Origin: Polyangiales bacterium
GTDB taxonomy: Bacteria > Myxococcota_A > Polyangia > Polyangiales > Polyangiaceae
NCBI GenBank assembly: GCA_038231275.1
Contig: JBBRLQ010000003.1
Span: 320,001 to 384,000, forward strand
Direction: 5' to 3'
DNA: 64,000 nucleotides
Part shown: piece after piece, positions 1 through 64,000 of the stretch
Numbering within the stretch: position 1 is the first letter of the stretch
Layout: the number at the start of each line of letters is the position of its first letter
Made by a program: the position numbers and the translations under genes
The notes under the pieces: generated by a model
Told to the model about the DNA's origin: nothing
The model's database searches: none
Seen by the model: only the letters and a program-made list of their open reading frames with translations

Positions 1-373
1 GGCCGACGTCGAGGGTGCGCTCCTTCTTGCTCGCGAGGGCCTCCAGGTATTTGTCGAGGCGGTGCTCGAGGCCCAGCGTCTTGCGAAAGTCGCCGCCGGT
101 GCCTTGGCCGATCATCCCGATGCGCGCGTCCTTCTTCGCGAGCATGAGGCCGCCTGCCACCTCGTTGAACGTGCCGTCGCCGCCCACCGCGACCACGAGC
201 TCCGCGCCGGCCTCTGCGGCCTCTCTCGCGAGATCGATCGCGTGACCGCTTCGCTCGGTGTGGAGGATCTCCGCGGCGCCGAGCGCGCGCTCCACCGCCG
301 GCCGCATCTCCTCCCAGACCTTGCCCGTCTTCCCGCCGCCGGAGCGAGGGTTGACGATCAAGACCGGCTTCAC
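1..373 (-). CDS. Diacylglycerol/lipid kinase family protein (5' part; runs off the window edge)
   Basis: Manual minus-strand translation from GTG at 373: MKPVLIVNPRSGGGKTGKVW...TERSGHAIDLA...VVAVGGDGTFNEV, showing the NPxSG and GGDGT motifs of the DAGK family. GTGA overlap with the upstream stop. Confidence 0.9.
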   Translation of the reverse strand, partial: MKPVLIVNPRSGGGKTGKVWEEMRPAVERALGAAEILHTERSGHAIDLAREAAEAGAELVVAVGGDGTFNEVAGGLMLAKKDARIGMIGQGTGGDFRKTLGLEHRLDKYLEALASKKERTLDVG

Positions 374-1389
374 GAGACGCTCGCCTCGCTCATCTGCTGC
401 GGCCAGACGACCCCCCGGGCGCGCAAATCCTTCACCGTGTCGGCGAGGGTCGCGATCGGATCACGCGGCGACCAACCGAGCTCGGTCTCGGCGCGCGACG
501 CGTCGAGGTACCAATAGTACTGGGCCATGTCCAAGCTCGTCGCGTCGACCGGCATCGGGACGCCCATCCTGTCGGCGGCGAGCGAGAGGTACTTCGCGCC
601 CCACCGCGTCAAGGTTGGGACACGAGGCATGCGCGCCATCGGCCCGCGGACGCCGCTCACGCGCCCGAGCCGCGCGAAGAATTCCGCGAGCGTGAGGTTG
701 CAGGCGCCGACGAGGTAGCGTTGCCCCGCCTGCCCGCGCTCCATGGCGAGGCACATCGCCTCCGCGGCGTCGCGCACGTCGACGTACGACAATCCGCCCG
801 GCGGAATCGCGGGGAGACGCCGCTCGAGGTACAAGCGAACGTCCTCTGTCGACGAGCCGCGCTGATCTCCGGGTCCGAGGAGCAACGTCGGATTGACGCT
901 GATCACCTCGAAATCAAGCCCATTTCGCTCGAGCGCAGCGGTCTCGGCGAAGAGCTTCGAGCGGTAGTAGGGCCATCGCTGGAGGAGGCCGAGCGGGACC
1001 TCGTCGTCTTCGCACGCGATGTGATCCGGATCGTCGCTCACGGCGACGGTGCCGCTCGACGACGCGATCACGCACCGCTTCACGCCCGATGCCTTGGCGG
1101 CGTCGAGCGTCGTCTTCGTCCCCTCGACGTGGAGGCGGTACAGCTCCTCGGCGTCCTTGGGGCGACGCGACACGAGGCCTGCGCAATGGAAGAGACCGAT
1201 GCACCCGTCGGCCGCGGCGCGCACGCTCGCGCCGTCGAGCACGTCGCCACGCGCGACCGTGACGCCGAGGTCTTCGAGCTCCGGCTCGTCGCTTCTGCAC
1301 AGTGCAACGATCTCGTGGCCACGTGCCTTCAGCGCGTGGACGAGGTGCGTGCCGAGAAATCCCGTGGCGCCGGTGACGAGGTACCGCAT
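370..1389 (-). CDS. elbE: NAD-dependent epimerase/dehydratase (extended SDR), ElbE-like position
   Basis: MRYLVTGATGFLG Rossmann motif and YYRSK (YxxxK). Alternative GTG start at 1419 overlaps the upstream stop. Gene symbol assigned from operon position. Confidence 0.85.
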   Translation of the reverse strand: MRYLVTGATGFLGTHLVHALKARGHEIVALCRSDEPELEDLGVTVARGDVLDGASVRAAADGCIGLFHCAGLVSRRPKDAEELYRLHVEGTKTTLDAAKASGVKRCVIASSSGTVAVSDDPDHIACEDDEVPLGLLQRWPYYRSKLFAETAALERNGLDFEVISVNPTLLLGPGDQRGSSTEDVRLYLERRLPAIPPGGLSYVDVRDAAEAMCLAMERGQAGQRYLVGACNLTLAEFFARLGRVSGVRGPMARMPRVPTLTRWGAKYLSLAADRMGVPMPVDATSLDMAQYYWYLDASRAETELGWSPRDPIATLADTVKDLRARGVVWPQQMSEASVS

Positions 1390-1415
1390 TTTCGCTCCGC
1401 TCCGCTTTGCTTCAC

Positions 1416-4400
1416 TCACAGGTTGAACACCTTCTGGAATGTCTGGAGCAGCTCTACGTCGTTCGATTTGATCGCGCCGCTCAGGAACTCCGCGGCCCCC
1501 GGCGTGTAGGACTCGCGGACGATCTTCGTGAAGATCTCCGCGCTCGTCTTGAGCACGCAGTCGGCGGTGCCGCCGTCGGGCTTGCCGGCCTTGATTTCGC
1601 ACGTCTCGGCGGACACCTTCACAGTCCACTTCGCCTGCGCGTCCTGACCGAGGGTGAAGTAGTACGACACCGGGCGATCGACGGCCTTCGGCATGAACTT
1701 GGTGCCGAGCTCGTTGAAGAGCGTGACGAGCGGGTGAATTACTACCTCCTCCGGCACGTCCCCGCGCGGCGTCATGCGCGCGAGATCGAAGATGCGCCCT
1801 TCGCGCAGCGCGACGACGGCGAGACGCGCGAGCTTCGCGGCTTCCCGCGCGGCGTCGGCAGGCGTCATGCCCTCGGTCATTCGGCGCATGTCTTGAACGC
1901 ACAGGGGCGGTCCGATGCGCGCCGTGATGTCGCGCTTGCGCGGCAAGAGCACCGAGCCCTTGGGCAATGCGTCGCGCGTGCCCGAGAGGTACACGGGCAG
2001 GATGTCGACCCCGTAGTGCATTGCGAGGTGGCCGACGAGCGGCTTGAACTCCTGCACCTCGCCGTCGGAGCTGCGGGTCCCCTCCGGGAAGATGAGCATC
2101 GTGCGGCCCTCTTCGAGAACCTGCGCGGCCTGGCGCTCGGCCTGACGGAGCGTGCCCTTGCGATCGAGCGCGCGCAGGTTCGTGAAATTCTCGAAGAACG
2201 CCTTTCGCAGCCCGTTGCCCTCGAAGAAGTAGTCCTGCGCCGCGAGCGACACGATGTCCTCGCCGTAGGTGCCGAGGGCGTGGCGCACGAAGCCCATGTC
2301 GAGGTGCGACGCGTGGTTCGAGACGACGATCGTGTTGCGGTTGTGCGGGATGAACGCGCGGCCGTAGACCTTCGAGGTCATCACGCCGCCGTAGAACGCG
2401 TCCTGCGCCTTGCCGATGAGGCGCTTTCCGAGGTCTTTCACCTCGGGCGGCAGCTCGGAGACGAGCTCGAAGCCGCGCTTCTTCTCGTCCTTGTCGCGCC
2501 CTTCGATCGTCTTGGTGCGGCTGGGGACGATCGATTTTCGGCCCTGCACGAGCGCCTCGACCTCGTGCACCGTGAGGCACGCCTGGAGGCCGGACGGCTC
2601 CACCGCGCCGTATTTTGCCTCGAGCGCGACGAGCAGCTCCGTCATCGTGAGCGAGTCGAAGGCGAGATCGCCGAGGAGCGTCATCCCGCTCGAGATGTCC
2701 GCCACGTCCTTGCCGCGCACCGCCGCGATCGCGCGCTTCACGCCGCTCACGTGCGCGTCGTCGTCTTGGGGGCGCGCCGAGCCTGCGATCGTGCGAAGGA
2801 GGATCTGGCGGACCTCCTTGCGCTTCACCTTGCGCGTCGTCGTGCGCGGGAGCACCGCATCGACGAAATGGACGACTGCCGGCTGCTGCCCGTACGGGAG
2901 CTTTCCGAACGCGTCGCGCAGCGATTTACTCGCGCGATCGAGGCGCGCGGCGCGATCGATCGTGTCGTCCTTCGTCGGCACCGCGAGGCACGCGATGCGC
3001 TCGCCGCCGCTCGGCGCGTCGACGCCGACCAGCGCGAGCTCGTCGATGTGCGGGACCTTGCCGACCCTCGCCTCGAGGTCGTCGGGGTAGATGTTCTCGC
3101 CGCTCGCGGTGACGATGACGTCCTTCGAGCGCCCCACGATGATGAGCCGGCCTTGGCGATCGAGCTTGCCGAGATCTCCGGTCTTGAGCCAGCCGTCGGC
3201 GGTCATGACCTCGGCGGTCGCGGCGTCGTCGGTGTAGCCGGCCATCACGTTGGGGCCCTGCGCGAGCACCTCGCCGACGCCGCTCTCGTCCGGCTCGTGG
3301 ATCTTGATCTTCACGCCGGGGACCGGCTTGCCGACCTGTCCGGCCGGCGATTTCGGCGAAGGTTTGGTGACAGTCAGCACCGGCGCCGCCTCGGTGAGGC
3401 CGTAGCCCTCGGTGAGGTGGAGGCCGAGCCCTGCGAAAAGCTTCTGCGTGTCCTTCGGAAGCGCCGCACCACCGCTGATCAGGTACTTGATGTTGCCGCC
3501 GAGGCCCTCGTGAACGGCGCCGAAGAGGATCTTGCCGGCGTCGAGGCCGAGGTTCTTGCCGATGAGGCGATTGAGCTCGGCGGCCCAATGGAAGATCGTC
3601 TCGACCGCCGGCCCCTTCTCTTTCACCTGCGCGACGATGCGCCGCTCGAGGAGCTGCCACAGCGCAGGCACGCCGACCATCGCGGTGATTCGCCCGGCCT
3701 TCAGCCCTGCGGTCACGCGCTCGCCGTTCAGCTCGTCGACGTACACGATGCGCGCGCCGCGCGAGAACGGGAGGAGGAGGCCGCACGTGAACTCGAACGT
3801 GTGGTGCAGCGGCAGGACGCTGAGGACGCGATCCCCGCCATTTAGCGGAAAAATAGGGGCGAGCGACGCGATCAGTGAGACGAAGTTGCCGTGCGTGAGC
3901 CGAACGCCCTTTGGCGTTCCAGTGGTGCCGCTCGTGTAGATGAGGCTCGCGACGTCGCCCGGGAGGACGTCGACGTCGGGCGCCGCGAGCGTCGCATCCT
4001 CTTCCGTAAACGCGTGCAGATTCTCCTCATCGAGGACGACCTTCGCGCCGCTCTCGCGCAGAACGTTCGCGCGTGCCGCGTCGTCCATCGCCGAGTCGAT
4101 CGGCACGGCGACGGCGCCGGCGCGCATGATTCCGAAGTACGCGATGGCCCAGTCAGGATGGTTCGGCGCGCAGATGGCGACGCGATCACCCTTGGTGACG
4201 CCGGCGCTCGCGAGGCGAGAGGCAACCGCGTTGCTGCGATGGAGGACGTCGCGGTACGTGACGCGCGAGAGGCCGTCCTTTTCCATCCGCTGCAGCGCGA
4301 GCCCGAGATCGTGCCGCTCGGCCATCTCGGCGACGAGCGTGACCAACGTCTCGTGCGCCTTGTGCGCCTGCATCTCCTTCGCGATCTTCTTCTCGAGGAC

Positions 4401-6056
4401 CGGCAGGACGCGCTTCTCCATCCCGGGGAGGTTCACCTCGTGCATCCAGTGCGCCCAGTCGATCGTCTCGGGCTGCCACGGGAGCTTCGCTTTGTCCTCG
4501 TCCGAGAGGCGCGCGTACGCGGCGCGCACGTTGGCGCTCGAGAACGGGCCTTTGCTCATCGACATGAACGGCGCGAACAGGCGCAAAATGTCGGCGATCT
4601 TGTCTTCCTGGTACGCGATGCCTTCGAGGGCCTTGGCCATCGGCCGGAGCGCCGGCGCCGTCTTCATCACGCTCGCCAGCGCGCGGCTCGCCTTCGAGAT
4701 CGCGGGGCTGCTCGTCTGCTCGAACGTCTCGCGCGAAACGAACACCGGCTCGATGTGGCCCTGCACGAAGTTCCAGAGCGGGTTGCCCTTGCCCTTCCTC
4801 TGGAAGTGCTTTCGCTTGTAGAGGCCGATGAGCTCGCCGAGGCGGACCGCGGTGGCGGGGTTCGTGTCGCTGACGCCGAACTGGTAGACCGGCTTCTGCG
4901 AGCCCTCGAGCAGCTCGGCGAGCGCGATGAGCATTCCCGCGCAGACCATGTCGGTCGGGATGAAATCCAGGACGGTGTGCGCCGCCGGGATGACCATCTG
5001 CCCCTTCATGATGAGGAACGTGATCGGCGCGCTCGTGCCGATGCCCTCGTTCCAGCCCGGGAACGGGAACGCGATGCACGTCTCGCAGCACGCGGGCCGC
5101 ACGATCGTGAACGGAAGACCGCTCCGCGTGACGACCTGCTCGCCGATGCTCTTCGTGTACGTGTAGATGTTCGGCCAGCCCCAGTGCGTCGCGCGGTCCT
5201 TGCCGCTCTCGACGAGCTGCGCCTCGACCCACTTGCGCGTCACGCGATCGAGCTCGGCCTCGAACGGCGCGCCATGCTGGGGCTCGCCGCGCTTCTCGAG
5301 GCTCGCCTTGGCGGTCTCGGTGAACTCGGAGACGCGAAACGCGTCCTCCGCGCGGTGCTTGGCCTGCGCGATGAGCTCGAGGCACTCGGCGATCTCGCGG
5401 TTCGGGTCCCACGCGTCCACCGGCAGCTCGTCGAAGCGCGGGAAGGGGCGCTCGAACGGATCGACCTCCGGCACGAAGCCGTCGCGATCGCCGCACACGT
5501 AGCACGTGCTCGTGTGCATGAGCGGCGCGCCGCCGAGCTCCTTGCAGAGTGCAACCAAATTTTGCGCGCCGAAGGCGTTTGCCTCGATCGACTCGTCGAG
5601 CGGCGGGTTGAAGTCGACGACGCCCGCGACGTTCACGACCGCGTCGATGGTGCCGCGCAGCTCGGCGATGACTTCAGCTTTGATCCCGCAGTTGGGGAGA
5701 CCCATGTCGCCGTCGATGGGGACGATCTTCTCGCGGAGGAACGCCTCGAAGCCGTCGCCGTAGCGATCGCGCAGCGGCTGGAGCGCCTCGCTCGTGGCGA
5801 CCTGCGCCCAGAACCGCTCGTCGCTCGACTGCACGGCGTTCGAGCGCACGAGCATGTAGAGCTTCCCGAGCGTCGGGTAGCGGTCGAGGAGCATGCACCA
5901 GAAGACCTTGCCGAGGAACCCGGTGCCGCCGAGGATCACGAGGCGCGCGCCGCCGTACATCGCGCTCGGATCGAGCTCGGGCGTGGTCGTGCCGCTCCCG
6001 TACGCGCCGTTCGCGCCGTTGGCGACGCCGTTGACGCCGTTTTCGTGACCGCTCAT
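1416..6056 (-). CDS. elbD: Multifunctional ether-lipid enzyme: fatty acyl reductase + acyl-CoA ligase + ACP + acyltransferase + C-terminal SCP2-like domain
   Basis: GGTGFLG and YTYTK (reductase); YTSGTTGTPKG, YGLTE, TGD (adenylation); FDSL (carrier Ser); NHASHLD and FPEGTRS (PlsC type); tail ADCVLKTSAEIF..FLSGAIK resembles SCP2. Domain order matches Myxococcus ElbD. Confidence 0.88.
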   Translation of the reverse strand: MSGHENGVNGVANGANGAYGSGTTTPELDPSAMYGGARLVILGGTGFLGKVFWCMLLDRYPTLGKLYMLVRSNAVQSSDERFWAQVATSEALQPLRDRYGDGFEAFLREKIVPIDGDMGLPNCGIKAEVIAELRGTIDAVVNVAGVVDFNPPLDESIEANAFGAQNLVALCKELGGAPLMHTSTCYVCGDRDGFVPEVDPFERPFPRFDELPVDAWDPNREIAECLELIAQAKHRAEDAFRVSEFTETAKASLEKRGEPQHGAPFEAELDRVTRKWVEAQLVESGKDRATHWGWPNIYTYTKSIGEQVVTRSGLPFTIVRPACCETCIAFPFPGWNEGIGTSAPITFLIMKGQMVIPAAHTVLDFIPTDMVCAGMLIALAELLEGSQKPVYQFGVSDTNPATAVRLGELIGLYKRKHFQRKGKGNPLWNFVQGHIEPVFVSRETFEQTSSPAISKASRALASVMKTAPALRPMAKALEGIAYQEDKIADILRLFAPFMSMSKGPFSSANVRAAYARLSDEDKAKLPWQPETIDWAHWMHEVNLPGMEKRVLPVLEKKIAKEMQAHKAHETLVTLVAEMAERHDLGLALQRMEKDGLSRVTYRDVLHRSNAVASRLASAGVTKGDRVAICAPNHPDWAIAYFGIMRAGAVAVPIDSAMDDAARANVLRESGAKVVLDEENLHAFTEEDATLAAPDVDVLPGDVASLIYTSGTTGTPKGVRLTHGNFVSLIASLAPIFPLNGGDRVLSVLPLHHTFEFTCGLLLPFSRGARIVYVDELNGERVTAGLKAGRITAMVGVPALWQLLERRIVAQVKEKGPAVETIFHWAAELNRLIGKNLGLDAGKILFGAVHEGLGGNIKYLISGGAALPKDTQKLFAGLGLHLTEGYGLTEAAPVLTVTKPSPKSPAGQVGKPVPGVKIKIHEPDESGVGEVLAQGPNVMAGYTDDAATAEVMTADGWLKTGDLGKLDRQGRLIIVGRSKDVIVTASGENIYPDDLEARVGKVPHIDELALVGVDAPSGGERIACLAVPTKDDTIDRAARLDRASKSLRDAFGKLPYGQQPAVVHFVDAVLPRTTTRKVKRKEVRQILLRTIAGSARPQDDDAHVSGVKRAIAAVRGKDVADISSGMTLLGDLAFDSLTMTELLVALEAKYGAVEPSGLQACLTVHEVEALVQGRKSIVPSRTKTIEGRDKDEKKRGFELVSELPPEVKDLGKRLIGKAQDAFYGGVMTSKVYGRAFIPHNRNTIVVSNHASHLDMGFVRHALGTYGEDIVSLAAQDYFFEGNGLRKAFFENFTNLRALDRKGTLRQAERQAAQVLEEGRTMLIFPEGTRSSDGEVQEFKPLVGHLAMHYGVDILPVYLSGTRDALPKGSVLLPRKRDITARIGPPLCVQDMRRMTEGMTPADAAREAAKLARLAVVALREGRIFDLARMTPRGDVPEEVVIHPLVTLFNELGTKFMPKAVDRPVSYYFTLGQDAQAKWTVKVSAETCEIKAGKPDGGTADCVLKTSAEIFTKIVRESYTPGAAEFLSGAIKSNDVELLQTFQKVFNL

Positions 6057-6063
6057 CGTCCCC

Positions 6064-7644
6064 TCACACCGTCACGTCCGCCATGACGATGGGCGGCATG
6101 TGCATCATCGTGATCTCGGGGCTCGGGCCGTGGTGGCTCTGCGCCATCTCGAGCGCCTCCGGCATCGAGCGCGCGGTCTGGTAGCCGAGGAGCTTGGGGA
6201 TGTACTCGTTGTCGGCGCCGACGACGATGACGCGCCCGAGGTGCTGCCGACCGGCCTCGCCCCAGTACCACATGAAGAACGGGTGAGCCGGGTGGTACGC
6301 GTGGCCCGAGCGGTACTTCTGGATGAGCGCGGGGTTCGACGCGAACTTCTTCTCGAAGCGCTTGTGCAGCTCGAGCCCGTCACGCGTCTCCGGGAGGAGG
6401 TTGTGGACGAACTCGATGTACGGAGCGTGGTGCTCCTTGTCGAACTGATCGGTGCACGGGTGCGTGACGATCATCGTGCCGCCCTTTTTGACGAGCGGCG
6501 CGTTCCTGTACATGTTGAAGAGGTACCCCTCGGCCATCACGCTCACGAGGAGCGGATTGAGGAACGAGTTCACGTTGTACGGGCTGATGAACGGGATGCC
6601 GGTGACGAGCACGTCGGCCTGGCCGCGAATGGGCACCGAGTACTGCTCGTAGCACTTGGCGAGCGTGTGCGGATGGACCGCCTCCGTCTCGCCCGCGAAG
6701 ACGCCGGTGATGCCGTACGGGCTCGGGACCTTCTGGAAGATCGCCTGACGCGCGGGCTGCGGGAGCTTGTCGAGCGTGAAGCGAAGCGCGCGGAGGGCGG
6801 TGCGCTCGCTGCCCGAGAGATCGTCCTCGTTCTTGTGCAAGAACTCGAGCGGCCGATCGAACATGCGGTTGTTCACCGTGGTCTCGATCGTGAACACGTT
6901 GAGCGTCTTGTTGGCGAGCCGCCCCATCCGCTCGACGCTGGTCGCGAGCGCGGAGCTCGACGGGTCCATGTACGAGTGGCAGTTGCGCATCGTCTGCGGC
7001 GTGTGGTGCGCCTGGAGCGAGCGGTACCCGCACAGGCCGACCGCGACGGACTTGTGACCGCCGTCCATCGGCACGAGGTTGAGGTTCACGTAGATGAGGA
7101 GATCCGACTCGACCGCCTTGCGATTGAGCTCGACGACCTCGCCCATTTCGGTCGTGCCGAGCTCCTTCATCCCCTTCGCGTCTTCCGCGTCGTGGTTGTA
7201 GAGGCGGTGCGGGTAGTACTTGGAGTGGATGCGATCGCCGACGATGTGGCGGATCTCTTCCGACGTCATGCGACGGTGCACGCTCGTCGCGATGATCATC
7301 TCGACGTCCTCGACGCCGTGATCGGCCAGCATTTCGAGGACGATCGTGAGCACGCGCTCGCGCACGTCGGGGCGGCGCATCGGCGGGAGCGGGAGCGAGA
7401 TGTCGTCGATGGCGATGACGACCTTCATCCCGGGGCGGAGCTTCGCGTGGAGCGGGTCCGAGCCGTGAGGGTGGTTTAGCGCGTAGCGAATCGCCGCATC
7501 GGGATCCTTCAGCGCGGCGAGCGGCGCGCGCGGGTAGATGACGCGCGTGCCGGCCGGCATGTCGACCTCCACCAGCCTGTCGCCGGCGAAGATGGTGCGC
7601 GGCGCGCTCTTGCGGTCGAGGGTGACGACGAGGGGGTGGGTCAT
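6064..7644 (-). CDS. elbC: Lactate racemase (LarA/DUF2088) domain protein, ElbC-like
   Basis: IAIDDISLP, ATSVHRRMT, NHD and GGHKS align with LarA N-terminal motifs. ATG at 7644 overlaps the HAD gene stop (ATGA). Confidence 0.75.
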   Translation of the reverse strand: MTHPLVVTLDRKSAPRTIFAGDRLVEVDMPAGTRVIYPRAPLAALKDPDAAIRYALNHPHGSDPLHAKLRPGMKVVIAIDDISLPLPPMRRPDVRERVLTIVLEMLADHGVEDVEMIIATSVHRRMTSEEIRHIVGDRIHSKYYPHRLYNHDAEDAKGMKELGTTEMGEVVELNRKAVESDLLIYVNLNLVPMDGGHKSVAVGLCGYRSLQAHHTPQTMRNCHSYMDPSSSALATSVERMGRLANKTLNVFTIETTVNNRMFDRPLEFLHKNEDDLSGSERTALRALRFTLDKLPQPARQAIFQKVPSPYGITGVFAGETEAVHPHTLAKCYEQYSVPIRGQADVLVTGIPFISPYNVNSFLNPLLVSVMAEGYLFNMYRNAPLVKKGGTMIVTHPCTDQFDKEHHAPYIEFVHNLLPETRDGLELHKRFEKKFASNPALIQKYRSGHAYHPAHPFFMWYWGEAGRQHLGRVIVVGADNEYIPKLLGYQTARSMPEALEMAQSHHGPSPEITMMHMPPIVMADVTV

Positions 7645-8354
7645 GACAACAGCTCCCGAACGGTTCCAGTGAGGCCCCTCTTCGGGCGCGATTCCTTCTC
7701 GAGGCGGACGATCGGCCATCCGTACGCGTTCGCGAGGCGCTCGAGCTTCGCGTCGGGGTTCACGGCGGCGGGGTGGCCGACGACCGAGAGCATCGGCACG
7801 TCGGAGTAGCTGTCGGAGTACGCGAAGCAGTCGTCGAGATCGTGGCCCTTCAACTTGGCGTGATCGCGGATGAGGCGCGCCTTCTCGGGACCGGCGACGA
7901 CGGGACGCAGCAGCCGCCCGGTCGCGTAGTGGTCCTTGATCTCGAGGCGGTTCGCGATGACCGTATGCGCGCCGAGGAATGCGGCGAGGCGGCCCATCAA
8001 GAAATCGAGCGCGCCCGACACGAGGACCACCTCGTGGCCTTGGTCCACGCACGTCTGCACGAGATCGCGCGCGTGGGGGAAGAGCGCGCGCTTGATGACG
8101 GCGTCGAACGTCTCGTCGGCGAGGCAGTGGAGCCGATCCTCGCTCATCCCTTCGTACGCGCTGAACAGCATCTCGTTGAAGAGGCGTCGATCGCGCATCT
8201 CGGCGAGCACCAGCTGCGGCGCCCTCACGGCTGTGCGCGCGAGCTTGCCGAGGCTGCGAAGCGGATTCTGTTGATTCAGAAGATAGAAAATCGTCGGATG
8301 GAGCAAGTTCGTCGTGAGGAGGGTGCCGTCCACGTCGAAGTAACTTGCTGCCAT
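7641..8354 (-). CDS. elbB: HAD-IB family phosphatase, ElbB-like
   Basis: FDVDGTL (motif I), LVSG (II), K, YSDSYSD (IV), VNPD. Confidence 0.85.
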   Translation of the reverse strand: MAASYFDVDGTLLTTNLLHPTIFYLLNQQNPLRSLGKLARTAVRAPQLVLAEMRDRRLFNEMLFSAYEGMSEDRLHCLADETFDAVIKRALFPHARDLVQTCVDQGHEVVLVSGALDFLMGRLAAFLGAHTVIANRLEIKDHYATGRLLRPVVAGPEKARLIRDHAKLKGHDLDDCFAYSDSYSDVPMLSVVGHPAAVNPDAKLERLANAYGWPIVRLEKESRPKRGLTGTVRELLS

Positions 8355-8463
8355 GATGGGGCGTGGGGTTTCGCGCGCCGACAGGCCTTTGTCAATGCGT
8401 CGGGTGTTACGCGGGAAAATGAGGGGTCCCCGGGTCGTCCCCGGTCCGTCTCTGACCCCGACC

Positions 8464-9603
8464 TCAGCCCCCGCACTTGCCCAAATGCGCGCCAATTTGG
8501 AGTGGCGCGAGGTCGACCGAGTGGCCGTTCGCGAGGAAAGGGATGTGCGGCTTGATTTCGATCTGCGCGATGTCTTTCGGCGCGACTCCGTTCGCGAACA
8601 GGAACACCGGGGCCGTGAAGGCCGTAAGCGTGTAGCTCATTCCGTTGCCGGAGAGGTTCTGGCTGCCCGCCGGATACGTGAAGACCCAGTGCGCGTCGTT
8701 CTGCTGGCCGTGCATGTTGCCGACCCGGTACATGTCGATGTTGCCGTCTTTTGCGCCAAAAAACGGGTTCTTCGCCCCCATCGCCGTGAGAGACGGGTAC
8801 GTCTTTCCGCCGATCTTCACGTCCTTGTCGAAGTTGTCGATCGTGCCGCTGAGATCGTACGTGTCGGCGTCCTTCAAGACCTTGCCGCCGGTGTAATCGG
8901 AGAGCGCGGGGTGCTTGCCGATGCCGTCGAAGGTGACGTGGATCGCGACGCGCTTGGTCTCGTCGAAGTTCTTGGTGAGGGGCCCGCCGCCGGTCGGCGT
9001 GGCGAGGCGCTCGGAGACCGTTCCGTCCCAAGTCCCGAGCAAACGGCTGTCGATCGCGCAGCCGTCGAGCTCGACGACCGGGCGCGCGGTCTTGATGTGA
9101 ATCGCGGTAGCCGCGCCATGCGGCGAGTCCACCGCACCGCCGAGAGTGCCGGTGAACTGATAAATCGTGAGCGCCATGCGGTTGGTCGGCGCGTGCATCG
9201 TCTTCGGGAGCTTCTTCGCGCCGTCGGCGTAGGCGATGGGCGCGTTGGCGCTGTCGACCGGGAGGTAGAGCTTTCCATCGCGGTCCCAAAGCACGAACGC
9301 GCCGGAAAAATCCGTGGGAACAGAGGCGCCGGCGTAGAGCGAGATCGTTCCGCTGCTCGTCTTGTCGGCCGGAAGACGCACCGCTGGGGCCGCGTCGAAG
9401 GGCTGCGCGCAGGCGAGGATTGTGTCGCCGGCGCCGTTCTTCGTGACGGTCCCGGTCTGGCAGGCCTTGGCTTCCTCGGCCGAGGGGGGCGTGCTCGCGG
9501 TGACGTCGCTGTCGTCGCCGGCTGCCGAATCGCCGCTCCCGGAGCCGCACGCGGTGGCGGCGAACGCGAGGAGAGAGAGAAGGGGAAGGATGGACGCGCG
9601 CAC
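8464..9603 (-). CDS. Hypothetical secreted lipoprotein
   Basis: Lipobox-type signal (LLAFAATAC), GAGGTG SD before GTG at 9603, GC3-biased codons. No family recognised. Confidence 0.75.
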   Translation of the reverse strand: MRASILPLLSLLAFAATACGSGSGDSAAGDDSDVTASTPPSAEEAKACQTGTVTKNGAGDTILACAQPFDAAPAVRLPADKTSSGTISLYAGASVPTDFSGAFVLWDRDGKLYLPVDSANAPIAYADGAKKLPKTMHAPTNRMALTIYQFTGTLGGAVDSPHGAATAIHIKTARPVVELDGCAIDSRLLGTWDGTVSERLATPTGGGPLTKNFDETKRVAIHVTFDGIGKHPALSDYTGGKVLKDADTYDLSGTIDNFDKDVKIGGKTYPSLTAMGAKNPFFGAKDGNIDMYRVGNMHGQQNDAHWVFTYPAGSQNLSGNGMSYTLTAFTAPVFLFANGVAPKDIAQIEIKPHIPFLANGHSVDLAPLQIGAHLGKCGG

Positions 9604-9627
9604 GGAGATCACCTCGTGTCTCCGTGG

Positions 9628-9643
9628 TGCAACGGAGATGCCA
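9628..9643 (-). promoter_or_regulatory. Sigma-54 -24/-12 promoter
   Basis: Minus strand TGGCATCTCCGTTGCA fits TGGCA-N6-TTGCA with correct GG/GC spacing, 25 bp upstream of the lipoprotein start. Confidence 0.75.
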
Positions 9644-9789
9644 GGTAACCTACATGTAATCTCAAGTAGGTACCGTCGCATTTCGAGGAAAGTGAATCGC
9701 TGAGGATCCAGCTTCGGCGTCCATGCCCGCACCGCGCCGGCTTACCGGCTAGGGCTTCACGCCCGCGCGGGCTCGTTCAAATAGGGACC

Positions 9790-9819
9790 AAGTTGTAATA
9801 CAAATTGGTAATACAACTT
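9790..9819. promoter_or_regulatory. 30-bp AT-rich near-palindrome (candidate enhancer/operator)
   Basis: AAGTTGTAATACAAATTGGTAATACAACTT: 13 of 15 positions pair per arm and it contains GTAATACAA twice, in a GC-rich background. Confidence 0.6.
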
Positions 9820-9945
9820 TTGCCCCGATGTTTGGGTTGGCGTGCGCGCGCAAGCCGTCGCTTGCGCAGGCCACCACGTGGGTTCGCCCGCTCGTAGTTC
9901 CGCCATGGCCCAGGACGACGGATGGCGCAAAGTCCCCCGACCAGA

Positions 9946-11259
9946 TCATCGTGAGCCTCCCTGCAGGACCTCGCCCGATGCGACACGCACGCCCTCATCG
10001 GCGAGCGGCTCCGCGCGAAAGAGCAGCGCGAAGAGGAGCGCGCCGACGCCGCTCACCGTGGCGGTGAGGACGAACGCGGCGGTGTACGTGCCCGTCACGT
10101 CGACGAGCCAGCCGGTGACCGCGACGCCGATCACGCCGGGGATCGTCGCGATCGTGTTGCTCACGCCGTTGAGGAGCGACGCGTGTCGCGGGGCCACGTC
10201 CATGATGCCTGGCGCGTAGCCGCACGACACGAGCCCCTGGATGCCCGTCGCCGCGCAAATCAGCACGAGCGCCGCGCCTGCCGATTGAACGTTCTTCAGC
10301 GCGAGGAGGAACACCGCAGATACGAGCAGCCCGGTGCATTGCATGATTTTGCGCGTCCGCGTGGCGCTCACCCCGCGCGCGATCATGCGATCGGCGACCG
10401 ACGCGGAGAAATGGATGACGACGAACATCGAGAGCCACGGCGCCGCCGAGAAGAGGCCGGCGTTGACGATGCTGAGGTGCTGCACGTCGCGGAAGTAACT
10501 GGGGAGCCAGGAGAGTAAGACGTAGAGGTTCCACGTGGCGGCGAAGTGGCCGACGATCACGGCGAGGACTTGGGGGCGCACGAGGAGGCGGCGCCAGGGC
10601 ACCGGGGCGCGTGTGCCCCTGGGCAACGGCGGCGGGAGGAGGCCGCGCTCTTCCTTCGCGACGCGCGGATCGGAGTGCGGATCGTTGTGCACTTGCGTCA
10701 GCCAGACCGCGACCCATACGAGGCCTACCGCGCCGAAGGAGTAGAACGCCATCGGCCAGCCGAAGTGGCCGACGAGCCAGCCGGTGACCATCGTGCCGAG
10801 GACGGTACCGAGCGGAATTCCGCTGAGGAGGCGCGCGATCGCTCGGCTCCTCTCGGTCGCCGGCACCCACCGGCCAAACATCTCGTAGCTGGCCGGGAAG
10901 AGGCCGGCTTCGCCGATGCCCATCCCGACGCGCGCGACGAGGAGCGCGCCGAACGAGAGGCTCGCGGCGAGCGGGGTCGCGAGCGTGAAGAGCGACCACG
11001 CGAGCACCGAGAGGCCGAGCACGCGTTTGCCGCCGAAGCGGCTCGCCAGCCAGCCGCTCGCGAACATGAAGAGGAGGTAGCCCACGAAGAACGCCGAGAG
11101 GACGAGGCCCTTCTCGGTCTGCGACCAGCCGAGCTGCTCCTTCATCGCGACGGCGGCCACCGAGATGTTGACGCGATCGGTGTACCCGACGACGACACCG
11201 AGGAACGCCATCCCGACCACGACGTGACGTCGCGGCACGCCCCTCGGGGGGGCGCTCAA
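9946..11259 (-). CDS. MFS transporter, anion:cation symporter (ACS/SLC17-like)
   Basis: YTDRVNISVA, GWLASRFGGKR (MFS motif A), WLPSYF and about 12 hydrophobic segments. Confidence 0.9.
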   Translation of the reverse strand: MSAPPRGVPRRHVVVGMAFLGVVVGYTDRVNISVAAVAMKEQLGWSQTEKGLVLSAFFVGYLLFMFASGWLASRFGGKRVLGLSVLAWSLFTLATPLAASLSFGALLVARVGMGIGEAGLFPASYEMFGRWVPATERSRAIARLLSGIPLGTVLGTMVTGWLVGHFGWPMAFYSFGAVGLVWVAVWLTQVHNDPHSDPRVAKEERGLLPPPLPRGTRAPVPWRRLLVRPQVLAVIVGHFAATWNLYVLLSWLPSYFRDVQHLSIVNAGLFSAAPWLSMFVVIHFSASVADRMIARGVSATRTRKIMQCTGLLVSAVFLLALKNVQSAGAALVLICAATGIQGLVSCGYAPGIMDVAPRHASLLNGVSNTIATIPGVIGVAVTGWLVDVTGTYTAAFVLTATVSGVGALLFALLFRAEPLADEGVRVASGEVLQGGSR

Positions 11260-13037
11260 GGCTTCTTTTTCTTTGGGAGCGCGGCGGAGAGCTCTTTGGC
11301 GCGCGGATCGTTCGGCGCGAGCTCCAGCGCGCGCGCGGCTTGGCTCGCGGCGCGCGTGAAGAGCTTCGCGGCGAGGTAAATCTCGCCGAGGGTCACGTGG
11401 TAGGTCGCGTTCGTGGGTTGCGCCATGAGCGCTTGTTCAGCGAGCTCCGCGGCGTGGTGGAGGTCGCCGCCGCTCAAGCGCAGCGCGTTCGCGGCGCGAT
11501 CGGCGAGTGTCGCGTCCGGTCGCGCCGCGTTGGCTTTTCCGAAATACGTCGCGGCGTCTCCCCAGCGCTGCTCTTTCTCGGCGGCGCGTGCGCGGGCGAC
11601 GCTCTTGTCGAAGTGCCGCGTCTTCGCGATCTCCTCGATGGCGACGAGCTTCTTGCGGATCGCGGGATCTTCGCTGTTCTGGAGCGCGAGGCGGTAGTTG
11701 TTCGCGGCGCTCACGACGTCGTCCTTGCGGAGTGCCTCTTCGGCGGCGCTCAGGAAGATCTCGACGCGCCGCTGCGTCTCGCTCTGCTTCGCGGCCGCGT
11801 AGAGCCGGCGCATCGCGTCGTCCGAGCTCGGCGCCGTCCGCTCTGCCGGAGGAGCGAAGATGCGTGGCGCCGACGCCGGCGGCGGCGCGAGCGACGCAGG
11901 AGCCCTGACCGGAGAGGAGACGGGAGCCGAGGGCGCCGAGGGAGCAGACCGCGCCGGACCCGACGGAGCAGATGGAGCGGGCGCAGGCGCGGGCGCGGAG
12001 ACGAGCACGCCCATGGGAGGCGGAGGGTCCGGCATCTTCGCGGGAGGGGGCGCGGTGACCGCCTTCATCTTGCGGCTGTTTCTCTGCGGCGGCGCGCCCA
12101 TCTTGCCGGACGGGCGCCGCTGCGGTGGCTTCGGCGCGGGCGGCAACCGCGCGTCGTACGCCGCGCGGAGCTCCTTCTGCGTGAGCGTGTCGTGCGCACG
12201 CGTGATGTGCTCGAAGATCCGTCCGAGCGGCACGCGCGCGTCCCCCAGCCTCTTGCCGAAGTAGCGATCGGGATGGAACTTCGCAGCCAACGCGAAGTAG
12301 GCGCGCTTGATCGTCTTCTTGTCGGCGTCGCGCTCCACCTCGAGGAGCGCGTAGTGATCGATCCCGCCGAGCTTCTCCTCGAATGCGATGATGCGCGCGC
12401 GCGTAGCCTCGTCGAGGTCGGATTTTCCGTCGTCGTCGGGCGCAACGGCGCGGACTCGGATGGACCGCATCGACGCCATCGAAGGGCGCGAGCTCCGACG
12501 TTCGACGCGCGCGGAGGGACGCGTGCTGACGGAGGGACGCGTGCTCGCGGAGGGACGCGTGCTGACGGAGGGACGCGTGCTCGCGGAGGGACGCGTGCTG
12601 ACGGAGGGACGTGTGCTGACGGAGGGACGCGTGCTGACGGAGGGACGCGTGCTCACCTGCGGGCGCGCGCTGGGACCAAAAGCGGGACCCGGACGCGCGC
12701 TCTTGTTCGGCGTGGAGGGGCGCGCGCTCTTTGCCGGCGTGGAGACGGCCTGCGGGCGCATGCTCTTCGCCGGCGCGGGGGGCGGCTTCTTCTCCGAAAC
12801 GATGGCCCTCAGCGGGGTGCGCTTGATCGGGCGCGCGTCCTCGGTCTCCGCCGCCCCCAGCTCCCTGAGCCGCGCGGCGATCTTCGCCGTCTCCGCGAAC
12901 TCGAGCGCCGTGATCGTCGCGATCTCCTCGAGCGTCATCCGCCCGTCGATTTGCGAGAGGACGAACGCCTCCACCGCGCCGAGCGGCAGCGCCTTCATGT
13001 CGCACTCGACTCGCTTCAGGATCGTGTTCCGATACAT
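11256..13037 (-). CDS. DnaJ-domain / TPR protein with Pro/Ser-rich linkers
   Basis: DHYALLEV...IKRAYFALAAKFHPDRY (intact HPD) and C-terminal TPR-like helices. Confidence 0.85.
   Translation of the reverse strand: MYRNTILKRVECDMKALPLGAVEAFVLSQIDGRMTLEEIATITALEFAETAKIAARLRELGAAETEDARPIKRTPLRAIVSEKKPPPAPAKSMRPQAVSTPAKSARPSTPNKSARPGPAFGPSARPQVSTRPSVSTRPSVSTRPSVSTRPSASTRPSVSTRPSASTRPSVSTRPSARVERRSSRPSMASMRSIRVRAVAPDDDGKSDLDEATRARIIAFEEKLGGIDHYALLEVERDADKKTIKRAYFALAAKFHPDRYFGKRLGDARVPLGRIFEHITRAHDTLTQKELRAAYDARLPPAPKPPQRRPSGKMGAPPQRNSRKMKAVTAPPPAKMPDPPPPMGVLVSAPAPAPAPSAPSGPARSAPSAPSAPVSSPVRAPASLAPPPASAPRIFAPPAERTAPSSDDAMRRLYAAAKQSETQRRVEIFLSAAEEALRKDDVVSAANNYRLALQNSEDPAIRKKLVAIEEIAKTRHFDKSVARARAAEKEQRWGDAATYFGKANAARPDATLADRAANALRLSGGDLHHAAELAEQALMAQPTNATYHVTLGEIYLAAKLFTRAASQAARALELAPNDPRAKELSAALPKKKKP
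12510..12653. repeat. 18-bp tandem repeat x8 encoding STRPS(V/A)
   Basis: (GAC/CGC)GGAGGGACGCGTGCT repeated 8 times without spacers, inside the DnaJ gene. Confidence 0.95.
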
Positions 13038-13124
13038 CGCGCGTCGCCTACCGAGGCAGACCTCCGATCGGCGATCCTACCGGACGCTGCGCCCACCTCC
13101 AGCTCCATGTGGAGGGCGGGCCGG

Positions 13125-13946
13125 TCAGGCTTGCGCTTCTTCGACCGCTCGAGCGGGCTCGGGCGAGGTCTCGGTGACGGTCGCCGGCGGCGCGAATCCG
13201 CGGAGCGCCCACAGCCCGCGCTGCGCTTCCTCCATCCGCGCGCGCACCGCGTCGGCGAGCGCCTGCGGGCCGTCGTAGTCCTTCGGGTGCACGGGATCGA
13301 GGATGCGCACCCGGATCTTCAGCGTGCCCCACTGGCGGAGGACCGCGTCCTTCGGCAGCGCCTCGCGCGAGCCGTCGATGACGACCGGCACGACCGGCAC
13401 GTCCGCGTCCGCGGCCAGCCGGAACGCGCCCGGCTTGAACGGGAGCATGACGCCGCTCTTCGAGCGCGTGCCCTCCGGGAACATCATGATCGACACGCCG
13501 CGCTTCAGCCACGACAGGCACGTCGCGAACATCGCCTTCACGCTCTCTGGATCGCCGCGGCGGAGGCGAATGTAGCGGTTGAAGTACATGTTCCAGCCGA
13601 TGAACGGCACGTAGAAGTTCTCGTGCTTGGAGACGAACTTGAACGGGAGCATCAGCGCGAAGATGATCGCGATGTCCCCCGCCGAGAGGTGGTTTGACGC
13701 GTAGACATAGGCCTTGCTGCGGTCGATCTTCTCTTTGCCCTGCACGTCCATCCGCCACAGCGGGTTCACCCACATGTGCTGCGCGCACCAGAAACACGTG
13801 TAGAGGTGGAGCGCGCGGCCGTTCGGATCGAAGGGCAGCGTGACGAGCCAGATCACGAGCGCCGGGCCGAAGAAGATCGGCAGCGCCAGGACGATCCACG
13901 TCCAGAAGCACACGGTGTGAAGGATCGTGTGGAGCGTGCGCAGCAT
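13125..13946 (-). CDS. Lysophospholipid acyltransferase (PlsC family)
   Basis: SNHLSAGD (HX4D), FPEGTRS, PFKPGAF, VPVVPV. Confidence 0.9.
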   Translation of the reverse strand: MLRTLHTILHTVCFWTWIVLALPIFFGPALVIWLVTLPFDPNGRALHLYTCFWCAQHMWVNPLWRMDVQGKEKIDRSKAYVYASNHLSAGDIAIIFALMLPFKFVSKHENFYVPFIGWNMYFNRYIRLRRGDPESVKAMFATCLSWLKRGVSIMMFPEGTRSKSGVMLPFKPGAFRLAADADVPVVPVVIDGSREALPKDAVLRQWGTLKIRVRILDPVHPKDYDGPQALADAVRARMEEAQRGLWALRGFAPPATVTETSPEPARAVEEAQA

Positions 13947-14013
13947 CGAGGGGCCACATTTGTGCCACGAGGTCGGGGGGTACGCCAAGGGCGACGTGCA
14001 TGCCCTCGCCACG

Positions 14014-14655
14014 TCACCCGAGCTTCAAATTGCGGGCGGCTTTGCATTGGGCGCGGCTCAGGTCCACCCCGATCGCGTCGAGCCCCAGCTCGTTGGCGAC
14101 GGCGAGGACCGTTCCGTGGCCGCAGAACGGATCGACGACCACCGTGGTCGCGGTCTCTTGCTGGAGAAATCGGCAGGCGGCGCGGCACGCCTCGACGCCC
14201 ATCGCACGGCTCCAGGTCATCACGCCGGCGTCGGGGAGGACGTCGGCCGCCCCATGCCGAGGAGGCGGCCGCTCCGCGCGCGCGACGCAAAGCATGTGCG
14301 AATACGTCGCGCGCCCGAACGAAACGGTGCCTGCCGGCTTGCGGCAGACGATCTTGTGCCAAACGAGCGATGCGCCCTCCTCCTCTAGTGCGCGGTGCAC
14401 GAGGTAGCCCTTGTCGACCCAGGTGCCCTTTCGCCGCAGATCGCTCTGGAAAAAGACCGCGACGCCGTCGTCGGGAATCCAGCGGATCACGCGCCGCGCC
14501 GCGTCGACGAACCACGCGCGCCACCCGTCGTAGCCGAGCTTCGGCACTTCGGACGCGTCGGGCAGCGACGTGACGACGCTCGCGCCCGCCGGCGCCGCGG
14601 TCTCGGTGAGCCACACGAGCGCGTCGGCGTGGACGACCTCGCGGCGAGGCGTCAC
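14014..14655 (-). CDS. SAM-dependent methyltransferase (N4/N6 DNA methylase-like layout)
   Basis: C-terminal VVDPFCGHGT motif I; N-terminal VVTSLPD at the motif IV position. Confidence 0.75.
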   Translation of the reverse strand: MTPRREVVHADALVWLTETAAPAGASVVTSLPDASEVPKLGYDGWRAWFVDAARRVIRWIPDDGVAVFFQSDLRRKGTWVDKGYLVHRALEEEGASLVWHKIVCRKPAGTVSFGRATYSHMLCVARAERPPPRHGAADVLPDAGVMTWSRAMGVEACRAACRFLQQETATTVVVDPFCGHGTVLAVANELGLDAIGVDLSRAQCKAARNLKLG

Positions 14656-14665
14656 GGGCGAGGCG

Positions 14666-16411
14666 TCACTTCACGCCGACGTCCTTCGGCGGCACGAGGA
14701 AGAGGACGCTGCGCTTGTCGAGCTTGGTGTTGCCGGGCAGCCCCACGACGTCGATGAACGCGTTGAAGAACTGCGCGCCTTCCTTGGGCGGCACGATCGT
14801 GTTCTCCGCGGGGATGATCTCGAAGCACACCGGCGTGCCGGTGACGACGGCGACGAACACGTCGTCGTAGCCGAGCGCCGGGTTGCTCTTCTTCGTCGGG
14901 TGCGCGGGGCAGCCGGACGCGGGATCGCCTTCGCTCATCGCACGAAGCTGCTTGATGAACTTCGTCGCGTCGACGCCGGCGGGGTTGGCCGGATCGTTCG
15001 ACGGGATCGCGGTGACGTCGAAGCTGGCGCCGACGCTGATCGCCTGGATGGCCTTGACGATGCTCTGATCGAGCCCGTTGCCGTTCTGGATCGTGAAGTT
15101 GAGTCGGCACGTACCTCCGGGACCGCTGGGCGCCTGCGCAGCGCCCCCGAGGCCGGTGCAGCACTGACCCGCGCCGCACGTGCCGCCGAACGCCGCGGGC
15201 GGGACGTTGCTCTGCGTCGCGTCGGAGAGGTTGTTCGAGTCCTCGTGCCGGTTCGACGCCGCGCCGTCCTCGTCGACGACGCCGACGAACTTGGTGTGGC
15301 TCGTCGCGAACGCGGTCTTGAGCTGCGTGTACGTCGGCGCCGCGAAGTTGTAGGCGCTCGGGCTCGTCGGATCATCGCCGACGTCGTAGTTGTGCCACGA
15401 GGCATCGGTGATCCCGACGACCACGCGGAACGCGCCGCCGCGGAAATCGACGCCCCCTTCGGTCCCCGGCGCGGGCGCGTGCGCGGCGACCGAGCCTCCC
15501 GGCCACGCGAGCGCCTGACCGGTGAGGATGTAGAACATCGACGGGATCTGCGCCTCCGGATCGTCGCCGCCGCTCCCGAGGCTGTAGTTGTTCACGGCGG
15601 CCTGCGCGGCCGCGGCGTTCGTCGTGATGGTCTGCCAGACCTTGACCGGATAGTCGCCGGCACTGCCGAACCCGTTGACCGGGTAGTCGCGGTGGTCGAC
15701 GATCGCGAGGCCGACGTCGGGGATCGCGTTCTTCAGGCCGTCGATGATGCCGCCGGCCTTCGACAGGTTCGCCTTCAGGTTGGCGATCGAGCCGCTCATC
15801 GAACCGGTCGTGTCCTGGAGGATCGCGACGTCGACCTGCTTGAGCGTCGTGGCGAACTTGAGGACGTCGCGCGACGGGTAGGGCGCATCCAAGTACGGCT
15901 CGACGAAATAAAAGTCGCGCTGGTCGCCGGTTTTACGAAGGACCACCAGCGTCAGGTTCGCTTCGCCGACCTCGCCGCGCGCGGACGCGTGGATCTTCGT
16001 GGTCAAGCCGAGCGCGCCGTTGGGAAGCGCGGTCAGCGACGTGAAGGTGGCGCCGGTGAACGAGCCGACCGGATCGACGAGCGACAGGGCCATCTCGCCG
16101 GTGACGTCGGAGGTGGTGCCGTCGCGCGCGTGGAGCGTCCCGGTGTAGGCCTGCGTCCCGGCGGCGATCGGCTTCTTCGCGGTGTCCACGAACAGCGTGG
16201 CGTTCGACGGGACGAGGACGACGCGGTTGTCGCCGAGCGATCCGTCGCCGCCGAGCAGAGGTCCGCCGTCGTCCGCGATTCCGCTCTCCGAGCCGCCGTC
16301 GGCCCCGCCGCCTGGCTCCAGGAAACCCGCGCCGCCTTTACCGCCCCCGCACGCCGCGAAGGCGAGCGCGAAGACACCGAGCGAGGCGAGGCATGCGGTC
16401 GTACGCGTCAA
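14666..16411 (-). CDS. vWA-domain lipoprotein
   Basis: AGGAGG SD before TTG at 16411, lipobox AFAAC, MIDAS QDTTGSM, GGDDPE, ITDA. Confidence 0.85.
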   Translation of the reverse strand: MTRTTACLASLGVFALAFAACGGGKGGAGFLEPGGGADGGSESGIADDGGPLLGGDGSLGDNRVVLVPSNATLFVDTAKKPIAAGTQAYTGTLHARDGTTSDVTGEMALSLVDPVGSFTGATFTSLTALPNGALGLTTKIHASARGEVGEANLTLVVLRKTGDQRDFYFVEPYLDAPYPSRDVLKFATTLKQVDVAILQDTTGSMSGSIANLKANLSKAGGIIDGLKNAIPDVGLAIVDHRDYPVNGFGSAGDYPVKVWQTITTNAAAAQAAVNNYSLGSGGDDPEAQIPSMFYILTGQALAWPGGSVAAHAPAPGTEGGVDFRGGAFRVVVGITDASWHNYDVGDDPTSPSAYNFAAPTYTQLKTAFATSHTKFVGVVDEDGAASNRHEDSNNLSDATQSNVPPAAFGGTCGAGQCCTGLGGAAQAPSGPGGTCRLNFTIQNGNGLDQSIVKAIQAISVGASFDVTAIPSNDPANPAGVDATKFIKQLRAMSEGDPASGCPAHPTKKSNPALGYDDVFVAVVTGTPVCFEIIPAENTIVPPKEGAQFFNAFIDVVGLPGNTKLDKRSVLFLVPPKDVGVK

Positions 16412-16486
16412 GGTGCACCTCCTGTCCAAGAAGCACCAAGAACCTAGCTCCTTTGGACAGAGACGGCACGCGCGACGGGAATTTTG

Positions 16487-17365
16487 TCACGCCGCGTGTT
16501 TCGCCTCGTAGGCGTCGCGGGCCTGGCGCGCTTCGTCGCCGCCGTTCGAGCCGCCGGCGACGAGGCGCGTGTCGTCGGCGTGCATCTTTCGCATCATCCA
16601 CGCGGCGAGCCAGCGCCCCAGCGTCGGGAAGGCCCGCGAGAGCCAGAGGCTCCGCGGGTAGACGATCTCGCGGGTCTCCCTTTCGAGGCCGCGGACCATC
16701 AGGCGAGCGAGCGTCTCGACGTTGCCGGGCGGCGTGAAGGCGAGCGCGGCGTCGGTGCCGTCGATCTGTCGCGCCTCGGCGAGCATGCCGGTGTCGACCG
16801 GGCCCGGGAGGACGAGCATCACGTTCACGCCGCTGCCGCGAAGCTCCATGCGGAGCGCGTCGGTGGCGGTGGCGATCGCGGACTTCGACGAGCCGTAGTG
16901 GCCGGCCATCGGGAAGGGGAGGACGCCGCCCATCGACGCGACGTTGACGATCGCTCCCTTGCCGTTCGCTTTCATGTCGGGGACGAGCGCGGCGGCGAGG
17001 GCGACGGCGGACCAGTAGTTCGTCTCGAACATCGCGCGCGCGACCTCGCCGTCGGCGCCGACCCACTGCGAGGCCGCCATCCCGACGCCGGCGTTGTTGA
17101 CGAGGACGTCGACGTGTCCGAGCACGTCGCGCGCGCGCTTCGCGAGGTCGGTGGCGGCGCCGCGCTTGGAGAGATCGGCCGGGAGGACGTGCGCTTGACC
17201 GCCGGCGACGCGAATCTGAAGGGCCAGCTGCGTGAGCGCGTCCTCGCGGCGTGCGGAGAGGGCGACCGTCGCGCCGGCGCGCCCCAGCGCCTTCGCCAGG
17301 CCCCATCCGATGCCGCTCGAGGCGCCCGTCAGCAAGACCGTTTTTCCGCGCAAATCGAAGCTCAT
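16487..17365 (-). CDS. Short-chain dehydrogenase/reductase
   Basis: TGASSGIG, NNAG, YGSSK. Confidence 0.92.
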   Translation of the reverse strand: MSFDLRGKTVLLTGASSGIGWGLAKALGRAGATVALSARREDALTQLALQIRVAGGQAHVLPADLSKRGAATDLAKRARDVLGHVDVLVNNAGVGMAASQWVGADGEVARAMFETNYWSAVALAAALVPDMKANGKGAIVNVASMGGVLPFPMAGHYGSSKSAIATATDALRMELRGSGVNVMLVLPGPVDTGMLAEARQIDGTDAALAFTPPGNVETLARLMVRGLERETREIVYPRSLWLSRAFPTLGRWLAAWMMRKMHADDTRLVAGGSNGGDEARQARDAYEAKHAA

Positions 17366-17487
17366 GATGCCTTCCCCTCGCCGTACTCGTGTCGTTGGTT
17401 AGGATGCGTAGTGACCGAAACGCGTTTCGGGTCATTCGCGCCACACTCCAGAGGAAGGGGCGCGGGCCTCGGCGCGTAGGAGGACGC

Positions 17488-18474
17488 GTGCGCGCCAGGG
17501 CCGTCGGTCTCCTCAGCTTCGTTCTCGCGACGGCCGCGCTGCCGGCCGCCGCGCAACCTCGCGACGCGGCAGGGGCCGAGGTGCTCTACCGCGCGGGGCG
17601 TGAGGCCGCGCGGCGCGGCGACTGGGCGACCGCCTGCGCGAAGCTCGCGGAGAGCCAGCGCCTCGATCCGGCGCCCGGGACGCTCCTGAACCTCGCCGAC
17701 TGCGAAGAGCACCGCGGCCACCTCGCGCAAGCGTGGCAAGAGTTCGTGCAAGCGCAGTCGCAGCTGCCGAAGGGCGACTCGCGCGGCCCGTACGCGAAGA
17801 GCCGCGCGGACGCCGTCGAGAAGAGGCTGCCGCACCTCAGCGTTCGCCTCGAGGCCGGCGTGCCCGCGGGGACGCACGTCGTGCGCGACGATCAAGAGCT
17901 CGGCGCTGCGTCGCTCGGCGTCTCGATGCCCGTCGATCCGGGCGATCATGTCCTCCTCGCGCGCGCCGACGGGCACATCGACGGTCGCGCGCAGGTCACG
18001 CTCGCCGAAGGCGAGTCGCGTGAGATCACGCTCGCCCTCGGACCTCTGAGCACCGTCACGCCGGCCGTACCCGTCGCACGTCCTGCGATCGGCGCTCCCG
18101 CGACGATGCCCGCGCCGCCGACGACGTACACGCCGGTCGTTCCGCCGGAGAAGAAGGGGGCGCCGACGTTCGCGTACGCGCTCCTCGGCGTCGGCGCGGT
18201 GGGCATCGGCGTTGGAACCGTCGCCGGCGTGCTCGCGCTGTCGCGCGCAGGCACGGTGAAGGACGCGTGCGGCCCCGACTACAAGACGTGCACCCCCGCG
18301 TCGGTCGACGCCGCGAAGGACGGCAAGACGTTCACGACGGCGAGCACGATCGGCTTCGTGGCGGGCGCGGTCTTCGCGGGCGCGGGGCTCTACTTCTTGC
18401 TCGCGCCCTCGTCGTCGTCGAAGACCGCGCTCACCGTCGCGCCGAACGGAGCCGCGCTCTCGGGGGCATTCTGA
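17488..18474 (+). CDS. TPR/PEGA-type secreted membrane protein (myxobacterial)
   Basis: AGGAGG SD, signal peptide, TPR (ACAKLAESQRLDPAPGTLLNLADC), VDPGDH PEGA-like segment, C-terminal hydrophobic helices. Confidence 0.8.
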   Translation: MRARAVGLLSFVLATAALPAAAQPRDAAGAEVLYRAGREAARRGDWATACAKLAESQRLDPAPGTLLNLADCEEHRGHLAQAWQEFVQAQSQLPKGDSRGPYAKSRADAVEKRLPHLSVRLEAGVPAGTHVVRDDQELGAASLGVSMPVDPGDHVLLARADGHIDGRAQVTLAEGESREITLALGPLSTVTPAVPVARPAIGAPATMPAPPTTYTPVVPPEKKGAPTFAYALLGVGAVGIGVGTVAGVLALSRAGTVKDACGPDYKTCTPASVDAAKDGKTFTTASTIGFVAGAVFAGAGLYFLLAPSSSSKTALTVAPNGAALSGAF

Positions 18475-19802
18475 TGCGCGTTCGCAGCTTCTCCCTCGTC
18501 TTCGCGCTCCTTCCGATCGCGAGCGCTGCACCCCTCGCCGGGTGCGGGCTCCTCGTGGGCGTCGACTGGGATCGCGTCGCGCAAACCGACGCAGGGAACA
18601 CCGTCTATCTGCCCGACGGCGCGCCCGCTCCGCCTGGCTACATCCCGCCCGGCACCGATGGCGGAGGCGACGGCGGAGATGGCGGAGGAGTCGGCGGCGA
18701 CAGCGCTCCTCCGACGTGCTCGCCTCCGAAGATCACCTGCGTGCAGGGATGCTGCGACGACGACGTCGATCCGGGCCTCCCGACCGCGGTGACCGCCGGA
18801 CAGAGCAACACGTGCGCGGTGACCTCTACCGGCAAGGTCCGCTGCTGGGGCTCGAACGTCGTCGGACAGCTCGGGCGCGGCTCCGGCCCTGACTCGCTCG
18901 TCCCCAAGACCGCCTATGGAATGCCCTCGGGCGCGACGCAGGCGATCATCGGCTCCGCGCACGGGTGCGCCGTCGTCGGCAACCTGGTCGGATGTTGGGG
19001 CGCCAACGGCAGCGGACAAGTCGGCTTCGACGGCACCCCCGCGTCGCTCGGCCTCGAGACGCCCGGCCGCGTCCAGAAGATCACAGGCAGTGTCATCACC
19101 CTCGCCGTCGGCTCGAATTTCAGCTGCGCCACCGTCGACGGCACCGCGTACTGCTGGGGCGACAACGCCGACGGCCAGCTCGCGACCGATCCGAGCACCT
19201 ACCGCTCGAGCACGCCGCTCACGATCGCGCAGCTCGGCTCCGGCGTTCAGTCGGTCGGCGCCGGGAACAACGAAGCGTGCGCGGTCGTCGCGGGCGGTGG
19301 CGTCACGTGTTGGGGCGGCTCGAACAATCCTCCTACGCCGGTCGCCGGAATCACCGGCGCGAGCAAGATCGCCGTCGCGCCCCTCTTCAAGTGCGCGCTC
19401 GCCGGCGGCACCGTCCTCTGCTGGGGGGACAACTTCTACGCCGAGCTCGGAAACAACTCGTCCGACTGGGTCACGCCGAAGCCGCCGACCGGCTTGCCCA
19501 CCGACGTCACCCAGCTCGCCATCGGCGGCACGCACGGCTGCGCGCTCTCGTCGGGCGAGATCTGGTGCTGGGGCAACAACCCCTACGGCGAGCTCGGGCG
19601 CGATCCCGTCAGCGTCTCGAAGGCGCTCCCCGCGAAGGTGCCCGGCGTCACCGGCGTCATCGGCATCGCCGCCGGCGATAACCACACGTGCGCGCTCCTC
19701 GGCAACAACACGCTCAAGTGCTGGGGCAGCAACGGCGTCGGTCAGCTCGGAAACGGCACGAAAGACAGCGGTCCCACGCCGGTCACGGTCACCTGGCCGT
19801 AG
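18474..19802 (+). CDS. RCC1-repeat lipoprotein
   Basis: Lipobox LAGC, repeated CA...CWG.N..GQLG units, TGATG coupling to the previous gene. Confidence 0.9.
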   Translation: MRVRSFSLVFALLPIASAAPLAGCGLLVGVDWDRVAQTDAGNTVYLPDGAPAPPGYIPPGTDGGGDGGDGGGVGGDSAPPTCSPPKITCVQGCCDDDVDPGLPTAVTAGQSNTCAVTSTGKVRCWGSNVVGQLGRGSGPDSLVPKTAYGMPSGATQAIIGSAHGCAVVGNLVGCWGANGSGQVGFDGTPASLGLETPGRVQKITGSVITLAVGSNFSCATVDGTAYCWGDNADGQLATDPSTYRSSTPLTIAQLGSGVQSVGAGNNEACAVVAGGGVTCWGGSNNPPTPVAGITGASKIAVAPLFKCALAGGTVLCWGDNFYAELGNNSSDWVTPKPPTGLPTDVTQLAIGGTHGCALSSGEIWCWGNNPYGELGRDPVSVSKALPAKVPGVTGVIGIAAGDNHTCALLGNNTLKCWGSNGVGQLGNGTKDSGPTPVTVTWP

Positions 19803-19863
19803 ACCTGGGCGCAGACCTGGCCGTCGCCGCGAAAAAGGGTGATACCGTCGGTTTTGCCGCCGC

Positions 19864-22644
19864 ATGGTCAAGCGCAAGGTCTCCCTCAACGGCGACGGTC
19901 CGAGCCCGGGCACTCTCGGCGCGGGGGACAAGACCGCGCGTGACGGCGCGAGCGCGGCGCCGTCGAACGTCGTCCTCGAGCTGTTCTTCGACACCGGTCT
20001 CGTCTTCCACGAGGTGCCGCTCCCGAACGGCCTTCCCGACATCGTCAGCGGCTTCATGGTGATGAAGGACGCCGTCCAGCGCGGCGGCGCCGACACCTTC
20101 AGCGTGCGTCGCGCCGCCGCGGGCGAAGAGCCCGACGTCGAGGTCAGCGCGGTCGAGCACCTGTCGGAGCTGATGAACCGCTGGCTCCCGGTGCCCTACC
20201 AGCTCTCGTGCCCGTACGCCGTCCAAGTGTTCTTGTCCGGCAGCGACGAGGGCGTGCGCGCGATGCTCGCGATCGACACGTACGCCGAGCCCGACTCGAA
20301 AGGACGTCACCTCGATCCGAAGATCGACGAAGGCCGCCCGTTCCGTCCGCTCGATCGCACCGAGCACGCGCAGTTCCTCGACCAGACCGAGACGCGCGAG
20401 CTCGTTCGCAAGCTCGAGAAGACCGGGATGGAGAAGGCGCTCTTCAAGGTCGCCGCGCTCCTCGAGACGATCGGACCGATGCTCCCGCGCCTCCAGCTCC
20501 ACACGCTTCAGTCGCGCCCGCAGATCCCGGTGTCGCTCGTCGTCGACTTCGGCAACTCACGCTCGACGGCGGTGCTCTGCGAGGCGCGCGAGAAGGGGAT
20601 GTTCGCCATCCCGCTCGAGATGCGCTCGTCGCAGAATCCGTTCCTCGTTCACGAAGAGACGTTCGACTCGCGCGTCACGTTCCTCCCGAGCGCGTTCGAC
20701 AAATCGGTCTTCCCGGTCGGCGTCGCCGAGTCGTTCGCGTCGCCGTCGATCGTGCGCATGGGCCGCGAAGCGCTCGATCGCGCGCTCGAGACGCCGCACC
20801 GCTACCAGTGCACCCTCTCCGGCCCCAAGCGCTATTTGTGGGACCACCGCCAGACCGACGACCGCTGGTATTTCGCGGCAAAACAGGACGCCGAGTACAA
20901 ACCCGTCTTCGGGCGCATCCTCAAGTACGTCCCCGAGGAGCACGGCGGGCTCATGCTCCGCCAGGACGGCCCCGCGGTCCCCGCCGATCCGCGCTACGCC
21001 CCGCGCGCCGTCATGCTGTTCGCCGTCGCCGAGATCCTGGCGCAGGCCTACGCCCAGATCAATTCGCCATCCTACCGCGCCTTCCAGGGCAAAGAGCAGA
21101 ACGGGCGCGTCCTCAAGCACGTCGCGTTCACCTTCCCGTCGGCGATGCGCAAAGAGGAGAAGGACGTCTACGAGGCGCTCGTCCGCAACGCCGTCATCCT
21201 CGCGTCGTACGTCCTCAACATCCGCCCCGAGCACCAGCCCAACTTCACGCCCGACGGTGGGCAGGGGCGCTACGACGATTTTCTCTTCGTCGACGAGGCC
21301 CTCGCCGCGCAGATGGTCTACGTCTTCCAGGAGGTCTCGCAGAGCTACTCCGGCAGCATGGAGGACTTCGTCGGCGTCTACGGCCAGAAGCCGGGCTCGG
21401 TGCGCATCGCGTCGGTCGACATCGGCGGCGGCACGAGCGACGTGATGATCGCCGAGTACGAAGACAAGATGGCCGGCGCCGGCACCAGCCTGTCGATCAA
21501 GAAGCTGTTCCAGGACGGCGTCTCGATCGCCGGCGACGAGGTTTGCCGCGCGATCGTCGAGGACGTGGTCTTCTCGCAGATCCTCCAGCAGCTGCCCACG
21601 GCCGGCGCGCGCGCGAAGCTGGTGCATCTCTTTGGCGAGGGCGACGCCGGGCACGGACACTCGTGGCGAACGCTGAAGGCCAAGCTGGTCCCGTATTTTT
21701 GGCTGCCCCTCGCGCGCTGCTACTGGGCGCTCGCCGAGGGGTTCGAGATCCCCGAGCACAACGACGAGAAGCTCTACAGCGTCGACGAGATCTTCCGCGT
21801 CTTCCAGAGCCCCGCGTACTCGCACGCCGTCCTCGCCGAGGCCGATCGCTTCCTCGCCGAGACCGTCCCCGAGTTCCCGGGCCTCCTCAATTTGTTCTTC
21901 CGCATGGGTCGCGCCGAGGTCGAGCGCGCGATCGAGGGCGTCCTCCGCGAGCCGCTCCGTCGCTACGCCGACATCATCGCGCAGTTCGACGTCGATCTCC
22001 TCGTCCTCGCGGGCCGCACCTCGGCGCTCAAATGCGTGCGCAACATCTTCGTCCGCGAGATGCCGGTCGCCGCGCCGCGCATCAAAAACATGTCGAGCTA
22101 CAAAGTCGGCGACTGGTACCCGGCGAAGTGGCAGGCCCTCGGCTTCATCAAAGATCCGAAATCGACGGTCACAGCGGGCGCGACGGTGCTGCACCTCGCG
22201 AGCAAGAATCGTCTGCCCGGGTTCTCGCTCGACGGCATCACGGAGCTCGTACAAAAGCCGATCTACGGCCTTTATCAAGACGTCGAGCCGCACATCAGCT
22301 ACGCGAACGAGCTCTTCAAGAAGGGCAAAATCTCGGACCCGGTGCCGTACACGACCGGGATGGTGATCGGCTTCCGCAACGTCGCGTCACAAGAGATGGA
22401 CGGCTCGCCGCTCTTCGAGGTGCACCCCGCGAACAAAGACGTCGAGCAGGCGCTCCTCGAAGATCGCGTCGCGCTCAAGTTCGAGCTGACCGACAAGGGG
22501 CAGATCTTGGTCAACGACGTCGTCTCGCAGAAGGACGTGTACTCGTTCGGCAAGGACGACTTCACGCTCATGCTGAAGACGGTGACGAGCGATCGCTACT
22601 GGCTCGACACCGGCGTCTTCAAGAACGTGACGAAGTACCTCTAG
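19864..22644 (+). CDS. srfB: SrfB-family protein (Hsp70/actin-fold ATPase)
   Basis: VDFGNSRS, SGPKRYLWD, EILAQAYAQINS, DEALAAQMVY, IASVDIGGGTSD, AGD, LAGRTS, WYP..DPKST, IGFR and YWLDTG appear in the order seen in SrfB proteins. Confidence 0.85.
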   Translation: MVKRKVSLNGDGPSPGTLGAGDKTARDGASAAPSNVVLELFFDTGLVFHEVPLPNGLPDIVSGFMVMKDAVQRGGADTFSVRRAAAGEEPDVEVSAVEHLSELMNRWLPVPYQLSCPYAVQVFLSGSDEGVRAMLAIDTYAEPDSKGRHLDPKIDEGRPFRPLDRTEHAQFLDQTETRELVRKLEKTGMEKALFKVAALLETIGPMLPRLQLHTLQSRPQIPVSLVVDFGNSRSTAVLCEAREKGMFAIPLEMRSSQNPFLVHEETFDSRVTFLPSAFDKSVFPVGVAESFASPSIVRMGREALDRALETPHRYQCTLSGPKRYLWDHRQTDDRWYFAAKQDAEYKPVFGRILKYVPEEHGGLMLRQDGPAVPADPRYAPRAVMLFAVAEILAQAYAQINSPSYRAFQGKEQNGRVLKHVAFTFPSAMRKEEKDVYEALVRNAVILASYVLNIRPEHQPNFTPDGGQGRYDDFLFVDEALAAQMVYVFQEVSQSYSGSMEDFVGVYGQKPGSVRIASVDIGGGTSDVMIAEYEDKMAGAGTSLSIKKLFQDGVSIAGDEVCRAIVEDVVFSQILQQLPTAGARAKLVHLFGEGDAGHGHSWRTLKAKLVPYFWLPLARCYWALAEGFEIPEHNDEKLYSVDEIFRVFQSPAYSHAVLAEADRFLAETVPEFPGLLNLFFRMGRAEVERAIEGVLREPLRRYADIIAQFDVDLLVLAGRTSALKCVRNIFVREMPVAAPRIKNMSSYKVGDWYPAKWQALGFIKDPKSTVTAGATVLHLASKNRLPGFSLDGITELVQKPIYGLYQDVEPHISYANELFKKGKISDPVPYTTGMVIGFRNVASQEMDGSPLFEVHPANKDVEQALLEDRVALKFELTDKGQILVNDVVSQKDVYSFGKDDFTLMLKTVTSDRYWLDTGVFKNVTKYL

Positions 22645-22658
22645 AGAAGGAGTCGCGC

Positions 22659-23279
22659 GTGAACGATCCGGCGATTCGCACGCTCCTCGACGCGCTCGCC
22701 GGCGTCGTCGACGCGGAGGCGCTGAAGGCCGAGATGCGCGCGTACCTCGGCGATGCGCCGGTCGCGTCCGAGAAGCCAGCGCCGGCGGAAGGGAGCGGGC
22801 GCTTTCTCTTGCAGGACATCTTGGACGACTCGATCTTGGGCGCGAAGTCCGGGGACAAATCGTTCCCGCTGCGCCTCCTCTTCAGCGAGCTCGCGACGCG
22901 CGCGGGTGAGCAAAAGGAGGAGACCGCGTTCACGCTGCTCTGCGCGCTCAACGTGTACTTCCGCGTCGACGCCGACGACGAAGTGAAGATGCGCCTCGGC
23001 CACGAGGTGAGCCGCCTCTATTACCGCTTCATGGACGAGGCGCGCCCCGAGGGGCTCGCGCCGGTGCAAGTGTCGGGGCTCGTCGCGGCGCTTCTCTCGA
23101 CCGAGCTCTCCCGCGTTCGCCTCGAGGCGGTCGATCACGCCGCGACGTTCGACTCGCAGACGCACGAGCGCGCCCCAGGCTCCGATCCCGCCTCCGGCAC
23201 GGTGCGGCGGCCCCTCTCGTTCTTGTGCCGCGTCACGCAGACGGGGATGGTCCGCATCAAGGCCAGCGTCGCGACCTAA
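22659..23279 (+). CDS. Hypothetical protein with GrpE-like C-terminal beta domain
   Basis: AAGGAG SD and GTG start 14 nt after the srfB stop. C-terminus FDSQTHE...GTVRRPLSF...GMVRIKASV resembles the GrpE FDP..HEA...G.V...VLRPA.V signature. Confidence 0.6.
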   Translation: MNDPAIRTLLDALAGVVDAEALKAEMRAYLGDAPVASEKPAPAEGSGRFLLQDILDDSILGAKSGDKSFPLRLLFSELATRAGEQKEETAFTLLCALNVYFRVDADDEVKMRLGHEVSRLYYRFMDEARPEGLAPVQVSGLVAALLSTELSRVRLEAVDHAATFDSQTHERAPGSDPASGTVRRPLSFLCRVTQTGMVRIKASVAT

Positions 23280-23332
23280 ATCGAGAAAAAGACGACCGAC
23301 GGCTTCACAAACCCCTGCGCGCGGCGTCTGCC

Positions 23333-24004
23333 ATGGCGAGGGGGGCAGCCTTGGACGACGATCGACCATCCGAGCCCCCGGCCATCGGCAAGCTCGTCAT
23401 GCTGCGCCCGCAGCCGGGGCTGCCGAACCGGGAGGACAGCGAAAAGAGAATCCGCACGCTCGTAGAGGCGGGGGACCTCGGCACCGCGGTGACTGGGTCG
23501 CTCCGGCTCTACGGGGCCGAGGTGTATGGGTTCATCGCCGCGCTCATCGAGGTGCCGGCGTTCGCGCGCCAGGTGTACGTGGCGATGGGGGAGCTGGTGT
23601 GGGCCGGCCTCCCGATGTTCGAGTGGCGCTGTGACTTGCGTACGTGGATGTACGGCATCGCGCGGCGGTCGATCGCCAGATACCGCGCCGAGTACGGATC
23701 GCCGACCAACGTGCTCTTCACCGAGGCGCCCCGGGCTCCGAGCTCGGGGCCGGTCCGCCAAAAGGCGTTCCGCGGCCTCGTCGCTGGCCTCCGCCGGAAG
23801 CTCGCGCCCGAAGAGCGGGAGCTCCTCATCTTGCGCGTGGACCGCCGGCTCTCCTGGTGGAGCATCGCCGTCACGAGCATCGGCGAGGGCGCCGGGGACG
23901 ACGCGCTCGCCCGCGAAGAGCGCCGCCTCCGGGTGGCCCTCGCCTGTCTTCGGGAGAAGCTCGCCCAGATCGCCAAGGAGCACGGTATCCTCGCCGCGCG
24001 GTAA
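23333..24004 (+). CDS. ECF-type RNA polymerase sigma factor
   Basis: YGAEVYGF...FEWRCDLRTWMYGIAR (region 2) and LAPEERELLILRVDRRLSW (region 4). Start uncertain. Confidence 0.75.
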   Translation: MARGAALDDDRPSEPPAIGKLVMLRPQPGLPNREDSEKRIRTLVEAGDLGTAVTGSLRLYGAEVYGFIAALIEVPAFARQVYVAMGELVWAGLPMFEWRCDLRTWMYGIARRSIARYRAEYGSPTNVLFTEAPRAPSSGPVRQKAFRGLVAGLRRKLAPEERELLILRVDRRLSWWSIAVTSIGEGAGDDALAREERRLRVALACLREKLAQIAKEHGILAAR

Positions 24005-24009
24005 GGCCG

Positions 24010-26091
24010 ATGAGAGGGGACAACGCAAACCGGACGCCCGAGGTTCTCTCCTCGGGCGGGGAGTACGACGACTTCCTTCAGGCGGTCGCGCACGCGCCGG
24101 CGCGCAAGCCTCCGCCGGACGTGCCGCTCGGGAGCCGCTGGGGCGACGGGGATCGCTACATCCTCGAGCGCCGCCTCGGTCGCGGCGGAATGGGCATCGT
24201 GTACGCCGCGACGGACACGCTCCTCGGCCGGCTCGTCGCGCTCAAGGTGCTCGACGGTCAGGTCGCCAGCGAGGTCGGCGCGCACGCGCTCCTCCGTGAG
24301 GCGCGCCTCGCCGCGCGGATCGAGCACGAGCGCGTCGCGCGCGTCTACGACGTGGGAGAGCACGAGGGGTCGCTCTTCGTCGCGATGGAGTTCGTGCGCG
24401 GGCAGACGCTGCGCACGTGGATGACGGGGCGCCGCGTCGAGCGCCCGCACGCGATCTCGATCGCGACGCAGATCGCCGAGGGCCTCGCCGCGCTCCACGA
24501 GACCGTCGTGATCCACCGGGATTTGAAGCCCGAAAACGTGATGCTGTCCGAGCAGGGCGGCGTGAAGCTCCTCGATTTCGGGCTCGCGCGGCACGCGGCG
24601 GAGGCGGCGGAGGCGGCAGCGGCCAGTGCAGCGGGGGTGGCAGGGCAGGGCGAGGCGCGGCCCGAGACGCGCCGCAGCGTCATCTCGGGCACGCCTGGAT
24701 ACATGGCGCCGGAGCAGCGCAACGGAGCGCCGAGCGATCCGCGCATCGACGTCTACGCGCTCGGCGTCGTCCTCTACGAGCTCGTGTGCGGCGAGCGTCC
24801 ATTTCGCGGGCGCACGCTCGAAGAGATCTTCGCAGCAGCGCAGCGCCCGCTCCTCTTCGACGGGGAGTCGTGGCAGGGCACCGCGCCGGCGCTTCGCGCG
24901 TTCATCGCAAAAGCGGTCGCCGTGGATCCGCGCGAGCGCTACGCGGACGGAGTCTCCGCGCTCGTGGCCCTGCGTGCGCTCGTGGGTCCCTTCGCCGCAG
25001 TCCCGATCCCGGAGACGTTCTCGCAGCTGGGCATCGCGCCGACGATCTCCGTGCCGTACGAGCCGCAAGCGCCCGCTGCGCCTGCCAAGCGCCGCTGGAA
25101 GACTTGGAAGACGATGGTCGCCGCAGCGCTCGTCGTTGGCCTCGGCGTCGGCGTCCTCACGGGCGCGCGCGCACGAAGGAGCGGCCTCGCGCTTCTGCCT
25201 CCGCCGCCGGGCATGGCGTGGATCGACGTCGGCACGATCGAGGTCGGCCGCTCGCGCGCGCAGATCGAGCGCGAATGCGCGGAGATCGGCCCGACCTGCA
25301 ACAAAGAGCGGATGGAGCGCGAGATCCCCGCCGCCTCCGCGATCGTCGCGCCGTTCGCGATCGATCTCCACGAGCTTACCAACCAGGAGCTCGCCGACGC
25401 GCTCACCAACATGAACCCGATGCTCGTCGTGAGCGACGACGACGAGGAGCACTACCCGCGCTACGTGAAATGGGCGCAGGTCGTGGGGCGCAGCGAGGTG
25501 CTCGTCGATCTCCATCGGCGTCGCGGCGGCGTGCAGTTCACCGAGAGCAAGCGCGCGATGCGGCCGACCAAGAGCTTCGAGCCGGCCCCGGGGCACGAGC
25601 GTGAGCCTGCCGTGCAGGTGACGTGGTTCGGCGCGCGCGCGGTGTGCGCGGCGCTCGGCAAGCGCCTGCCGACGGAAGACGAGTGGGAGGCGGCGGCGCG
25701 CGGTCGGGAGGATCGCCGCTTTCCGTGGGGAAACGAGCTCCCGCGCTGCAACGGCGTCGTCGTTCCGCGTGACGGGCTCGTGCCGATGGATCCGTCGTGC
25801 CCGGAGTCGGTCTCGCTCCGCGCCGTCGGCGAAGCGTCGCAGGACGTGACGCCACAGGGCGTCCTCGACCTCGGCGGCAATGTCACGGAGTGGACCGACT
25901 CGGCGTACGTCGAGGGAAACCGCGCCGAGCGCGTGGAGTCGACGCGCGCCGATCTCCCGAAGGTGATTCGCGGGGGCTCGTGGGCGGCGTCGCTCCTCGC
26001 CCGCACGAGCGGCCGAACGCGCCGCGCCGCCGACTTTCTCGGTGGGAACTTGGGCTTTCGGTGCGCCGTGAGCCGCGACTCGAAAAAATAG
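24010..26091 (+). CDS. Ser/Thr protein kinase with TM and FGE-sulfatase (SUMF1-like) domain
   Basis: LGRGGMG, VALK, HRDLKPEN, DFG, GTPGYMAPE; TM segment; RLPTEDEWEAAARG, DLGGNVTEW, GFRCA. Confidence 0.92.
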   Translation: MRGDNANRTPEVLSSGGEYDDFLQAVAHAPARKPPPDVPLGSRWGDGDRYILERRLGRGGMGIVYAATDTLLGRLVALKVLDGQVASEVGAHALLREARLAARIEHERVARVYDVGEHEGSLFVAMEFVRGQTLRTWMTGRRVERPHAISIATQIAEGLAALHETVVIHRDLKPENVMLSEQGGVKLLDFGLARHAAEAAEAAAASAAGVAGQGEARPETRRSVISGTPGYMAPEQRNGAPSDPRIDVYALGVVLYELVCGERPFRGRTLEEIFAAAQRPLLFDGESWQGTAPALRAFIAKAVAVDPRERYADGVSALVALRALVGPFAAVPIPETFSQLGIAPTISVPYEPQAPAAPAKRRWKTWKTMVAAALVVGLGVGVLTGARARRSGLALLPPPPGMAWIDVGTIEVGRSRAQIERECAEIGPTCNKERMEREIPAASAIVAPFAIDLHELTNQELADALTNMNPMLVVSDDDEEHYPRYVKWAQVVGRSEVLVDLHRRRGGVQFTESKRAMRPTKSFEPAPGHEREPAVQVTWFGARAVCAALGKRLPTEDEWEAAARGREDRRFPWGNELPRCNGVVVPRDGLVPMDPSCPESVSLRAVGEASQDVTPQGVLDLGGNVTEWTDSAYVEGNRAERVESTRADLPKVIRGGSWAASLLARTSGRTRRAADFLGGNLGFRCAVSRDSKK

Positions 26092-26103
26092 GAGAATCGA
26101 ACG

Positions 26104-26460
26104 ATGTCCGCGAAGAAATCGAAGAAGACCACCAAGAGCCACGCGATCCTCTCTCTTCGCCCGCGCCCGTTGCCTCCGGGCAAGCGCGCGACGATCGCGA
26201 CGAAGTCCGGCTTGCCGACGTGCATCGTCCTCGCGCCGGTCGGCGTGGGCCCCAAGGGCGGGATCGCCTTCGCGATCGCGCTTCGCGTCGGTCCGTCCGC
26301 CGGCAAGGTGACCTTCGTGCCGCGAGGCAAAGAGACGCTCGTCGTGGACGCGAAGGAGAGCCCGTCCGCCGCCGCGCTGCAGGCCTTCCTGCGCAAGGTC
26401 TGGGACAAGAAGGGCGGGGAGCCGCCGATCGTCGTCGACAACAGTCACGGCCACTCCTAG
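26104..26460 (+). CDS. Small basic hypothetical protein
   Basis: AGGAG SD and GC3 bias; fills the gap between the kinase and the peptidase on the same strand. Confidence 0.65.
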   Translation: MSAKKSKKTTKSHAILSLRPRPLPPGKRATIATKSGLPTCIVLAPVGVGPKGGIAFAIALRVGPSAGKVTFVPRGKETLVVDAKESPSAAALQAFLRKVWDKKGGEPPIVVDNSHGHS

Positions 26461-26468
26461 GCGCACCC

Positions 26469-27497
26469 ATGAGCCAACGCTGGTCGCTCCTCCTCTACAT
26501 GACCGCGAGCCCGCGCCTCGCGCCGCACGCGCAGGACACGTTGAAGCGCCTCGCCGCCGCGCAGCCCCCCACTGGGCTCGATATCTCGGTGCAGCTCGAC
26601 GCGCGCGGAAAGAAAAAGCCGGCCCGCTACCGTATCGTCAATCGACGGGCCGTCCAGGAGCCGTCCTCGTGGCGGTACCGTCCGCGCGTCGCGCTGCGCG
26701 ACTTTCTCGATTGGGGCCTCCCGAAGGGGAAAAAAGGGCGGTCCGCGCTCGTCATGTGGGGCGAGGGGGGCGGCTGGATTTACCCCGCGGGCCTCTACGA
26801 CGCGCCGGGTCGCGCGCTCATCGACGCCCAGCTCCACGACGCGATCGCAGGATCGCACGCGGGCCGTGTCGACGTGCTCGGCTTCGACGCGTGCCTCATG
26901 GGCATGGTCGAGATCCTCTACGGCGCGCGCGATCTCTGCCGCGCGCAAGTCTCGTCCGAGACGTTCGTCCCGCTCTCGGGGTGGCCGTACCGCGCGATGC
27001 TCGAGGCGCTGGTGCGCAAGCCCGCGACGACCGGCGTGGCGTGGGCCGAGCGCGTCGTGCCGTGCGTGAAGACCGTGCGCGCGTCGTCGACGTTGGCCGC
27101 GTTCGACGCCGCGCGCGCCGACGCCGTGGCCGCCGCCTTTCGCGTGCTCGCGCGAGAGCTCCGGCGCGTCCCCGCCGCTGCCCGCCCCGAGCTCGCCCGC
27201 GCCCGCGCAGACATGCTGCACGTCGGCAACCCGTACTTCGTCGACGTCCTCTCGATGCTCCGCTCGATCGAGCGCTGCGTCGCCGATCGCAAGGTCGCCG
27301 CCGCCGTCATCAAGGTGCGCCGCGAGATCGTCCGCGCGCGCCTGGCGGTCGCCTCCTCCGGCTCCGACAACCGCGCGATGACCGGCCTCTCGATCTTCTT
27401 CCCCGAGACGAAGACGACTTTCCTCGCGCCGTATCAGGAGCTCGCGTTCGCCAAGAAGACCGGCTGGGGGGCGTTCCTCACCCGCTACCTCAAATGA
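26469..27497 (+). CDS. Clostripain (peptidase C11) family protein; catalytic His appears replaced
   Basis: WSLLLYM, LRDFLDW, LVMWGEGGGW (family normally W.HG.GW), DVLGFDACLMGMVE, SE..P..GWPY, GLSIFFP. Confidence 0.82.
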   Translation: MSQRWSLLLYMTASPRLAPHAQDTLKRLAAAQPPTGLDISVQLDARGKKKPARYRIVNRRAVQEPSSWRYRPRVALRDFLDWGLPKGKKGRSALVMWGEGGGWIYPAGLYDAPGRALIDAQLHDAIAGSHAGRVDVLGFDACLMGMVEILYGARDLCRAQVSSETFVPLSGWPYRAMLEALVRKPATTGVAWAERVVPCVKTVRASSTLAAFDAARADAVAAAFRVLARELRRVPAAARPELARARADMLHVGNPYFVDVLSMLRSIERCVADRKVAAAVIKVRREIVRARLAVASSGSDNRAMTGLSIFFPETKTTFLAPYQELAFAKKTGWGAFLTRYLK

Positions 27498-28107
27498 GAC
27501 CGCGCTCTTTGCCGCGCGCGTGCAGGCGCTCGCGCACCAGCTGAAAGCGCTTTCGCAGGCGCGCGGCGTGCTGCGCGAGCGCGCGATCGTCGAGCGTGCC
27601 ACCGTCGGGCACGAGGATCGCTGCCACGTCCCGCCACGCGAGCGCGCGGTCCACGCGGAGGACCAGCAGCGCGCGATCGTCCTCCGGTAGCTCGTCGCGC
27701 AAGCGCTGCAGCTCGCTGCGCTTCTCGGTGCGAAGGGCCGAAGCGGTCTCGGTGCGGATGCGCGTCGCCAGCTCCTCGACCTCCGTGAAGCTCGCCACGT
27801 GCACCTCGTGCCGGGCGTGCCGCGCTTCCCGCCGTCGCACGCTCACCGACGCGTTGCGCGCGAGGAGGTAGCACCACGTCCGCACCGAGCACCGCCACTC
27901 GAAGGTCGCGAAGGTCTGCCACAGGCGCTCCGCGAACAAGGAGAACGCGTCGTCGGCGAAATCGGCGTCTTGGTGGAGCGCCACGAGGAACCCGAACACC
28001 TCGGCGCCATGCCGTTGCAACGTCGTCGCCAACGCCGCCCGATGATCTCCGGCCGCCCAGGCGGCGCGGATCGCGGAGTCGTCGTCCTCGCGGCGCCCTT
28101 CGGCCAT
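27490..28107 (-). CDS. ECF-type RNA polymerase sigma factor (paralog of 23333..24004)
   Basis: HGAEVFGFL...FEWRCSVRTWCYLLARN and LPEDDRALLVLRVDRALAW. Alternative start at 28140. Confidence 0.82.
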   Translation of the reverse strand: MAEGRREDDDSAIRAAWAAGDHRAALATTLQRHGAEVFGFLVALHQDADFADDAFSLFAERLWQTFATFEWRCSVRTWCYLLARNASVSVRRREARHARHEVHVASFTEVEELATRIRTETASALRTEKRSELQRLRDELPEDDRALLVLRVDRALAWRDVAAILVPDGGTLDDRALAQHAARLRKRFQLVRERLHARGKERGLI

Positions 28108-28178
28108 GATCCGGCGAACGGTACCATTTTCGCGCGCCATCGTTCTGCGCCGATGTGGGTTAGATTGGCGTGACAGCG

Positions 28179-29465
28179 ATGAGCGACAAACCCGTCTGGC
28201 TCCCCAACCTCGTCGGCGGCGTCTCCATCTGGAAGCTCGCGCCTGATCTCAACGAGGCGAAGTTCATGGACGGGCGGCTGCTCGTCCCCGAGACCGAAGG
28301 GACCGACAGCCTCCCGTCCAAGGTTCGCTGGGACGTCGCCGATCTCGTGCCGCTGAAGGAGGCGCGCGCCGCTCATGCGGCCGATGTCGACGGAGCCATC
28401 CGCGATTTCTTCGCGTGCCTCGAGCTCGTGAAAATAGCGCTCTCGAGCGAGGCGAGCGGGTACGCAAAATACAAGGACGCCTTCACGGTCCCGAGCCTCG
28501 ACGCCGAAGACGGCGCCAGCTACTTCTTTTCGCCGCGCGAGAAGAAGCTCAAGGTGATCAACTGGGGCGCGAGCCCGCGCGCGATCGCCGGGAGCGCGGA
28601 GCTCTTCTTCGGATACCAGGCGTTCGACAAGCTCGCGCGTGAAGCAAGCGCCGCCGCCGCCCTTGGTGGCGCGACCGCGGTCGCCGGGGCACCGTCCGCT
28701 CCGGTCGCGGCAGTGGCTCCGGTCGCGCCCGCGCCTGCCGCTGCGACGGCGGCGAAAGAAGAAGAGGAGAAGAAGAAGGAAGACGAGAAGAAGAAGGAAG
28801 ACGAGAAGAAGAAGGAAGACGAGCAGAAGCGCCCGTGGTGGATCTGGCTCCTCGTCGTCCTCGGCCTCCTCGCCGTCATCCTCCTTGTCCTCTTTCTGTT
28901 GAAGGCGTGCGACAAGCCGCGCGTCATGGACGGCGCCGACGCGCAGACGGACGCGCTCGCCGACGTCACCACGGCCGCGAACGGTGAGGCGGGCTCGGAG
29001 GGCGGGCTCGACGGGACGACCGACGCGCGCGCGGACGCAGGCGCCGACGCCGGCGACGCGAAGAGCGACGCCGCCGACGCCAAGTCCGACGCCGCAGACG
29101 CGAAGGCCGACGCGGCCGACTCCGGCAAAGACGCTGCGGCGAAGGACGCGGGCCGTGGCGGAGGAGGGGGAGGCGGAGGGGGAGGCGGAGGTGGCGGCGG
29201 AGGCGGCGGCGGTCACACGTTCAAGATCATCCCCAAGGGCGGCGGCGCGCCGATCGAGATCGACGGCGATCGCCTCCCGCACCGCACGCACTTCCATCCC
29301 GACGCCGTCAAATGGCGCGTCGAGGCGGGGCGCGAGCTCCTCGTCGACGGTCAGCCTGCCGACGGCACGGGCGACACGTTCGATGTCTTCCTGAAGCCCG
29401 GCGCCTCGTTCGGCGGCATTCGCGTCAGCTGGCAAGACGCCGCAGGGAAGTGGCACCTGCACTGA
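28179..29465 (+). CDS. Single-pass membrane protein, SrfA-like
   Basis: N-domain ending FTVPSLD...YFF...LKVINWG, low-complexity linker, WWIWLLVVLGLLAVILLVLFLLKAC TM, acidic/Gly linker and small C-terminal beta domain. Alternative GTG start at 28170. Confidence 0.6.
   Translation: MSDKPVWLPNLVGGVSIWKLAPDLNEAKFMDGRLLVPETEGTDSLPSKVRWDVADLVPLKEARAAHAADVDGAIRDFFACLELVKIALSSEASGYAKYKDAFTVPSLDAEDGASYFFSPREKKLKVINWGASPRAIAGSAELFFGYQAFDKLAREASAAAALGGATAVAGAPSAPVAAVAPVAPAPAAATAAKEEEEKKKEDEKKKEDEKKKEDEQKRPWWIWLLVVLGLLAVILLVLFLLKACDKPRVMDGADAQTDALADVTTAANGEAGSEGGLDGTTDARADAGADAGDAKSDAADAKSDAADAKADAADSGKDAAAKDAGRGGGGGGGGGGGGGGGGGGGHTFKIIPKGGGAPIEIDGDRLPHRTHFHPDAVKWRVEAGRELLVDGQPADGTGDTFDVFLKPGASFGGIRVSWQDAAGKWHLH
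28771..28823. repeat. 18-bp tandem repeat x3 encoding KKKEDE
   Basis: AAGAAGAAGGAAGACGAG three times in a purine-rich tract. Confidence 0.85.
29157..29213 (+). repeat. Poly-glycine tract (19 Gly codons)
   Basis: GGN x19 with mixed third positions. Confidence 0.9.
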
Positions 29466-29527
29466 CGTCGACGACACGGACGTGACGACCCTCCCAAGGC
29501 GAGCCCGTCTCGCGGGTCGTACGTCCG

Positions 29528-30187
29528 ATGGCCTACCGCGACGAGCTCGAGGCGCTTCGGAGCCGCGAAGAGGCCCTCGTCCGTGAGCTCGAAGAGACGC
29601 GACGCCTCCGCGTGGCGAGCGAGCGGCGCACCCTCCCGGTCCTCGAGCAGCTCCGTGTGGCGAGCCCCTGTCCGTCGAAGTGGGAGGACATGATCGGCGA
29701 CGAGCGGGTCCGCTTCTGCGGATCGTGCGCGAAGAACGTGTACGACCTGTCGGCGATGAGCCGCGCCGAGGCCGAAGACTTCGTCGCGCGGCACTCTCCG
29801 TCGGAACGCGCGGGAAAAGAAGGCGTTTGCGTCACGTTTCGCCGCCGCGCCGATGGCAAGGTGCTGACGGCCGACTGCCCCGTCGGCGTGCGTCGTCGTC
29901 GCTTCGGGATCGGCGTCATCGCGTTCGCCGCCGCCGCCAGCGCCGCGGCGTTCGGCGTGGTCGTAGAAGATCGCGACTCGGGCGTCGCGCGGCCTAGCCT
30001 CGAGCGGCACTGCCCCGCCCACAAGACCGCCGATCACAGGACCGAGAGGAGTGATGAGTCGCCGTCGATCGGCGACGATGGCAACACCGTCACGACGGGG
30101 CTGATCATGGGCGATCCGCCGAAGCCGAGCGGACGCACGACGGGCTGCCTCTGCCAACCCGGCGATCCGCTCTGCAGCTGCCTCTAG
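29528..30187 (+). CDS. Cys-motif membrane protein of unknown function
   Basis: SPCPSKWEDMIGDERVRFCGSCAKNVYDLS, TADCPVG, TM segment, C-terminal CLCQPGDPLCSCL. Confidence 0.75.
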   Translation: MAYRDELEALRSREEALVRELEETRRLRVASERRTLPVLEQLRVASPCPSKWEDMIGDERVRFCGSCAKNVYDLSAMSRAEAEDFVARHSPSERAGKEGVCVTFRRRADGKVLTADCPVGVRRRRFGIGVIAFAAAASAAAFGVVVEDRDSGVARPSLERHCPAHKTADHRTERSDESPSIGDDGNTVTTGLIMGDPPKPSGRTTGCLCQPGDPLCSCL

Positions 30188-32904
30188 GAGAGGGACGGCG
30201 GCGCCAGCTCCGGCGGATCGCCTTCGAGCGGCAGCGTGAAGCGAAAGCGCGCGCCTCCTCCGTCTCGGTTCTCCGCCCAAATCCGACCGCCGTGCGCCTC
30301 GACGACGCCCTTGCAGATCGCGAGCCCGAGCCCCGCACCGCCGGTCTTGCCCTCGCGCGTCAGTCGGAAGAATTTCTCGAACACGCGCGTGAGCTCGTCG
30401 GCGGGCACGCCGGGACCGCGATCGGCGATGTCGACCGTGACGACGCGTTCCTTCCCCTCGCCGCTCGCGCGCGCGACGAGCTCGATAGGGCTCCCCTGCG
30501 GCGTGTACTTCGCTGCGTTCTCGAGGAGGTTGATGAGGACTTGCTCGAGCAGCACCGCGTCGATCGGCACGAGCGGAAGACCGGTGGGGAGATCGACCTT
30601 CACCTCGCGCTGCCCCAGGCGATCCTCCACGCGCCCCAGGGCGGCGCCGACGATCTCCTCGAGTGGCTGCCATTCCTTGGTGACGCGGAGCGCGCCGGAC
30701 GCGAGTCGGGTCATGTCGAGGAGGTTTCGAACGAGCCGCGTGAGGCGGAGCGTCTCCTCGTGGATCGTCTCGAGGAGCTCGCGGCGGGCGTGCGCCGGCA
30801 ACGTACCTTCGTCTTCCAAGAGGCTGCTCGCCGCGCCGGTGACGACGGCGAGTGGCGTCCGCAGATCGTGCGAGACGGAGCTGAGGAGCGAGCTGCGTAG
30901 GCGCTCGGCCTCGATCTCGAGCTGCTTCTTCTGCGCATCGCCCGCGAGCTGCACGCGCTCGATCGCCGCGGCCACCTGGCTCGCGAAGAGCTCGAGCAAC
31001 CTGCGCTGCTCCGGATCGACGAAGCGCCGCGGATCCGTCGGCTGCATCCCGAGCACGCCCACCTTCCCCTGCGGTCCGCGGAGGGGGAGCGCCAGCGCGT
31101 CCGCGCTCGGCAACGTGTCGGTGGCGAGCCCCGCCGCCTGCTCGTGCTCCCACACCCACGCGACCACGCCCGCGACCTTTTCGTCGGGAACGAACGACCA
31201 CGGATCTTCGAAGGTCGATTTTGGCGTGCCGTCGGGCCCCGGCAAGAGGATGGCGACGCGGCTGTCGAAGATGTCGTGGAGGTGACGCGTCGCAGCGGCG
31301 ACGAGAGGCTCCATCGAACGTGCGATCGCCAGATCGCGGGTCATCGCATAGAGGATCGCCGTTCGCTGCTCGCGTTGCCGTGCGGCGTCGGCCTGCTCGC
31401 GAATCCGCTTGGCCAGCCCGCTGATCACGAGCGCGACGACGAACATGACGCCGAACATCACGACGTGGCGGAAATCGGTGACCGCGAAGCTGAAGTACGG
31501 CGGCACGAAGAAGAAATCGACGGTGAGGACGCTCAGGACCGTGGCCAAGAGCGACGCGGCGTATCCGAAGCGCATCGCGACGAGCACGACCGCGAGGAGG
31601 TGGACCATGACGATGTCCGGGAGCTGCGACTGCCCGAACAGCAGCCAGCTCGCGAGGACCGCGCACGCCACCATCGCCGCGCTCGCGAAGTAGGGCACCG
31701 CCGACGTTCGCGAAGAGCTCGTCGTGTCCGCGCGCGTGCGGGCGGCCGCGCCGTCGCCGTCCGCGTCCGACTCACCGGAAATGACATAGACGTCGATCCC
31801 CTCGCTGGCGCGGACGATCTGGTCGAGGAACGACGCGCGCAAGATCTCCCGCCACCGCGGGTAGGTCGGACGGCCGACGACGATCTTGGTGACGTTGCGC
31901 GAGCGCGCATAGCGCAGCGTCTCTTCTGCGGCGTTGGCCCCGCTGAGCGTCACGACCTCCGCGCCGAGCTGCTCGGCAAAGCGAAGGTTGGTCGCGACGC
32001 GCGCGCGATCCGCGCCTGGCAGCCGGAGCGCGGCGGGCGTCTCGATGTACGCCGCGATCCACTCCGCACGAAGCTCCGTCGCCATGCGCCGCGCCGCGCG
32101 AGCGAGGCGAATCGAGGAGGGGCTCGGGCTCAGGCACACGAGCAGCCGCTCTGCGACCGGCCACGCGCGATCGATGCCGTGCGCGCGCTGGTATACGCGC
32201 ATCTGCTCGTCGACGCGCGCCGCCGTACGACGCAAAGCCAGCTCGCGAAGCGCGATGAGGTTCCCCTTCTGGAAGAAGTGATCGATCGCGCGCCGCGCCT
32301 GCTCGGGCAGATACACCTTGCCGTCCGCGAGGCGCTCGAGCAGCTCGTCCGGCGGCAGATCGATGATGCGCACGTCGTCGGCGGCCTCGAGCACCGAGTC
32401 CGGCACCGTCTCCCGCACGACGACGCCGGTGATCTGCGCGACGACGTCGTTCAGGCTCTCGAGGTGCTGGACGTTGAGCGTCGTGTAGACGTCGATGCCG
32501 GCGCCCAAGATCTCCTCGACGTCCTGCCATCGCTTGGGATGGCGCGAGCCCTCGACGTTGGCGTGCGCGAGCTCGTCGATCAGTACGATCCCCGGCTTTC
32601 GCGCGAGTATGGCGTCGGTGTCGAGCTCCTCGAGCGGCACGCCCTTGTGGTCGATCTTCTTCTTCGGCAGCAGATCGAGGCCGATGCAGAGCGCGGCGGT
32701 GTCGTAGCGGCCGTGCGTCTCCACGACGCCGATCACCACGTCGCGCTTCAAATCGCGCTCCGATCGCGCCGCCTCGAGCATCGCGTACGTCTTCCCGACG
32801 CCCGGCGCGGCGCCGAAGAAGACGGTCAGCTTGCCGCGCTTGGCCCGCGACGCCTCGGCCTGCACACGGCGCAGGAGCTCGTCGGGATCCGGACGCGCGA
32901 CCAT
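30184..32904 (-). CDS. kdpD: K+-sensing histidine kinase KdpD
   Basis: FFGAAPGVGKTYAML, DELAH, NVQHLESLND, Usp domain, 4 TMs, GAF, SSVSHDLRTPL, HATPase GAGLGLAIC. Confidence 0.96.
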   Translation of the reverse strand: MVARPDPDELLRRVQAEASRAKRGKLTVFFGAAPGVGKTYAMLEAARSERDLKRDVVIGVVETHGRYDTAALCIGLDLLPKKKIDHKGVPLEELDTDAILARKPGIVLIDELAHANVEGSRHPKRWQDVEEILGAGIDVYTTLNVQHLESLNDVVAQITGVVVRETVPDSVLEAADDVRIIDLPPDELLERLADGKVYLPEQARRAIDHFFQKGNLIALRELALRRTAARVDEQMRVYQRAHGIDRAWPVAERLLVCLSPSPSSIRLARAARRMATELRAEWIAAYIETPAALRLPGADRARVATNLRFAEQLGAEVVTLSGANAAEETLRYARSRNVTKIVVGRPTYPRWREILRASFLDQIVRASEGIDVYVISGESDADGDGAAARTRADTTSSSRTSAVPYFASAAMVACAVLASWLLFGQSQLPDIVMVHLLAVVLVAMRFGYAASLLATVLSVLTVDFFFVPPYFSFAVTDFRHVVMFGVMFVVALVISGLAKRIREQADAARQREQRTAILYAMTRDLAIARSMEPLVAAATRHLHDIFDSRVAILLPGPDGTPKSTFEDPWSFVPDEKVAGVVAWVWEHEQAAGLATDTLPSADALALPLRGPQGKVGVLGMQPTDPRRFVDPEQRRLLELFASQVAAAIERVQLAGDAQKKQLEIEAERLRSSLLSSVSHDLRTPLAVVTGAASSLLEDEGTLPAHARRELLETIHEETLRLTRLVRNLLDMTRLASGALRVTKEWQPLEEIVGAALGRVEDRLGQREVKVDLPTGLPLVPIDAVLLEQVLINLLENAAKYTPQGSPIELVARASGEGKERVVTVDIADRGPGVPADELTRVFEKFFRLTREGKTGGAGLGLAICKGVVEAHGGRIWAENRDGGGARFRFTLPLEGDPPELAPPSLS

Positions 32905-32951
32905 CGACGGACTTATAGCAGGCCGACGATCGCGCCGCGCCGCGCGCTCCG

Positions 32952-33404
32952 TCAGCGGGAGGTTTGTGTCAAGGCGCGCGCGCGCCGCAACGCTTCACGC
33001 GCAGACTCGGGGCTGGCGGCGCGCACGTCGATCACGACAGTCGTGCCTGCGGTGCGCTCGTCCATCTGGAGGCGGCCGATCTCGGGTGGGCAGACCTCGC
33101 CGTCCGCGCACGGGACGCGGCGCGTGAGGTGGCACTCGAGGACATGCCAGATCGACGCCGGCGACACGCCGTCGATCTGGCGCACGTACACGGTCGCCCC
33201 TTCCAGCCTCGGCGGCTCCTTCTGCGAGACCTCGATCTTGAGCGGCTCTACGCGAACAATCGCGTCCTTGAAGCCGAGCGGTCCCCCGGCGCTTGCGTCC
33301 TCCCAGACGTCGGCGCACGCGGTCACATCGGCGCGGCCCGGGGTCGTCGCCGGCCGATCGCACGCGGCGATCGCGCACCACGCGATGGACGAGGCGACGG
33401 CCAC
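32952..33404 (-). CDS. Hypothetical lipoprotein (paralog of 33429..33959)
   Basis: AIAAC lipobox-like; shares VEP..L.GA..G....I...L.CH..L.RAR with the divergent neighbour. Start uncertain. Confidence 0.6.
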   Translation of the reverse strand: MAVASSIAWCAIAACDRPATTPGRADVTACADVWEDASAGGPLGFKDAIVRVEPLKIEVSQKEPPRLEGATVYVRQIDGVSPASIWHVLECHLTRRVPCADGEVCPPEIGRLQMDERTAGTTVVIDVRAASPESAREALRRARALTQTSR

Positions 33405-33428
33405 GACGCGGCTTGCTAGGGTGATTGC

Positions 33429-33959
33429 ATGGATCGCGGACGTCGAGCCCACGGCCTTCCGTCGATCGCGCGCGTCGCCCCTTGCGCGATTCTCGCCGCG
33501 TGCGCCGCGTGCGCCGCCTTCGTCCCCGACAGTCGAACACCGACCGATCGCGCGCGCGAGCTGGACGCGAAGTGCGTCGGCGCCAGCGAGGCCGACGTCG
33601 CGCCGCTCCTCTCCGCCGCCAACGTCGACTCCGTCGAGCCCGCGTACTCCTACGTGAGCGGCGGTCCCAACGGCCGCGACGCGCACCTCCGCGGCGCGCG
33701 CATCCGCGTGAAGCCCCTCCCCGGCGCCACCCGCGAGTCGATCTCGCGGAGCCTCCAGTGCCACCAAGCGCGGGTCGTCACCGGCGCCGTCACCGCGGCC
33801 GCCGCCGATCCCTACACGCTCCCCGCCCGCTGGCTCACGATCGAGGTCGAGTCCGAGTCCGACGCGTTCGCGGTCCTCGCCCTTACCGACGATCTCGCCG
33901 ATGCGCGTCGCGTCCTCGAGCGTGCGCGGTTCTTCGCGGGGCATCGCCGGTCACCCTGA
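33429..33959 (+). CDS. Hypothetical lipoprotein/secreted protein
   Basis: LAACAAC signal, GC3 bias, motif shared with 32952..33404. Confidence 0.7.
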   Translation: MDRGRRAHGLPSIARVAPCAILAACAACAAFVPDSRTPTDRARELDAKCVGASEADVAPLLSAANVDSVEPAYSYVSGGPNGRDAHLRGARIRVKPLPGATRESISRSLQCHQARVVTGAVTAAAADPYTLPARWLTIEVESESDAFAVLALTDDLADARRVLERARFFAGHRRSP

Positions 33960-34238
33960 GCCGCCGGCGTCGGCCGGGCCGTCGGGCAGCCCTGCATCGA
34001 CCGCGGGGCATCCGGCGCCGTTGCAATAGGGGTTGCCGCTCTTCGTCGGATCGGAGGGGCAGCAGTAATTCTCGGCGCACGTCGAGGGCTGCTGGCAAGT
34101 GAGCCCCTCGTCGCAGTCGTTGTGGCTGAGCGCGGGATTGCACCGCTCTCCTTCGCGACCTCCATCGCACCCGCTCTCGGCGAGAACGAGCGCGAGCGCG
34201 ACGGAGACCAGCGATACGGCGATGTTCGTTCGGTTCAT
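33951..34238 (-). CDS. Small Cys-rich lipoprotein
   Basis: Signal ending ESGC, 8 further Cys, DAG-rich tail; starts 8 nt after the porin stop. Confidence 0.75.
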   Translation of the reverse strand: MNRTNIAVSLVSVALALVLAESGCDGGREGERCNPALSHNDCDEGLTCQQPSTCAENYCCPSDPTKSGNPYCNGAGCPAVDAGLPDGPADAGGSG

Positions 34239-34246
34239 GGGGGGCC

Positions 34247-35707
34247 TCAAAACCGCACCAAAAGGGACGCGATCATGCGCGTGTCGGACTTCACGAGGTC
34301 CGGGCGCCAGCCTGTCGGCGACGTCGTCGTCGTGTACCCGTCGGGCGACGTGACGCCGCCGTGGCCCGCAAAATACGGATCGGCCGATTGCCGGCGGTTG
34401 AATTCCAGGCCGTAGGTGACCTGCTCGCTCGGCATGTATTGAAACCCCGTCGAGTAGTCGAACGCGTCGAACGTGGTGCCCTGGTTGAGCGGGAACGGCG
34501 ACGTCGCCGCCGGGACGTTGACCGGTTGCCCGATGCCCGACGGCGTGGCGTTGCCGGTCGGCCCGAGCACGAGATAGCGCCCGGGGTTGTGCATCACCCC
34601 GCCGCCCATCGTCCACGCGAAGTGCCCCTCGAAGAACGAGAGGCGGTTATAGAGCATCGCGCTCAAGAACTGCTGCTGGCACGGATCGGCCGTCGTGCAC
34701 GTCGTCGGATCGGACGAATGCTTGCCGCCGAAGGGCGTTACGCCGTCCCCGTTTTCACCGCCGATGTCCGCCGTGAGCGAGAACGCGGCGCGATGCAAGA
34801 GCTTGTTGTCGGGCGCGCTGAAGTACCGAATCTGCAGACTGTTGTCGCTGTGGAAGCGCATGCGACCGGGGGTGTCCTGCGTGTCCCACCCGACGTAGTC
34901 GTTCGACAGGAACGAGAGCCACTCCACGGGCCGATAGAGGATCTGCGCGCCGAAGCCCGGCATCTCGTTGAACCTGCCGTACGTCTGCCATCCGTTGATG
35001 AGCCACGGCTCGATCTTGAGCTTGTCGCTCGTGAAGACCTGCATGCGGATGCCGTTGAAGAACCACGGCGTGTTGTCCGAGGTGAACGACGGCAGGTACA
35101 TCCAGTTCTCGAAGTTGTCGTACGAAAAGAGGCCGACGTACGACATGAAGATGCCGGCATCGAGGTTGATGCCGTTCAGCGCGTCGAAGTGGTAGCCGCC
35201 GTAGGCCTCGCTGATGTAGCGGAGCGCCGTCTGCAAATCGAACTGGCCACGGTTGGTGCTGAAGTCGTTGCGCGGGACGAGCGTGGAGCGGACGCCGAAC
35301 TGCGTCATGAGGCGCGCGCGCGCGTGCTCGTAGTGGAAGTCGCCGCCGAAGCCGACGAAGGCGAGCGTGATCTCGTTGTTGCGCGAGAGCGCGGTCGAGC
35401 CGACGACGGTGTTGTCGATGGGGCGATTCGTCGACGCCGTGTAGTTTACGTCCAGGAGGAAATCGGCCGTAAAATACGGCGTGTCGAGCACTTTCTTGTG
35501 CTGCCGACTGCTCCCGTTCAGCCAGGTGAAGTCGCCGAACGCGAACGGCTCGGCGGGCTTCTCCTCTGTCGGCGCCGGAGTCGGAGTCGGAGTCGGAGTC
35601 GGCGTCGGATCCTCGGCGGGCTCCTGCGCGTGTGCGGGATGGACGGTGGTGAGGGCGCACGCAAGGGCGGCCGAGCGGAGGCGCCGGCCGCGAAGGCGAA
35701 CGGGCAT
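34247..35707 (-). CDS. Outer-membrane beta-barrel porin
   Basis: Signal peptide (AHA-Q), PT-repeat linker, amphipathic beta strands, SEAYGGY, DAGIFMSYVG, C-terminal Phe (LLVRF). Confidence 0.8.
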   Translation of the reverse strand: MPVRLRGRRLRSAALACALTTVHPAHAQEPAEDPTPTPTPTPTPAPTEEKPAEPFAFGDFTWLNGSSRQHKKVLDTPYFTADFLLDVNYTASTNRPIDNTVVGSTALSRNNEITLAFVGFGGDFHYEHARARLMTQFGVRSTLVPRNDFSTNRGQFDLQTALRYISEAYGGYHFDALNGINLDAGIFMSYVGLFSYDNFENWMYLPSFTSDNTPWFFNGIRMQVFTSDKLKIEPWLINGWQTYGRFNEMPGFGAQILYRPVEWLSFLSNDYVGWDTQDTPGRMRFHSDNSLQIRYFSAPDNKLLHRAAFSLTADIGGENGDGVTPFGGKHSSDPTTCTTADPCQQQFLSAMLYNRLSFFEGHFAWTMGGGVMHNPGRYLVLGPTGNATPSGIGQPVNVPAATSPFPLNQGTTFDAFDYSTGFQYMPSEQVTYGLEFNRRQSADPYFAGHGGVTSPDGYTTTTSPTGWRPDLVKSDTRMIASLLVRF

Positions 35708-35713
35708 CCTCGA

Positions 35714-35746
35714 AGGCTACGGACGGGCGCGTAAAGACAGCGTCAA
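35714..35746 (-). promoter_or_regulatory. KdpE-type direct-repeat box plus -10 element for the porin gene
   Basis: Minus strand TTGACG-CTGTC-TTTACG, then 10 nt, TAGCCT, 6 nt, ATG. Confidence 0.65.
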
Positions 35747-35813
35747 GACGGGCCGCGTAACCGCTAAGAAAGAGTTAATGCCGCAGGCCGGACGCACTAT
35801 GCTCGGCACCATC

Positions 35814-36191
35814 ATGAGGGGAAACACAAACGCCGATCTCATGGGCTTGTCGCTGGAGGAGCTCGTCTCGGAGCTCGAAGCGTTCTACGAGCTCTCCACC
35901 GACATGGTGTCCGTCTCCTCCGCCGACGGCCGCTTCCGCCGCGTCAACCGCGCATGGGAAAAGGCCATCGGCCACCCCGCCGGCGAGATCGCCGGCAAGC
36001 GCTGGCTCGACTTCGTGCACCCCGACGACGTGCAGAAGACGATCGACGCGGCGCGCAGCTTGTCGGCGTCGGATCTGGCGGAGTTCCAGAACCGCTACAA
36101 GCACCAGGACGGCCACTGGGTCACGCTCTCGTGGCGGTCGACGGCGTGGTCGGGCGGGCTCACCTACGCGATCACCCGTGTCGTCGGCTGA
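35814..36191 (+). CDS. Stand-alone PAS domain protein
   Basis: FYELSTDM...DGRFRRVNRAW...G..WLDFVHPDD...NRYKHQDGHWVTLSW. Start could be 35778, 35814 or 35841. Confidence 0.85.
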   Translation: MRGNTNADLMGLSLEELVSELEAFYELSTDMVSVSSADGRFRRVNRAWEKAIGHPAGEIAGKRWLDFVHPDDVQKTIDAARSLSASDLAEFQNRYKHQDGHWVTLSWRSTAWSGGLTYAITRVVG

Positions 36192-36236
36192 TCCAATTTC
36201 CCGGTAGTCGCAACCATTCCGCGTCATCATGACGCG

Positions 36237-37493
36237 ATGGACGCCGTCGGCACAGATCCGATCGCAGGGCTTGCGCTCGGGCTGACGGTCATCCTGGTCG
36301 CCGCCAAGACGGCGGGGCACGTCGCGATTCGCGTCGGCGCGCCGGCGGTGCTCGGAGAGCTCCTCGTCGGGATCGCGCTCGCCGCAGTTCCGGGCGTCCC
36401 GTTCCTGCACGCGATCGGACAGAGCCCCGAGATCGACACGCTCTCGCGCCTCGGCGCGCTGCTGCTGGTCTTCGAGGTGGGCCTCGTGCTCACGGTGCGT
36501 GAAATTCTGGACGTCGGCGTGTCGTCGATCCTCGTCGCGGTAGTGGGCACGGCCGCTACGTTCGTCCTCGGATGGTCTTTGAGCGCGTGGCTCTTGAGCG
36601 GCCAGCCAAGCCACGTGCCCGTCTTCGTCGGCGCGGCGGTCACCGCCACGAGCATCGGCATCACGGCGCGCGTGCTCAAGGATCTGGGGCAGGCGCCAAC
36701 GCGTGAGGCGCGGATCGTCCTCGGCGCCGCGGTGCTCGACGACATCATCGGGCTTGTCGTGCTCACCGTCGTCAGTGGCTGGATCGCGAGCAAGACCGTC
36801 GGCGCGGCGGCGAGCGCGCCCTCGGTGGCCGTCGTCGTCGGCAAGAGCGTGGCGTTTCTTGGCCTGTCGATCGTGCTTGGAATGCGCCTCGCGCCGCGTC
36901 TCTTCGAGTGGGCCGCGCGTCTGCGGAGCGACGGCGCGCTCGTCGCGGTGGGCCTGGCGTTCTGCTTCGGCCTCTCGTGGGCGGCGAGCGTGATGGGCCT
37001 CGCCGCGATCATCGGCGCGTTCGCCGCGGGGCTGATCGTCGAGGAGTCGCACTCGCAGCGCTTCGTCGCGCGCGGCGAGCGCACGCTGGCGGTGCTCATC
37101 GAGCCGATCGCGTCGTTCCTCGTGCCGGTCTTCTTCGTCGTGATGGGGATGCGCACGCGCCTCGAGGTCTTTCGACAGCCCGCGGTGCTCGTCTTCGCGC
37201 TCGGGCTCACGCTCGCCGCCATCCTCGGAAAGCTCGGCGCCGGCCTGTCGGTGGGCAAGCGCGCGGACGGCCTCTCCATCGGCATCGGGATGATCCCGCG
37301 CGGCGAGGTGAGCCTCGTCTTCGCGAGCCTGGGGCTTTCGCTCGGCGCGATCGACTCCAGCATCTACTCGTCGCTCGTCGTCGTCGTGATCCTGACCACG
37401 CTCGTGACGCCCGCCATGCTCAAGTGGAGCCTCCGGCGCCGCCGCGACGCCGAGCTCTCCCGCGCGCCTACCTCACCGGGAAACGCAGCGTGA
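36237..37493 (+). CDS. Cation:proton antiporter (CPA2, NapA-like)
   Basis: PAVLGELLVG, ATSIGITARVLKDLG, AAVLDD, GAFAAG, PVFFV, GMIPRGEV. Confidence 0.92.
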   Translation: MDAVGTDPIAGLALGLTVILVAAKTAGHVAIRVGAPAVLGELLVGIALAAVPGVPFLHAIGQSPEIDTLSRLGALLLVFEVGLVLTVREILDVGVSSILVAVVGTAATFVLGWSLSAWLLSGQPSHVPVFVGAAVTATSIGITARVLKDLGQAPTREARIVLGAAVLDDIIGLVVLTVVSGWIASKTVGAAASAPSVAVVVGKSVAFLGLSIVLGMRLAPRLFEWAARLRSDGALVAVGLAFCFGLSWAASVMGLAAIIGAFAAGLIVEESHSQRFVARGERTLAVLIEPIASFLVPVFFVVMGMRTRLEVFRQPAVLVFALGLTLAAILGKLGAGLSVGKRADGLSIGIGMIPRGEVSLVFASLGLSLGAIDSSIYSSLVVVVILTTLVTPAMLKWSLRRRRDAELSRAPTSPGNAA

Positions 37494-37514
37494 CGGTGGT
37501 CGCGTGCTTCCCCT

Positions 37515-37682
37515 TTAGCGCATCCGAACGCGCCCTCGTGCGAGCGCACACGGCAAGAATACCAGCGCCATCGTCGCCAGCGTGTCGATCGCGCCGAAAG
37601 TCTGCCCACCGGACAGCGCCGTGAGGAGGTGAATGAAGCTCACGACCCACAAGACCGTGAACGGCATCACGAGATCGCGCAT
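37515..37682 (-). CDS. Putative small membrane protein (55 aa; 75 aa if GTG 37742 is used)
   Basis: Two hydrophobic segments and a basic tail; lies directly downstream of a KdpE-type box with a -10 element. Confidence 0.45.
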   Translation of the reverse strand: MRDLVMPFTVLWVVSFIHLLTALSGGQTFGAIDTLATMALVFLPCALARGRVRMR

Positions 37683-37749
37683 CCCGCCGCCGGAGCGTCG
37701 TCCGGAAGATTCAGGGGGGCTGGCGCTTCGACAATGTCCCACGCGTTGA

Positions 37750-37782
37750 AGCGTAGGAGCGGCCGCATCAAGAAGACGTAAA
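37750..37782 (-). promoter_or_regulatory. KdpE-type direct-repeat box plus -10 element
   Basis: Minus strand TTTACG-TCTTC-TTGATG, then 10 nt, TACGCT; same geometry as the porin promoter. Confidence 0.65.
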
Positions 37783-37787
37783 GGTGC

Positions 37788-38498
37788 TCACGCCTCGGTC
37801 TTGAACCGGTAGCCGACGCCCGGCTCGGTCGCGAGGTACTTCGGACGCGCTGCGTCGTGCTCCAGCTTGTGGCGCAGCTGGGTCATGTAAACCCTTAGGT
37901 ACTGCGTCTGCGTCGCGTACGACGGTCCCCACACTTCCTTCAAGAGCTGGCGGTGCGTGAGCACGCGCCCGGCGTTCTTCATGAGGTACGTCACGAGCTT
38001 GTACTCGATCGGTGTGAGGTGCACCTCCACCTCGGCGAGATGAACCGACCGCTTGTCGAGGTCGAGCCTAATGTCGCCGACGACGATGACGGGCTCGGTC
38101 GTCGCCACGCCCGCACGCGCGGCGTGACGCAGCGCCACGCGAATGCGCGCCATCAGCTCGCCGGTTCCGAAGGGCTTCGTGAGGTAGTCGTCCGCGCCTT
38201 CGTCGAGCGCGCGCACTTTGTCCTCCTCCTGCCCACGCGCCGACACGACGATGATCGGCGCCTTCATCCACTCCCGCAGCTTGCGCGCGACCTCGAGCCC
38301 GTCCATGTCCGGCAGGCCGAGATCGAGCAGCACGAGCTCGGGGTTGTGTCCCTTGGCGAGCGTCAGCGCCTCCTCGCCCGACACGGCCTCGACGACGCGA
38401 TACCCGTGGGTCGTGAGCGATGTCCGAAGAAACCTGCGCATTTGCGCCTCGTCTTCGACCACCAAGAGGACTTGTTCGAGATCAGCCACGTCGTCCAC
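37788..38498 (-). CDS. kdpE: OmpR-family response regulator KdpE
   Basis: VVEDE, LLDLGLPD, SAR, GADDYLTKPF, VLTHRQLLKEVWG, YLRVYMTQLRHKLE, TEPGVGYR. Confidence 0.93.
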   Translation of the reverse strand: MDDVADLEQVLLVVEDEAQMRRFLRTSLTTHGYRVVEAVSGEEALTLAKGHNPELVLLDLGLPDMDGLEVARKLREWMKAPIIVVSARGQEEDKVRALDEGADDYLTKPFGTGELMARIRVALRHAARAGVATTEPVIVVGDIRLDLDKRSVHLAEVEVHLTPIEYKLVTYLMKNAGRVLTHRQLLKEVWGPSYATQTQYLRVYMTQLRHKLEHDAARPKYLATEPGVGYRFKTEA

Positions 38499-38517
38499 TA
38501 CCCGTGATCATCGTTCG

Positions 38518-38534
38518 CATAAAGAAAGCATAAA
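38518..38534. promoter_or_regulatory. KdpE-type direct-repeat box between divergent kdpE and kup
   Basis: CATAAA-GAAAG-CATAAA (minus strand TTTATG-CTTTC-TTTATG), compared with the E. coli site TTTATA-CTTTT-TTTACA. Confidence 0.7.
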
Positions 38535-38595
38535 ATTGCACCGACCTCGGCAAGATCGCCGAGCACGCTTCGCCGCGGTGGCAACGTTCCTTTCG

Positions 38596-40566
38596 ATGTC
38601 CACCGCGGCCCGAGCCTCGTCTCCAAGTATCGATGCAGCACCTCACCCCGTCTCCGCCATGCGCGTGCTGGTGTGGGGCGCGCTTGGCGTCGTCTTCGGC
38701 GACATCGGCACGTCGCCGCTCTACGCGATGTCGGAGACCGTCTCGTCGCACCTGATGGCCATGCACGGCCTGAAGGAGAAGGTGACGATGAGCTTTGGCC
38801 AATACTATGGCCGTGACGAGGTGCTCGGCTGGACGTCGCTCTTCATCTGGGCGATCGCGCTCGTCGTCACCCTCAAGTACGTCGTGCTCATTATGCGCGC
38901 CGACAACGAGGGCGAAGGCGGCATGTTCTCCATCCTCGCCCTCCTCAAGTCGAAGGCGGCGAAGCTCTTCACGATGAAGGGGATGTCGGTCATCGTCGCG
39001 ATGGCGGTGCTCGGCTCGGGGATGGTCCTCGGCGACGGAGTCATCACGCCGTCCTTGTCGATCATGTCGGCGTGGGAGGGGCTCGAGGTCGTGACCCACA
39101 GGTGGTCGCCGTACATTCCGTGGCTGTCGGTCGTGACGCTGATCGCGCTGTTCGGCATCCAGCGCTTTGGGACGCATCGTGTCGGCGCCGTCTTCGCGCC
39201 GGCGATGGGGATGTGGTTTTTGACCCTCGCCGTGATGGGCGCGTACTCCTTCTCGAAGCACCCGGAGATCATCGCGGCCATCAACCCGATGCACGCCGCC
39301 GCGTACATCGTGAAGTTCCCGAAGGCGACGCTCTACGTCATCGGCTCGGTCGACCTCTGCATCACCGGCTGCGAGGCGCTCTTCGCGGACATGGGCCACT
39401 TCAGCCGGCCCGCCGTGCGCCGCGCCTGGTATTGGGTCGTCTGGCCCGCGCTCATCTTGAACTACCTCGGCCAGGGCTCGCGCATGCTCGACCCCACGCC
39501 GATCGTCGACGGCAACGTGTTCTACGCGCTCGTCCCGTCGTCGCCGGGGTTCGTGTACCCGCTCGTCATCATCAGCTGGCTCGCCACCGTCATCGCCAGC
39601 CAGGCCCTCATCTCCGGCGCCTTCTCGCTCGTGAACCAGGCGATGCAGCTCGGCCTGTGCCCGCGCGTCAGCGTCGTGCACACGAACAAGGAGATGGAGG
39701 GGCAGATTTACATCCCCGAGGTGAACTGGATTTACCTCGCGCTCTGCATCGGGCTGGTGCTGCTCTTCAAGAGCTCGCACGCGCTCGCGCCGGCGTACGG
39801 TCTCGCGGTCACCGGCACGATGGCCTTCACGACGATCCTCTTTTACATGGTGGCCACGCGCGTCTGGAAGTGGAACCCCATCGCCATCGGCGCGGCGTGC
39901 ACGGGCCTCATCCTCGTCGACATCGCGTTCTTCCTCAGCAACGCGACGCAGTTTTTCGCGGGCGGCTACATCACGATCCTGATCGCGATCGCGACCGCCT
40001 TCATCTTTCTCACGTGGCGCAAGGGGCGCGCCGCGCTCGCCGAGGTGCTGCAAAACGCGGCGCTCCCGATGGATCTCTTTCTCTCGAGCATCCACGAAGA
40101 GAAACCCCATCGCGTGAAAGGCACCGCGGTCTTCATGACGAGCAACGTCGGAGTCCCGCACTCGCTCGTTCACTATTTCAAGCACTCAAAGACGCTGCAC
40201 GAGAACATCCTCTTCCTCACCGTGCAGACCAAGCACGTCCCCGAGGTGAAGGAGTCCGAGCGCATCGACGAGGTGATCGACTACGGCGACGGTCTGCACG
40301 GCGCGAAGGTCGTCTACGGCTTCATGGAGACGCCGGACATCCCAAAAATCCTCGGCGCGATGAACGCGCACGGCGTGAAGGTGGACGCGCGCGACGTTTC
40401 GTATTTCCTCGGGCGCGAGTCGCTGGTCTTCACCGGCAAATCCAAGATGAGCCTCCCCCGCAAGGTGTTCTTCAAGATGCTTAGCCAGAACGCCGTCGCG
40501 GCATCGGCCTTCTTCAAGCTGCCCCCGGGGCGCGTCGTCGAGCTTGGCATCCAAGTCGAGATCTGA
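38596..40566 (+). CDS. kup: KUP/HAK/KT potassium transporter
   Basis: GVVFGDIGTSPLYA, ADNEGEGG, GDGVITP, EALFADMGHF, LNYLGQG, GQIYIP, YGFMETPD, VVELG. Confidence 0.96.
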   Translation: MSTAARASSPSIDAAPHPVSAMRVLVWGALGVVFGDIGTSPLYAMSETVSSHLMAMHGLKEKVTMSFGQYYGRDEVLGWTSLFIWAIALVVTLKYVVLIMRADNEGEGGMFSILALLKSKAAKLFTMKGMSVIVAMAVLGSGMVLGDGVITPSLSIMSAWEGLEVVTHRWSPYIPWLSVVTLIALFGIQRFGTHRVGAVFAPAMGMWFLTLAVMGAYSFSKHPEIIAAINPMHAAAYIVKFPKATLYVIGSVDLCITGCEALFADMGHFSRPAVRRAWYWVVWPALILNYLGQGSRMLDPTPIVDGNVFYALVPSSPGFVYPLVIISWLATVIASQALISGAFSLVNQAMQLGLCPRVSVVHTNKEMEGQIYIPEVNWIYLALCIGLVLLFKSSHALAPAYGLAVTGTMAFTTILFYMVATRVWKWNPIAIGAACTGLILVDIAFFLSNATQFFAGGYITILIAIATAFIFLTWRKGRAALAEVLQNAALPMDLFLSSIHEEKPHRVKGTAVFMTSNVGVPHSLVHYFKHSKTLHENILFLTVQTKHVPEVKESERIDEVIDYGDGLHGAKVVYGFMETPDIPKILGAMNAHGVKVDARDVSYFLGRESLVFTGKSKMSLPRKVFFKMLSQNAVAASAFFKLPPGRVVELGIQVEI

Positions 40567-40622
40567 CCGAGAAATCTGGGCTGTGCGTCGCCGGGCGGTG
40601 TTTGCCGTATACTTCGGCCGAC

Positions 40623-43196
40623 ATGCCCGACGACATGCCCCCGGTGATCCAGACCCTCGAGCGCGCGATCGCCGACGCGAGCGGCTCGGTCGATCCCACG
40701 AGCGACGCCGCGGACGAGCACGCGCGCGCGCTGAAAGATCTCGGCGTGCGCGCGCGGAAGCTCGCGGGCGCGTGGGGGAGGCCTCCGTGCCTGGGATTCT
40801 TCGGTCCGTCGCAGGCGGGAAAATCGTTCCTCGTCGGCGCGCTGCTCTCGCACGAGCTCGGCTCGCTCGAGGTGCAGTGTCCGTCGCGCGTGCTCGATTT
40901 TTTGAAGGAGATCAATCCGGCGAAGGGCGTCGAGTCGACAGGCGTGGTCACGCGCTTCTCCACGCAACCGCCGACGGGGCAAAAGGCGCTGACGCACGGC
41001 GACTTTCATTGCCAGCTTCTCTCGCTCGAGCTCGTCCTCGAGTCGCTCGCGACGGGCTTCCTCGTCGAGTGCACGTCACCGGCCGTCGATCCCGAGCGGG
41101 TAGAGAAGTGCCTGCGCGACGCACGTCTCCAGGCCGGCCCCGCGGCCCCCGCCGTCTACCTCGAGGCCTGGGAAAACGTCTGGCACGATCTCAACAAGAA
41201 GTACCAAGACCGCCACCCGTACCTGAACGATCTGCGCCGGCAGCGCGCGATCGTCGACGGCGCGTGGATGAAGGAGGTGAAGACGGCGTCTGGATGGCTC
41301 CTCGTCTTCTCGCTCTTGTGGGGCGGCCCCGGACACGCCGCCGATCTCGACGCGGTGCTTCGTCTCCTCGTTCAAGGTCTCGACGCCGTCGGCCACGCGC
41401 GCACCGTCGAGGTCGGCCTCGAGCACGTGCGCGCCTCCACTGGCGGCGTGAGCGTCATCGACGCGGGGTGTCTCAACTCGCTCGGCTCCGGCAAGACGCC
41501 GGTGCGTGTCTTCGCGCAAGACGGCGCGTCTCCCGGCCGCGAGGTCGCCGTCGAGCCGGGAGTCCTCTCCGCGCTCATCGCCGAGATCCGTTTGCCCCTG
41601 AAGCCCGTCGCCGGGTCGCTCCTCGACAAGGTCGATATCCTGGATTTCCCCGGGGGTCGCGCGCTCAAGGGCATCAACGGCTTCGGCCGCGCCGAGCTGA
41701 ACACGAACAAGCTCGAGAACGCCGTCGAGGTCTACAAGCGCGGCAAGCTCACGTTCCTCTTCGAGCAGTTCTCGCTCGATCGCGAGATCACCGCGCTCTG
41801 CCTCTGCTCGCCAGGCCCGACGAAGCCCGAGGCCGTGCAGCTCCAGTCGCAGGTCGAGAGCTGGATCCAGACGCGCTACGGCGCCCCGTCGCCGACCTCG
41901 CCTCAGGAGGTCGACGATCCGAGCCTTTTCATCGCGCTCACGAAATACGACATGAGCCTCGGCGCGCTCCGCAGCGACAACGCGAAGGATCGCTGGGACT
42001 CGCGCGTGCAGGAAGCGTGCGTCGACTTCTGGGCGAAGAGCGGCAACTCGTGGATCACCAACTGGGGCGCCCGCGGCGCGCCGTTCGCGAACATGTTCTG
42101 GATCCGCAACCCGTACGCCGATCAGATGCAGAGCCTGAAACCCGGCACGCCGGACTACGGGACGATCAAGAACGGCTACATGGAGTCGCGCGCGGTGCAG
42201 CGGCACCTCAAGTCGTTCGCCGACAAGTGGACCGCGGTCGAAGGCGACGACGAGGCCGCGAAGCTCCCGAAGAGCGGCGTGCCCCTCCTCGCGCAGAGCC
42301 TCCGGCGCAAGCTCAGCGAGGACGTGAAGGCCGCCGAGCTTCGCGCCGAAGCGAGGGCCATCCGCGCCGAGCTCCTCACCGTGCTCAAGGCGATGACCCC
42401 GTCGAAGGACGCGGCCGAAGAACGCGCGCGCATCCTGGAGAGCGCGCAGGCGCTGGTCGGCGCGGTCGGCAAGGAGATGAGCCGCAAGTGCAGCGGCGCC
42501 GTCTTCGGCGACTTGTTCCGCGAGATCGTACCGGCCGAGCAGGAGATCGAGCACGAGGTCCGCAAGGCCTACGGAGCCGTCGCGGCGATGTCGATCAAGA
42601 CGAGCGACAAGGTGAAGAAGGTCCTCGTCCACATCCTCAAGTGGTGGGTCGCCGAGGGCGTCGCGCGCGTTCGCCGCAGCCAGCTCCAGATCCCGGCGTC
42701 GCTGGTCGACGTCTTCGTGCGCGAGGTGTGCACGTCGAAGCTCCTCCTGCCGGTGCTCGGTAACGCGATTTACCCCTATTTTTCTCGTAACGTCGTCGAC
42801 ACGAGCATCGTCGCGACGATCATCCAAGTGAAGGTCAGCGACGCGATGCTCGCGCTCTTCTCCGCCGGCGAGCGCCAGACGCCGCAGATCCCCGCGCGCC
42901 TCTCGTACTCCGAGAGCACGGGCACCGGTACCGCAACGTCCGGCGCGCTGGAGACGGGCGCGATCGACTGGAGCAACGTCGACTTCGAGGAGGATCCGAC
43001 CAAGAGCGAGCGCCTCTCGAGCGTCGAGCTGGTGTTCGCGGGGAGCCGTCACTGGCGGCGCTGGAGCGGCGGGCTCGGCGACTTCTATTTGAAGAGCCGC
43101 GGTGGCCAGGCCAAGGTCGCGCCCGACGATCCGCGCGTGCAGCGCCTCGTGGCGGTGCTGCACGAGGTGGAGAAGGTGCATGTCGCGCCCGCATGA
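40623..43196 (+). CDS. srfC: SrfC-family P-loop NTPase
   Basis: GFFGPSQAGKSFLV, INPAKGVESTGVVTRF, DILDFPG, RGKLTFLFE, LTKYD, FANMFWIRNP. TATACT lies 9 nt before the ATG. Confidence 0.85.
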   Translation: MPDDMPPVIQTLERAIADASGSVDPTSDAADEHARALKDLGVRARKLAGAWGRPPCLGFFGPSQAGKSFLVGALLSHELGSLEVQCPSRVLDFLKEINPAKGVESTGVVTRFSTQPPTGQKALTHGDFHCQLLSLELVLESLATGFLVECTSPAVDPERVEKCLRDARLQAGPAAPAVYLEAWENVWHDLNKKYQDRHPYLNDLRRQRAIVDGAWMKEVKTASGWLLVFSLLWGGPGHAADLDAVLRLLVQGLDAVGHARTVEVGLEHVRASTGGVSVIDAGCLNSLGSGKTPVRVFAQDGASPGREVAVEPGVLSALIAEIRLPLKPVAGSLLDKVDILDFPGGRALKGINGFGRAELNTNKLENAVEVYKRGKLTFLFEQFSLDREITALCLCSPGPTKPEAVQLQSQVESWIQTRYGAPSPTSPQEVDDPSLFIALTKYDMSLGALRSDNAKDRWDSRVQEACVDFWAKSGNSWITNWGARGAPFANMFWIRNPYADQMQSLKPGTPDYGTIKNGYMESRAVQRHLKSFADKWTAVEGDDEAAKLPKSGVPLLAQSLRRKLSEDVKAAELRAEARAIRAELLTVLKAMTPSKDAAEERARILESAQALVGAVGKEMSRKCSGAVFGDLFREIVPAEQEIEHEVRKAYGAVAAMSIKTSDKVKKVLVHILKWWVAEGVARVRRSQLQIPASLVDVFVREVCTSKLLLPVLGNAIYPYFSRNVVDTSIVATIIQVKVSDAMLALFSAGERQTPQIPARLSYSESTGTGTATSGALETGAIDWSNVDFEEDPTKSERLSSVELVFAGSRHWRRWSGGLGDFYLKSRGGQAKVAPDDPRVQRLVAVLHEVEKVHVAPA

Positions 43197-44295
43197 GGAC
43201 GCGGCGACCCCTTCCGCCGACGCGGAGGGCCTGCCGTCGATCGACGAGCTCGCGGCGGCCGGCGACACCGAGAAGCTCCTCGAGCTCGCGAAGGGCTACC
43301 GCACCACGCGCGATCTGAAGGCGTGCCTCGCGTGCTACGAGGCGGCGGCGAAGCTGGGGAGCGCGGAGGCCGAGCACGCGGTGGGGCTCTTCCTCCTCTC
43401 GGGCGGCGTCGTGCCGAAGGACGAAAAACAGGCGGCATCCCTCTTCCGAAGCGCCGCCGACAAAGGGCACCTCCCTTCGCGCGTCTACGTCGCGAACCTC
43501 TACGAGCTGGGCCTGCACTACAAGCAAGACGCCGCGAAAGCCGACGTCTGGTACAGGAACGCCGCCCGCACCGCGCAGATCACCGAGGAGCCGGACAGCT
43601 ACGGCTACGCGTACGAGATGGCCGAGCTCGGCTGCGTCCGCTACTGCCTCAAGGTCATCGCCGATCCAGAGACGACCGACGACGATCGCGTGCATTTTGC
43701 ACGCAAAGCGAAGGCCTACGGATACCGCGAAAAAGGGCGGGAAACGGCGCCGCCGCCCGAGCCAGTCGCCACACTCGACGACACGATCACCAAGCCCGAG
43801 CGCCCCCCGCAAGCGAAGCCGAGCACGCCGCCCGCGGCCGACGAAAAAGAGACGGCGCCGAAAAAAGAGAAGACGAAGAGCGCGGCCTCCTCGTCGCTCA
43901 CGATCGGCGCGGGGCTCGTCGCGTTCCTATGGGCAACGCTGCTCGTGGGCGCGGCGGTCGGCGCCGGGTATCTCGGCCTCGAAGGCGTGCGCCTCCTCGT
44001 CGCCAAGTACGGTCCGATCCTCGGCGCGCACGAAGAGCGCATCGTCCTCGGCGTCGCGGCGGGGCTCGCCGTGCTTGGGGCGCTCATGGTCTACACCTTC
44101 AAGAGCGTCTTCCAGGCGACCCTCGCCGCCGCGCTCTTCGCGGGGCTCGGGTGGTTCGTCTGGCGCGCCCCCAACCTCCACCTTTTTCACCTCCAGATCG
44201 CCCAGGCCATCGCCTTCGGGATCGCGGGATTTCTCGCGGCGTTGCTCCTCAAAGGCCTCGGCGGGGGCGCGAAACGACGGAACGATCGTCGGTAG
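43180..44295 (+). CDS. Sel1-repeat membrane protein
   Basis: AAKLGSAEAEHAVG, AADKGHLPS..LYELG..WYRNAA and about 4 C-terminal TMs; overlaps the srfC stop by 17 nt. Confidence 0.8.
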   Translation: MSRPHEDAATPSADAEGLPSIDELAAAGDTEKLLELAKGYRTTRDLKACLACYEAAAKLGSAEAEHAVGLFLLSGGVVPKDEKQAASLFRSAADKGHLPSRVYVANLYELGLHYKQDAAKADVWYRNAARTAQITEEPDSYGYAYEMAELGCVRYCLKVIADPETTDDDRVHFARKAKAYGYREKGRETAPPPEPVATLDDTITKPERPPQAKPSTPPAADEKETAPKKEKTKSAASSSLTIGAGLVAFLWATLLVGAAVGAGYLGLEGVRLLVAKYGPILGAHEERIVLGVAAGLAVLGALMVYTFKSVFQATLAAALFAGLGWFVWRAPNLHLFHLQIAQAIAFGIAGFLAALLLKGLGGGAKRRNDRR

Positions 44296-44334
44296 ATCGC
44301 ACTTTTTCCAAATCCGCGCGAAGATGGACGCCGG

Positions 44335-46083
44335 ATGCAGTCGCAGGACTTCTATAAGCTCGGTCGGCCGGTCCAGGACCGCCTGATTGGCTGCATTAAC
44401 GGGAGCGGGCTCCCTCCGCCGATCCTCGCGTCGCGCGGCGGGCCGCTGGAGCCGTTCGTCTGGCTCCTCGGGGCGGGGGGCATGGCGGTCCTCTTGATCG
44501 TGCTCTACCGAATCGGCCTCGGCGCGCTCGACAGCGCGATGGCGATTCAAGGCGGCGCGCTCGTCGGCGCGTATTTCGTCCTCGTCGGCGCGATGACGTT
44601 CGCGCTCGTGCGCGCGGCCGCCCTCTTCGCGGACATTCGCAGCCTGCCGTTCAAGCCGGGCGTCTACCTCTTCCCGATCGGCGTCATCGACGCGCGGCGC
44701 TTCGTCCTCAAGATCTACTCGATCGACGAGGTCGTCTCGAGCGCGGGCCCGTCGCCGTCGAACGGATTTCGCATCACCGTGAAGGGCGGCGCGTCGTTCG
44801 ACTTCACCGCCAAGAACGCGGAGGTCGCTGCCAAGGCGGCGGAGGCGATCAAGAGCGCGCGCGGTCAGCTCGACGCGGCGGAGCAGGCCTCCCACAGCAT
44901 GCGCCCGCAGGCCCTCGCCGCGCTCGATCCGCTCCAGGGCTTCGTGAATCCGCTCGCGCCGACGACGTCGATCGAGCGCACCGTGCCGCCGTGGGCGAAG
45001 TTCGCGTGGGCGATCGCCCCGGCCGTGGGGCTGGTCCTCGGCGTGTGCATCTGGCTCGTCCGGAACGTGGTGAGCGACGATCGCATGTTCGCGCGCGCGA
45101 CCGCCGAAGGGGACGCGCCGAGCCTTCGCGCGTACATGGCCCGCGGCTCGCGCCACAAGGGTGAGATCGAGGTCGTGCTCCTGCCGCGCGCCGAGCTGAA
45201 GGAGGCGCAGCAGAAGGGCACCGTCGACGCCCTCGAGGACTACATCAAGGCGCACCCCAAGACCGGGATCGCGCCGGAGATCGACAAGGCCCTCAAGAAG
45301 GCGATGGGCGACGAGCTCGACGACGCCAAGCGCGCCGGCACCGTGAGCGCGCTCAAGGATTTCACCAAGCGCCACCCCACCCACGGCCTCGACGCCGACG
45401 TGAAGGCGGCCGTCCACGCGGTCTACGTCGCTGCGCTCGACAACTACAAGAAGAACGAAGCCCCCAAGGACGTGACGCCGGCGACCCTCGCCTTCATGGA
45501 GCGCCTCCTCGGGTGGGCCGAGGTGAAAGGCCCCAAGATCGAGGTGCGCTTCCACCGGCGCGGCAACTCGCTCGACAAGGCGGACACGCTCATCGGCAAG
45601 AACAAGTACTTCATGGGCGTCGTGTCGTTCGCCACCAAGTACGAGGACGCGCAGCACATGAAGCCGCGCGAGGACGAGCTCGGCGCCACCATCGTCGCGC
45701 GCTTCAACCAGGCGTTCCCCAAGGACGTGGCGGAGATGAGCGTGGGCGAGACGCTCGGCGATCCCGAAGCGCCGCTGCCCCCGGTCACAGTCCCGACCAT
45801 GTTCATCGACTACGTCGCGGAGTGGGACGGCGGCCTCAAGACCAGCGACAAGCCGCGCGGGGTCTTCGCGGGTGTCGGCTACTCGCTCGACGCGTCCTTC
45901 CGAATGCCCGACGACTCGGTGAAACCGCTGCGGATCAAGCCTGGGATCATCTGGCGCGGTCCCAGGTTCGAGGGGATGGACGCGATCGAAAAGCCGGAAG
46001 AAAAGATCTACGCGGACATGGCGGCCGGCGCGTTCGAGCAGTTCGGCAAGAAGGTCCTCGCCACCCTCTTCACGACGAGGTAG
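44335..46083 (+). CDS. Hypothetical membrane protein with helical-repeat C-terminal region
   Basis: Three hydrophobic segments, repeated (T.)AL..Y/F...HP units, strong GC3 bias. Confidence 0.75.
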   Translation: MQSQDFYKLGRPVQDRLIGCINGSGLPPPILASRGGPLEPFVWLLGAGGMAVLLIVLYRIGLGALDSAMAIQGGALVGAYFVLVGAMTFALVRAAALFADIRSLPFKPGVYLFPIGVIDARRFVLKIYSIDEVVSSAGPSPSNGFRITVKGGASFDFTAKNAEVAAKAAEAIKSARGQLDAAEQASHSMRPQALAALDPLQGFVNPLAPTTSIERTVPPWAKFAWAIAPAVGLVLGVCIWLVRNVVSDDRMFARATAEGDAPSLRAYMARGSRHKGEIEVVLLPRAELKEAQQKGTVDALEDYIKAHPKTGIAPEIDKALKKAMGDELDDAKRAGTVSALKDFTKRHPTHGLDADVKAAVHAVYVAALDNYKKNEAPKDVTPATLAFMERLLGWAEVKGPKIEVRFHRRGNSLDKADTLIGKNKYFMGVVSFATKYEDAQHMKPREDELGATIVARFNQAFPKDVAEMSVGETLGDPEAPLPPVTVPTMFIDYVAEWDGGLKTSDKPRGVFAGVGYSLDASFRMPDDSVKPLRIKPGIIWRGPRFEGMDAIEKPEEKIYADMAAGAFEQFGKKVLATLFTTR

Positions 46084-46174
46084 CGCGGGCCCGCCCTCGA
46101 GAGGCGTGTAAAGGCGGTGCGATCCATCGCCGAACTCTGCCAGGCCGCGATTTTTGGCGTACGATCGGCGTGGG

Positions 46175-49100
46175 ATGGATGAGCTTCTCCCCGTGCTCGT
46201 CACGCATCTAGAAGACGCGCGCGCGAAGATTTACCTCACGACCGTCGCGCTCGACAACGAGGTCGCGATTCTTCCATTGGTCGACGCGCCGATCGACTCG
46301 ACGCGGCACGTGCTCGAGATCCACGCGGGCTCCGGCGATCCGCTCGTCCTGATCGCCGAGCCGCAGGGACCGGGCTCGGCAGACGGCTTCTTCCCGCTCC
46401 GCCTCAGCCCCCTCGACGAAGATCAAGCGGCGGTGCTCTACGCGTCGCTGCCGCCGGTCGAGAAGCGGCCGAGCATCCCCGACGAGGAAGAAGACGCGCC
46501 GACGCTCCTCAGGCCGCCCACCAACACGCAGAAGTTCAGCTCGCAGCTCTCGCCGGAGCATCGCGCCGCGCTCGGAGGTCCGCCCGATCCGACGGGCGCA
46601 AAGGCGCCGGAGATCGACAAGCTCCTCGGCGCGTCGATCGGCGGCGGCAAATTCCTCATCCAAGAGCTGCTCGGCGCAGGCGGCGCCGGCAAGGTCTACA
46701 AAGCGCGTCACCGCGAGCTGCGAAAGCCGATCGCCGTGAAGGTGCTGCACGCGTTCTACCAGCGCGATCTCGACTTCTGCGCGCGGTTTTACGGAGAGGC
46801 GCTGGCCGCCAGCAAGCTCGACCACCCGAACGTGCTGCGCATCGTCGACTTCGGGCAGGAGCCCGACGGCATGCTCTACATCGCGATGGAGTATCTGGAG
46901 GGAAAGAACCTCCAGCAGCTCGTCGACCAGGAGGGGCCGCAGCCGCTCGAGAGGATCGTCAACGTCATGATGCAGGTGTGCGCCGGCCTCTCGGTCGCGC
47001 ACGACAAGGGCATCGTGCACCGCGACATCAAGCCCGAGAACATCGTCCTCGTCGCGGGCGTCGACGACGACGGCAACGCGGCCGAGGTCGTCAAGGTGTG
47101 CGACTTCGGCATCGCGCAGCTCCGCACCCCCGACGACACGGGCATGACGGCCGCCGCGCAGAAGCAGATCGCGGGAACCCCGGAGTACATGTCGCCCGAG
47201 CAGTGCCGCGGCGAAGAGCTGGACGCGCGCTCGGATCTCTACGCGTGCGGCGTCACGATGTACGAGCTCGCGACCGGCAAGGTGCCGTTCACCGGCAAGA
47301 CGCCGATGGCCGTCATCACCAAGCACCTCGAGGAGCAGCCGATGCCGCCCTCGAGCTTCAAGCCGGACATCGACCCTCTCTTCGAGCAGATGATCATGCG
47401 CTCGATCCAGAAGGATCGGCGGGCGCGTCAGGAGAACGCGCGCGAGCTTCGGAACGAGCTCCGGGAGCTGCTCGAGCCGGTGCTCCAGGAGCAGCCGCCG
47501 TCGGCGGAACCGCCGCCTTCCATGTCGCGGCGCGAGACGCGGGAGGCCTCGGAGCTTCCGTCGCTCGAGTCCGAAACCGCGCATTTCCAGGAGTTCTTCG
47601 TCTCTCTGACCGGCGCCGTCTCGCGCACGACGTACTACGAGCGCGGGCACAAGGAGGCGGTGCACGCGATGGACCGGCTCGTCACGGCGGCCGAGGCGGT
47701 GCTCCAGTACCGTGGCGAGATCTCGTTTGCGCGGCGCGACGTCGGCGACACGATCGTGTTCAGCGTCTTGACGGGAATCGGGGAGGTGTACGAGCTGCGG
47801 AAGCTCATTAGCGGCACGATCTTCTCGATGTTCGGCCCGAAGTTCGGGGAAGTGTTCCAGCGCCGTAGCCTGGTGGCGCTCACCATCGAGGATGGGATCG
47901 ATCACGACCAGCTCTCCACGATGGTCGATCTCTTGAGCGGACCGGAGATCAGCGCCGACGAGCTGCGCAACCAGTTCATCGGAAAGGGGCTCACCCGCGC
48001 GAAGCTGCTCTTCGCGTCGGACCTCCTCGGCCGTGAGCGCCGGCTGCCCTGGCAGGTGGACCTGTGCATCTCGCGCCTCGCGCGCGATTTGAGGGCGCTC
48101 CCGCTGCTCCGGGGCGTCGATCACGACGGAATGCTCGCGCTCCGTATGCATCTCATCGCCGACGTCGTCCGCGCAGTGCCGCGCCCCGACCAGATCCGCA
48201 TCCTCCTCGAGAACGCCGACCTGATCGCCGAAGAGGTTCGTCACATCCCGGAGCTGGCGCGGCTCGACACGTTGCGGAGCCTCGTCGACGCGCTGCCACT
48301 CGGGCGCGTGGCGCAGGTCGGTCAGACGATCCTCGTCGACTGGAAGGCGGCGAAGGTCGAGGAGCGGACGAAGAAGGTGACCGCCGAGATCTCGCTCCGC
48401 TTCGCGCGCGATCGCAGCCCCGACGGCGACGACGTGCTGCGCGGCCTGCACACCCACGGTATCCTCCCCATCGAGAACCTGCCCGAAGATTTGCAGCAAT
48501 GGGTGCACGCGGAGCGGATGGCCGATCTCCTCATCCAGAGGCCCGAGACCGTGCTCCGGCCCCTCGATGGCCAGATGGACCCAGCGCGGTTCCAGCAGCA
48601 CATACTGATGCTCGAGCGCGCGATGCGGACGCTCGCGCAGCGCGGTGAGGCGTTGGCGCTCTCGGTGCCGCTGTCGTGGATCCGCAAGGTGCAAGGCGCT
48701 CGTGGCGAGATCGCGCGCGGCGCCCTGCGTTCATTGGAGGACCCGGCGGTCCTCGAGCCTGTGGGTCGCACGCTCTTCGTGGGCGTGGGCGACGCGCGAG
48801 ACGCCGCGCACGCCGTCCTGGTGCTCACGGGATCGGCGGGCGCGCGCGCGCTCTTCATGGCGCGCTGCAAAGAGACGGTCGACGCCGGCGCACGCGTTCG
48901 CTTCGTCGCGACGATGAAGCGCATCGGCAGCCCCGCGTGGCCCGTCTTGACCGCCGCGCTCGAGTACGTGCAGCCATCGCACGACGGCCACGTCGACGCC
49001 GCGCTGGCGGAGGACGTGCTGCGCGCGCTCCCGGAGGTGCAGGACGAACAAATCGGCGCGCTGGTCGCGCGTCTCATGCGGCACGGTGGACCGCCCGTCT

Positions 49101-49570
49101 GCCGCGCCGCCGCGACCGCGCTGGCGTCGCTCTGGGGTCAGCGTTCGAAACCCCTCCTCGTCGCCGTGCTCGACAACGAGGACGAGGGAGTGCGCATCGC
49201 GGCGCTCGCGGCGCTGCGCAAAGTCGGCGGCGTCGATGACAACGTGGTGGTCCGCATCGAGAAGATGCTCGGAAAGGGCAGCACGGACCTTCGAGCGGCG
49301 GCCGCAGCGGCGCTGGCGGACACACTCCCCCACGCCCGCGCGCGCGCCTTCGCGATCGTTCGTCAGGCGCTCTTGCCGCAAGCCAAAGGGGTGCTCGCGC
49401 GAATTCGCGGTCCAGGCGCCCCGACCGACGACGCGCTCGTGGTCCTCGCGCTGGGCCGCGCCGTCCTCGCGCTCGGCACGCCGGACGCCCGCGAGATCCT
49501 CCAGGCGCGCGCGGTCCAAGCCGACGAGCCGCTACGTGCCCAGCTCCTGGATCTTCTCCCGCGTCGCTGA
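46175..49570 (+). CDS. Cytoplasmic Ser/Thr protein kinase with HEAT-like repeats
   Basis: LGAGGAGKVY, IAVK, HRDIKPEN, DFGIA, GTPEYMSPE; C-terminal HEAT-like DEGVRIAALAAL; no TM seen. Confidence 0.9.
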   Translation: MDELLPVLVTHLEDARAKIYLTTVALDNEVAILPLVDAPIDSTRHVLEIHAGSGDPLVLIAEPQGPGSADGFFPLRLSPLDEDQAAVLYASLPPVEKRPSIPDEEEDAPTLLRPPTNTQKFSSQLSPEHRAALGGPPDPTGAKAPEIDKLLGASIGGGKFLIQELLGAGGAGKVYKARHRELRKPIAVKVLHAFYQRDLDFCARFYGEALAASKLDHPNVLRIVDFGQEPDGMLYIAMEYLEGKNLQQLVDQEGPQPLERIVNVMMQVCAGLSVAHDKGIVHRDIKPENIVLVAGVDDDGNAAEVVKVCDFGIAQLRTPDDTGMTAAAQKQIAGTPEYMSPEQCRGEELDARSDLYACGVTMYELATGKVPFTGKTPMAVITKHLEEQPMPPSSFKPDIDPLFEQMIMRSIQKDRRARQENARELRNELRELLEPVLQEQPPSAEPPPSMSRRETREASELPSLESETAHFQEFFVSLTGAVSRTTYYERGHKEAVHAMDRLVTAAEAVLQYRGEISFARRDVGDTIVFSVLTGIGEVYELRKLISGTIFSMFGPKFGEVFQRRSLVALTIEDGIDHDQLSTMVDLLSGPEISADELRNQFIGKGLTRAKLLFASDLLGRERRLPWQVDLCISRLARDLRALPLLRGVDHDGMLALRMHLIADVVRAVPRPDQIRILLENADLIAEEVRHIPELARLDTLRSLVDALPLGRVAQVGQTILVDWKAAKVEERTKKVTAEISLRFARDRSPDGDDVLRGLHTHGILPIENLPEDLQQWVHAERMADLLIQRPETVLRPLDGQMDPARFQQHILMLERAMRTLAQRGEALALSVPLSWIRKVQGARGEIARGALRSLEDPAVLEPVGRTLFVGVGDARDAAHAVLVLTGSAGARALFMARCKETVDAGARVRFVATMKRIGSPAWPVLTAALEYVQPSHDGHVDAALAEDVLRALPEVQDEQIGALVARLMRHGGPPVCRAAATALASLWGQRSKPLLVAVLDNEDEGVRIAALAALRKVGGVDDNVVVRIEKMLGKGSTDLRAAAAAALADTLPHARARAFAIVRQALLPQAKGVLARIRGPGAPTDDALVVLALGRAVLALGTPDAREILQARAVQADEPLRAQLLDLLPRR

Positions 49571-49590
49571 CCGAGCGTCCGCTCGCGTGG

Positions 49591-50481
49591 TCAATTGTTG
49601 GCGTGACAGAGCTTGGCGTCCTTGGCCTCGGTCAGCTTGCACTTCGCGTTCTGCGGGCAGTCCGTGTCGACCTTGCATGACCGGTAGCAGAGCTTCCCCG
49701 TCTTTGGCGCGGTCGTGAACAAGGGAGGGCATTTCCCGTCGCCGCGGTGCGGTATGCCGAAGAGGCTCGGGATCTTGCGCTTGCCGTCACTGATCGGCGC
49801 GCCCGCATCGGTACAAACGGTCGTGTACTGCGTCGCGATCCCCATGGCGCCCGAGGGCTCGAGCAGGATCGCGGCTTCGCACACCGCCGCGCTCTTCTGG
49901 CATTCGAGATCGTCTTTGCAGATGTAGGCGCAGTGGGGATCGCGATGGGCGAGGTCCTGCACGACGAGCAACTCCAGCTTGTCGACGGAGCAGTAAGGGA
50001 TCTTGCCGGAGTCCCCGCCGCCGTCGAGCATGGCCGTCGCCATTTGGTCGTCGAAGACGAACCGCGGCATCCACCCCATCAGCGTTCGCGCGGGAGGGTA
50101 CGGGGCCTCGAAGGTCACCCGATAGAATCCGTTGCGCTCCGCGAGCGCGGTGACCGCGTAGCCCGACTTGAGCGCCGTGGTCACGACGCCTTTGGGGTAC
50201 GAGCGGTACGCGTTTGCGAACGGAGTCTTCACCGTCAAGGCGAGGTGGTCGACCGCCGTCTCGTCTTCGTAGCGCGTGACCTCGAGCTCGTTGGCGGCCT
50301 CCGGGCCGGCGGCGTCGGGCTCGGCGTCGAGCGCCCCCGCGTCCCTCACGGCTCCTCCAGCGTCCATCGCCACGACAGGCTTCTTGTCGTCGCACCCACC
50401 GACCGATGCCAGCGTCGCGTACGGCGCGACCAGGACACACGCGGCGATCATGCGCGCCGCCAGCCGTCCTTCTCTCGTCAT
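49591..50481 (-). CDS. Hypothetical lipoprotein with SH3-like and Cys-rich regions
   Basis: VGGC lipobox-like, AERNGFYRV..GWM (SH3b-like), C..D.DC motifs. Confidence 0.7.
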   Translation of the reverse strand: MTREGRLAARMIAACVLVAPYATLASVGGCDDKKPVVAMDAGGAVRDAGALDAEPDAAGPEAANELEVTRYEDETAVDHLALTVKTPFANAYRSYPKGVVTTALKSGYAVTALAERNGFYRVTFEAPYPPARTLMGWMPRFVFDDQMATAMLDGGGDSGKIPYCSVDKLELLVVQDLAHRDPHCAYICKDDLECQKSAAVCEAAILLEPSGAMGIATQYTTVCTDAGAPISDGKRKIPSLFGIPHRGDGKCPPLFTTAPKTGKLCYRSCKVDTDCPQNAKCKLTEAKDAKLCHANN

Positions 50482-50513
50482 GGGCCTGAGTCTAGAGCAA
50501 CCGTGAGACCCCA

Positions 50514-50553
50514 CAAAAAAACATCGGGCGGAAGGGATGTCCCTTCCGCCCGA
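50514..50553 (-). terminator. Intrinsic terminator after the diheme gene
   Basis: Perfect inverted repeat TCGGGCGGAAGGGA / TCCCTTCCGCCCGA followed on the minus strand by a T tract. Confidence 0.85.
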
Positions 50554-50575
50554 CGAACCGACTCTTTCGTTCCGA

Positions 50576-52117
50576 CTACAGCGTGCGCAGGAAGTTGATG
50601 AGGTCCTGCTGCTCCGACGGGCGGAGGCTCGCGAAGTTGCGAACGACTTGGTTGGCCTCCGAGGCCGGGTACGCCGGCGACCCGTCGTGCTCCCTCGACG
50701 GGCGCGAGAAGTGCGCAATGATCGCGTCGGTCAGCGTGTTCGCGCGGCCGTCATGGAGGAAGAAGAGGCGCTGGCCGACACCCCAGAGCGGTGCGGTGCG
50801 GAACTGATCGGGCCCGGCGCCGCCCTGGTTCACGTTGTCCGCGAGGTTCGCGCCCATGTGGTGGATGAGGATGTCCGAGTACGGGTGGAACGTGCGGTCG
50901 CGGAGCGTCACGCTGGCGTTGCCGAGCGCGCCGGCCTGGGTGTGCATCGTCTCGGTGTGGCAATCGGCGCAGCCGACGTCGTTGAACACGTCGTATCCGC
51001 GCTGCGCGCTCGCGTTCCGCGCGGCCGGCGTCGGCGGGGCGGTGAAGCGCATGAAGATGGCGAACATCATCCAGTCGGCCAGCTCGTCGATGGGGTTGTT
51101 GAAGTTGTCCTTCGGATCCATCGGATCGCTGCCGTCGCCGGTCAGCGTGACGTCGTTCGGGTGCGCGCCGAGACCGCAGTTGTCGTCTTCGACCTTCTGC
51201 GTCGGATTGAGCTCGTTGGTGACGCCCATCTCGACCGTGTACGCCTCGCCCGAGAACACGAAGAGCGATTTGTTCTGCGCCTTCCAGCCGAACTTGGTGA
51301 TCGTGCCGTCGTTGCCGCTGTGGTTCGCGACACCGTGGATGCCGAGCGCCGCCTTGTGGCCGGCGTTCTGCGCCGCGCGGTTCATGATCTCGCGGTCGAA
51401 CAGGCCGTCGATGAGGCCGAGGCCGAAGACCGGCGTCGGAATGCGGAAGATCAGGTTGTCGTGATCCGAGAAGTCCGGCTGCCCGAGGGTGCACGCCGGC
51501 GCGTCCGAGCGGCCGCGCGTCGAGAACTTCTGGTGGACGCCACCGTCGCGGGTGCCGTCCTGGTTGTAGATGAAGCGCACCTCGCGCGTCGGGCCGTCCG
51601 GTCTCTCGAACCAGGGGACGATGTTCGTCGCGCCCTTCATCGACGCCGCGCGGAACGACGGGTTGAGCGCCGGCGACGTGCCGCCGAATGTCGGCTGCGC
51701 GTGGCAGGTGCCCATGCACTGGATGTCGTTGTAACGGGCGCCGAGGCCCGACGAGTTCGTGAGGTCCTCCTGACCAGGCAGGCGGACCTGGCCGGCAGGG
51801 AGATCCTGGCAGCCGTTGCAGGTCGCCTCGTTCTCCGAGGCGCGGACGATGCCCTCGTTGAAGAGCGCGAGCTCGTTGGCGTTCATGCCATCGATCGGGC
51901 CGCCGGCGCCGGGAGGGCCACCGCGCACACCGGGGTCCACGACGCCGTGACCGACGCGCGGCGTGTCGTTGTAGGCGCCCTCGAGCTCGGACGCGACCGA
52001 AGCCGCCGCCGTCTTGTCGGGACCCGCAGTGTCGCTGGAGCCGCAACCCACCATCGCGGCGGCGAGAGCCCCAGAGATCGTCAGACCCAGCATCGTCGTG
52101 GCCGTCAGCTTCGACAT
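50576..52117 (-). CDS. Di-heme oxidoreductase (DHOR-like) lipoprotein
   Basis: MVGC lipobox, GLGARYN..CMGTCH, FGLGL, FGWKA, EMGVT, GCADCH, YSDILIHHMG, FRTAPLWG, FLHDGRA. Confidence 0.88.
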   Translation of the reverse strand: MSKLTATTMLGLTISGALAAAMVGCGSSDTAGPDKTAAASVASELEGAYNDTPRVGHGVVDPGVRGGPPGAGGPIDGMNANELALFNEGIVRASENEATCNGCQDLPAGQVRLPGQEDLTNSSGLGARYNDIQCMGTCHAQPTFGGTSPALNPSFRAASMKGATNIVPWFERPDGPTREVRFIYNQDGTRDGGVHQKFSTRGRSDAPACTLGQPDFSDHDNLIFRIPTPVFGLGLIDGLFDREIMNRAAQNAGHKAALGIHGVANHSGNDGTITKFGWKAQNKSLFVFSGEAYTVEMGVTNELNPTQKVEDDNCGLGAHPNDVTLTGDGSDPMDPKDNFNNPIDELADWMMFAIFMRFTAPPTPAARNASAQRGYDVFNDVGCADCHTETMHTQAGALGNASVTLRDRTFHPYSDILIHHMGANLADNVNQGGAGPDQFRTAPLWGVGQRLFFLHDGRANTLTDAIIAHFSRPSREHDGSPAYPASEANQVVRNFASLRPSEQQDLINFLRTL

Positions 52118-52159
52118 CGATTTCGCCTCCCTCAGTGCGTTCCGAGCAAGGGGGGTCAT

Positions 52160-52175
52160 TGCAGCTGTCGAGCCA
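52160..52175 (-). promoter_or_regulatory. Sigma-54 -24/-12 promoter for the diheme gene
   Basis: Minus strand TGGCTCGACAGCTGCA with correct GG/GC spacing; GAGGGAGG SD downstream; divergent activator gene adjacent. Confidence 0.6.
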
Positions 52176-52478
52176 AGGTCGACCTTAACGGCCAACCACA
52201 AGGAATCTTGAGCTAAATCTGAAAATCAGGAATCTGTGGGATGACCCGTTTTCAATACGTGGTCACGCTATCTACATGAAAAGATTCACGTGGAATCCAG
52301 TACGGCCGCGTTCCTTTCTTCAAATCGAGCTAACCGTTCGATGTAAAACGACAAATCTTTGACGGTGAGGGGAGGGGCGTATTGTTTTCAATGCAACGGT
52401 TGCGCTCCCGAACGAGCTTCCGTTAGCCTGACTCGACCGGGCGTGCCGACAGGAGCGCAAGAGACGAGCAGCATTGCG

Positions 52479-53879
<1,401 letters not shown>

Positions 53880-53888
53880 CGCGCTACG

Positions 53889-56258
53889 TCAGCCTCGTTC
53901 ACGCAGGACCGCGATGCCGCGCGGACCCTCGACGCAGATTCGCAACCCGGAGAAGCGCGGCAGGTACGCGAGCGGCGGCGGATCGCGGCGGCTGCCTTTG
54001 ATCATGCGCAGCATCACCTGCGAGCGTGCCACATCGTAGTCGGCCTCGTACCTCGCGTCGCCGACGTCGACGACGCGCGGGAACTCTTTGTCGAGGGCGC
54101 CTCGCGCTTCGTAGGGGACGTCGTCCGCCGTCAGATCCTTCGCGGAGAGGAGCGCGAGATCGTCGCCGCTCTCGACCCCCAGCGCGACGAGGCGCTGGCG
54201 GACCCACTCCTCGACGCTCGGCACGGGGTCGGGTGCGGCGATGCCCGCCGGGTGCCCCCGCGCGGCGAGCTGGGCGGCGAGCGCTCGGAGCGCGAGGCGG
54301 TCTCGCGTCGCACGGAGCGCGCCCTCGCCGCGGAAGAGGCTGCCGCGCAAGAACAGCTCCGCGATGGCGGCGCGCGCGACCTCACCGGTCGGCACCTCGT
54401 CGCGCGTCGCGATCACACGCTTTGCGTAGACGCGCTCGACCGTCGCCATCGCTCGGCCGGCCTCGAGGCGCACGCTGGCCAGGCGATCGTGGCCAAGGCC
54501 GGCGCGCGCGACCCACCCCAGTGGGATCGCCGCCGCGCACGTCACGAGCAAGCGCGTGGCCCTTCCCGTGCCGAACGCGCGGGCGTCGAAGAGGACCAGG
54601 GCCTCCACCTCGCGCAGGTTCCGTAGCGCACTCTCGCGCGCGAGCTCGAGCTCGGTACCGCCGTTGCTGAACGCGATGCCGCCGCCTCGGGCGCGCCCCA
54701 CGTGGACGGCGCGGGGATCGGCGGCGATCGCGGCGCGGATGAGCGCCTCGCGGTCGAACGGTCCGTCGGCGAGCGGCGCGTCGCCCACACCGAGGGATCG
54801 CCGTAGCCGCGCGCGCAGCCGCCGCGCTTCCTCCACCGCGAACGCCGACACGCGATGCGTCTCCGATCGTCCGATGCGAACGGCGCGCACGAGGGCCGTC
54901 GCGTCGCATCCGCCGCGGCGCAGATCATCGTGCGCGTCCTCCGGCGCGGGGCCCGCATGGAAGATCGGCCGGCCCACGCCGAGCGCTGCCACCAGATCGA
55001 TCGCGTCGTCGACGCATCCGACGCGCTGCGCCTCGACGAGGAGGCGCGCGTGCGGCGGATCAATCGGGAGCGCGAAGAGGCCGCGACCGCCCTCGCTCAG
55101 CGTCCCGTCCTTCGCGAGCGCTCCCCACGCCTCGAGGTCCGCGCGCGCCGCCGCGAGGGCGTACGGCTTCGGCGCGTCGAGGAGCGGCAGGTCCTCGGGA
55201 CGAGCGCCCCAGGCGGCGGCCGAGAGCACGAGCGGCACCAGGGATTCGCGATGCACCTCGGGCAGCGTGATCTTCTCGAGGCGCGCCGACGCGCTCCACA
55301 TCCGGTAACAGACCCCCGGCGCCGTTCGCCCGGCGCGTCCGGCGCGCTGCGCCGCCGAGTCCTCCGCGATCGGCGCGAGCACGAGCGACGCGCGCCCTTC
55401 GTGGTATCGGGTTTGTCGAACCAGCCCCGCGTCGATGACGACGCCGACCCCTGGGATCGTGATCGACGTCTCGGCTACGTTGGTCGCGAGGATCACCTTG
55501 CGACGGCCGGCGGGCGCAAACGCGGCGCGCTGCTCGTCGAGCGACAGTCCCCCGTGGAGCGGAACGACCACGCGCTCGTTCGCGTTCGCGTTCGCGTCGA
55601 GCGCGCGTCGGCACGCTTCGATCTCTGCCTTTCCTGGTAAGAAGACGAGCACGTCCCCGGCGTCCGCCTTGGCGGCCTCGAGGGTCCGCGCCAGGCGCGT
55701 GCCGATCTCCGCCGCGTCGGGCAGTGCGTCGCCGCGCTCGACGTACCTCACGTCGACCGGAAATGCGCGCCCCTCGCCGACCAAGTACGCCCCTCCGACG
55801 TGCCGCGCGACGCGCTCCCCTTCGATCGTCGCCGACATGACGACGAGCCCGGAGCGCTGCGCGTTCCGGAGGAGCAGCGCCAGGAGGAGATCCACGTCGA
55901 GCGTGCGCTCATGGAACTCATCGAGGATGACGGTCCGCGCGGTCTCGACGAGGGCCCGATCGCGCAGCGCGATGCCGGGCGTCGCGAAGAGGATGCGCGT
56001 CGCGTCGCACCGGGCCGAGTCGTCGCGCACGACGTACCCGACACTCTGCCCGATCGGGCTGCCTTCGAGCTCCGCGACGCGCGCAGCGAGGCTCCGGCAC
56101 GCCACGCGACGCGGCTCGATGACGAGGACCGGACCTGGGCACCAGCGCGGCACCTCCGTCGACTTTCCCGAGCCGGTCGGCGAGGACACGACCACGGGCC
56201 CGCGGGCCAGCGCGTCCAGGAAGGGAGCGCGCAGCGTCTCGATGGGCAGCGCGCGCAT
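53889..56258 (-). CDS. hrpB: ATP-dependent RNA helicase, HrpB-like (DEAH)
   Basis: PTGSGKS, EPRRVA, DEFHER, MSAT, FLPG, ATNVAETSITI, QRAGRAGR. Confidence 0.85.
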   Translation of the reverse strand: MRALPIETLRAPFLDALARGPVVVSSPTGSGKSTEVPRWCPGPVLVIEPRRVACRSLAARVAELEGSPIGQSVGYVVRDDSARCDATRILFATPGIALRDRALVETARTVILDEFHERTLDVDLLLALLLRNAQRSGLVVMSATIEGERVARHVGGAYLVGEGRAFPVDVRYVERGDALPDAAEIGTRLARTLEAAKADAGDVLVFLPGKAEIEACRRALDANANANERVVVPLHGGLSLDEQRAAFAPAGRRKVILATNVAETSITIPGVGVVIDAGLVRQTRYHEGRASLVLAPIAEDSAAQRAGRAGRTAPGVCYRMWSASARLEKITLPEVHRESLVPLVLSAAAWGARPEDLPLLDAPKPYALAAARADLEAWGALAKDGTLSEGGRGLFALPIDPPHARLLVEAQRVGCVDDAIDLVAALGVGRPIFHAGPAPEDAHDDLRRGGCDATALVRAVRIGRSETHRVSAFAVEEARRLRARLRRSLGVGDAPLADGPFDREALIRAAIAADPRAVHVGRARGGGIAFSNGGTELELARESALRNLREVEALVLFDARAFGTGRATRLLVTCAAAIPLGWVARAGLGHDRLASVRLEAGRAMATVERVYAKRVIATRDEVPTGEVARAAIAELFLRGSLFRGEGALRATRDRLALRALAAQLAARGHPAGIAAPDPVPSVEEWVRQRLVALGVESGDDLALLSAKDLTADDVPYEARGALDKEFPRVVDVGDARYEADYDVARSQVMLRMIKGSRRDPPPLAYLPRFSGLRICVEGPRGIAVLRERG

Positions 56259-56344
56259 CCCAACGCTTCTCGCACATCCGCACTCGCGCGTCGCCCGCAA
56301 AGCCGGCTCGAACGAGCGGCACGTGCCTTGCTGTTCGGAGGGGC

Positions 56345-56998
56345 ATGCACCCTTCCTTCATCGCGTCACTCGTACTCGCTCTCGCGATTCTTCCACGCAT
56401 CGCTGCCGCCGCGCCCGAGGGTGCGAACGCGCCGGAGGGTGGTCGCGGCGTCGATGTCATAGCCCACTCCGACGTGGGCATGCTCCTGTCCGCCGGCGGG
56501 CACCAGGCCAGCATGCTCGACGCCGGCCTCGCCGCGTTCTACCGCCCGACCCGGCGCCTCGCGTTCGGAATGACGGCGAGCCGCAGCTGGTCGTCCTACG
56601 AGAGCACCGCGATCCTCGTCATCGACGGCCGCTTCCGCGCGACGGAGGCGCCGACGATCTACCGCGGTGCGCTCGCGATCCGATACGACTACGCGATCCT
56701 CGGACCGGCGACGGCGTGGGTCGCCGGCGACCTCGGCGTCGCCTTCGCGCGCGATCGCTACACCGCGACCGATCCGGATTTCCACACACGAACGACGACG
56801 GACACGCGCGTCGCACCATGGATGGGTGCGTCGACGGGCCTCGAGCTGCGTCCGGTTCGTGTCGTGTCGATCGGCCTGCGGGTCGGCGCAGCCCACCTCG
56901 CCTTCAGCGCGCCAGCCGAGTCCGGGAGCGCGATCCCGGGGCCGGTGCAGTCGCTCTACGCCGGGCTCGCGCTCGGTGTGCATCTGCCGATCGACTGA
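56345..56998 (+). CDS. Hypothetical outer-membrane beta-barrel-like protein
   Basis: GGAGG SD, signal peptide, alternating amphipathic strands. Confidence 0.6.
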   Translation: MHPSFIASLVLALAILPRIAAAAPEGANAPEGGRGVDVIAHSDVGMLLSAGGHQASMLDAGLAAFYRPTRRLAFGMTASRSWSSYESTAILVIDGRFRATEAPTIYRGALAIRYDYAILGPATAWVAGDLGVAFARDRYTATDPDFHTRTTTDTRVAPWMGASTGLELRPVRVVSIGLRVGAAHLAFSAPAESGSAIPGPVQSLYAGLALGVHLPID

Positions 56999-57050
56999 GG
57001 TCTCACCGTGGCGCTGCTTCGCAGAGCGTGACAGCATCCGACCGCTCTCC

Positions 57051-58139
57051 ATGAAGCCGCGCGCGCTCCTGATCACGATGACGTTGCTCGCCGTCGCCTG
57101 CGGGAGTCGGACATTTCTCGGGGGCGGCGTGGAGGCGGACGGATCGCCGACGGGCGCCGACGCATCCGTTGGTCACGCCGTGGACGCGTCGAGTGAGGCG
57201 GGCGCCGACGGAAGGCCATCGTCGTGTGTGGACGAGGTCATCGCGCGCGATGGGCGTGGCGCGACGGTCCTCGCCGTCGATGGCGACACGGTGTTCTGGG
57301 GAACCGTCGACGGCCGTGTGCAGCGCCACGACGCGCGCGGCAACGCGCTCCTCGCGCAGGCGACGGGGGCGATCGACGCAATCGCGTTCGACGCCGCACG
57401 CGTTTACTACGCCGTGACCGGCGAGCTCGCGTCCGTGCCGCGCGGCGGCGGAGCATCGTCCATCGTCGCGCAGAAGATCGGCTTGCCGACCGCGATCGCC
57501 GTCGATCCGCAGGCCATCTACGTGCTCGACCATGGGCAAGGCATCGCGGCGGGCCGAGTGCTTCGCGTCGAGGCCGATGGAGGGTCGAGCGTCCTCACGT
57601 CGGGCCTCGACGTGCCTAGCGGGCTCGCCGCCGATCGTGAGCACCTCTACGTCCCCGCGGCCCTCGTCTTGATCGACGGAGGCGCGGCCCTCGGCCCTCT
57701 GGTCGCGATCCCCAAGGCCGGTGGTGCGCCGTCGCTGCTCCTCCAAGGTTTGAAGCAGCCCAGCGGCATCACGACCTTCGGCGGACGCGTCTACTTCATC
57801 GAGCAAGTGGACGCTCACTCCACGCTCGACGGCGGTCTCCGCGCGATCGCGCCGTCGGGCGGGCCGGTCTCGACGATCGTGCACACGCCCGCCCTCCTTC
57901 CGATCGGGGTCAGCGTCGACGCGCAGGGAGCTGCGGTGACGGCTCTCTCGAACACGACCGGAGGCGCGCTCCTCGTGGCCGCGCTGGACGGCTCCGGCGC
58001 GCGCCAGCTCGCGTCGACGCCGGGCGTGGTCTACGCCGACGTCGCGCTCGCGGGTCCCGCCGTGTACTGGACGATCGGCTGGACGTCGTCCGCGCACGTC
58101 CCCGCCGACTCTCCGAGCGTCCGCAAAGCGTGCCGCTGA
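57051..58139 (+). CDS. Beta-propeller lipoprotein
   Basis: LAVAC lipobox; repeated (L/I)AVD...VYW / P..GG blades. Confidence 0.8.
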   Translation: MKPRALLITMTLLAVACGSRTFLGGGVEADGSPTGADASVGHAVDASSEAGADGRPSSCVDEVIARDGRGATVLAVDGDTVFWGTVDGRVQRHDARGNALLAQATGAIDAIAFDAARVYYAVTGELASVPRGGGASSIVAQKIGLPTAIAVDPQAIYVLDHGQGIAAGRVLRVEADGGSSVLTSGLDVPSGLAADREHLYVPAALVLIDGGAALGPLVAIPKAGGAPSLLLQGLKQPSGITTFGGRVYFIEQVDAHSTLDGGLRAIAPSGGPVSTIVHTPALLPIGVSVDAQGAAVTALSNTTGGALLVAALDGSGARQLASTPGVVYADVALAGPAVYWTIGWTSSAHVPADSPSVRKACR

Positions 58140-58146
58140 GTGCGCC

Positions 58147-59238
58147 TCACGGGTGGAGCACGTAACCGCCGATCACCTCGCCGCCCCACTTTGCGCGCAT
58201 CGCGGCCTTGAACTCGGTGAGCGGAAAGACGTGCGAGACGTACGGACGCAATCGCCCCTCCGCGGCCCACGCGAGCACCTGCCGCAAGCGCGGCGCACGG
58301 AGGCTCGGATCGTTGGCCGTCGCGATCGCCGTCGGGCACCCGAGCACGTCGAGCCCCTTCATCATGATCAGGTTGGTCGGCAGCACGTTCGCGTTGGGAG
58401 CGCCGCGCTGCCCCTTTCCCCGCGCGACGAACGGCGTCGACGCCCAGCCGACGACGAGGAAACGCGCACCGAAGCGCACGCACCGCAGGCTCTCGAGCGA
58501 GATCTCTCCTCCCACGCCATCGTAGACGACGTCGACGCCGCATCCGTCCGTGAGCGCCTTCACGTCGTCGCGGAACGATCCGGTGACGGGAATCACGTGA
58601 TCGGCGCCTTGCGCCTTCACGACCTCGAGCTTCGCGGGAGAACGACCGGTCGCGATCACCGTCGCGCCGACGAGCTTCGCGACCTCCACAGCCGCGAGGC
58701 CGGTGGCGCCAGACGCGCCGTGGATGAGCACGGTCTCGCCGGCCGCGAGCCGACCGCGCGTGACGAGACAGTGGTACGCGGTCTCGTAGCTCCCGAGCAG
58801 CGCCGCCGCCTGATCGAACGAGAGCGCGCCGGGGATCGCGATCGTCGCCTCGACCGGCGCGACCACGTACGACGCGAAGCCGCCCCATGGCTGGTACGCC
58901 CCGCGCGAGCGCGGCCCCGCGACGAAGCCGTCCACGATCACAGCGTCGCCGATCGCTCGCGTCGCGCGCGCCTCGTCGCCCACCCACACCACCTCGCCCG
59001 CCGATTCGATTCCCGGCGTGTACGGCGGCTTCGGCATGTGCTGGTACTGACCGCTCGTCATGAGCAAGTCGACCCACCCCACCGCCGCGCTCTTCACGGC
59101 CACGATCACGTCGCGCGGCCCGAGCGCGGACGGATCGGGCGCATCCATCGCCGCGAGCGCCATGCCGGACTCGATCGCCTCTGGCGGGCTCTCGGCGAAT
59201 TCGGAGACGGTGACGCGGTGACCCGGCGCGAGCGTCAC
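58147..59238 (-). CDS. NADPH:quinone oxidoreductase family (MDR)
   Basis: PYTPGIE, LIHGASGATG, GVDVVYDGVG. Confidence 0.9.
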   Translation of the reverse strand: MTLAPGHRVTVSEFAESPPEAIESGMALAAMDAPDPSALGPRDVIVAVKSAAVGWVDLLMTSGQYQHMPKPPYTPGIESAGEVVWVGDEARATRAIGDAVIVDGFVAGPRSRGAYQPWGGFASYVVAPVEATIAIPGALSFDQAAALLGSYETAYHCLVTRGRLAAGETVLIHGASGATGLAAVEVAKLVGATVIATGRSPAKLEVVKAQGADHVIPVTGSFRDDVKALTDGCGVDVVYDGVGGEISLESLRCVRFGARFLVVGWASTPFVARGKGQRGAPNANVLPTNLIMMKGLDVLGCPTAIATANDPSLRAPRLRQVLAWAAEGRLRPYVSHVFPLTEFKAAMRAKWGGEVIGGYVLHP

Positions 59239-59774
59239 GGCTCACGCGTGATCGCGTAGACGAGCATCTCGCCCGCCGCCGGATCGGTCCGCTTGCCGCT
59301 CACCTTCATGCCGACCTTCTCGAGCACGCGCGCCGACGCCTTGTGCCAGGGCGCCGACGTGGCCTGGATGGTTCGGCACTCCGGCTGCTCGAGCGCCCAC
59401 GCGACGATCGCGCCGAGGGCTTCGGTTCCGTAGCCTTTGTTTTGCGACGTCTCCTCGACGCCGTACGCGATCTCGCAGCGACCTTCGGCGTCGGGCCTGC
59501 CGCGGAAGACGACGCTCCCCACCACGCGGTGCGGCTTCTCTTTCGTCACCATGAGGCGATCGCCCCAGAGGCGCTTTCCGGGATCGGCGTGGATCGCCTC
59601 GAGCGACGCCTTGAACACCTGCTCGAGCAGCGCGCGGCCCGGCCACGCCCACGGCATCTCGGCGCCGACCAGCTCCTCGATGTCGCGCCGCCGTCGGCCG
59701 GCGAGCACGGCGTCGACGATCTCGACCGTGACCGGACGCAGCTCGAGGCGGTCGGTGAGTAGGACGGTGCTCAT
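59235..59774 (-). CDS. GNAT N-acetyltransferase (RimJ/RimL-like)
   Basis: TDRLELRP, EIAYGV..QNKGYGTEA, ASARVLEKVG. Confidence 0.9.
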   Translation of the reverse strand: MSTVLLTDRLELRPVTVEIVDAVLAGRRRRDIEELVGAEMPWAWPGRALLEQVFKASLEAIHADPGKRLWGDRLMVTKEKPHRVVGSVVFRGRPDAEGRCEIAYGVEETSQNKGYGTEALGAIVAWALEQPECRTIQATSAPWHKASARVLEKVGMKVSGKRTDPAAGEMLVYAITREP

Positions 59775-59814
59775 GTCTCCTCCGTCCCGCATTGTGAAGA
59801 AGGACGGAGGAGAC
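59775..59814. other. 13-bp perfect inverted repeat covering the GNAT ribosome-binding site
   Basis: GTCTCCTCCGTCC-N14-GGACGGAGGAGAC. Confidence 0.8.
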
Positions 59815-59837
59815 GTCGAGGGCCGCCTGCGACGGAG

Positions 59838-60560
59838 TCAGGTCGGGCAGCAGTACGTGTCGGGCAGCGGCAGGCTCTGGCAACCGGTCTGCGTGGGCTC
59901 TTTGCCCTGGTTGCACGTGTAGCCCTTCGCGGGCAGCCCCATTCCTTTGCACTGTTGATCAAATGTCGATCCCCGCTGGCAATCGACCGTGGGGGCGACC
60001 CAGCTCGCGCCGTCGCTCGACAGGTTTTGGAGACAGTTGGCGTCGCACGTCACCGAGCTCCCGGAGCAGCCGGCGAACGTCTTGCGCACCGTCACGGTCG
60101 CGCTCTCGCACGCCGTCTCGCACTTGGCGAGCGCGCCGGACACGAGGCACTTGAAGAAGTCGAACGACTCACACCCGCTCTTGCAGTCGGCGAGGTGGTC
60201 TTCGGGGACGCAATACTTTCGCGCCGCGCCGCCGATCGTCTGGCAGTCGTACTGGCTCGGGCAATCGGCCGGCTGCTCGCAGGGCCGCGAGCAGAAGCCG
60301 GAGCCCCCGCGGCTCGAGCTGAAGACGCACGTGTCGGTTCCATTGGTGCAGACCGCGTCGGCGCTGCACTTGAAGCCGAACGTGCCGGGCTCGGGCGACG
60401 CCGCGCCGGAGGAGCCGCTGCTCCCCGAGCTCGAGCCGCCGTCGCCGCCGCTGGTGCCGCTGGTGCCGCTGGTGCCGCTGCTGCCTGCAGGTGGTGAAGA
60501 AGCGGACGAGCAGCCGGCCGCCAGAACGAACAAGAAGAGGAGAGTGAAAGATGTACGCAT
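59838..60560 (-). CDS. Cys-rich lipoprotein
   Basis: LAAGC lipobox, SGT-repeat linker, many paired Cys. Confidence 0.8.
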   Translation of the reverse strand: MRTSFTLLFLFVLAAGCSSASSPPAGSSGTSGTSGTSGGDGGSSSGSSGSSGAASPEPGTFGFKCSADAVCTNGTDTCVFSSSRGGSGFCSRPCEQPADCPSQYDCQTIGGAARKYCVPEDHLADCKSGCESFDFFKCLVSGALAKCETACESATVTVRKTFAGCSGSSVTCDANCLQNLSSDGASWVAPTVDCQRGSTFDQQCKGMGLPAKGYTCNQGKEPTQTGCQSLPLPDTYCCPT

Positions 60561-60680
60561 GGTGTGTGGCCTTGTCTGACCGCGGGCGCGATCACTCATG
60601 GACGCAGCTCGGTCGCCGACGTCACACGAAAAACTCGCGTCGCTTGACGGCGCGTGGCCCCGCGACGAGTGTGCGGCCAC

Positions 60681-61361
60681 ATGGCCACCAAAAATACGGC
60701 GACCCTCCGCGGCGCCAAGCTCATCAAGAAGACTCTGGAATCCGCGAAGCAGAGCATCCTCACGTCCCCTGAGCCTGTCGCCACCGCGAAGAAGCTGAAG
60801 CTCCCCAACGGCGATCCGATTTCCCCCGCGATGAAGGAGCTCCTGGCCTTCGACGGCGAGTGGCTCGGCATCGGCTACGACGAGGACGAGCACGAGGTCG
60901 AGGCGATGTCGCTCGAAGAGATCGTCGAGGAGCACTTCGGCGAGGATGCCGTGCCGGCGTTCGCCGAGGCATGCGAGATGTTCGGGGAGGACTGCGTCGC
61001 GTTCCAGGCCGAGGTCGCGACGCCCGCGTGCCTCTACGTCGGCACGCCCGACGACGCCGGCGAGTACCCGGTCCTCCAGCTCACGTTCCAGGACGGTGTC
61101 GCGAAGATCGGCGGCTTCGTGCCGTTCGACGTGTGGGCGGCGCAGGAGCTCGGCGGCCTCGAGCGCGGCAAAGGCATCGGCGACGTGCCCGCCGCTTACG
61201 CGGAGCTCTGTCAGCCCTTGGCGGACGCGAACGGAGACGGCCGCTTGTCCTTCACGCCGAAGGCGGGCGAGGCCGGCGGCGCGCGCGACAAAGACGACGA
61301 CGACGAAGACGAGGACGAGGACGAAGACAAGGACGAAGACGAAGAGACCGAGAGAGACTGA
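60681..61361 (+). CDS. Hypothetical acidic protein, possibly SUKH/SMI1-like
   Basis: GC3 bias, LPNG...LLAFD, DDAGEYPV, Asp/Glu tail. Confidence 0.65.
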   Translation: MATKNTATLRGAKLIKKTLESAKQSILTSPEPVATAKKLKLPNGDPISPAMKELLAFDGEWLGIGYDEDEHEVEAMSLEEIVEEHFGEDAVPAFAEACEMFGEDCVAFQAEVATPACLYVGTPDDAGEYPVLQLTFQDGVAKIGGFVPFDVWAAQELGGLERGKGIGDVPAAYAELCQPLADANGDGRLSFTPKAGEAGGARDKDDDDEDEDEDEDKDEDEETERD

Positions 61362-61427
61362 CGCGTCACACGCGCCGCACGCGTCGCACCGCCCGCACCC
61401 CCGTCAGTCGTCCGGTCACTCGCCGGG

Positions 61428-61895
61428 TCACATGCCCGTCAGGGGCAGTCGCACGATCACGGCGCGCACGATCTGGATCATGATCCCGAGGGTGAAGAGC
61501 CCTCCGAGGCTGAACGTGATCGTGCGGAACGGCTGCTTCTCGCCCAGGTAGAAGAACGTGTGCGCGATGCGCATGGCGGTGAATCCGCCGAACATGATCC
61601 ACGCCATCTTCGGCGTCGCCCCGAGGAGCACGTAGACGAAGGCGACAAACAGGAACGGGACGATGTTGTCCGTTGCGTTGCGGTGCGCGCGGAGGACACG
61701 CGCGACCTCGGGCGGCGTCTCTGCGCTGACCGCGGCCCCCTTCGCGACGGTGCCCGCGTCTTCCTTGTTCGGCGTCGTCTTGGTCTTCGACCGAACCGCG
61801 CCGCTGTACGCCCAGAGCAGCAGCATGTTGAGCGACAGGGCCACGACGGCCAGGCAGTAGATCAGGAACGACGGATTGGTGACGAAATCGCTCAC
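61428..61895 (-). CDS. MAPEG family membrane protein
   Basis: NKED...RVLRAHRNATDN, RIAHT and four hydrophobic helices. Confidence 0.88.
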   Translation of the reverse strand: MSDFVTNPSFLIYCLAVVALSLNMLLLWAYSGAVRSKTKTTPNKEDAGTVAKGAAVSAETPPEVARVLRAHRNATDNIVPFLFVAFVYVLLGATPKMAWIMFGGFTAMRIAHTFFYLGEKQPFRTITFSLGGLFTLGIMIQIVRAVIVRLPLTGM

Positions 61896-61949
61896 GAGGA
61901 CGCTCCCCCTGTTTGGTGAGGGGAGCGTACTCGCGGACCGTGACCTCGC

Positions 61950-63515
61950 CTACTTCTTCGGATCTGCGGCCGTCGGAGCGGGCGCAGTGGTCGCGGGAGC
62001 CGGGGCCGGCGCCACCTTCGACCACGCGAAGAAGCTGACCGCGTCGCGGCGGTGGGTCTTCTGGAGCTGCTCGCGCGTCGCGGCCGCCCCGGTCTTGTCG
62101 CCAGATTTGTCCTGCGCCTTGGCGCGCTCGAGGCGGCAATAGTCGTCGAGCAGCGCGCATCCGGCGAGTGCGTCGACCGCTGCCTTCGCGTCTCCCTTGG
62201 CGAGCGCCGCCTCGCCGGTCGCGAGCGCGAGGAGGCCCTTCTGGTCCGCGTCCTCGCTCTTGCCGAGGAGCTCCTGCGTCGCCGCGAGCGCCTTGTCGGC
62301 GTCGGTCTTCTTGCCGAGCCGCGACTCCGCGACGAGCTCGTTCACGCGAAGGTACGACTTCAAGGCGATCTTGCGAGGCGCGGGGGCCTCCATCTTGTCG
62401 ATCTTCTCGCCGAGCGTGGCGAGGATCTTGAGGCCGTCGGCCTCTTTCTTCGTCTCGATGGCGACGCTCGCGCGCGTGAGCGTCGCGATGACGCCGGCGG
62501 CCTCGTCCTTCGACTTGGCGACCTCGGCGTCCCACGCATCGAGCGTCTTGGCGGCCTCTGCGGGCTTGCCCTGCGCGACCTGGCCCCAGACGATGTCACG
62601 GAAGGCCACGCCCTTGCCGTCGATCATCGGGGACTGATCGCGCATCTTGCCGAAGGCGTCGAAGGCGCCTGCCCAATCGCCTTTGTATAGGCGCGTCAGG
62701 CCGAGGCCGTCGTAGGCGCCGAGGAATTTCGGGTTGAGATCGATCGCGCGTTTGAACGCGCCCTCCGCCTCGTCGTACTTGCCGCTCATGAGGAGCGCCT
62801 CGGCGAGCGAGTCCTGCGCGTTCGCCTCTTTCGGCGAGAGCTCCGTGTACCGCTTGAAGTGGGCGATCGCGTCGTCCTGCTTGCCGGTATTGAGCTCGTT
62901 GTAGGCCATGTCGTTGTACGGAAGCCCAGAGGTCGGATCGAGCTCTGCGGCCCGCTTGAACGCCACCTGCGCCTCGTCGCGCTTGGCGAACGCGGTCAAC
63001 GCGCGGCCGTACAGGAGGTGCGCGGTCGAGGCACCTGCCGCGACCTCGGTCAGCTTCTTCCCGAGCTCGACGGCCTTCGCGTAGTCGCGCGAGGCGAAGG
63101 CTTGGGCGAGCTGCAAGTGCACGCGCTCCGCCTCGGGGAGCGCGGCGGCCAGTGCGACGGCGTCCGCGATCTTCTTGAGGCCCTCGGCGCCAGGCGTCGA
63201 CGCGCCCTCCATCGCCATCGCCGAGACGAACTTGGCGTCGAGCGCGGTGGCCTTCTTGAACTGATCGCGCGCCTCGTCGGCGTGGGCGTTGAGGAACTCG
63301 TCGAAGCCGAGCTTGTAGGCCTCGAGCGCCTGCGCGTTCGTGCTCGTCACCGGGATCTCCGACGCGATCTTCGCGGCGGCACCTACCGAGCTAATCGTGC
63401 CGGTGCCCACGGGCGTGGCGGCGGTCGCGTTTGCGTTCGGCGCGGGCTTGTTCGCGTCGGGTTTGTCGCAGCCCGCGGCGGCGAGCAAAAGGCTGATCGT
63501 CAGGATCGTTCTCAT
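61950..63515 (-). CDS. TPR lipoprotein
   Basis: AAAGC lipobox; multiple TPRs (FKKATALD, FKRAAELDP, FKRAIDLNP). Confidence 0.85.
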   Translation of the reverse strand: MRTILTISLLLAAAGCDKPDANKPAPNANATAATPVGTGTISSVGAAAKIASEIPVTSTNAQALEAYKLGFDEFLNAHADEARDQFKKATALDAKFVSAMAMEGASTPGAEGLKKIADAVALAAALPEAERVHLQLAQAFASRDYAKAVELGKKLTEVAAGASTAHLLYGRALTAFAKRDEAQVAFKRAAELDPTSGLPYNDMAYNELNTGKQDDAIAHFKRYTELSPKEANAQDSLAEALLMSGKYDEAEGAFKRAIDLNPKFLGAYDGLGLTRLYKGDWAGAFDAFGKMRDQSPMIDGKGVAFRDIVWGQVAQGKPAEAAKTLDAWDAEVAKSKDEAAGVIATLTRASVAIETKKEADGLKILATLGEKIDKMEAPAPRKIALKSYLRVNELVAESRLGKKTDADKALAATQELLGKSEDADQKGLLALATGEAALAKGDAKAAVDALAGCALLDDYCRLERAKAQDKSGDKTGAAATREQLQKTHRRDAVSFFAWSKVAPAPAPATTAPAPTAADPKK

Positions 63516-63631
63516 GATGATGGTCCCCCTTTCGGAACCGCGGAGCATAAGGAGGCCACGTCGCGAAACGCAACGGTCGCAGCGACAGGCCCACACGACG
63601 CGTCGATTGGACTATCTATTGGGGGAAATCG

Positions 63632-64000
63632 ATGAACGGCCCGCCCCATCGCAGCATCCTCGATCACATCGGCCGCACGCCGCTCGTCCCGCTCGAGAGG
63701 ATCGGACGCGGGCTGCCGGTCCCCGTGCTCGTGAAGTGCGAGCACCTGAATCCCGGCGGCAGCGTGAAGGATCGGCTGGCGCTCGCGATCGTCGACGACG
63801 CGGAGAAGCGCGGCGTGCTCCGTCCCGGCGCCACGCTCGTCGAGGCCACCGCGGGCAACACGGGGATGGGCCTCGCGATGATCGCCGCCGTCCGCGGGTA
63901 CCGGCTCGTGTGCGTGATGCCGGAAAAAATGTCGACGGACAAGCGTACGGCGCTCGCCGCGCTCGGCGCCAAGGTCATCATCACGAAGAATGCGTCGCCA
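63632..64000 (+). CDS. PLP-dependent cysteine synthase / cystathionine beta-synthase family (5' part)
   Basis: Manual translation: IGRTPLV..KCEHLNPGGSVKDR..EATAGNTG. Confidence 0.92.
   Translation, partial: MNGPPHRSILDHIGRTPLVPLERIGRGLPVPVLVKCEHLNPGGSVKDRLALAIVDDAEKRGVLRPGATLVEATAGNTGMGLAMIAAVRGYRLVCVMPEKMSTDKRTALAALGAKVIITKNASP

Follow-up and report, generated by a model that had tools for sequence, protein, structure and literature searches.

The window, the whole stretch of 64,000 nucleotides of Polyangiales DNA analysed here, carries on its plus strand a gene for a SrfB homologue that is followed at a distance of 14 nt by a short reading frame, orf206, and farther downstream by an srfA-like, an srfC-like and a Sel1-repeat gene, with two blocks of unrelated genes in between:

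19864..22644, plus strand: srfB, encoding a 926-aa predicted Hsp70-like ATPase (PF07520, E 1.4e-113)
22647..22652, plus strand: Shine-Dalgarno sequence AAGGAG, 6 nt before the GTG start of orf206, read from the sequence
22659..23279, plus strand: orf206, GTG start, encoding a 206-aa conserved Srf-operon protein (P0001), from translation, GC3 and homologues
22965..23279, plus strand: C-terminal half of the orf206 product (residues 103-206), GrpE-like in the model, with two helices plus a small beta domain
23148..23171, plus strand: motif F164-D-S-Q-T-H-E-R171, where conservation within the orf206 family is highest
23351-28107: block 1 of unrelated genes, comprising an ECF-sigma-like gene, a Ser/Thr kinase-FGE fusion, a 118-aa ORF, a C11 peptidase and, on the minus strand, a sigma-like gene
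28179..29465, plus strand: srfA-like gene (428 aa), directly after orf206 in relatives and 4.9 kb away here (tblastn, NF040486)
29528-40566: block 2 of unrelated genes, comprising a 219-aa ORF, KdpD, ORFs of 150 and 176 aa, a BBP2 porin, a PAS protein, a Na/H exchanger, a response regulator and Kup
40623..43196, plus strand: srfC-like gene (857 aa; PF10139, E 3.5e-82), in the same operon in relatives
43180..44295, plus strand: Sel1-repeat gene (PF08238), the last conserved gene of the operon

A preliminary description of this DNA had proposed a 206-aa reading frame with an AAGGAG Shine-Dalgarno sequence 14 nt past srfB, and direct reading confirmed everything it stated about the sequence: the srfB stop codon TAG occupies 22642-22644, the GTG of orf206 stands at 22659, and the 206-aa translation ends in ...FDSQTHERAPGSDPASGTVRRPLSFLCRVTQTGMVRIKASVAT. 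It was equally right that a long shadow ORF conceals the gene; because the frame of orf206 has no stop codon back to position 20208, over srfB, the short gene is hidden in ORF lists within a 1023-aa shadow ORF (20208..23279).

orf206 is a real coding gene and not a chance ORF. Its GC content at codon positions 1, 2 and 3 is 0.70, 0.46 and 0.91 (GC3 0.913), similar to the 0.66, 0.40 and 0.92 of srfB, and a sliding frame plot changes from the srfB frame to that of orf206 at about 22.6 kb. A word-index search returned 61 homologues with E values from 6.7e-93 to 1.9e-20, all of them nameless or called 'hypothetical', and those with a source organism come from Polyangiales-type metagenome-assembled genomes (MAGs); their N-termini line up with the proposed GTG start. 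Scanning 19500-24200 for promoters and terminators gave nothing above shuffled sequences, and tblastn of orf206 against plasmids gave only noise.

The family is small: a profile search through all 1.84 billion representative proteins gave 65 at E<=1e-3. Two conserved blocks stand out in a 50-member alignment (A1), R-x-L-L-x-DILDDSILGA-x-x-GDKSFPLR ... LNxYFR in the N-terminal part and EAVDH-x3-FDSxxHER-x-GSD ... RPxSFLCRV ... VRxKAxVxT in the C-terminal part, with D53, L55, I59, P70, R72, N98, F101, R102, S118, Y122, D165, S166, H169, R171, A202 and T206 invariant. Within the F164-R171 motif, D165, S166, H169 and R171 are thus joined by F164 and E170, each at least 90% conserved. The translation has no hydrophobic N-terminus, as expected of a small cytoplasmic protein. 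A 616-aa metagenome gene call (P0121) that resembled a SrfB-orf206 fusion was rejected as a frameshift artefact, its sequence being patchy and, out of frame, arginine-rich.

The srf operon in Polyangiales

The reading of orf206 as a partner of SrfB, put forward in the preliminary description, supposed that its homologues are linked to srfB, and they are. In each of the 18 orf206 loci found among 185,579 species genomes, the gene immediately preceding orf206, on the same strand, encodes a SrfB homologue (53-65% identity). In a 201-genome sample of the order, orf206 occurs in 18 genomes, as a single copy beside srf genes in each, and is immediately preceded by srfB in 17 of them; the two sets overlap and consist of related members, so that they are not independent. 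With our own start assignments, most gaps between srfB and orf206 fall within -8 to +4 nt, and six of the gene pairs overlap, by 4 or 8 nt.

Downstream of orf206, a gene of about 400 codons follows immediately in 16 of the 18 loci, the exceptions being L009, which ends there, and L011; in the 201-genome sample it is directly downstream in 17/18, three of these matched by a C-terminal piece only. A SrfC homologue comes next in 14/18 loci, the remaining four ending too early, and a Sel1-repeat gene follows srfC in 10/18. Sequence comparisons suggest that the ~400-aa gene is probably the equivalent of SrfA. The 428-aa protein of the window is 55% identical over 158 aa (tblastn) to its counterpart beside orf206 in a related genome, G140; the NF040486 SrfA_fam profile matches it with E 1.8e-4 and 21 bits, against a cut-off of 150, and matches the G140 homologue with E 0.0086, both matches being collinear over profile positions 164-299, and BLASTP against the SrfA of Rahnella gives E 0.096. 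A conserved domain of some 158 aa makes up the N-terminal part of the protein; after it come a low-complexity linker rich in Ala/Pro and in Lys/Glu, a probable membrane segment around residue 220, and a glycine run.

The unit in Polyangiales therefore has the order srfB, orf206, srfA-like, srfC, sel1, the third gene being named from its probable equivalence to SrfA. In the window, blocks 1 and 2 split this operon into three pieces, 19864-23279 (srfB and orf206), 28179-29465 (srfA-like) and 40623-44295 (srfC and sel1). G140 shows a different separation, with srfB alone and orf206, srfA-like, srfC and sel1 130 kb off on the same contig. There, srfB is followed by a Cys-rich lipoprotein-like ORF (L061, G140:C3:791000-805000; L051).

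The SrfABC system is widespread, and in many enterobacteria it is annotated as a virulence factor. Like the canonical srfABC of Salmonella, Xenorhabdus and a Rahnella plasmid (NZ_CP093330.1), the Polyangiales unit encodes homologues of SrfB (PF07520) and SrfC (PF10139) and probably a SrfA-like membrane protein, but the Rahnella order is srfA-srfB-srfC without orf206, which relative to the canonical operon is an extra gene in a rearranged one. When the orf206 family was compared by hhalign with SrfA, SrfB, SrfC and the upstream 135-aa protein of Rahnella, only noise was obtained (P 0.071 to 0.63). SrfA is described as the platform for SrfB and SrfC in the accessible part of one source (10.64898/2026.09.18.752743), and the same part makes no mention of a cofactor of SrfB.

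These arrangements bear on what orf206 might do. Lying between srfB and the srfA-like gene and packed tightly on both sides, it could encode a structural adaptor or assembly subunit that connects SrfB with either SrfC or the membrane-anchored SrfA-like protein and has no exchange role, any likeness to GrpE then being a shared small fold or an old relic. In G140, moreover, where srfB stands apart, orf206 is still found beside the srfA-like gene and srfC, an arrangement that fits a general Srf subunit as well as it fits a SrfB cofactor. We regard an adaptor of this kind as rather unlikely, for reasons that come with the comparison to GrpE below.

A further feature of the neighbourhood is the gene at 24010-26091 (plus strand) in block 1, not far from the srf genes, whose product joins a Ser/Thr kinase to an FGE-sulfatase (SUMF1-type) domain. 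An enzyme of the SUMF1 family is reported to flank the canonical srfABC in Haemophilus and Xenorhabdus (10.64898/2026.09.18.752743), and a sulfatase lies near the srf genes of G140 (L061:7972-10284); the association of SUMF1-type enzymes or sulfatases with srf genes may be recurrent.

SrfB as a predicted Hsp70-like ATPase

The SrfB protein carries the three nucleotide-binding motifs of the ASKHA fold, D228-x-G-N-S (phosphate-1), D519-x-GGGT-x-D (phosphate-2) and A716-G-R (adenosine), all invariant in an alignment of 17 sequences (A2) from which the SrfB of L009, with its in-frame stop, and that of L014 were left out. An AF2 model made with this 17-row alignment has a pLDDT of 73, and Foldseek against the PDB returned 271 matches to it at E<=0.001; the best 50 of these are almost all Hsp70 or Hsp110 entries, headed by DnaK (7ko2_B, E 8.3e-14, about 744 columns). 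A search of the PDB with the SrfB sequence gave no match. At the level of prediction, SrfB is thus Hsp70-like.

SrfB, SrfC and the housekeeping GrpE are each encoded once in the genome analysed here, and SrfB is rare in the phylum, exceeding the cut-off in 4 of 301 sampled genomes. In two other genomes (G120 and G285; L055, L056), ORFs of 980 and 1262 aa give weak, sub-threshold PF07520 matches around the phosphate-2 region and may be distant SrfB-like ATPases of a sister family. The in-frame stop in the SrfB homologue of L009 (L009:2967-5819) lies on a MAG contig and reflects either a broken gene or a sequencing error.

The orf206 product compared with GrpE

GrpE (PF01025) is the nucleotide-exchange factor of DnaK and of mitochondrial Hsp70. 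It builds a four-helix bundle from two chains, ends in a beta domain, and exchanges nucleotide on DnaK. The preliminary description had called the orf206 product GrpE-like, a reading that holds in part: fold ranks, ESM clusters and the C-terminal motif all agree weakly with it, but a profile match is absent and the model lacks the coiled coil.

As regards the motif, the GrpE consensus given in the preliminary description agrees with that of 30 Myxococcota GrpE sequences, FDPxxHEA...PGTVV...GYxLxDRLLRPAMVVVA, and hhalign sets the FDSxxHER of orf206 on the FDPxxHEA of GrpE, pairing LSTELSRVRLEAVDH-AATFDSQTHER with ...L.R.GV...G..FDPxxHEA. Both proteins share FD-x-x-x-HE and, at the equivalent position, a C-terminal G-x5-A-x-V, and the spacing equals that in the GrpE of this genome: from the motif Asp to the C-terminal Gly and Ala there are 31 and 37 residues. 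Unlike GrpE, which has Pro and Ala in the motif, orf206 has Ser and Arg. Many Myxococcota genomes (G014, G031 and others; L077-L096) have 2 to 5 PF01025 matches, some of them diverged (28-56 bits) with altered FDx motifs. After FD, diverged PF01025 paralogues in the phylum have FDR, FDA and FDH variants, and the motif proline is therefore not obligatory. In this genome, FDxxxHE occurs 33 times in the 48,380 frames of at least 100 aa, and only in the housekeeping GrpE and in orf206 does it lie 35-60 residues from the frame end; about three such end-placed occurrences are expected by chance over all frames, so that the count carries weight only because it was the place of orf206 beside srfB that drew attention to the gene.

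The hhalign scores behind the pairing are at noise level. Against Myxococcota GrpE alignments with 30 and with 50 members, the orf206 family gave P 0.035-0.048; 6 of 120 block shuffles equalled the real score, the reversed alignment scored 14.2, and Rahnella SrfC, an unrelated control, scored 20.8 (P 0.071). No Pfam entry matched orf206 with hmmscan, at E<=0.01 or at E<=10, nor did any NCBIfam entry, and a genome-wide PF01025 profile scan picked up the housekeeping GrpE (contig C1) alone and not orf206. PDB searches with the sequence and with a profile returned chance matches (4kwy, E 0.25; 5yoa, E 0.63) and no GrpE, and no canonical GrpE stood among the orf206 profile matches in the 1.84 billion proteins. 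In sequence terms, orf206 differs from GrpE in lacking a significant match and falling below a PF01025 profile match.

Structure prediction points in the same direction as the motif. In the AF2 model of the orf206 product (pLDDT 89.2), helices extend as far as residue 147, and short strands lie between 153 and 205. Foldseek against the PDB, the check suggested in the preliminary description, placed GrpE chains at ranks 1-6 and also at 9, 11 and 15, but the best match has E 0.022 (probability 0.54) and none reaches E<=0.001. A VIA search of 48,161 chains with the same model put E. coli GrpE first, the numbering of which fits the VIA ranges. The aligned region is one and the same for six GrpE entries, drawn from five sources (E. 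coli, M. tuberculosis, Geobacillus, human GrpEL1 and an integrative GrpE-DnaK model): about residues 103-206 of the orf206 model. The C-terminal two helices and small beta domain find their best structural matches in GrpE. Besides, GrpE clusters are the nearest named ones by ESM features, with 0.82 for the entire protein and with 0.85 and 0.83 for residues 103-206, atlas scores under 0.9 counting as leads only.

The N-terminal half is where the two proteins part. In place of the long N-terminal coiled-coil helix of GrpE, orf206 has the DILDDSILGA...FPLR region, which is the best-conserved N-terminal motif of the family and has no GrpE counterpart, and, in the model, four short helices with a low-confidence linker; the AF2 monomer contains no long N-terminal helix, its longest being one of 22 residues (107-128). 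A further difference is the candidate partner, SrfB and not a chaperone Hsp70, which is nevertheless, like the partner of GrpE, a predicted Hsp70-type ATPase, encoded next door in 18/18 and 17/18 loci. A complex prediction of SrfB residues 190-926 with orf206 reached a score of 0.18 where the mark is 0.32, and so speaks neither for nor against binding.

Each single line of evidence for GrpE likeness lies below significance, and yet four different kinds of method, independently of one another, arrive at GrpE out of tens of thousands of candidates, and GrpE is the one family that an Hsp70-like neighbour would lead one to expect. For a structural adaptor, the weak GrpE statistics and the conserved N-terminal motif speak in favour, and this non-GrpE half together with the G140 arrangement keeps such a role in consideration; the agreement of the four kinds of method counts against it, as does the partner, an Hsp70-like ATPase, which is the sole context where a GrpE-like head has a known job.

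The GrpE-like head also resembles a DnaK binder, and the genome has a single canonical GrpE, so it is conceivable that the target of orf206 is not SrfB but the housekeeping DnaK or some other Hsp70, and that orf206 would for instance recruit or retune the general chaperone for Srf assembly. We consider this highly improbable: orf206 is present in one copy and only where the srf operon occurs (18/201 genomes of the order), whereas DnaK and GrpE are universal (41/41 genomes), and its motif residues differ from those of GrpE.

A role as an inhibitor or safety partner, which in the manner of an antitoxin would keep SrfB or the Srf complex inactive in the producer cell, would suit a small cytoplasmic protein whose gene lies directly after, and partly overlaps, that of a component of a system called a toxin in Xenorhabdus (PMC6950479; 10.64898/2026.09.18.752743). 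Such a role seems improbable to us, given that canonical srfABC operons do without orf206, that neither Pfam nor NCBIfam matches it, and that its fold matches indicate a cochaperone and not an immunity family.

A proposed cofactor role for orf206

Taken together, these results make the orf206 product a probable diverged GrpE-like cofactor, and its C-terminal module in particular is likely to be derived from GrpE. From the linkage, the Hsp70-like model of SrfB and the fold and motif likeness we infer homology to GrpE and binding to SrfB, and our claim is that orf206 'works like GrpE', not that it 'is a GrpE'. The explanation that we find best is that orf206 encodes a dedicated cytoplasmic cofactor of the Hsp70-like SrfB, in which the C-terminal ~100 residues are a strongly diverged GrpE-type module; as a complete account, it has in our estimate an even chance of being right. 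Whether orf206 acts specifically as an exchange factor or cycle regulator of SrfB is a matter on which we would put equal weight on either answer, exchange activity being what the likeness to GrpE would imply.

In the mechanism that we consider most likely, the beta head of orf206, with its FDSxxHER motif, would dock on the nucleotide-binding domain of SrfB and there speed ADP release or otherwise gate the SrfB ATPase cycle. The N-terminal half, with the DILDDSILGA...FPLR region and short helices instead of a coiled coil, may anchor the protein to other Srf subunits.

To our knowledge, no mechanism is known for SrfB. The literature that we searched held no link between bacterial SrfB and Hsp70 or GrpE, and nothing on the orf206 gene or on a SrfB cofactor. 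SrfABC is reported to be both cytotoxic and insecticidal in Xenorhabdus, and the cofactor reading, if true, would give a first mechanistic handle on SrfB: should SrfB be Hsp70-like and have a dedicated GrpE-like cofactor in one lineage, a regulated ATP/ADP cycle would be very probable. The idea is testable with two soluble proteins, and the soil bacterium they come from is harmless.

Such a cofactor would also add a case of a GrpE that has diverged beyond profile detection and lost its coiled coil, and would touch on the question of how common hidden exchange factors are among odd Hsp70s. As a wider and more tentative proposal, one that we hold to be possible but think somewhat more apt to fail than to stand, Srf systems may be ATP-cycling Hsp70-type machines and not, as the preliminary description had contrasted them, passive toxin subunits. 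The Polyangiales form would then have a GrpE-derived exchange factor that has drifted beyond sequence recognition, a single chain whose four short helices could replace the two-chain four-helix bundle.
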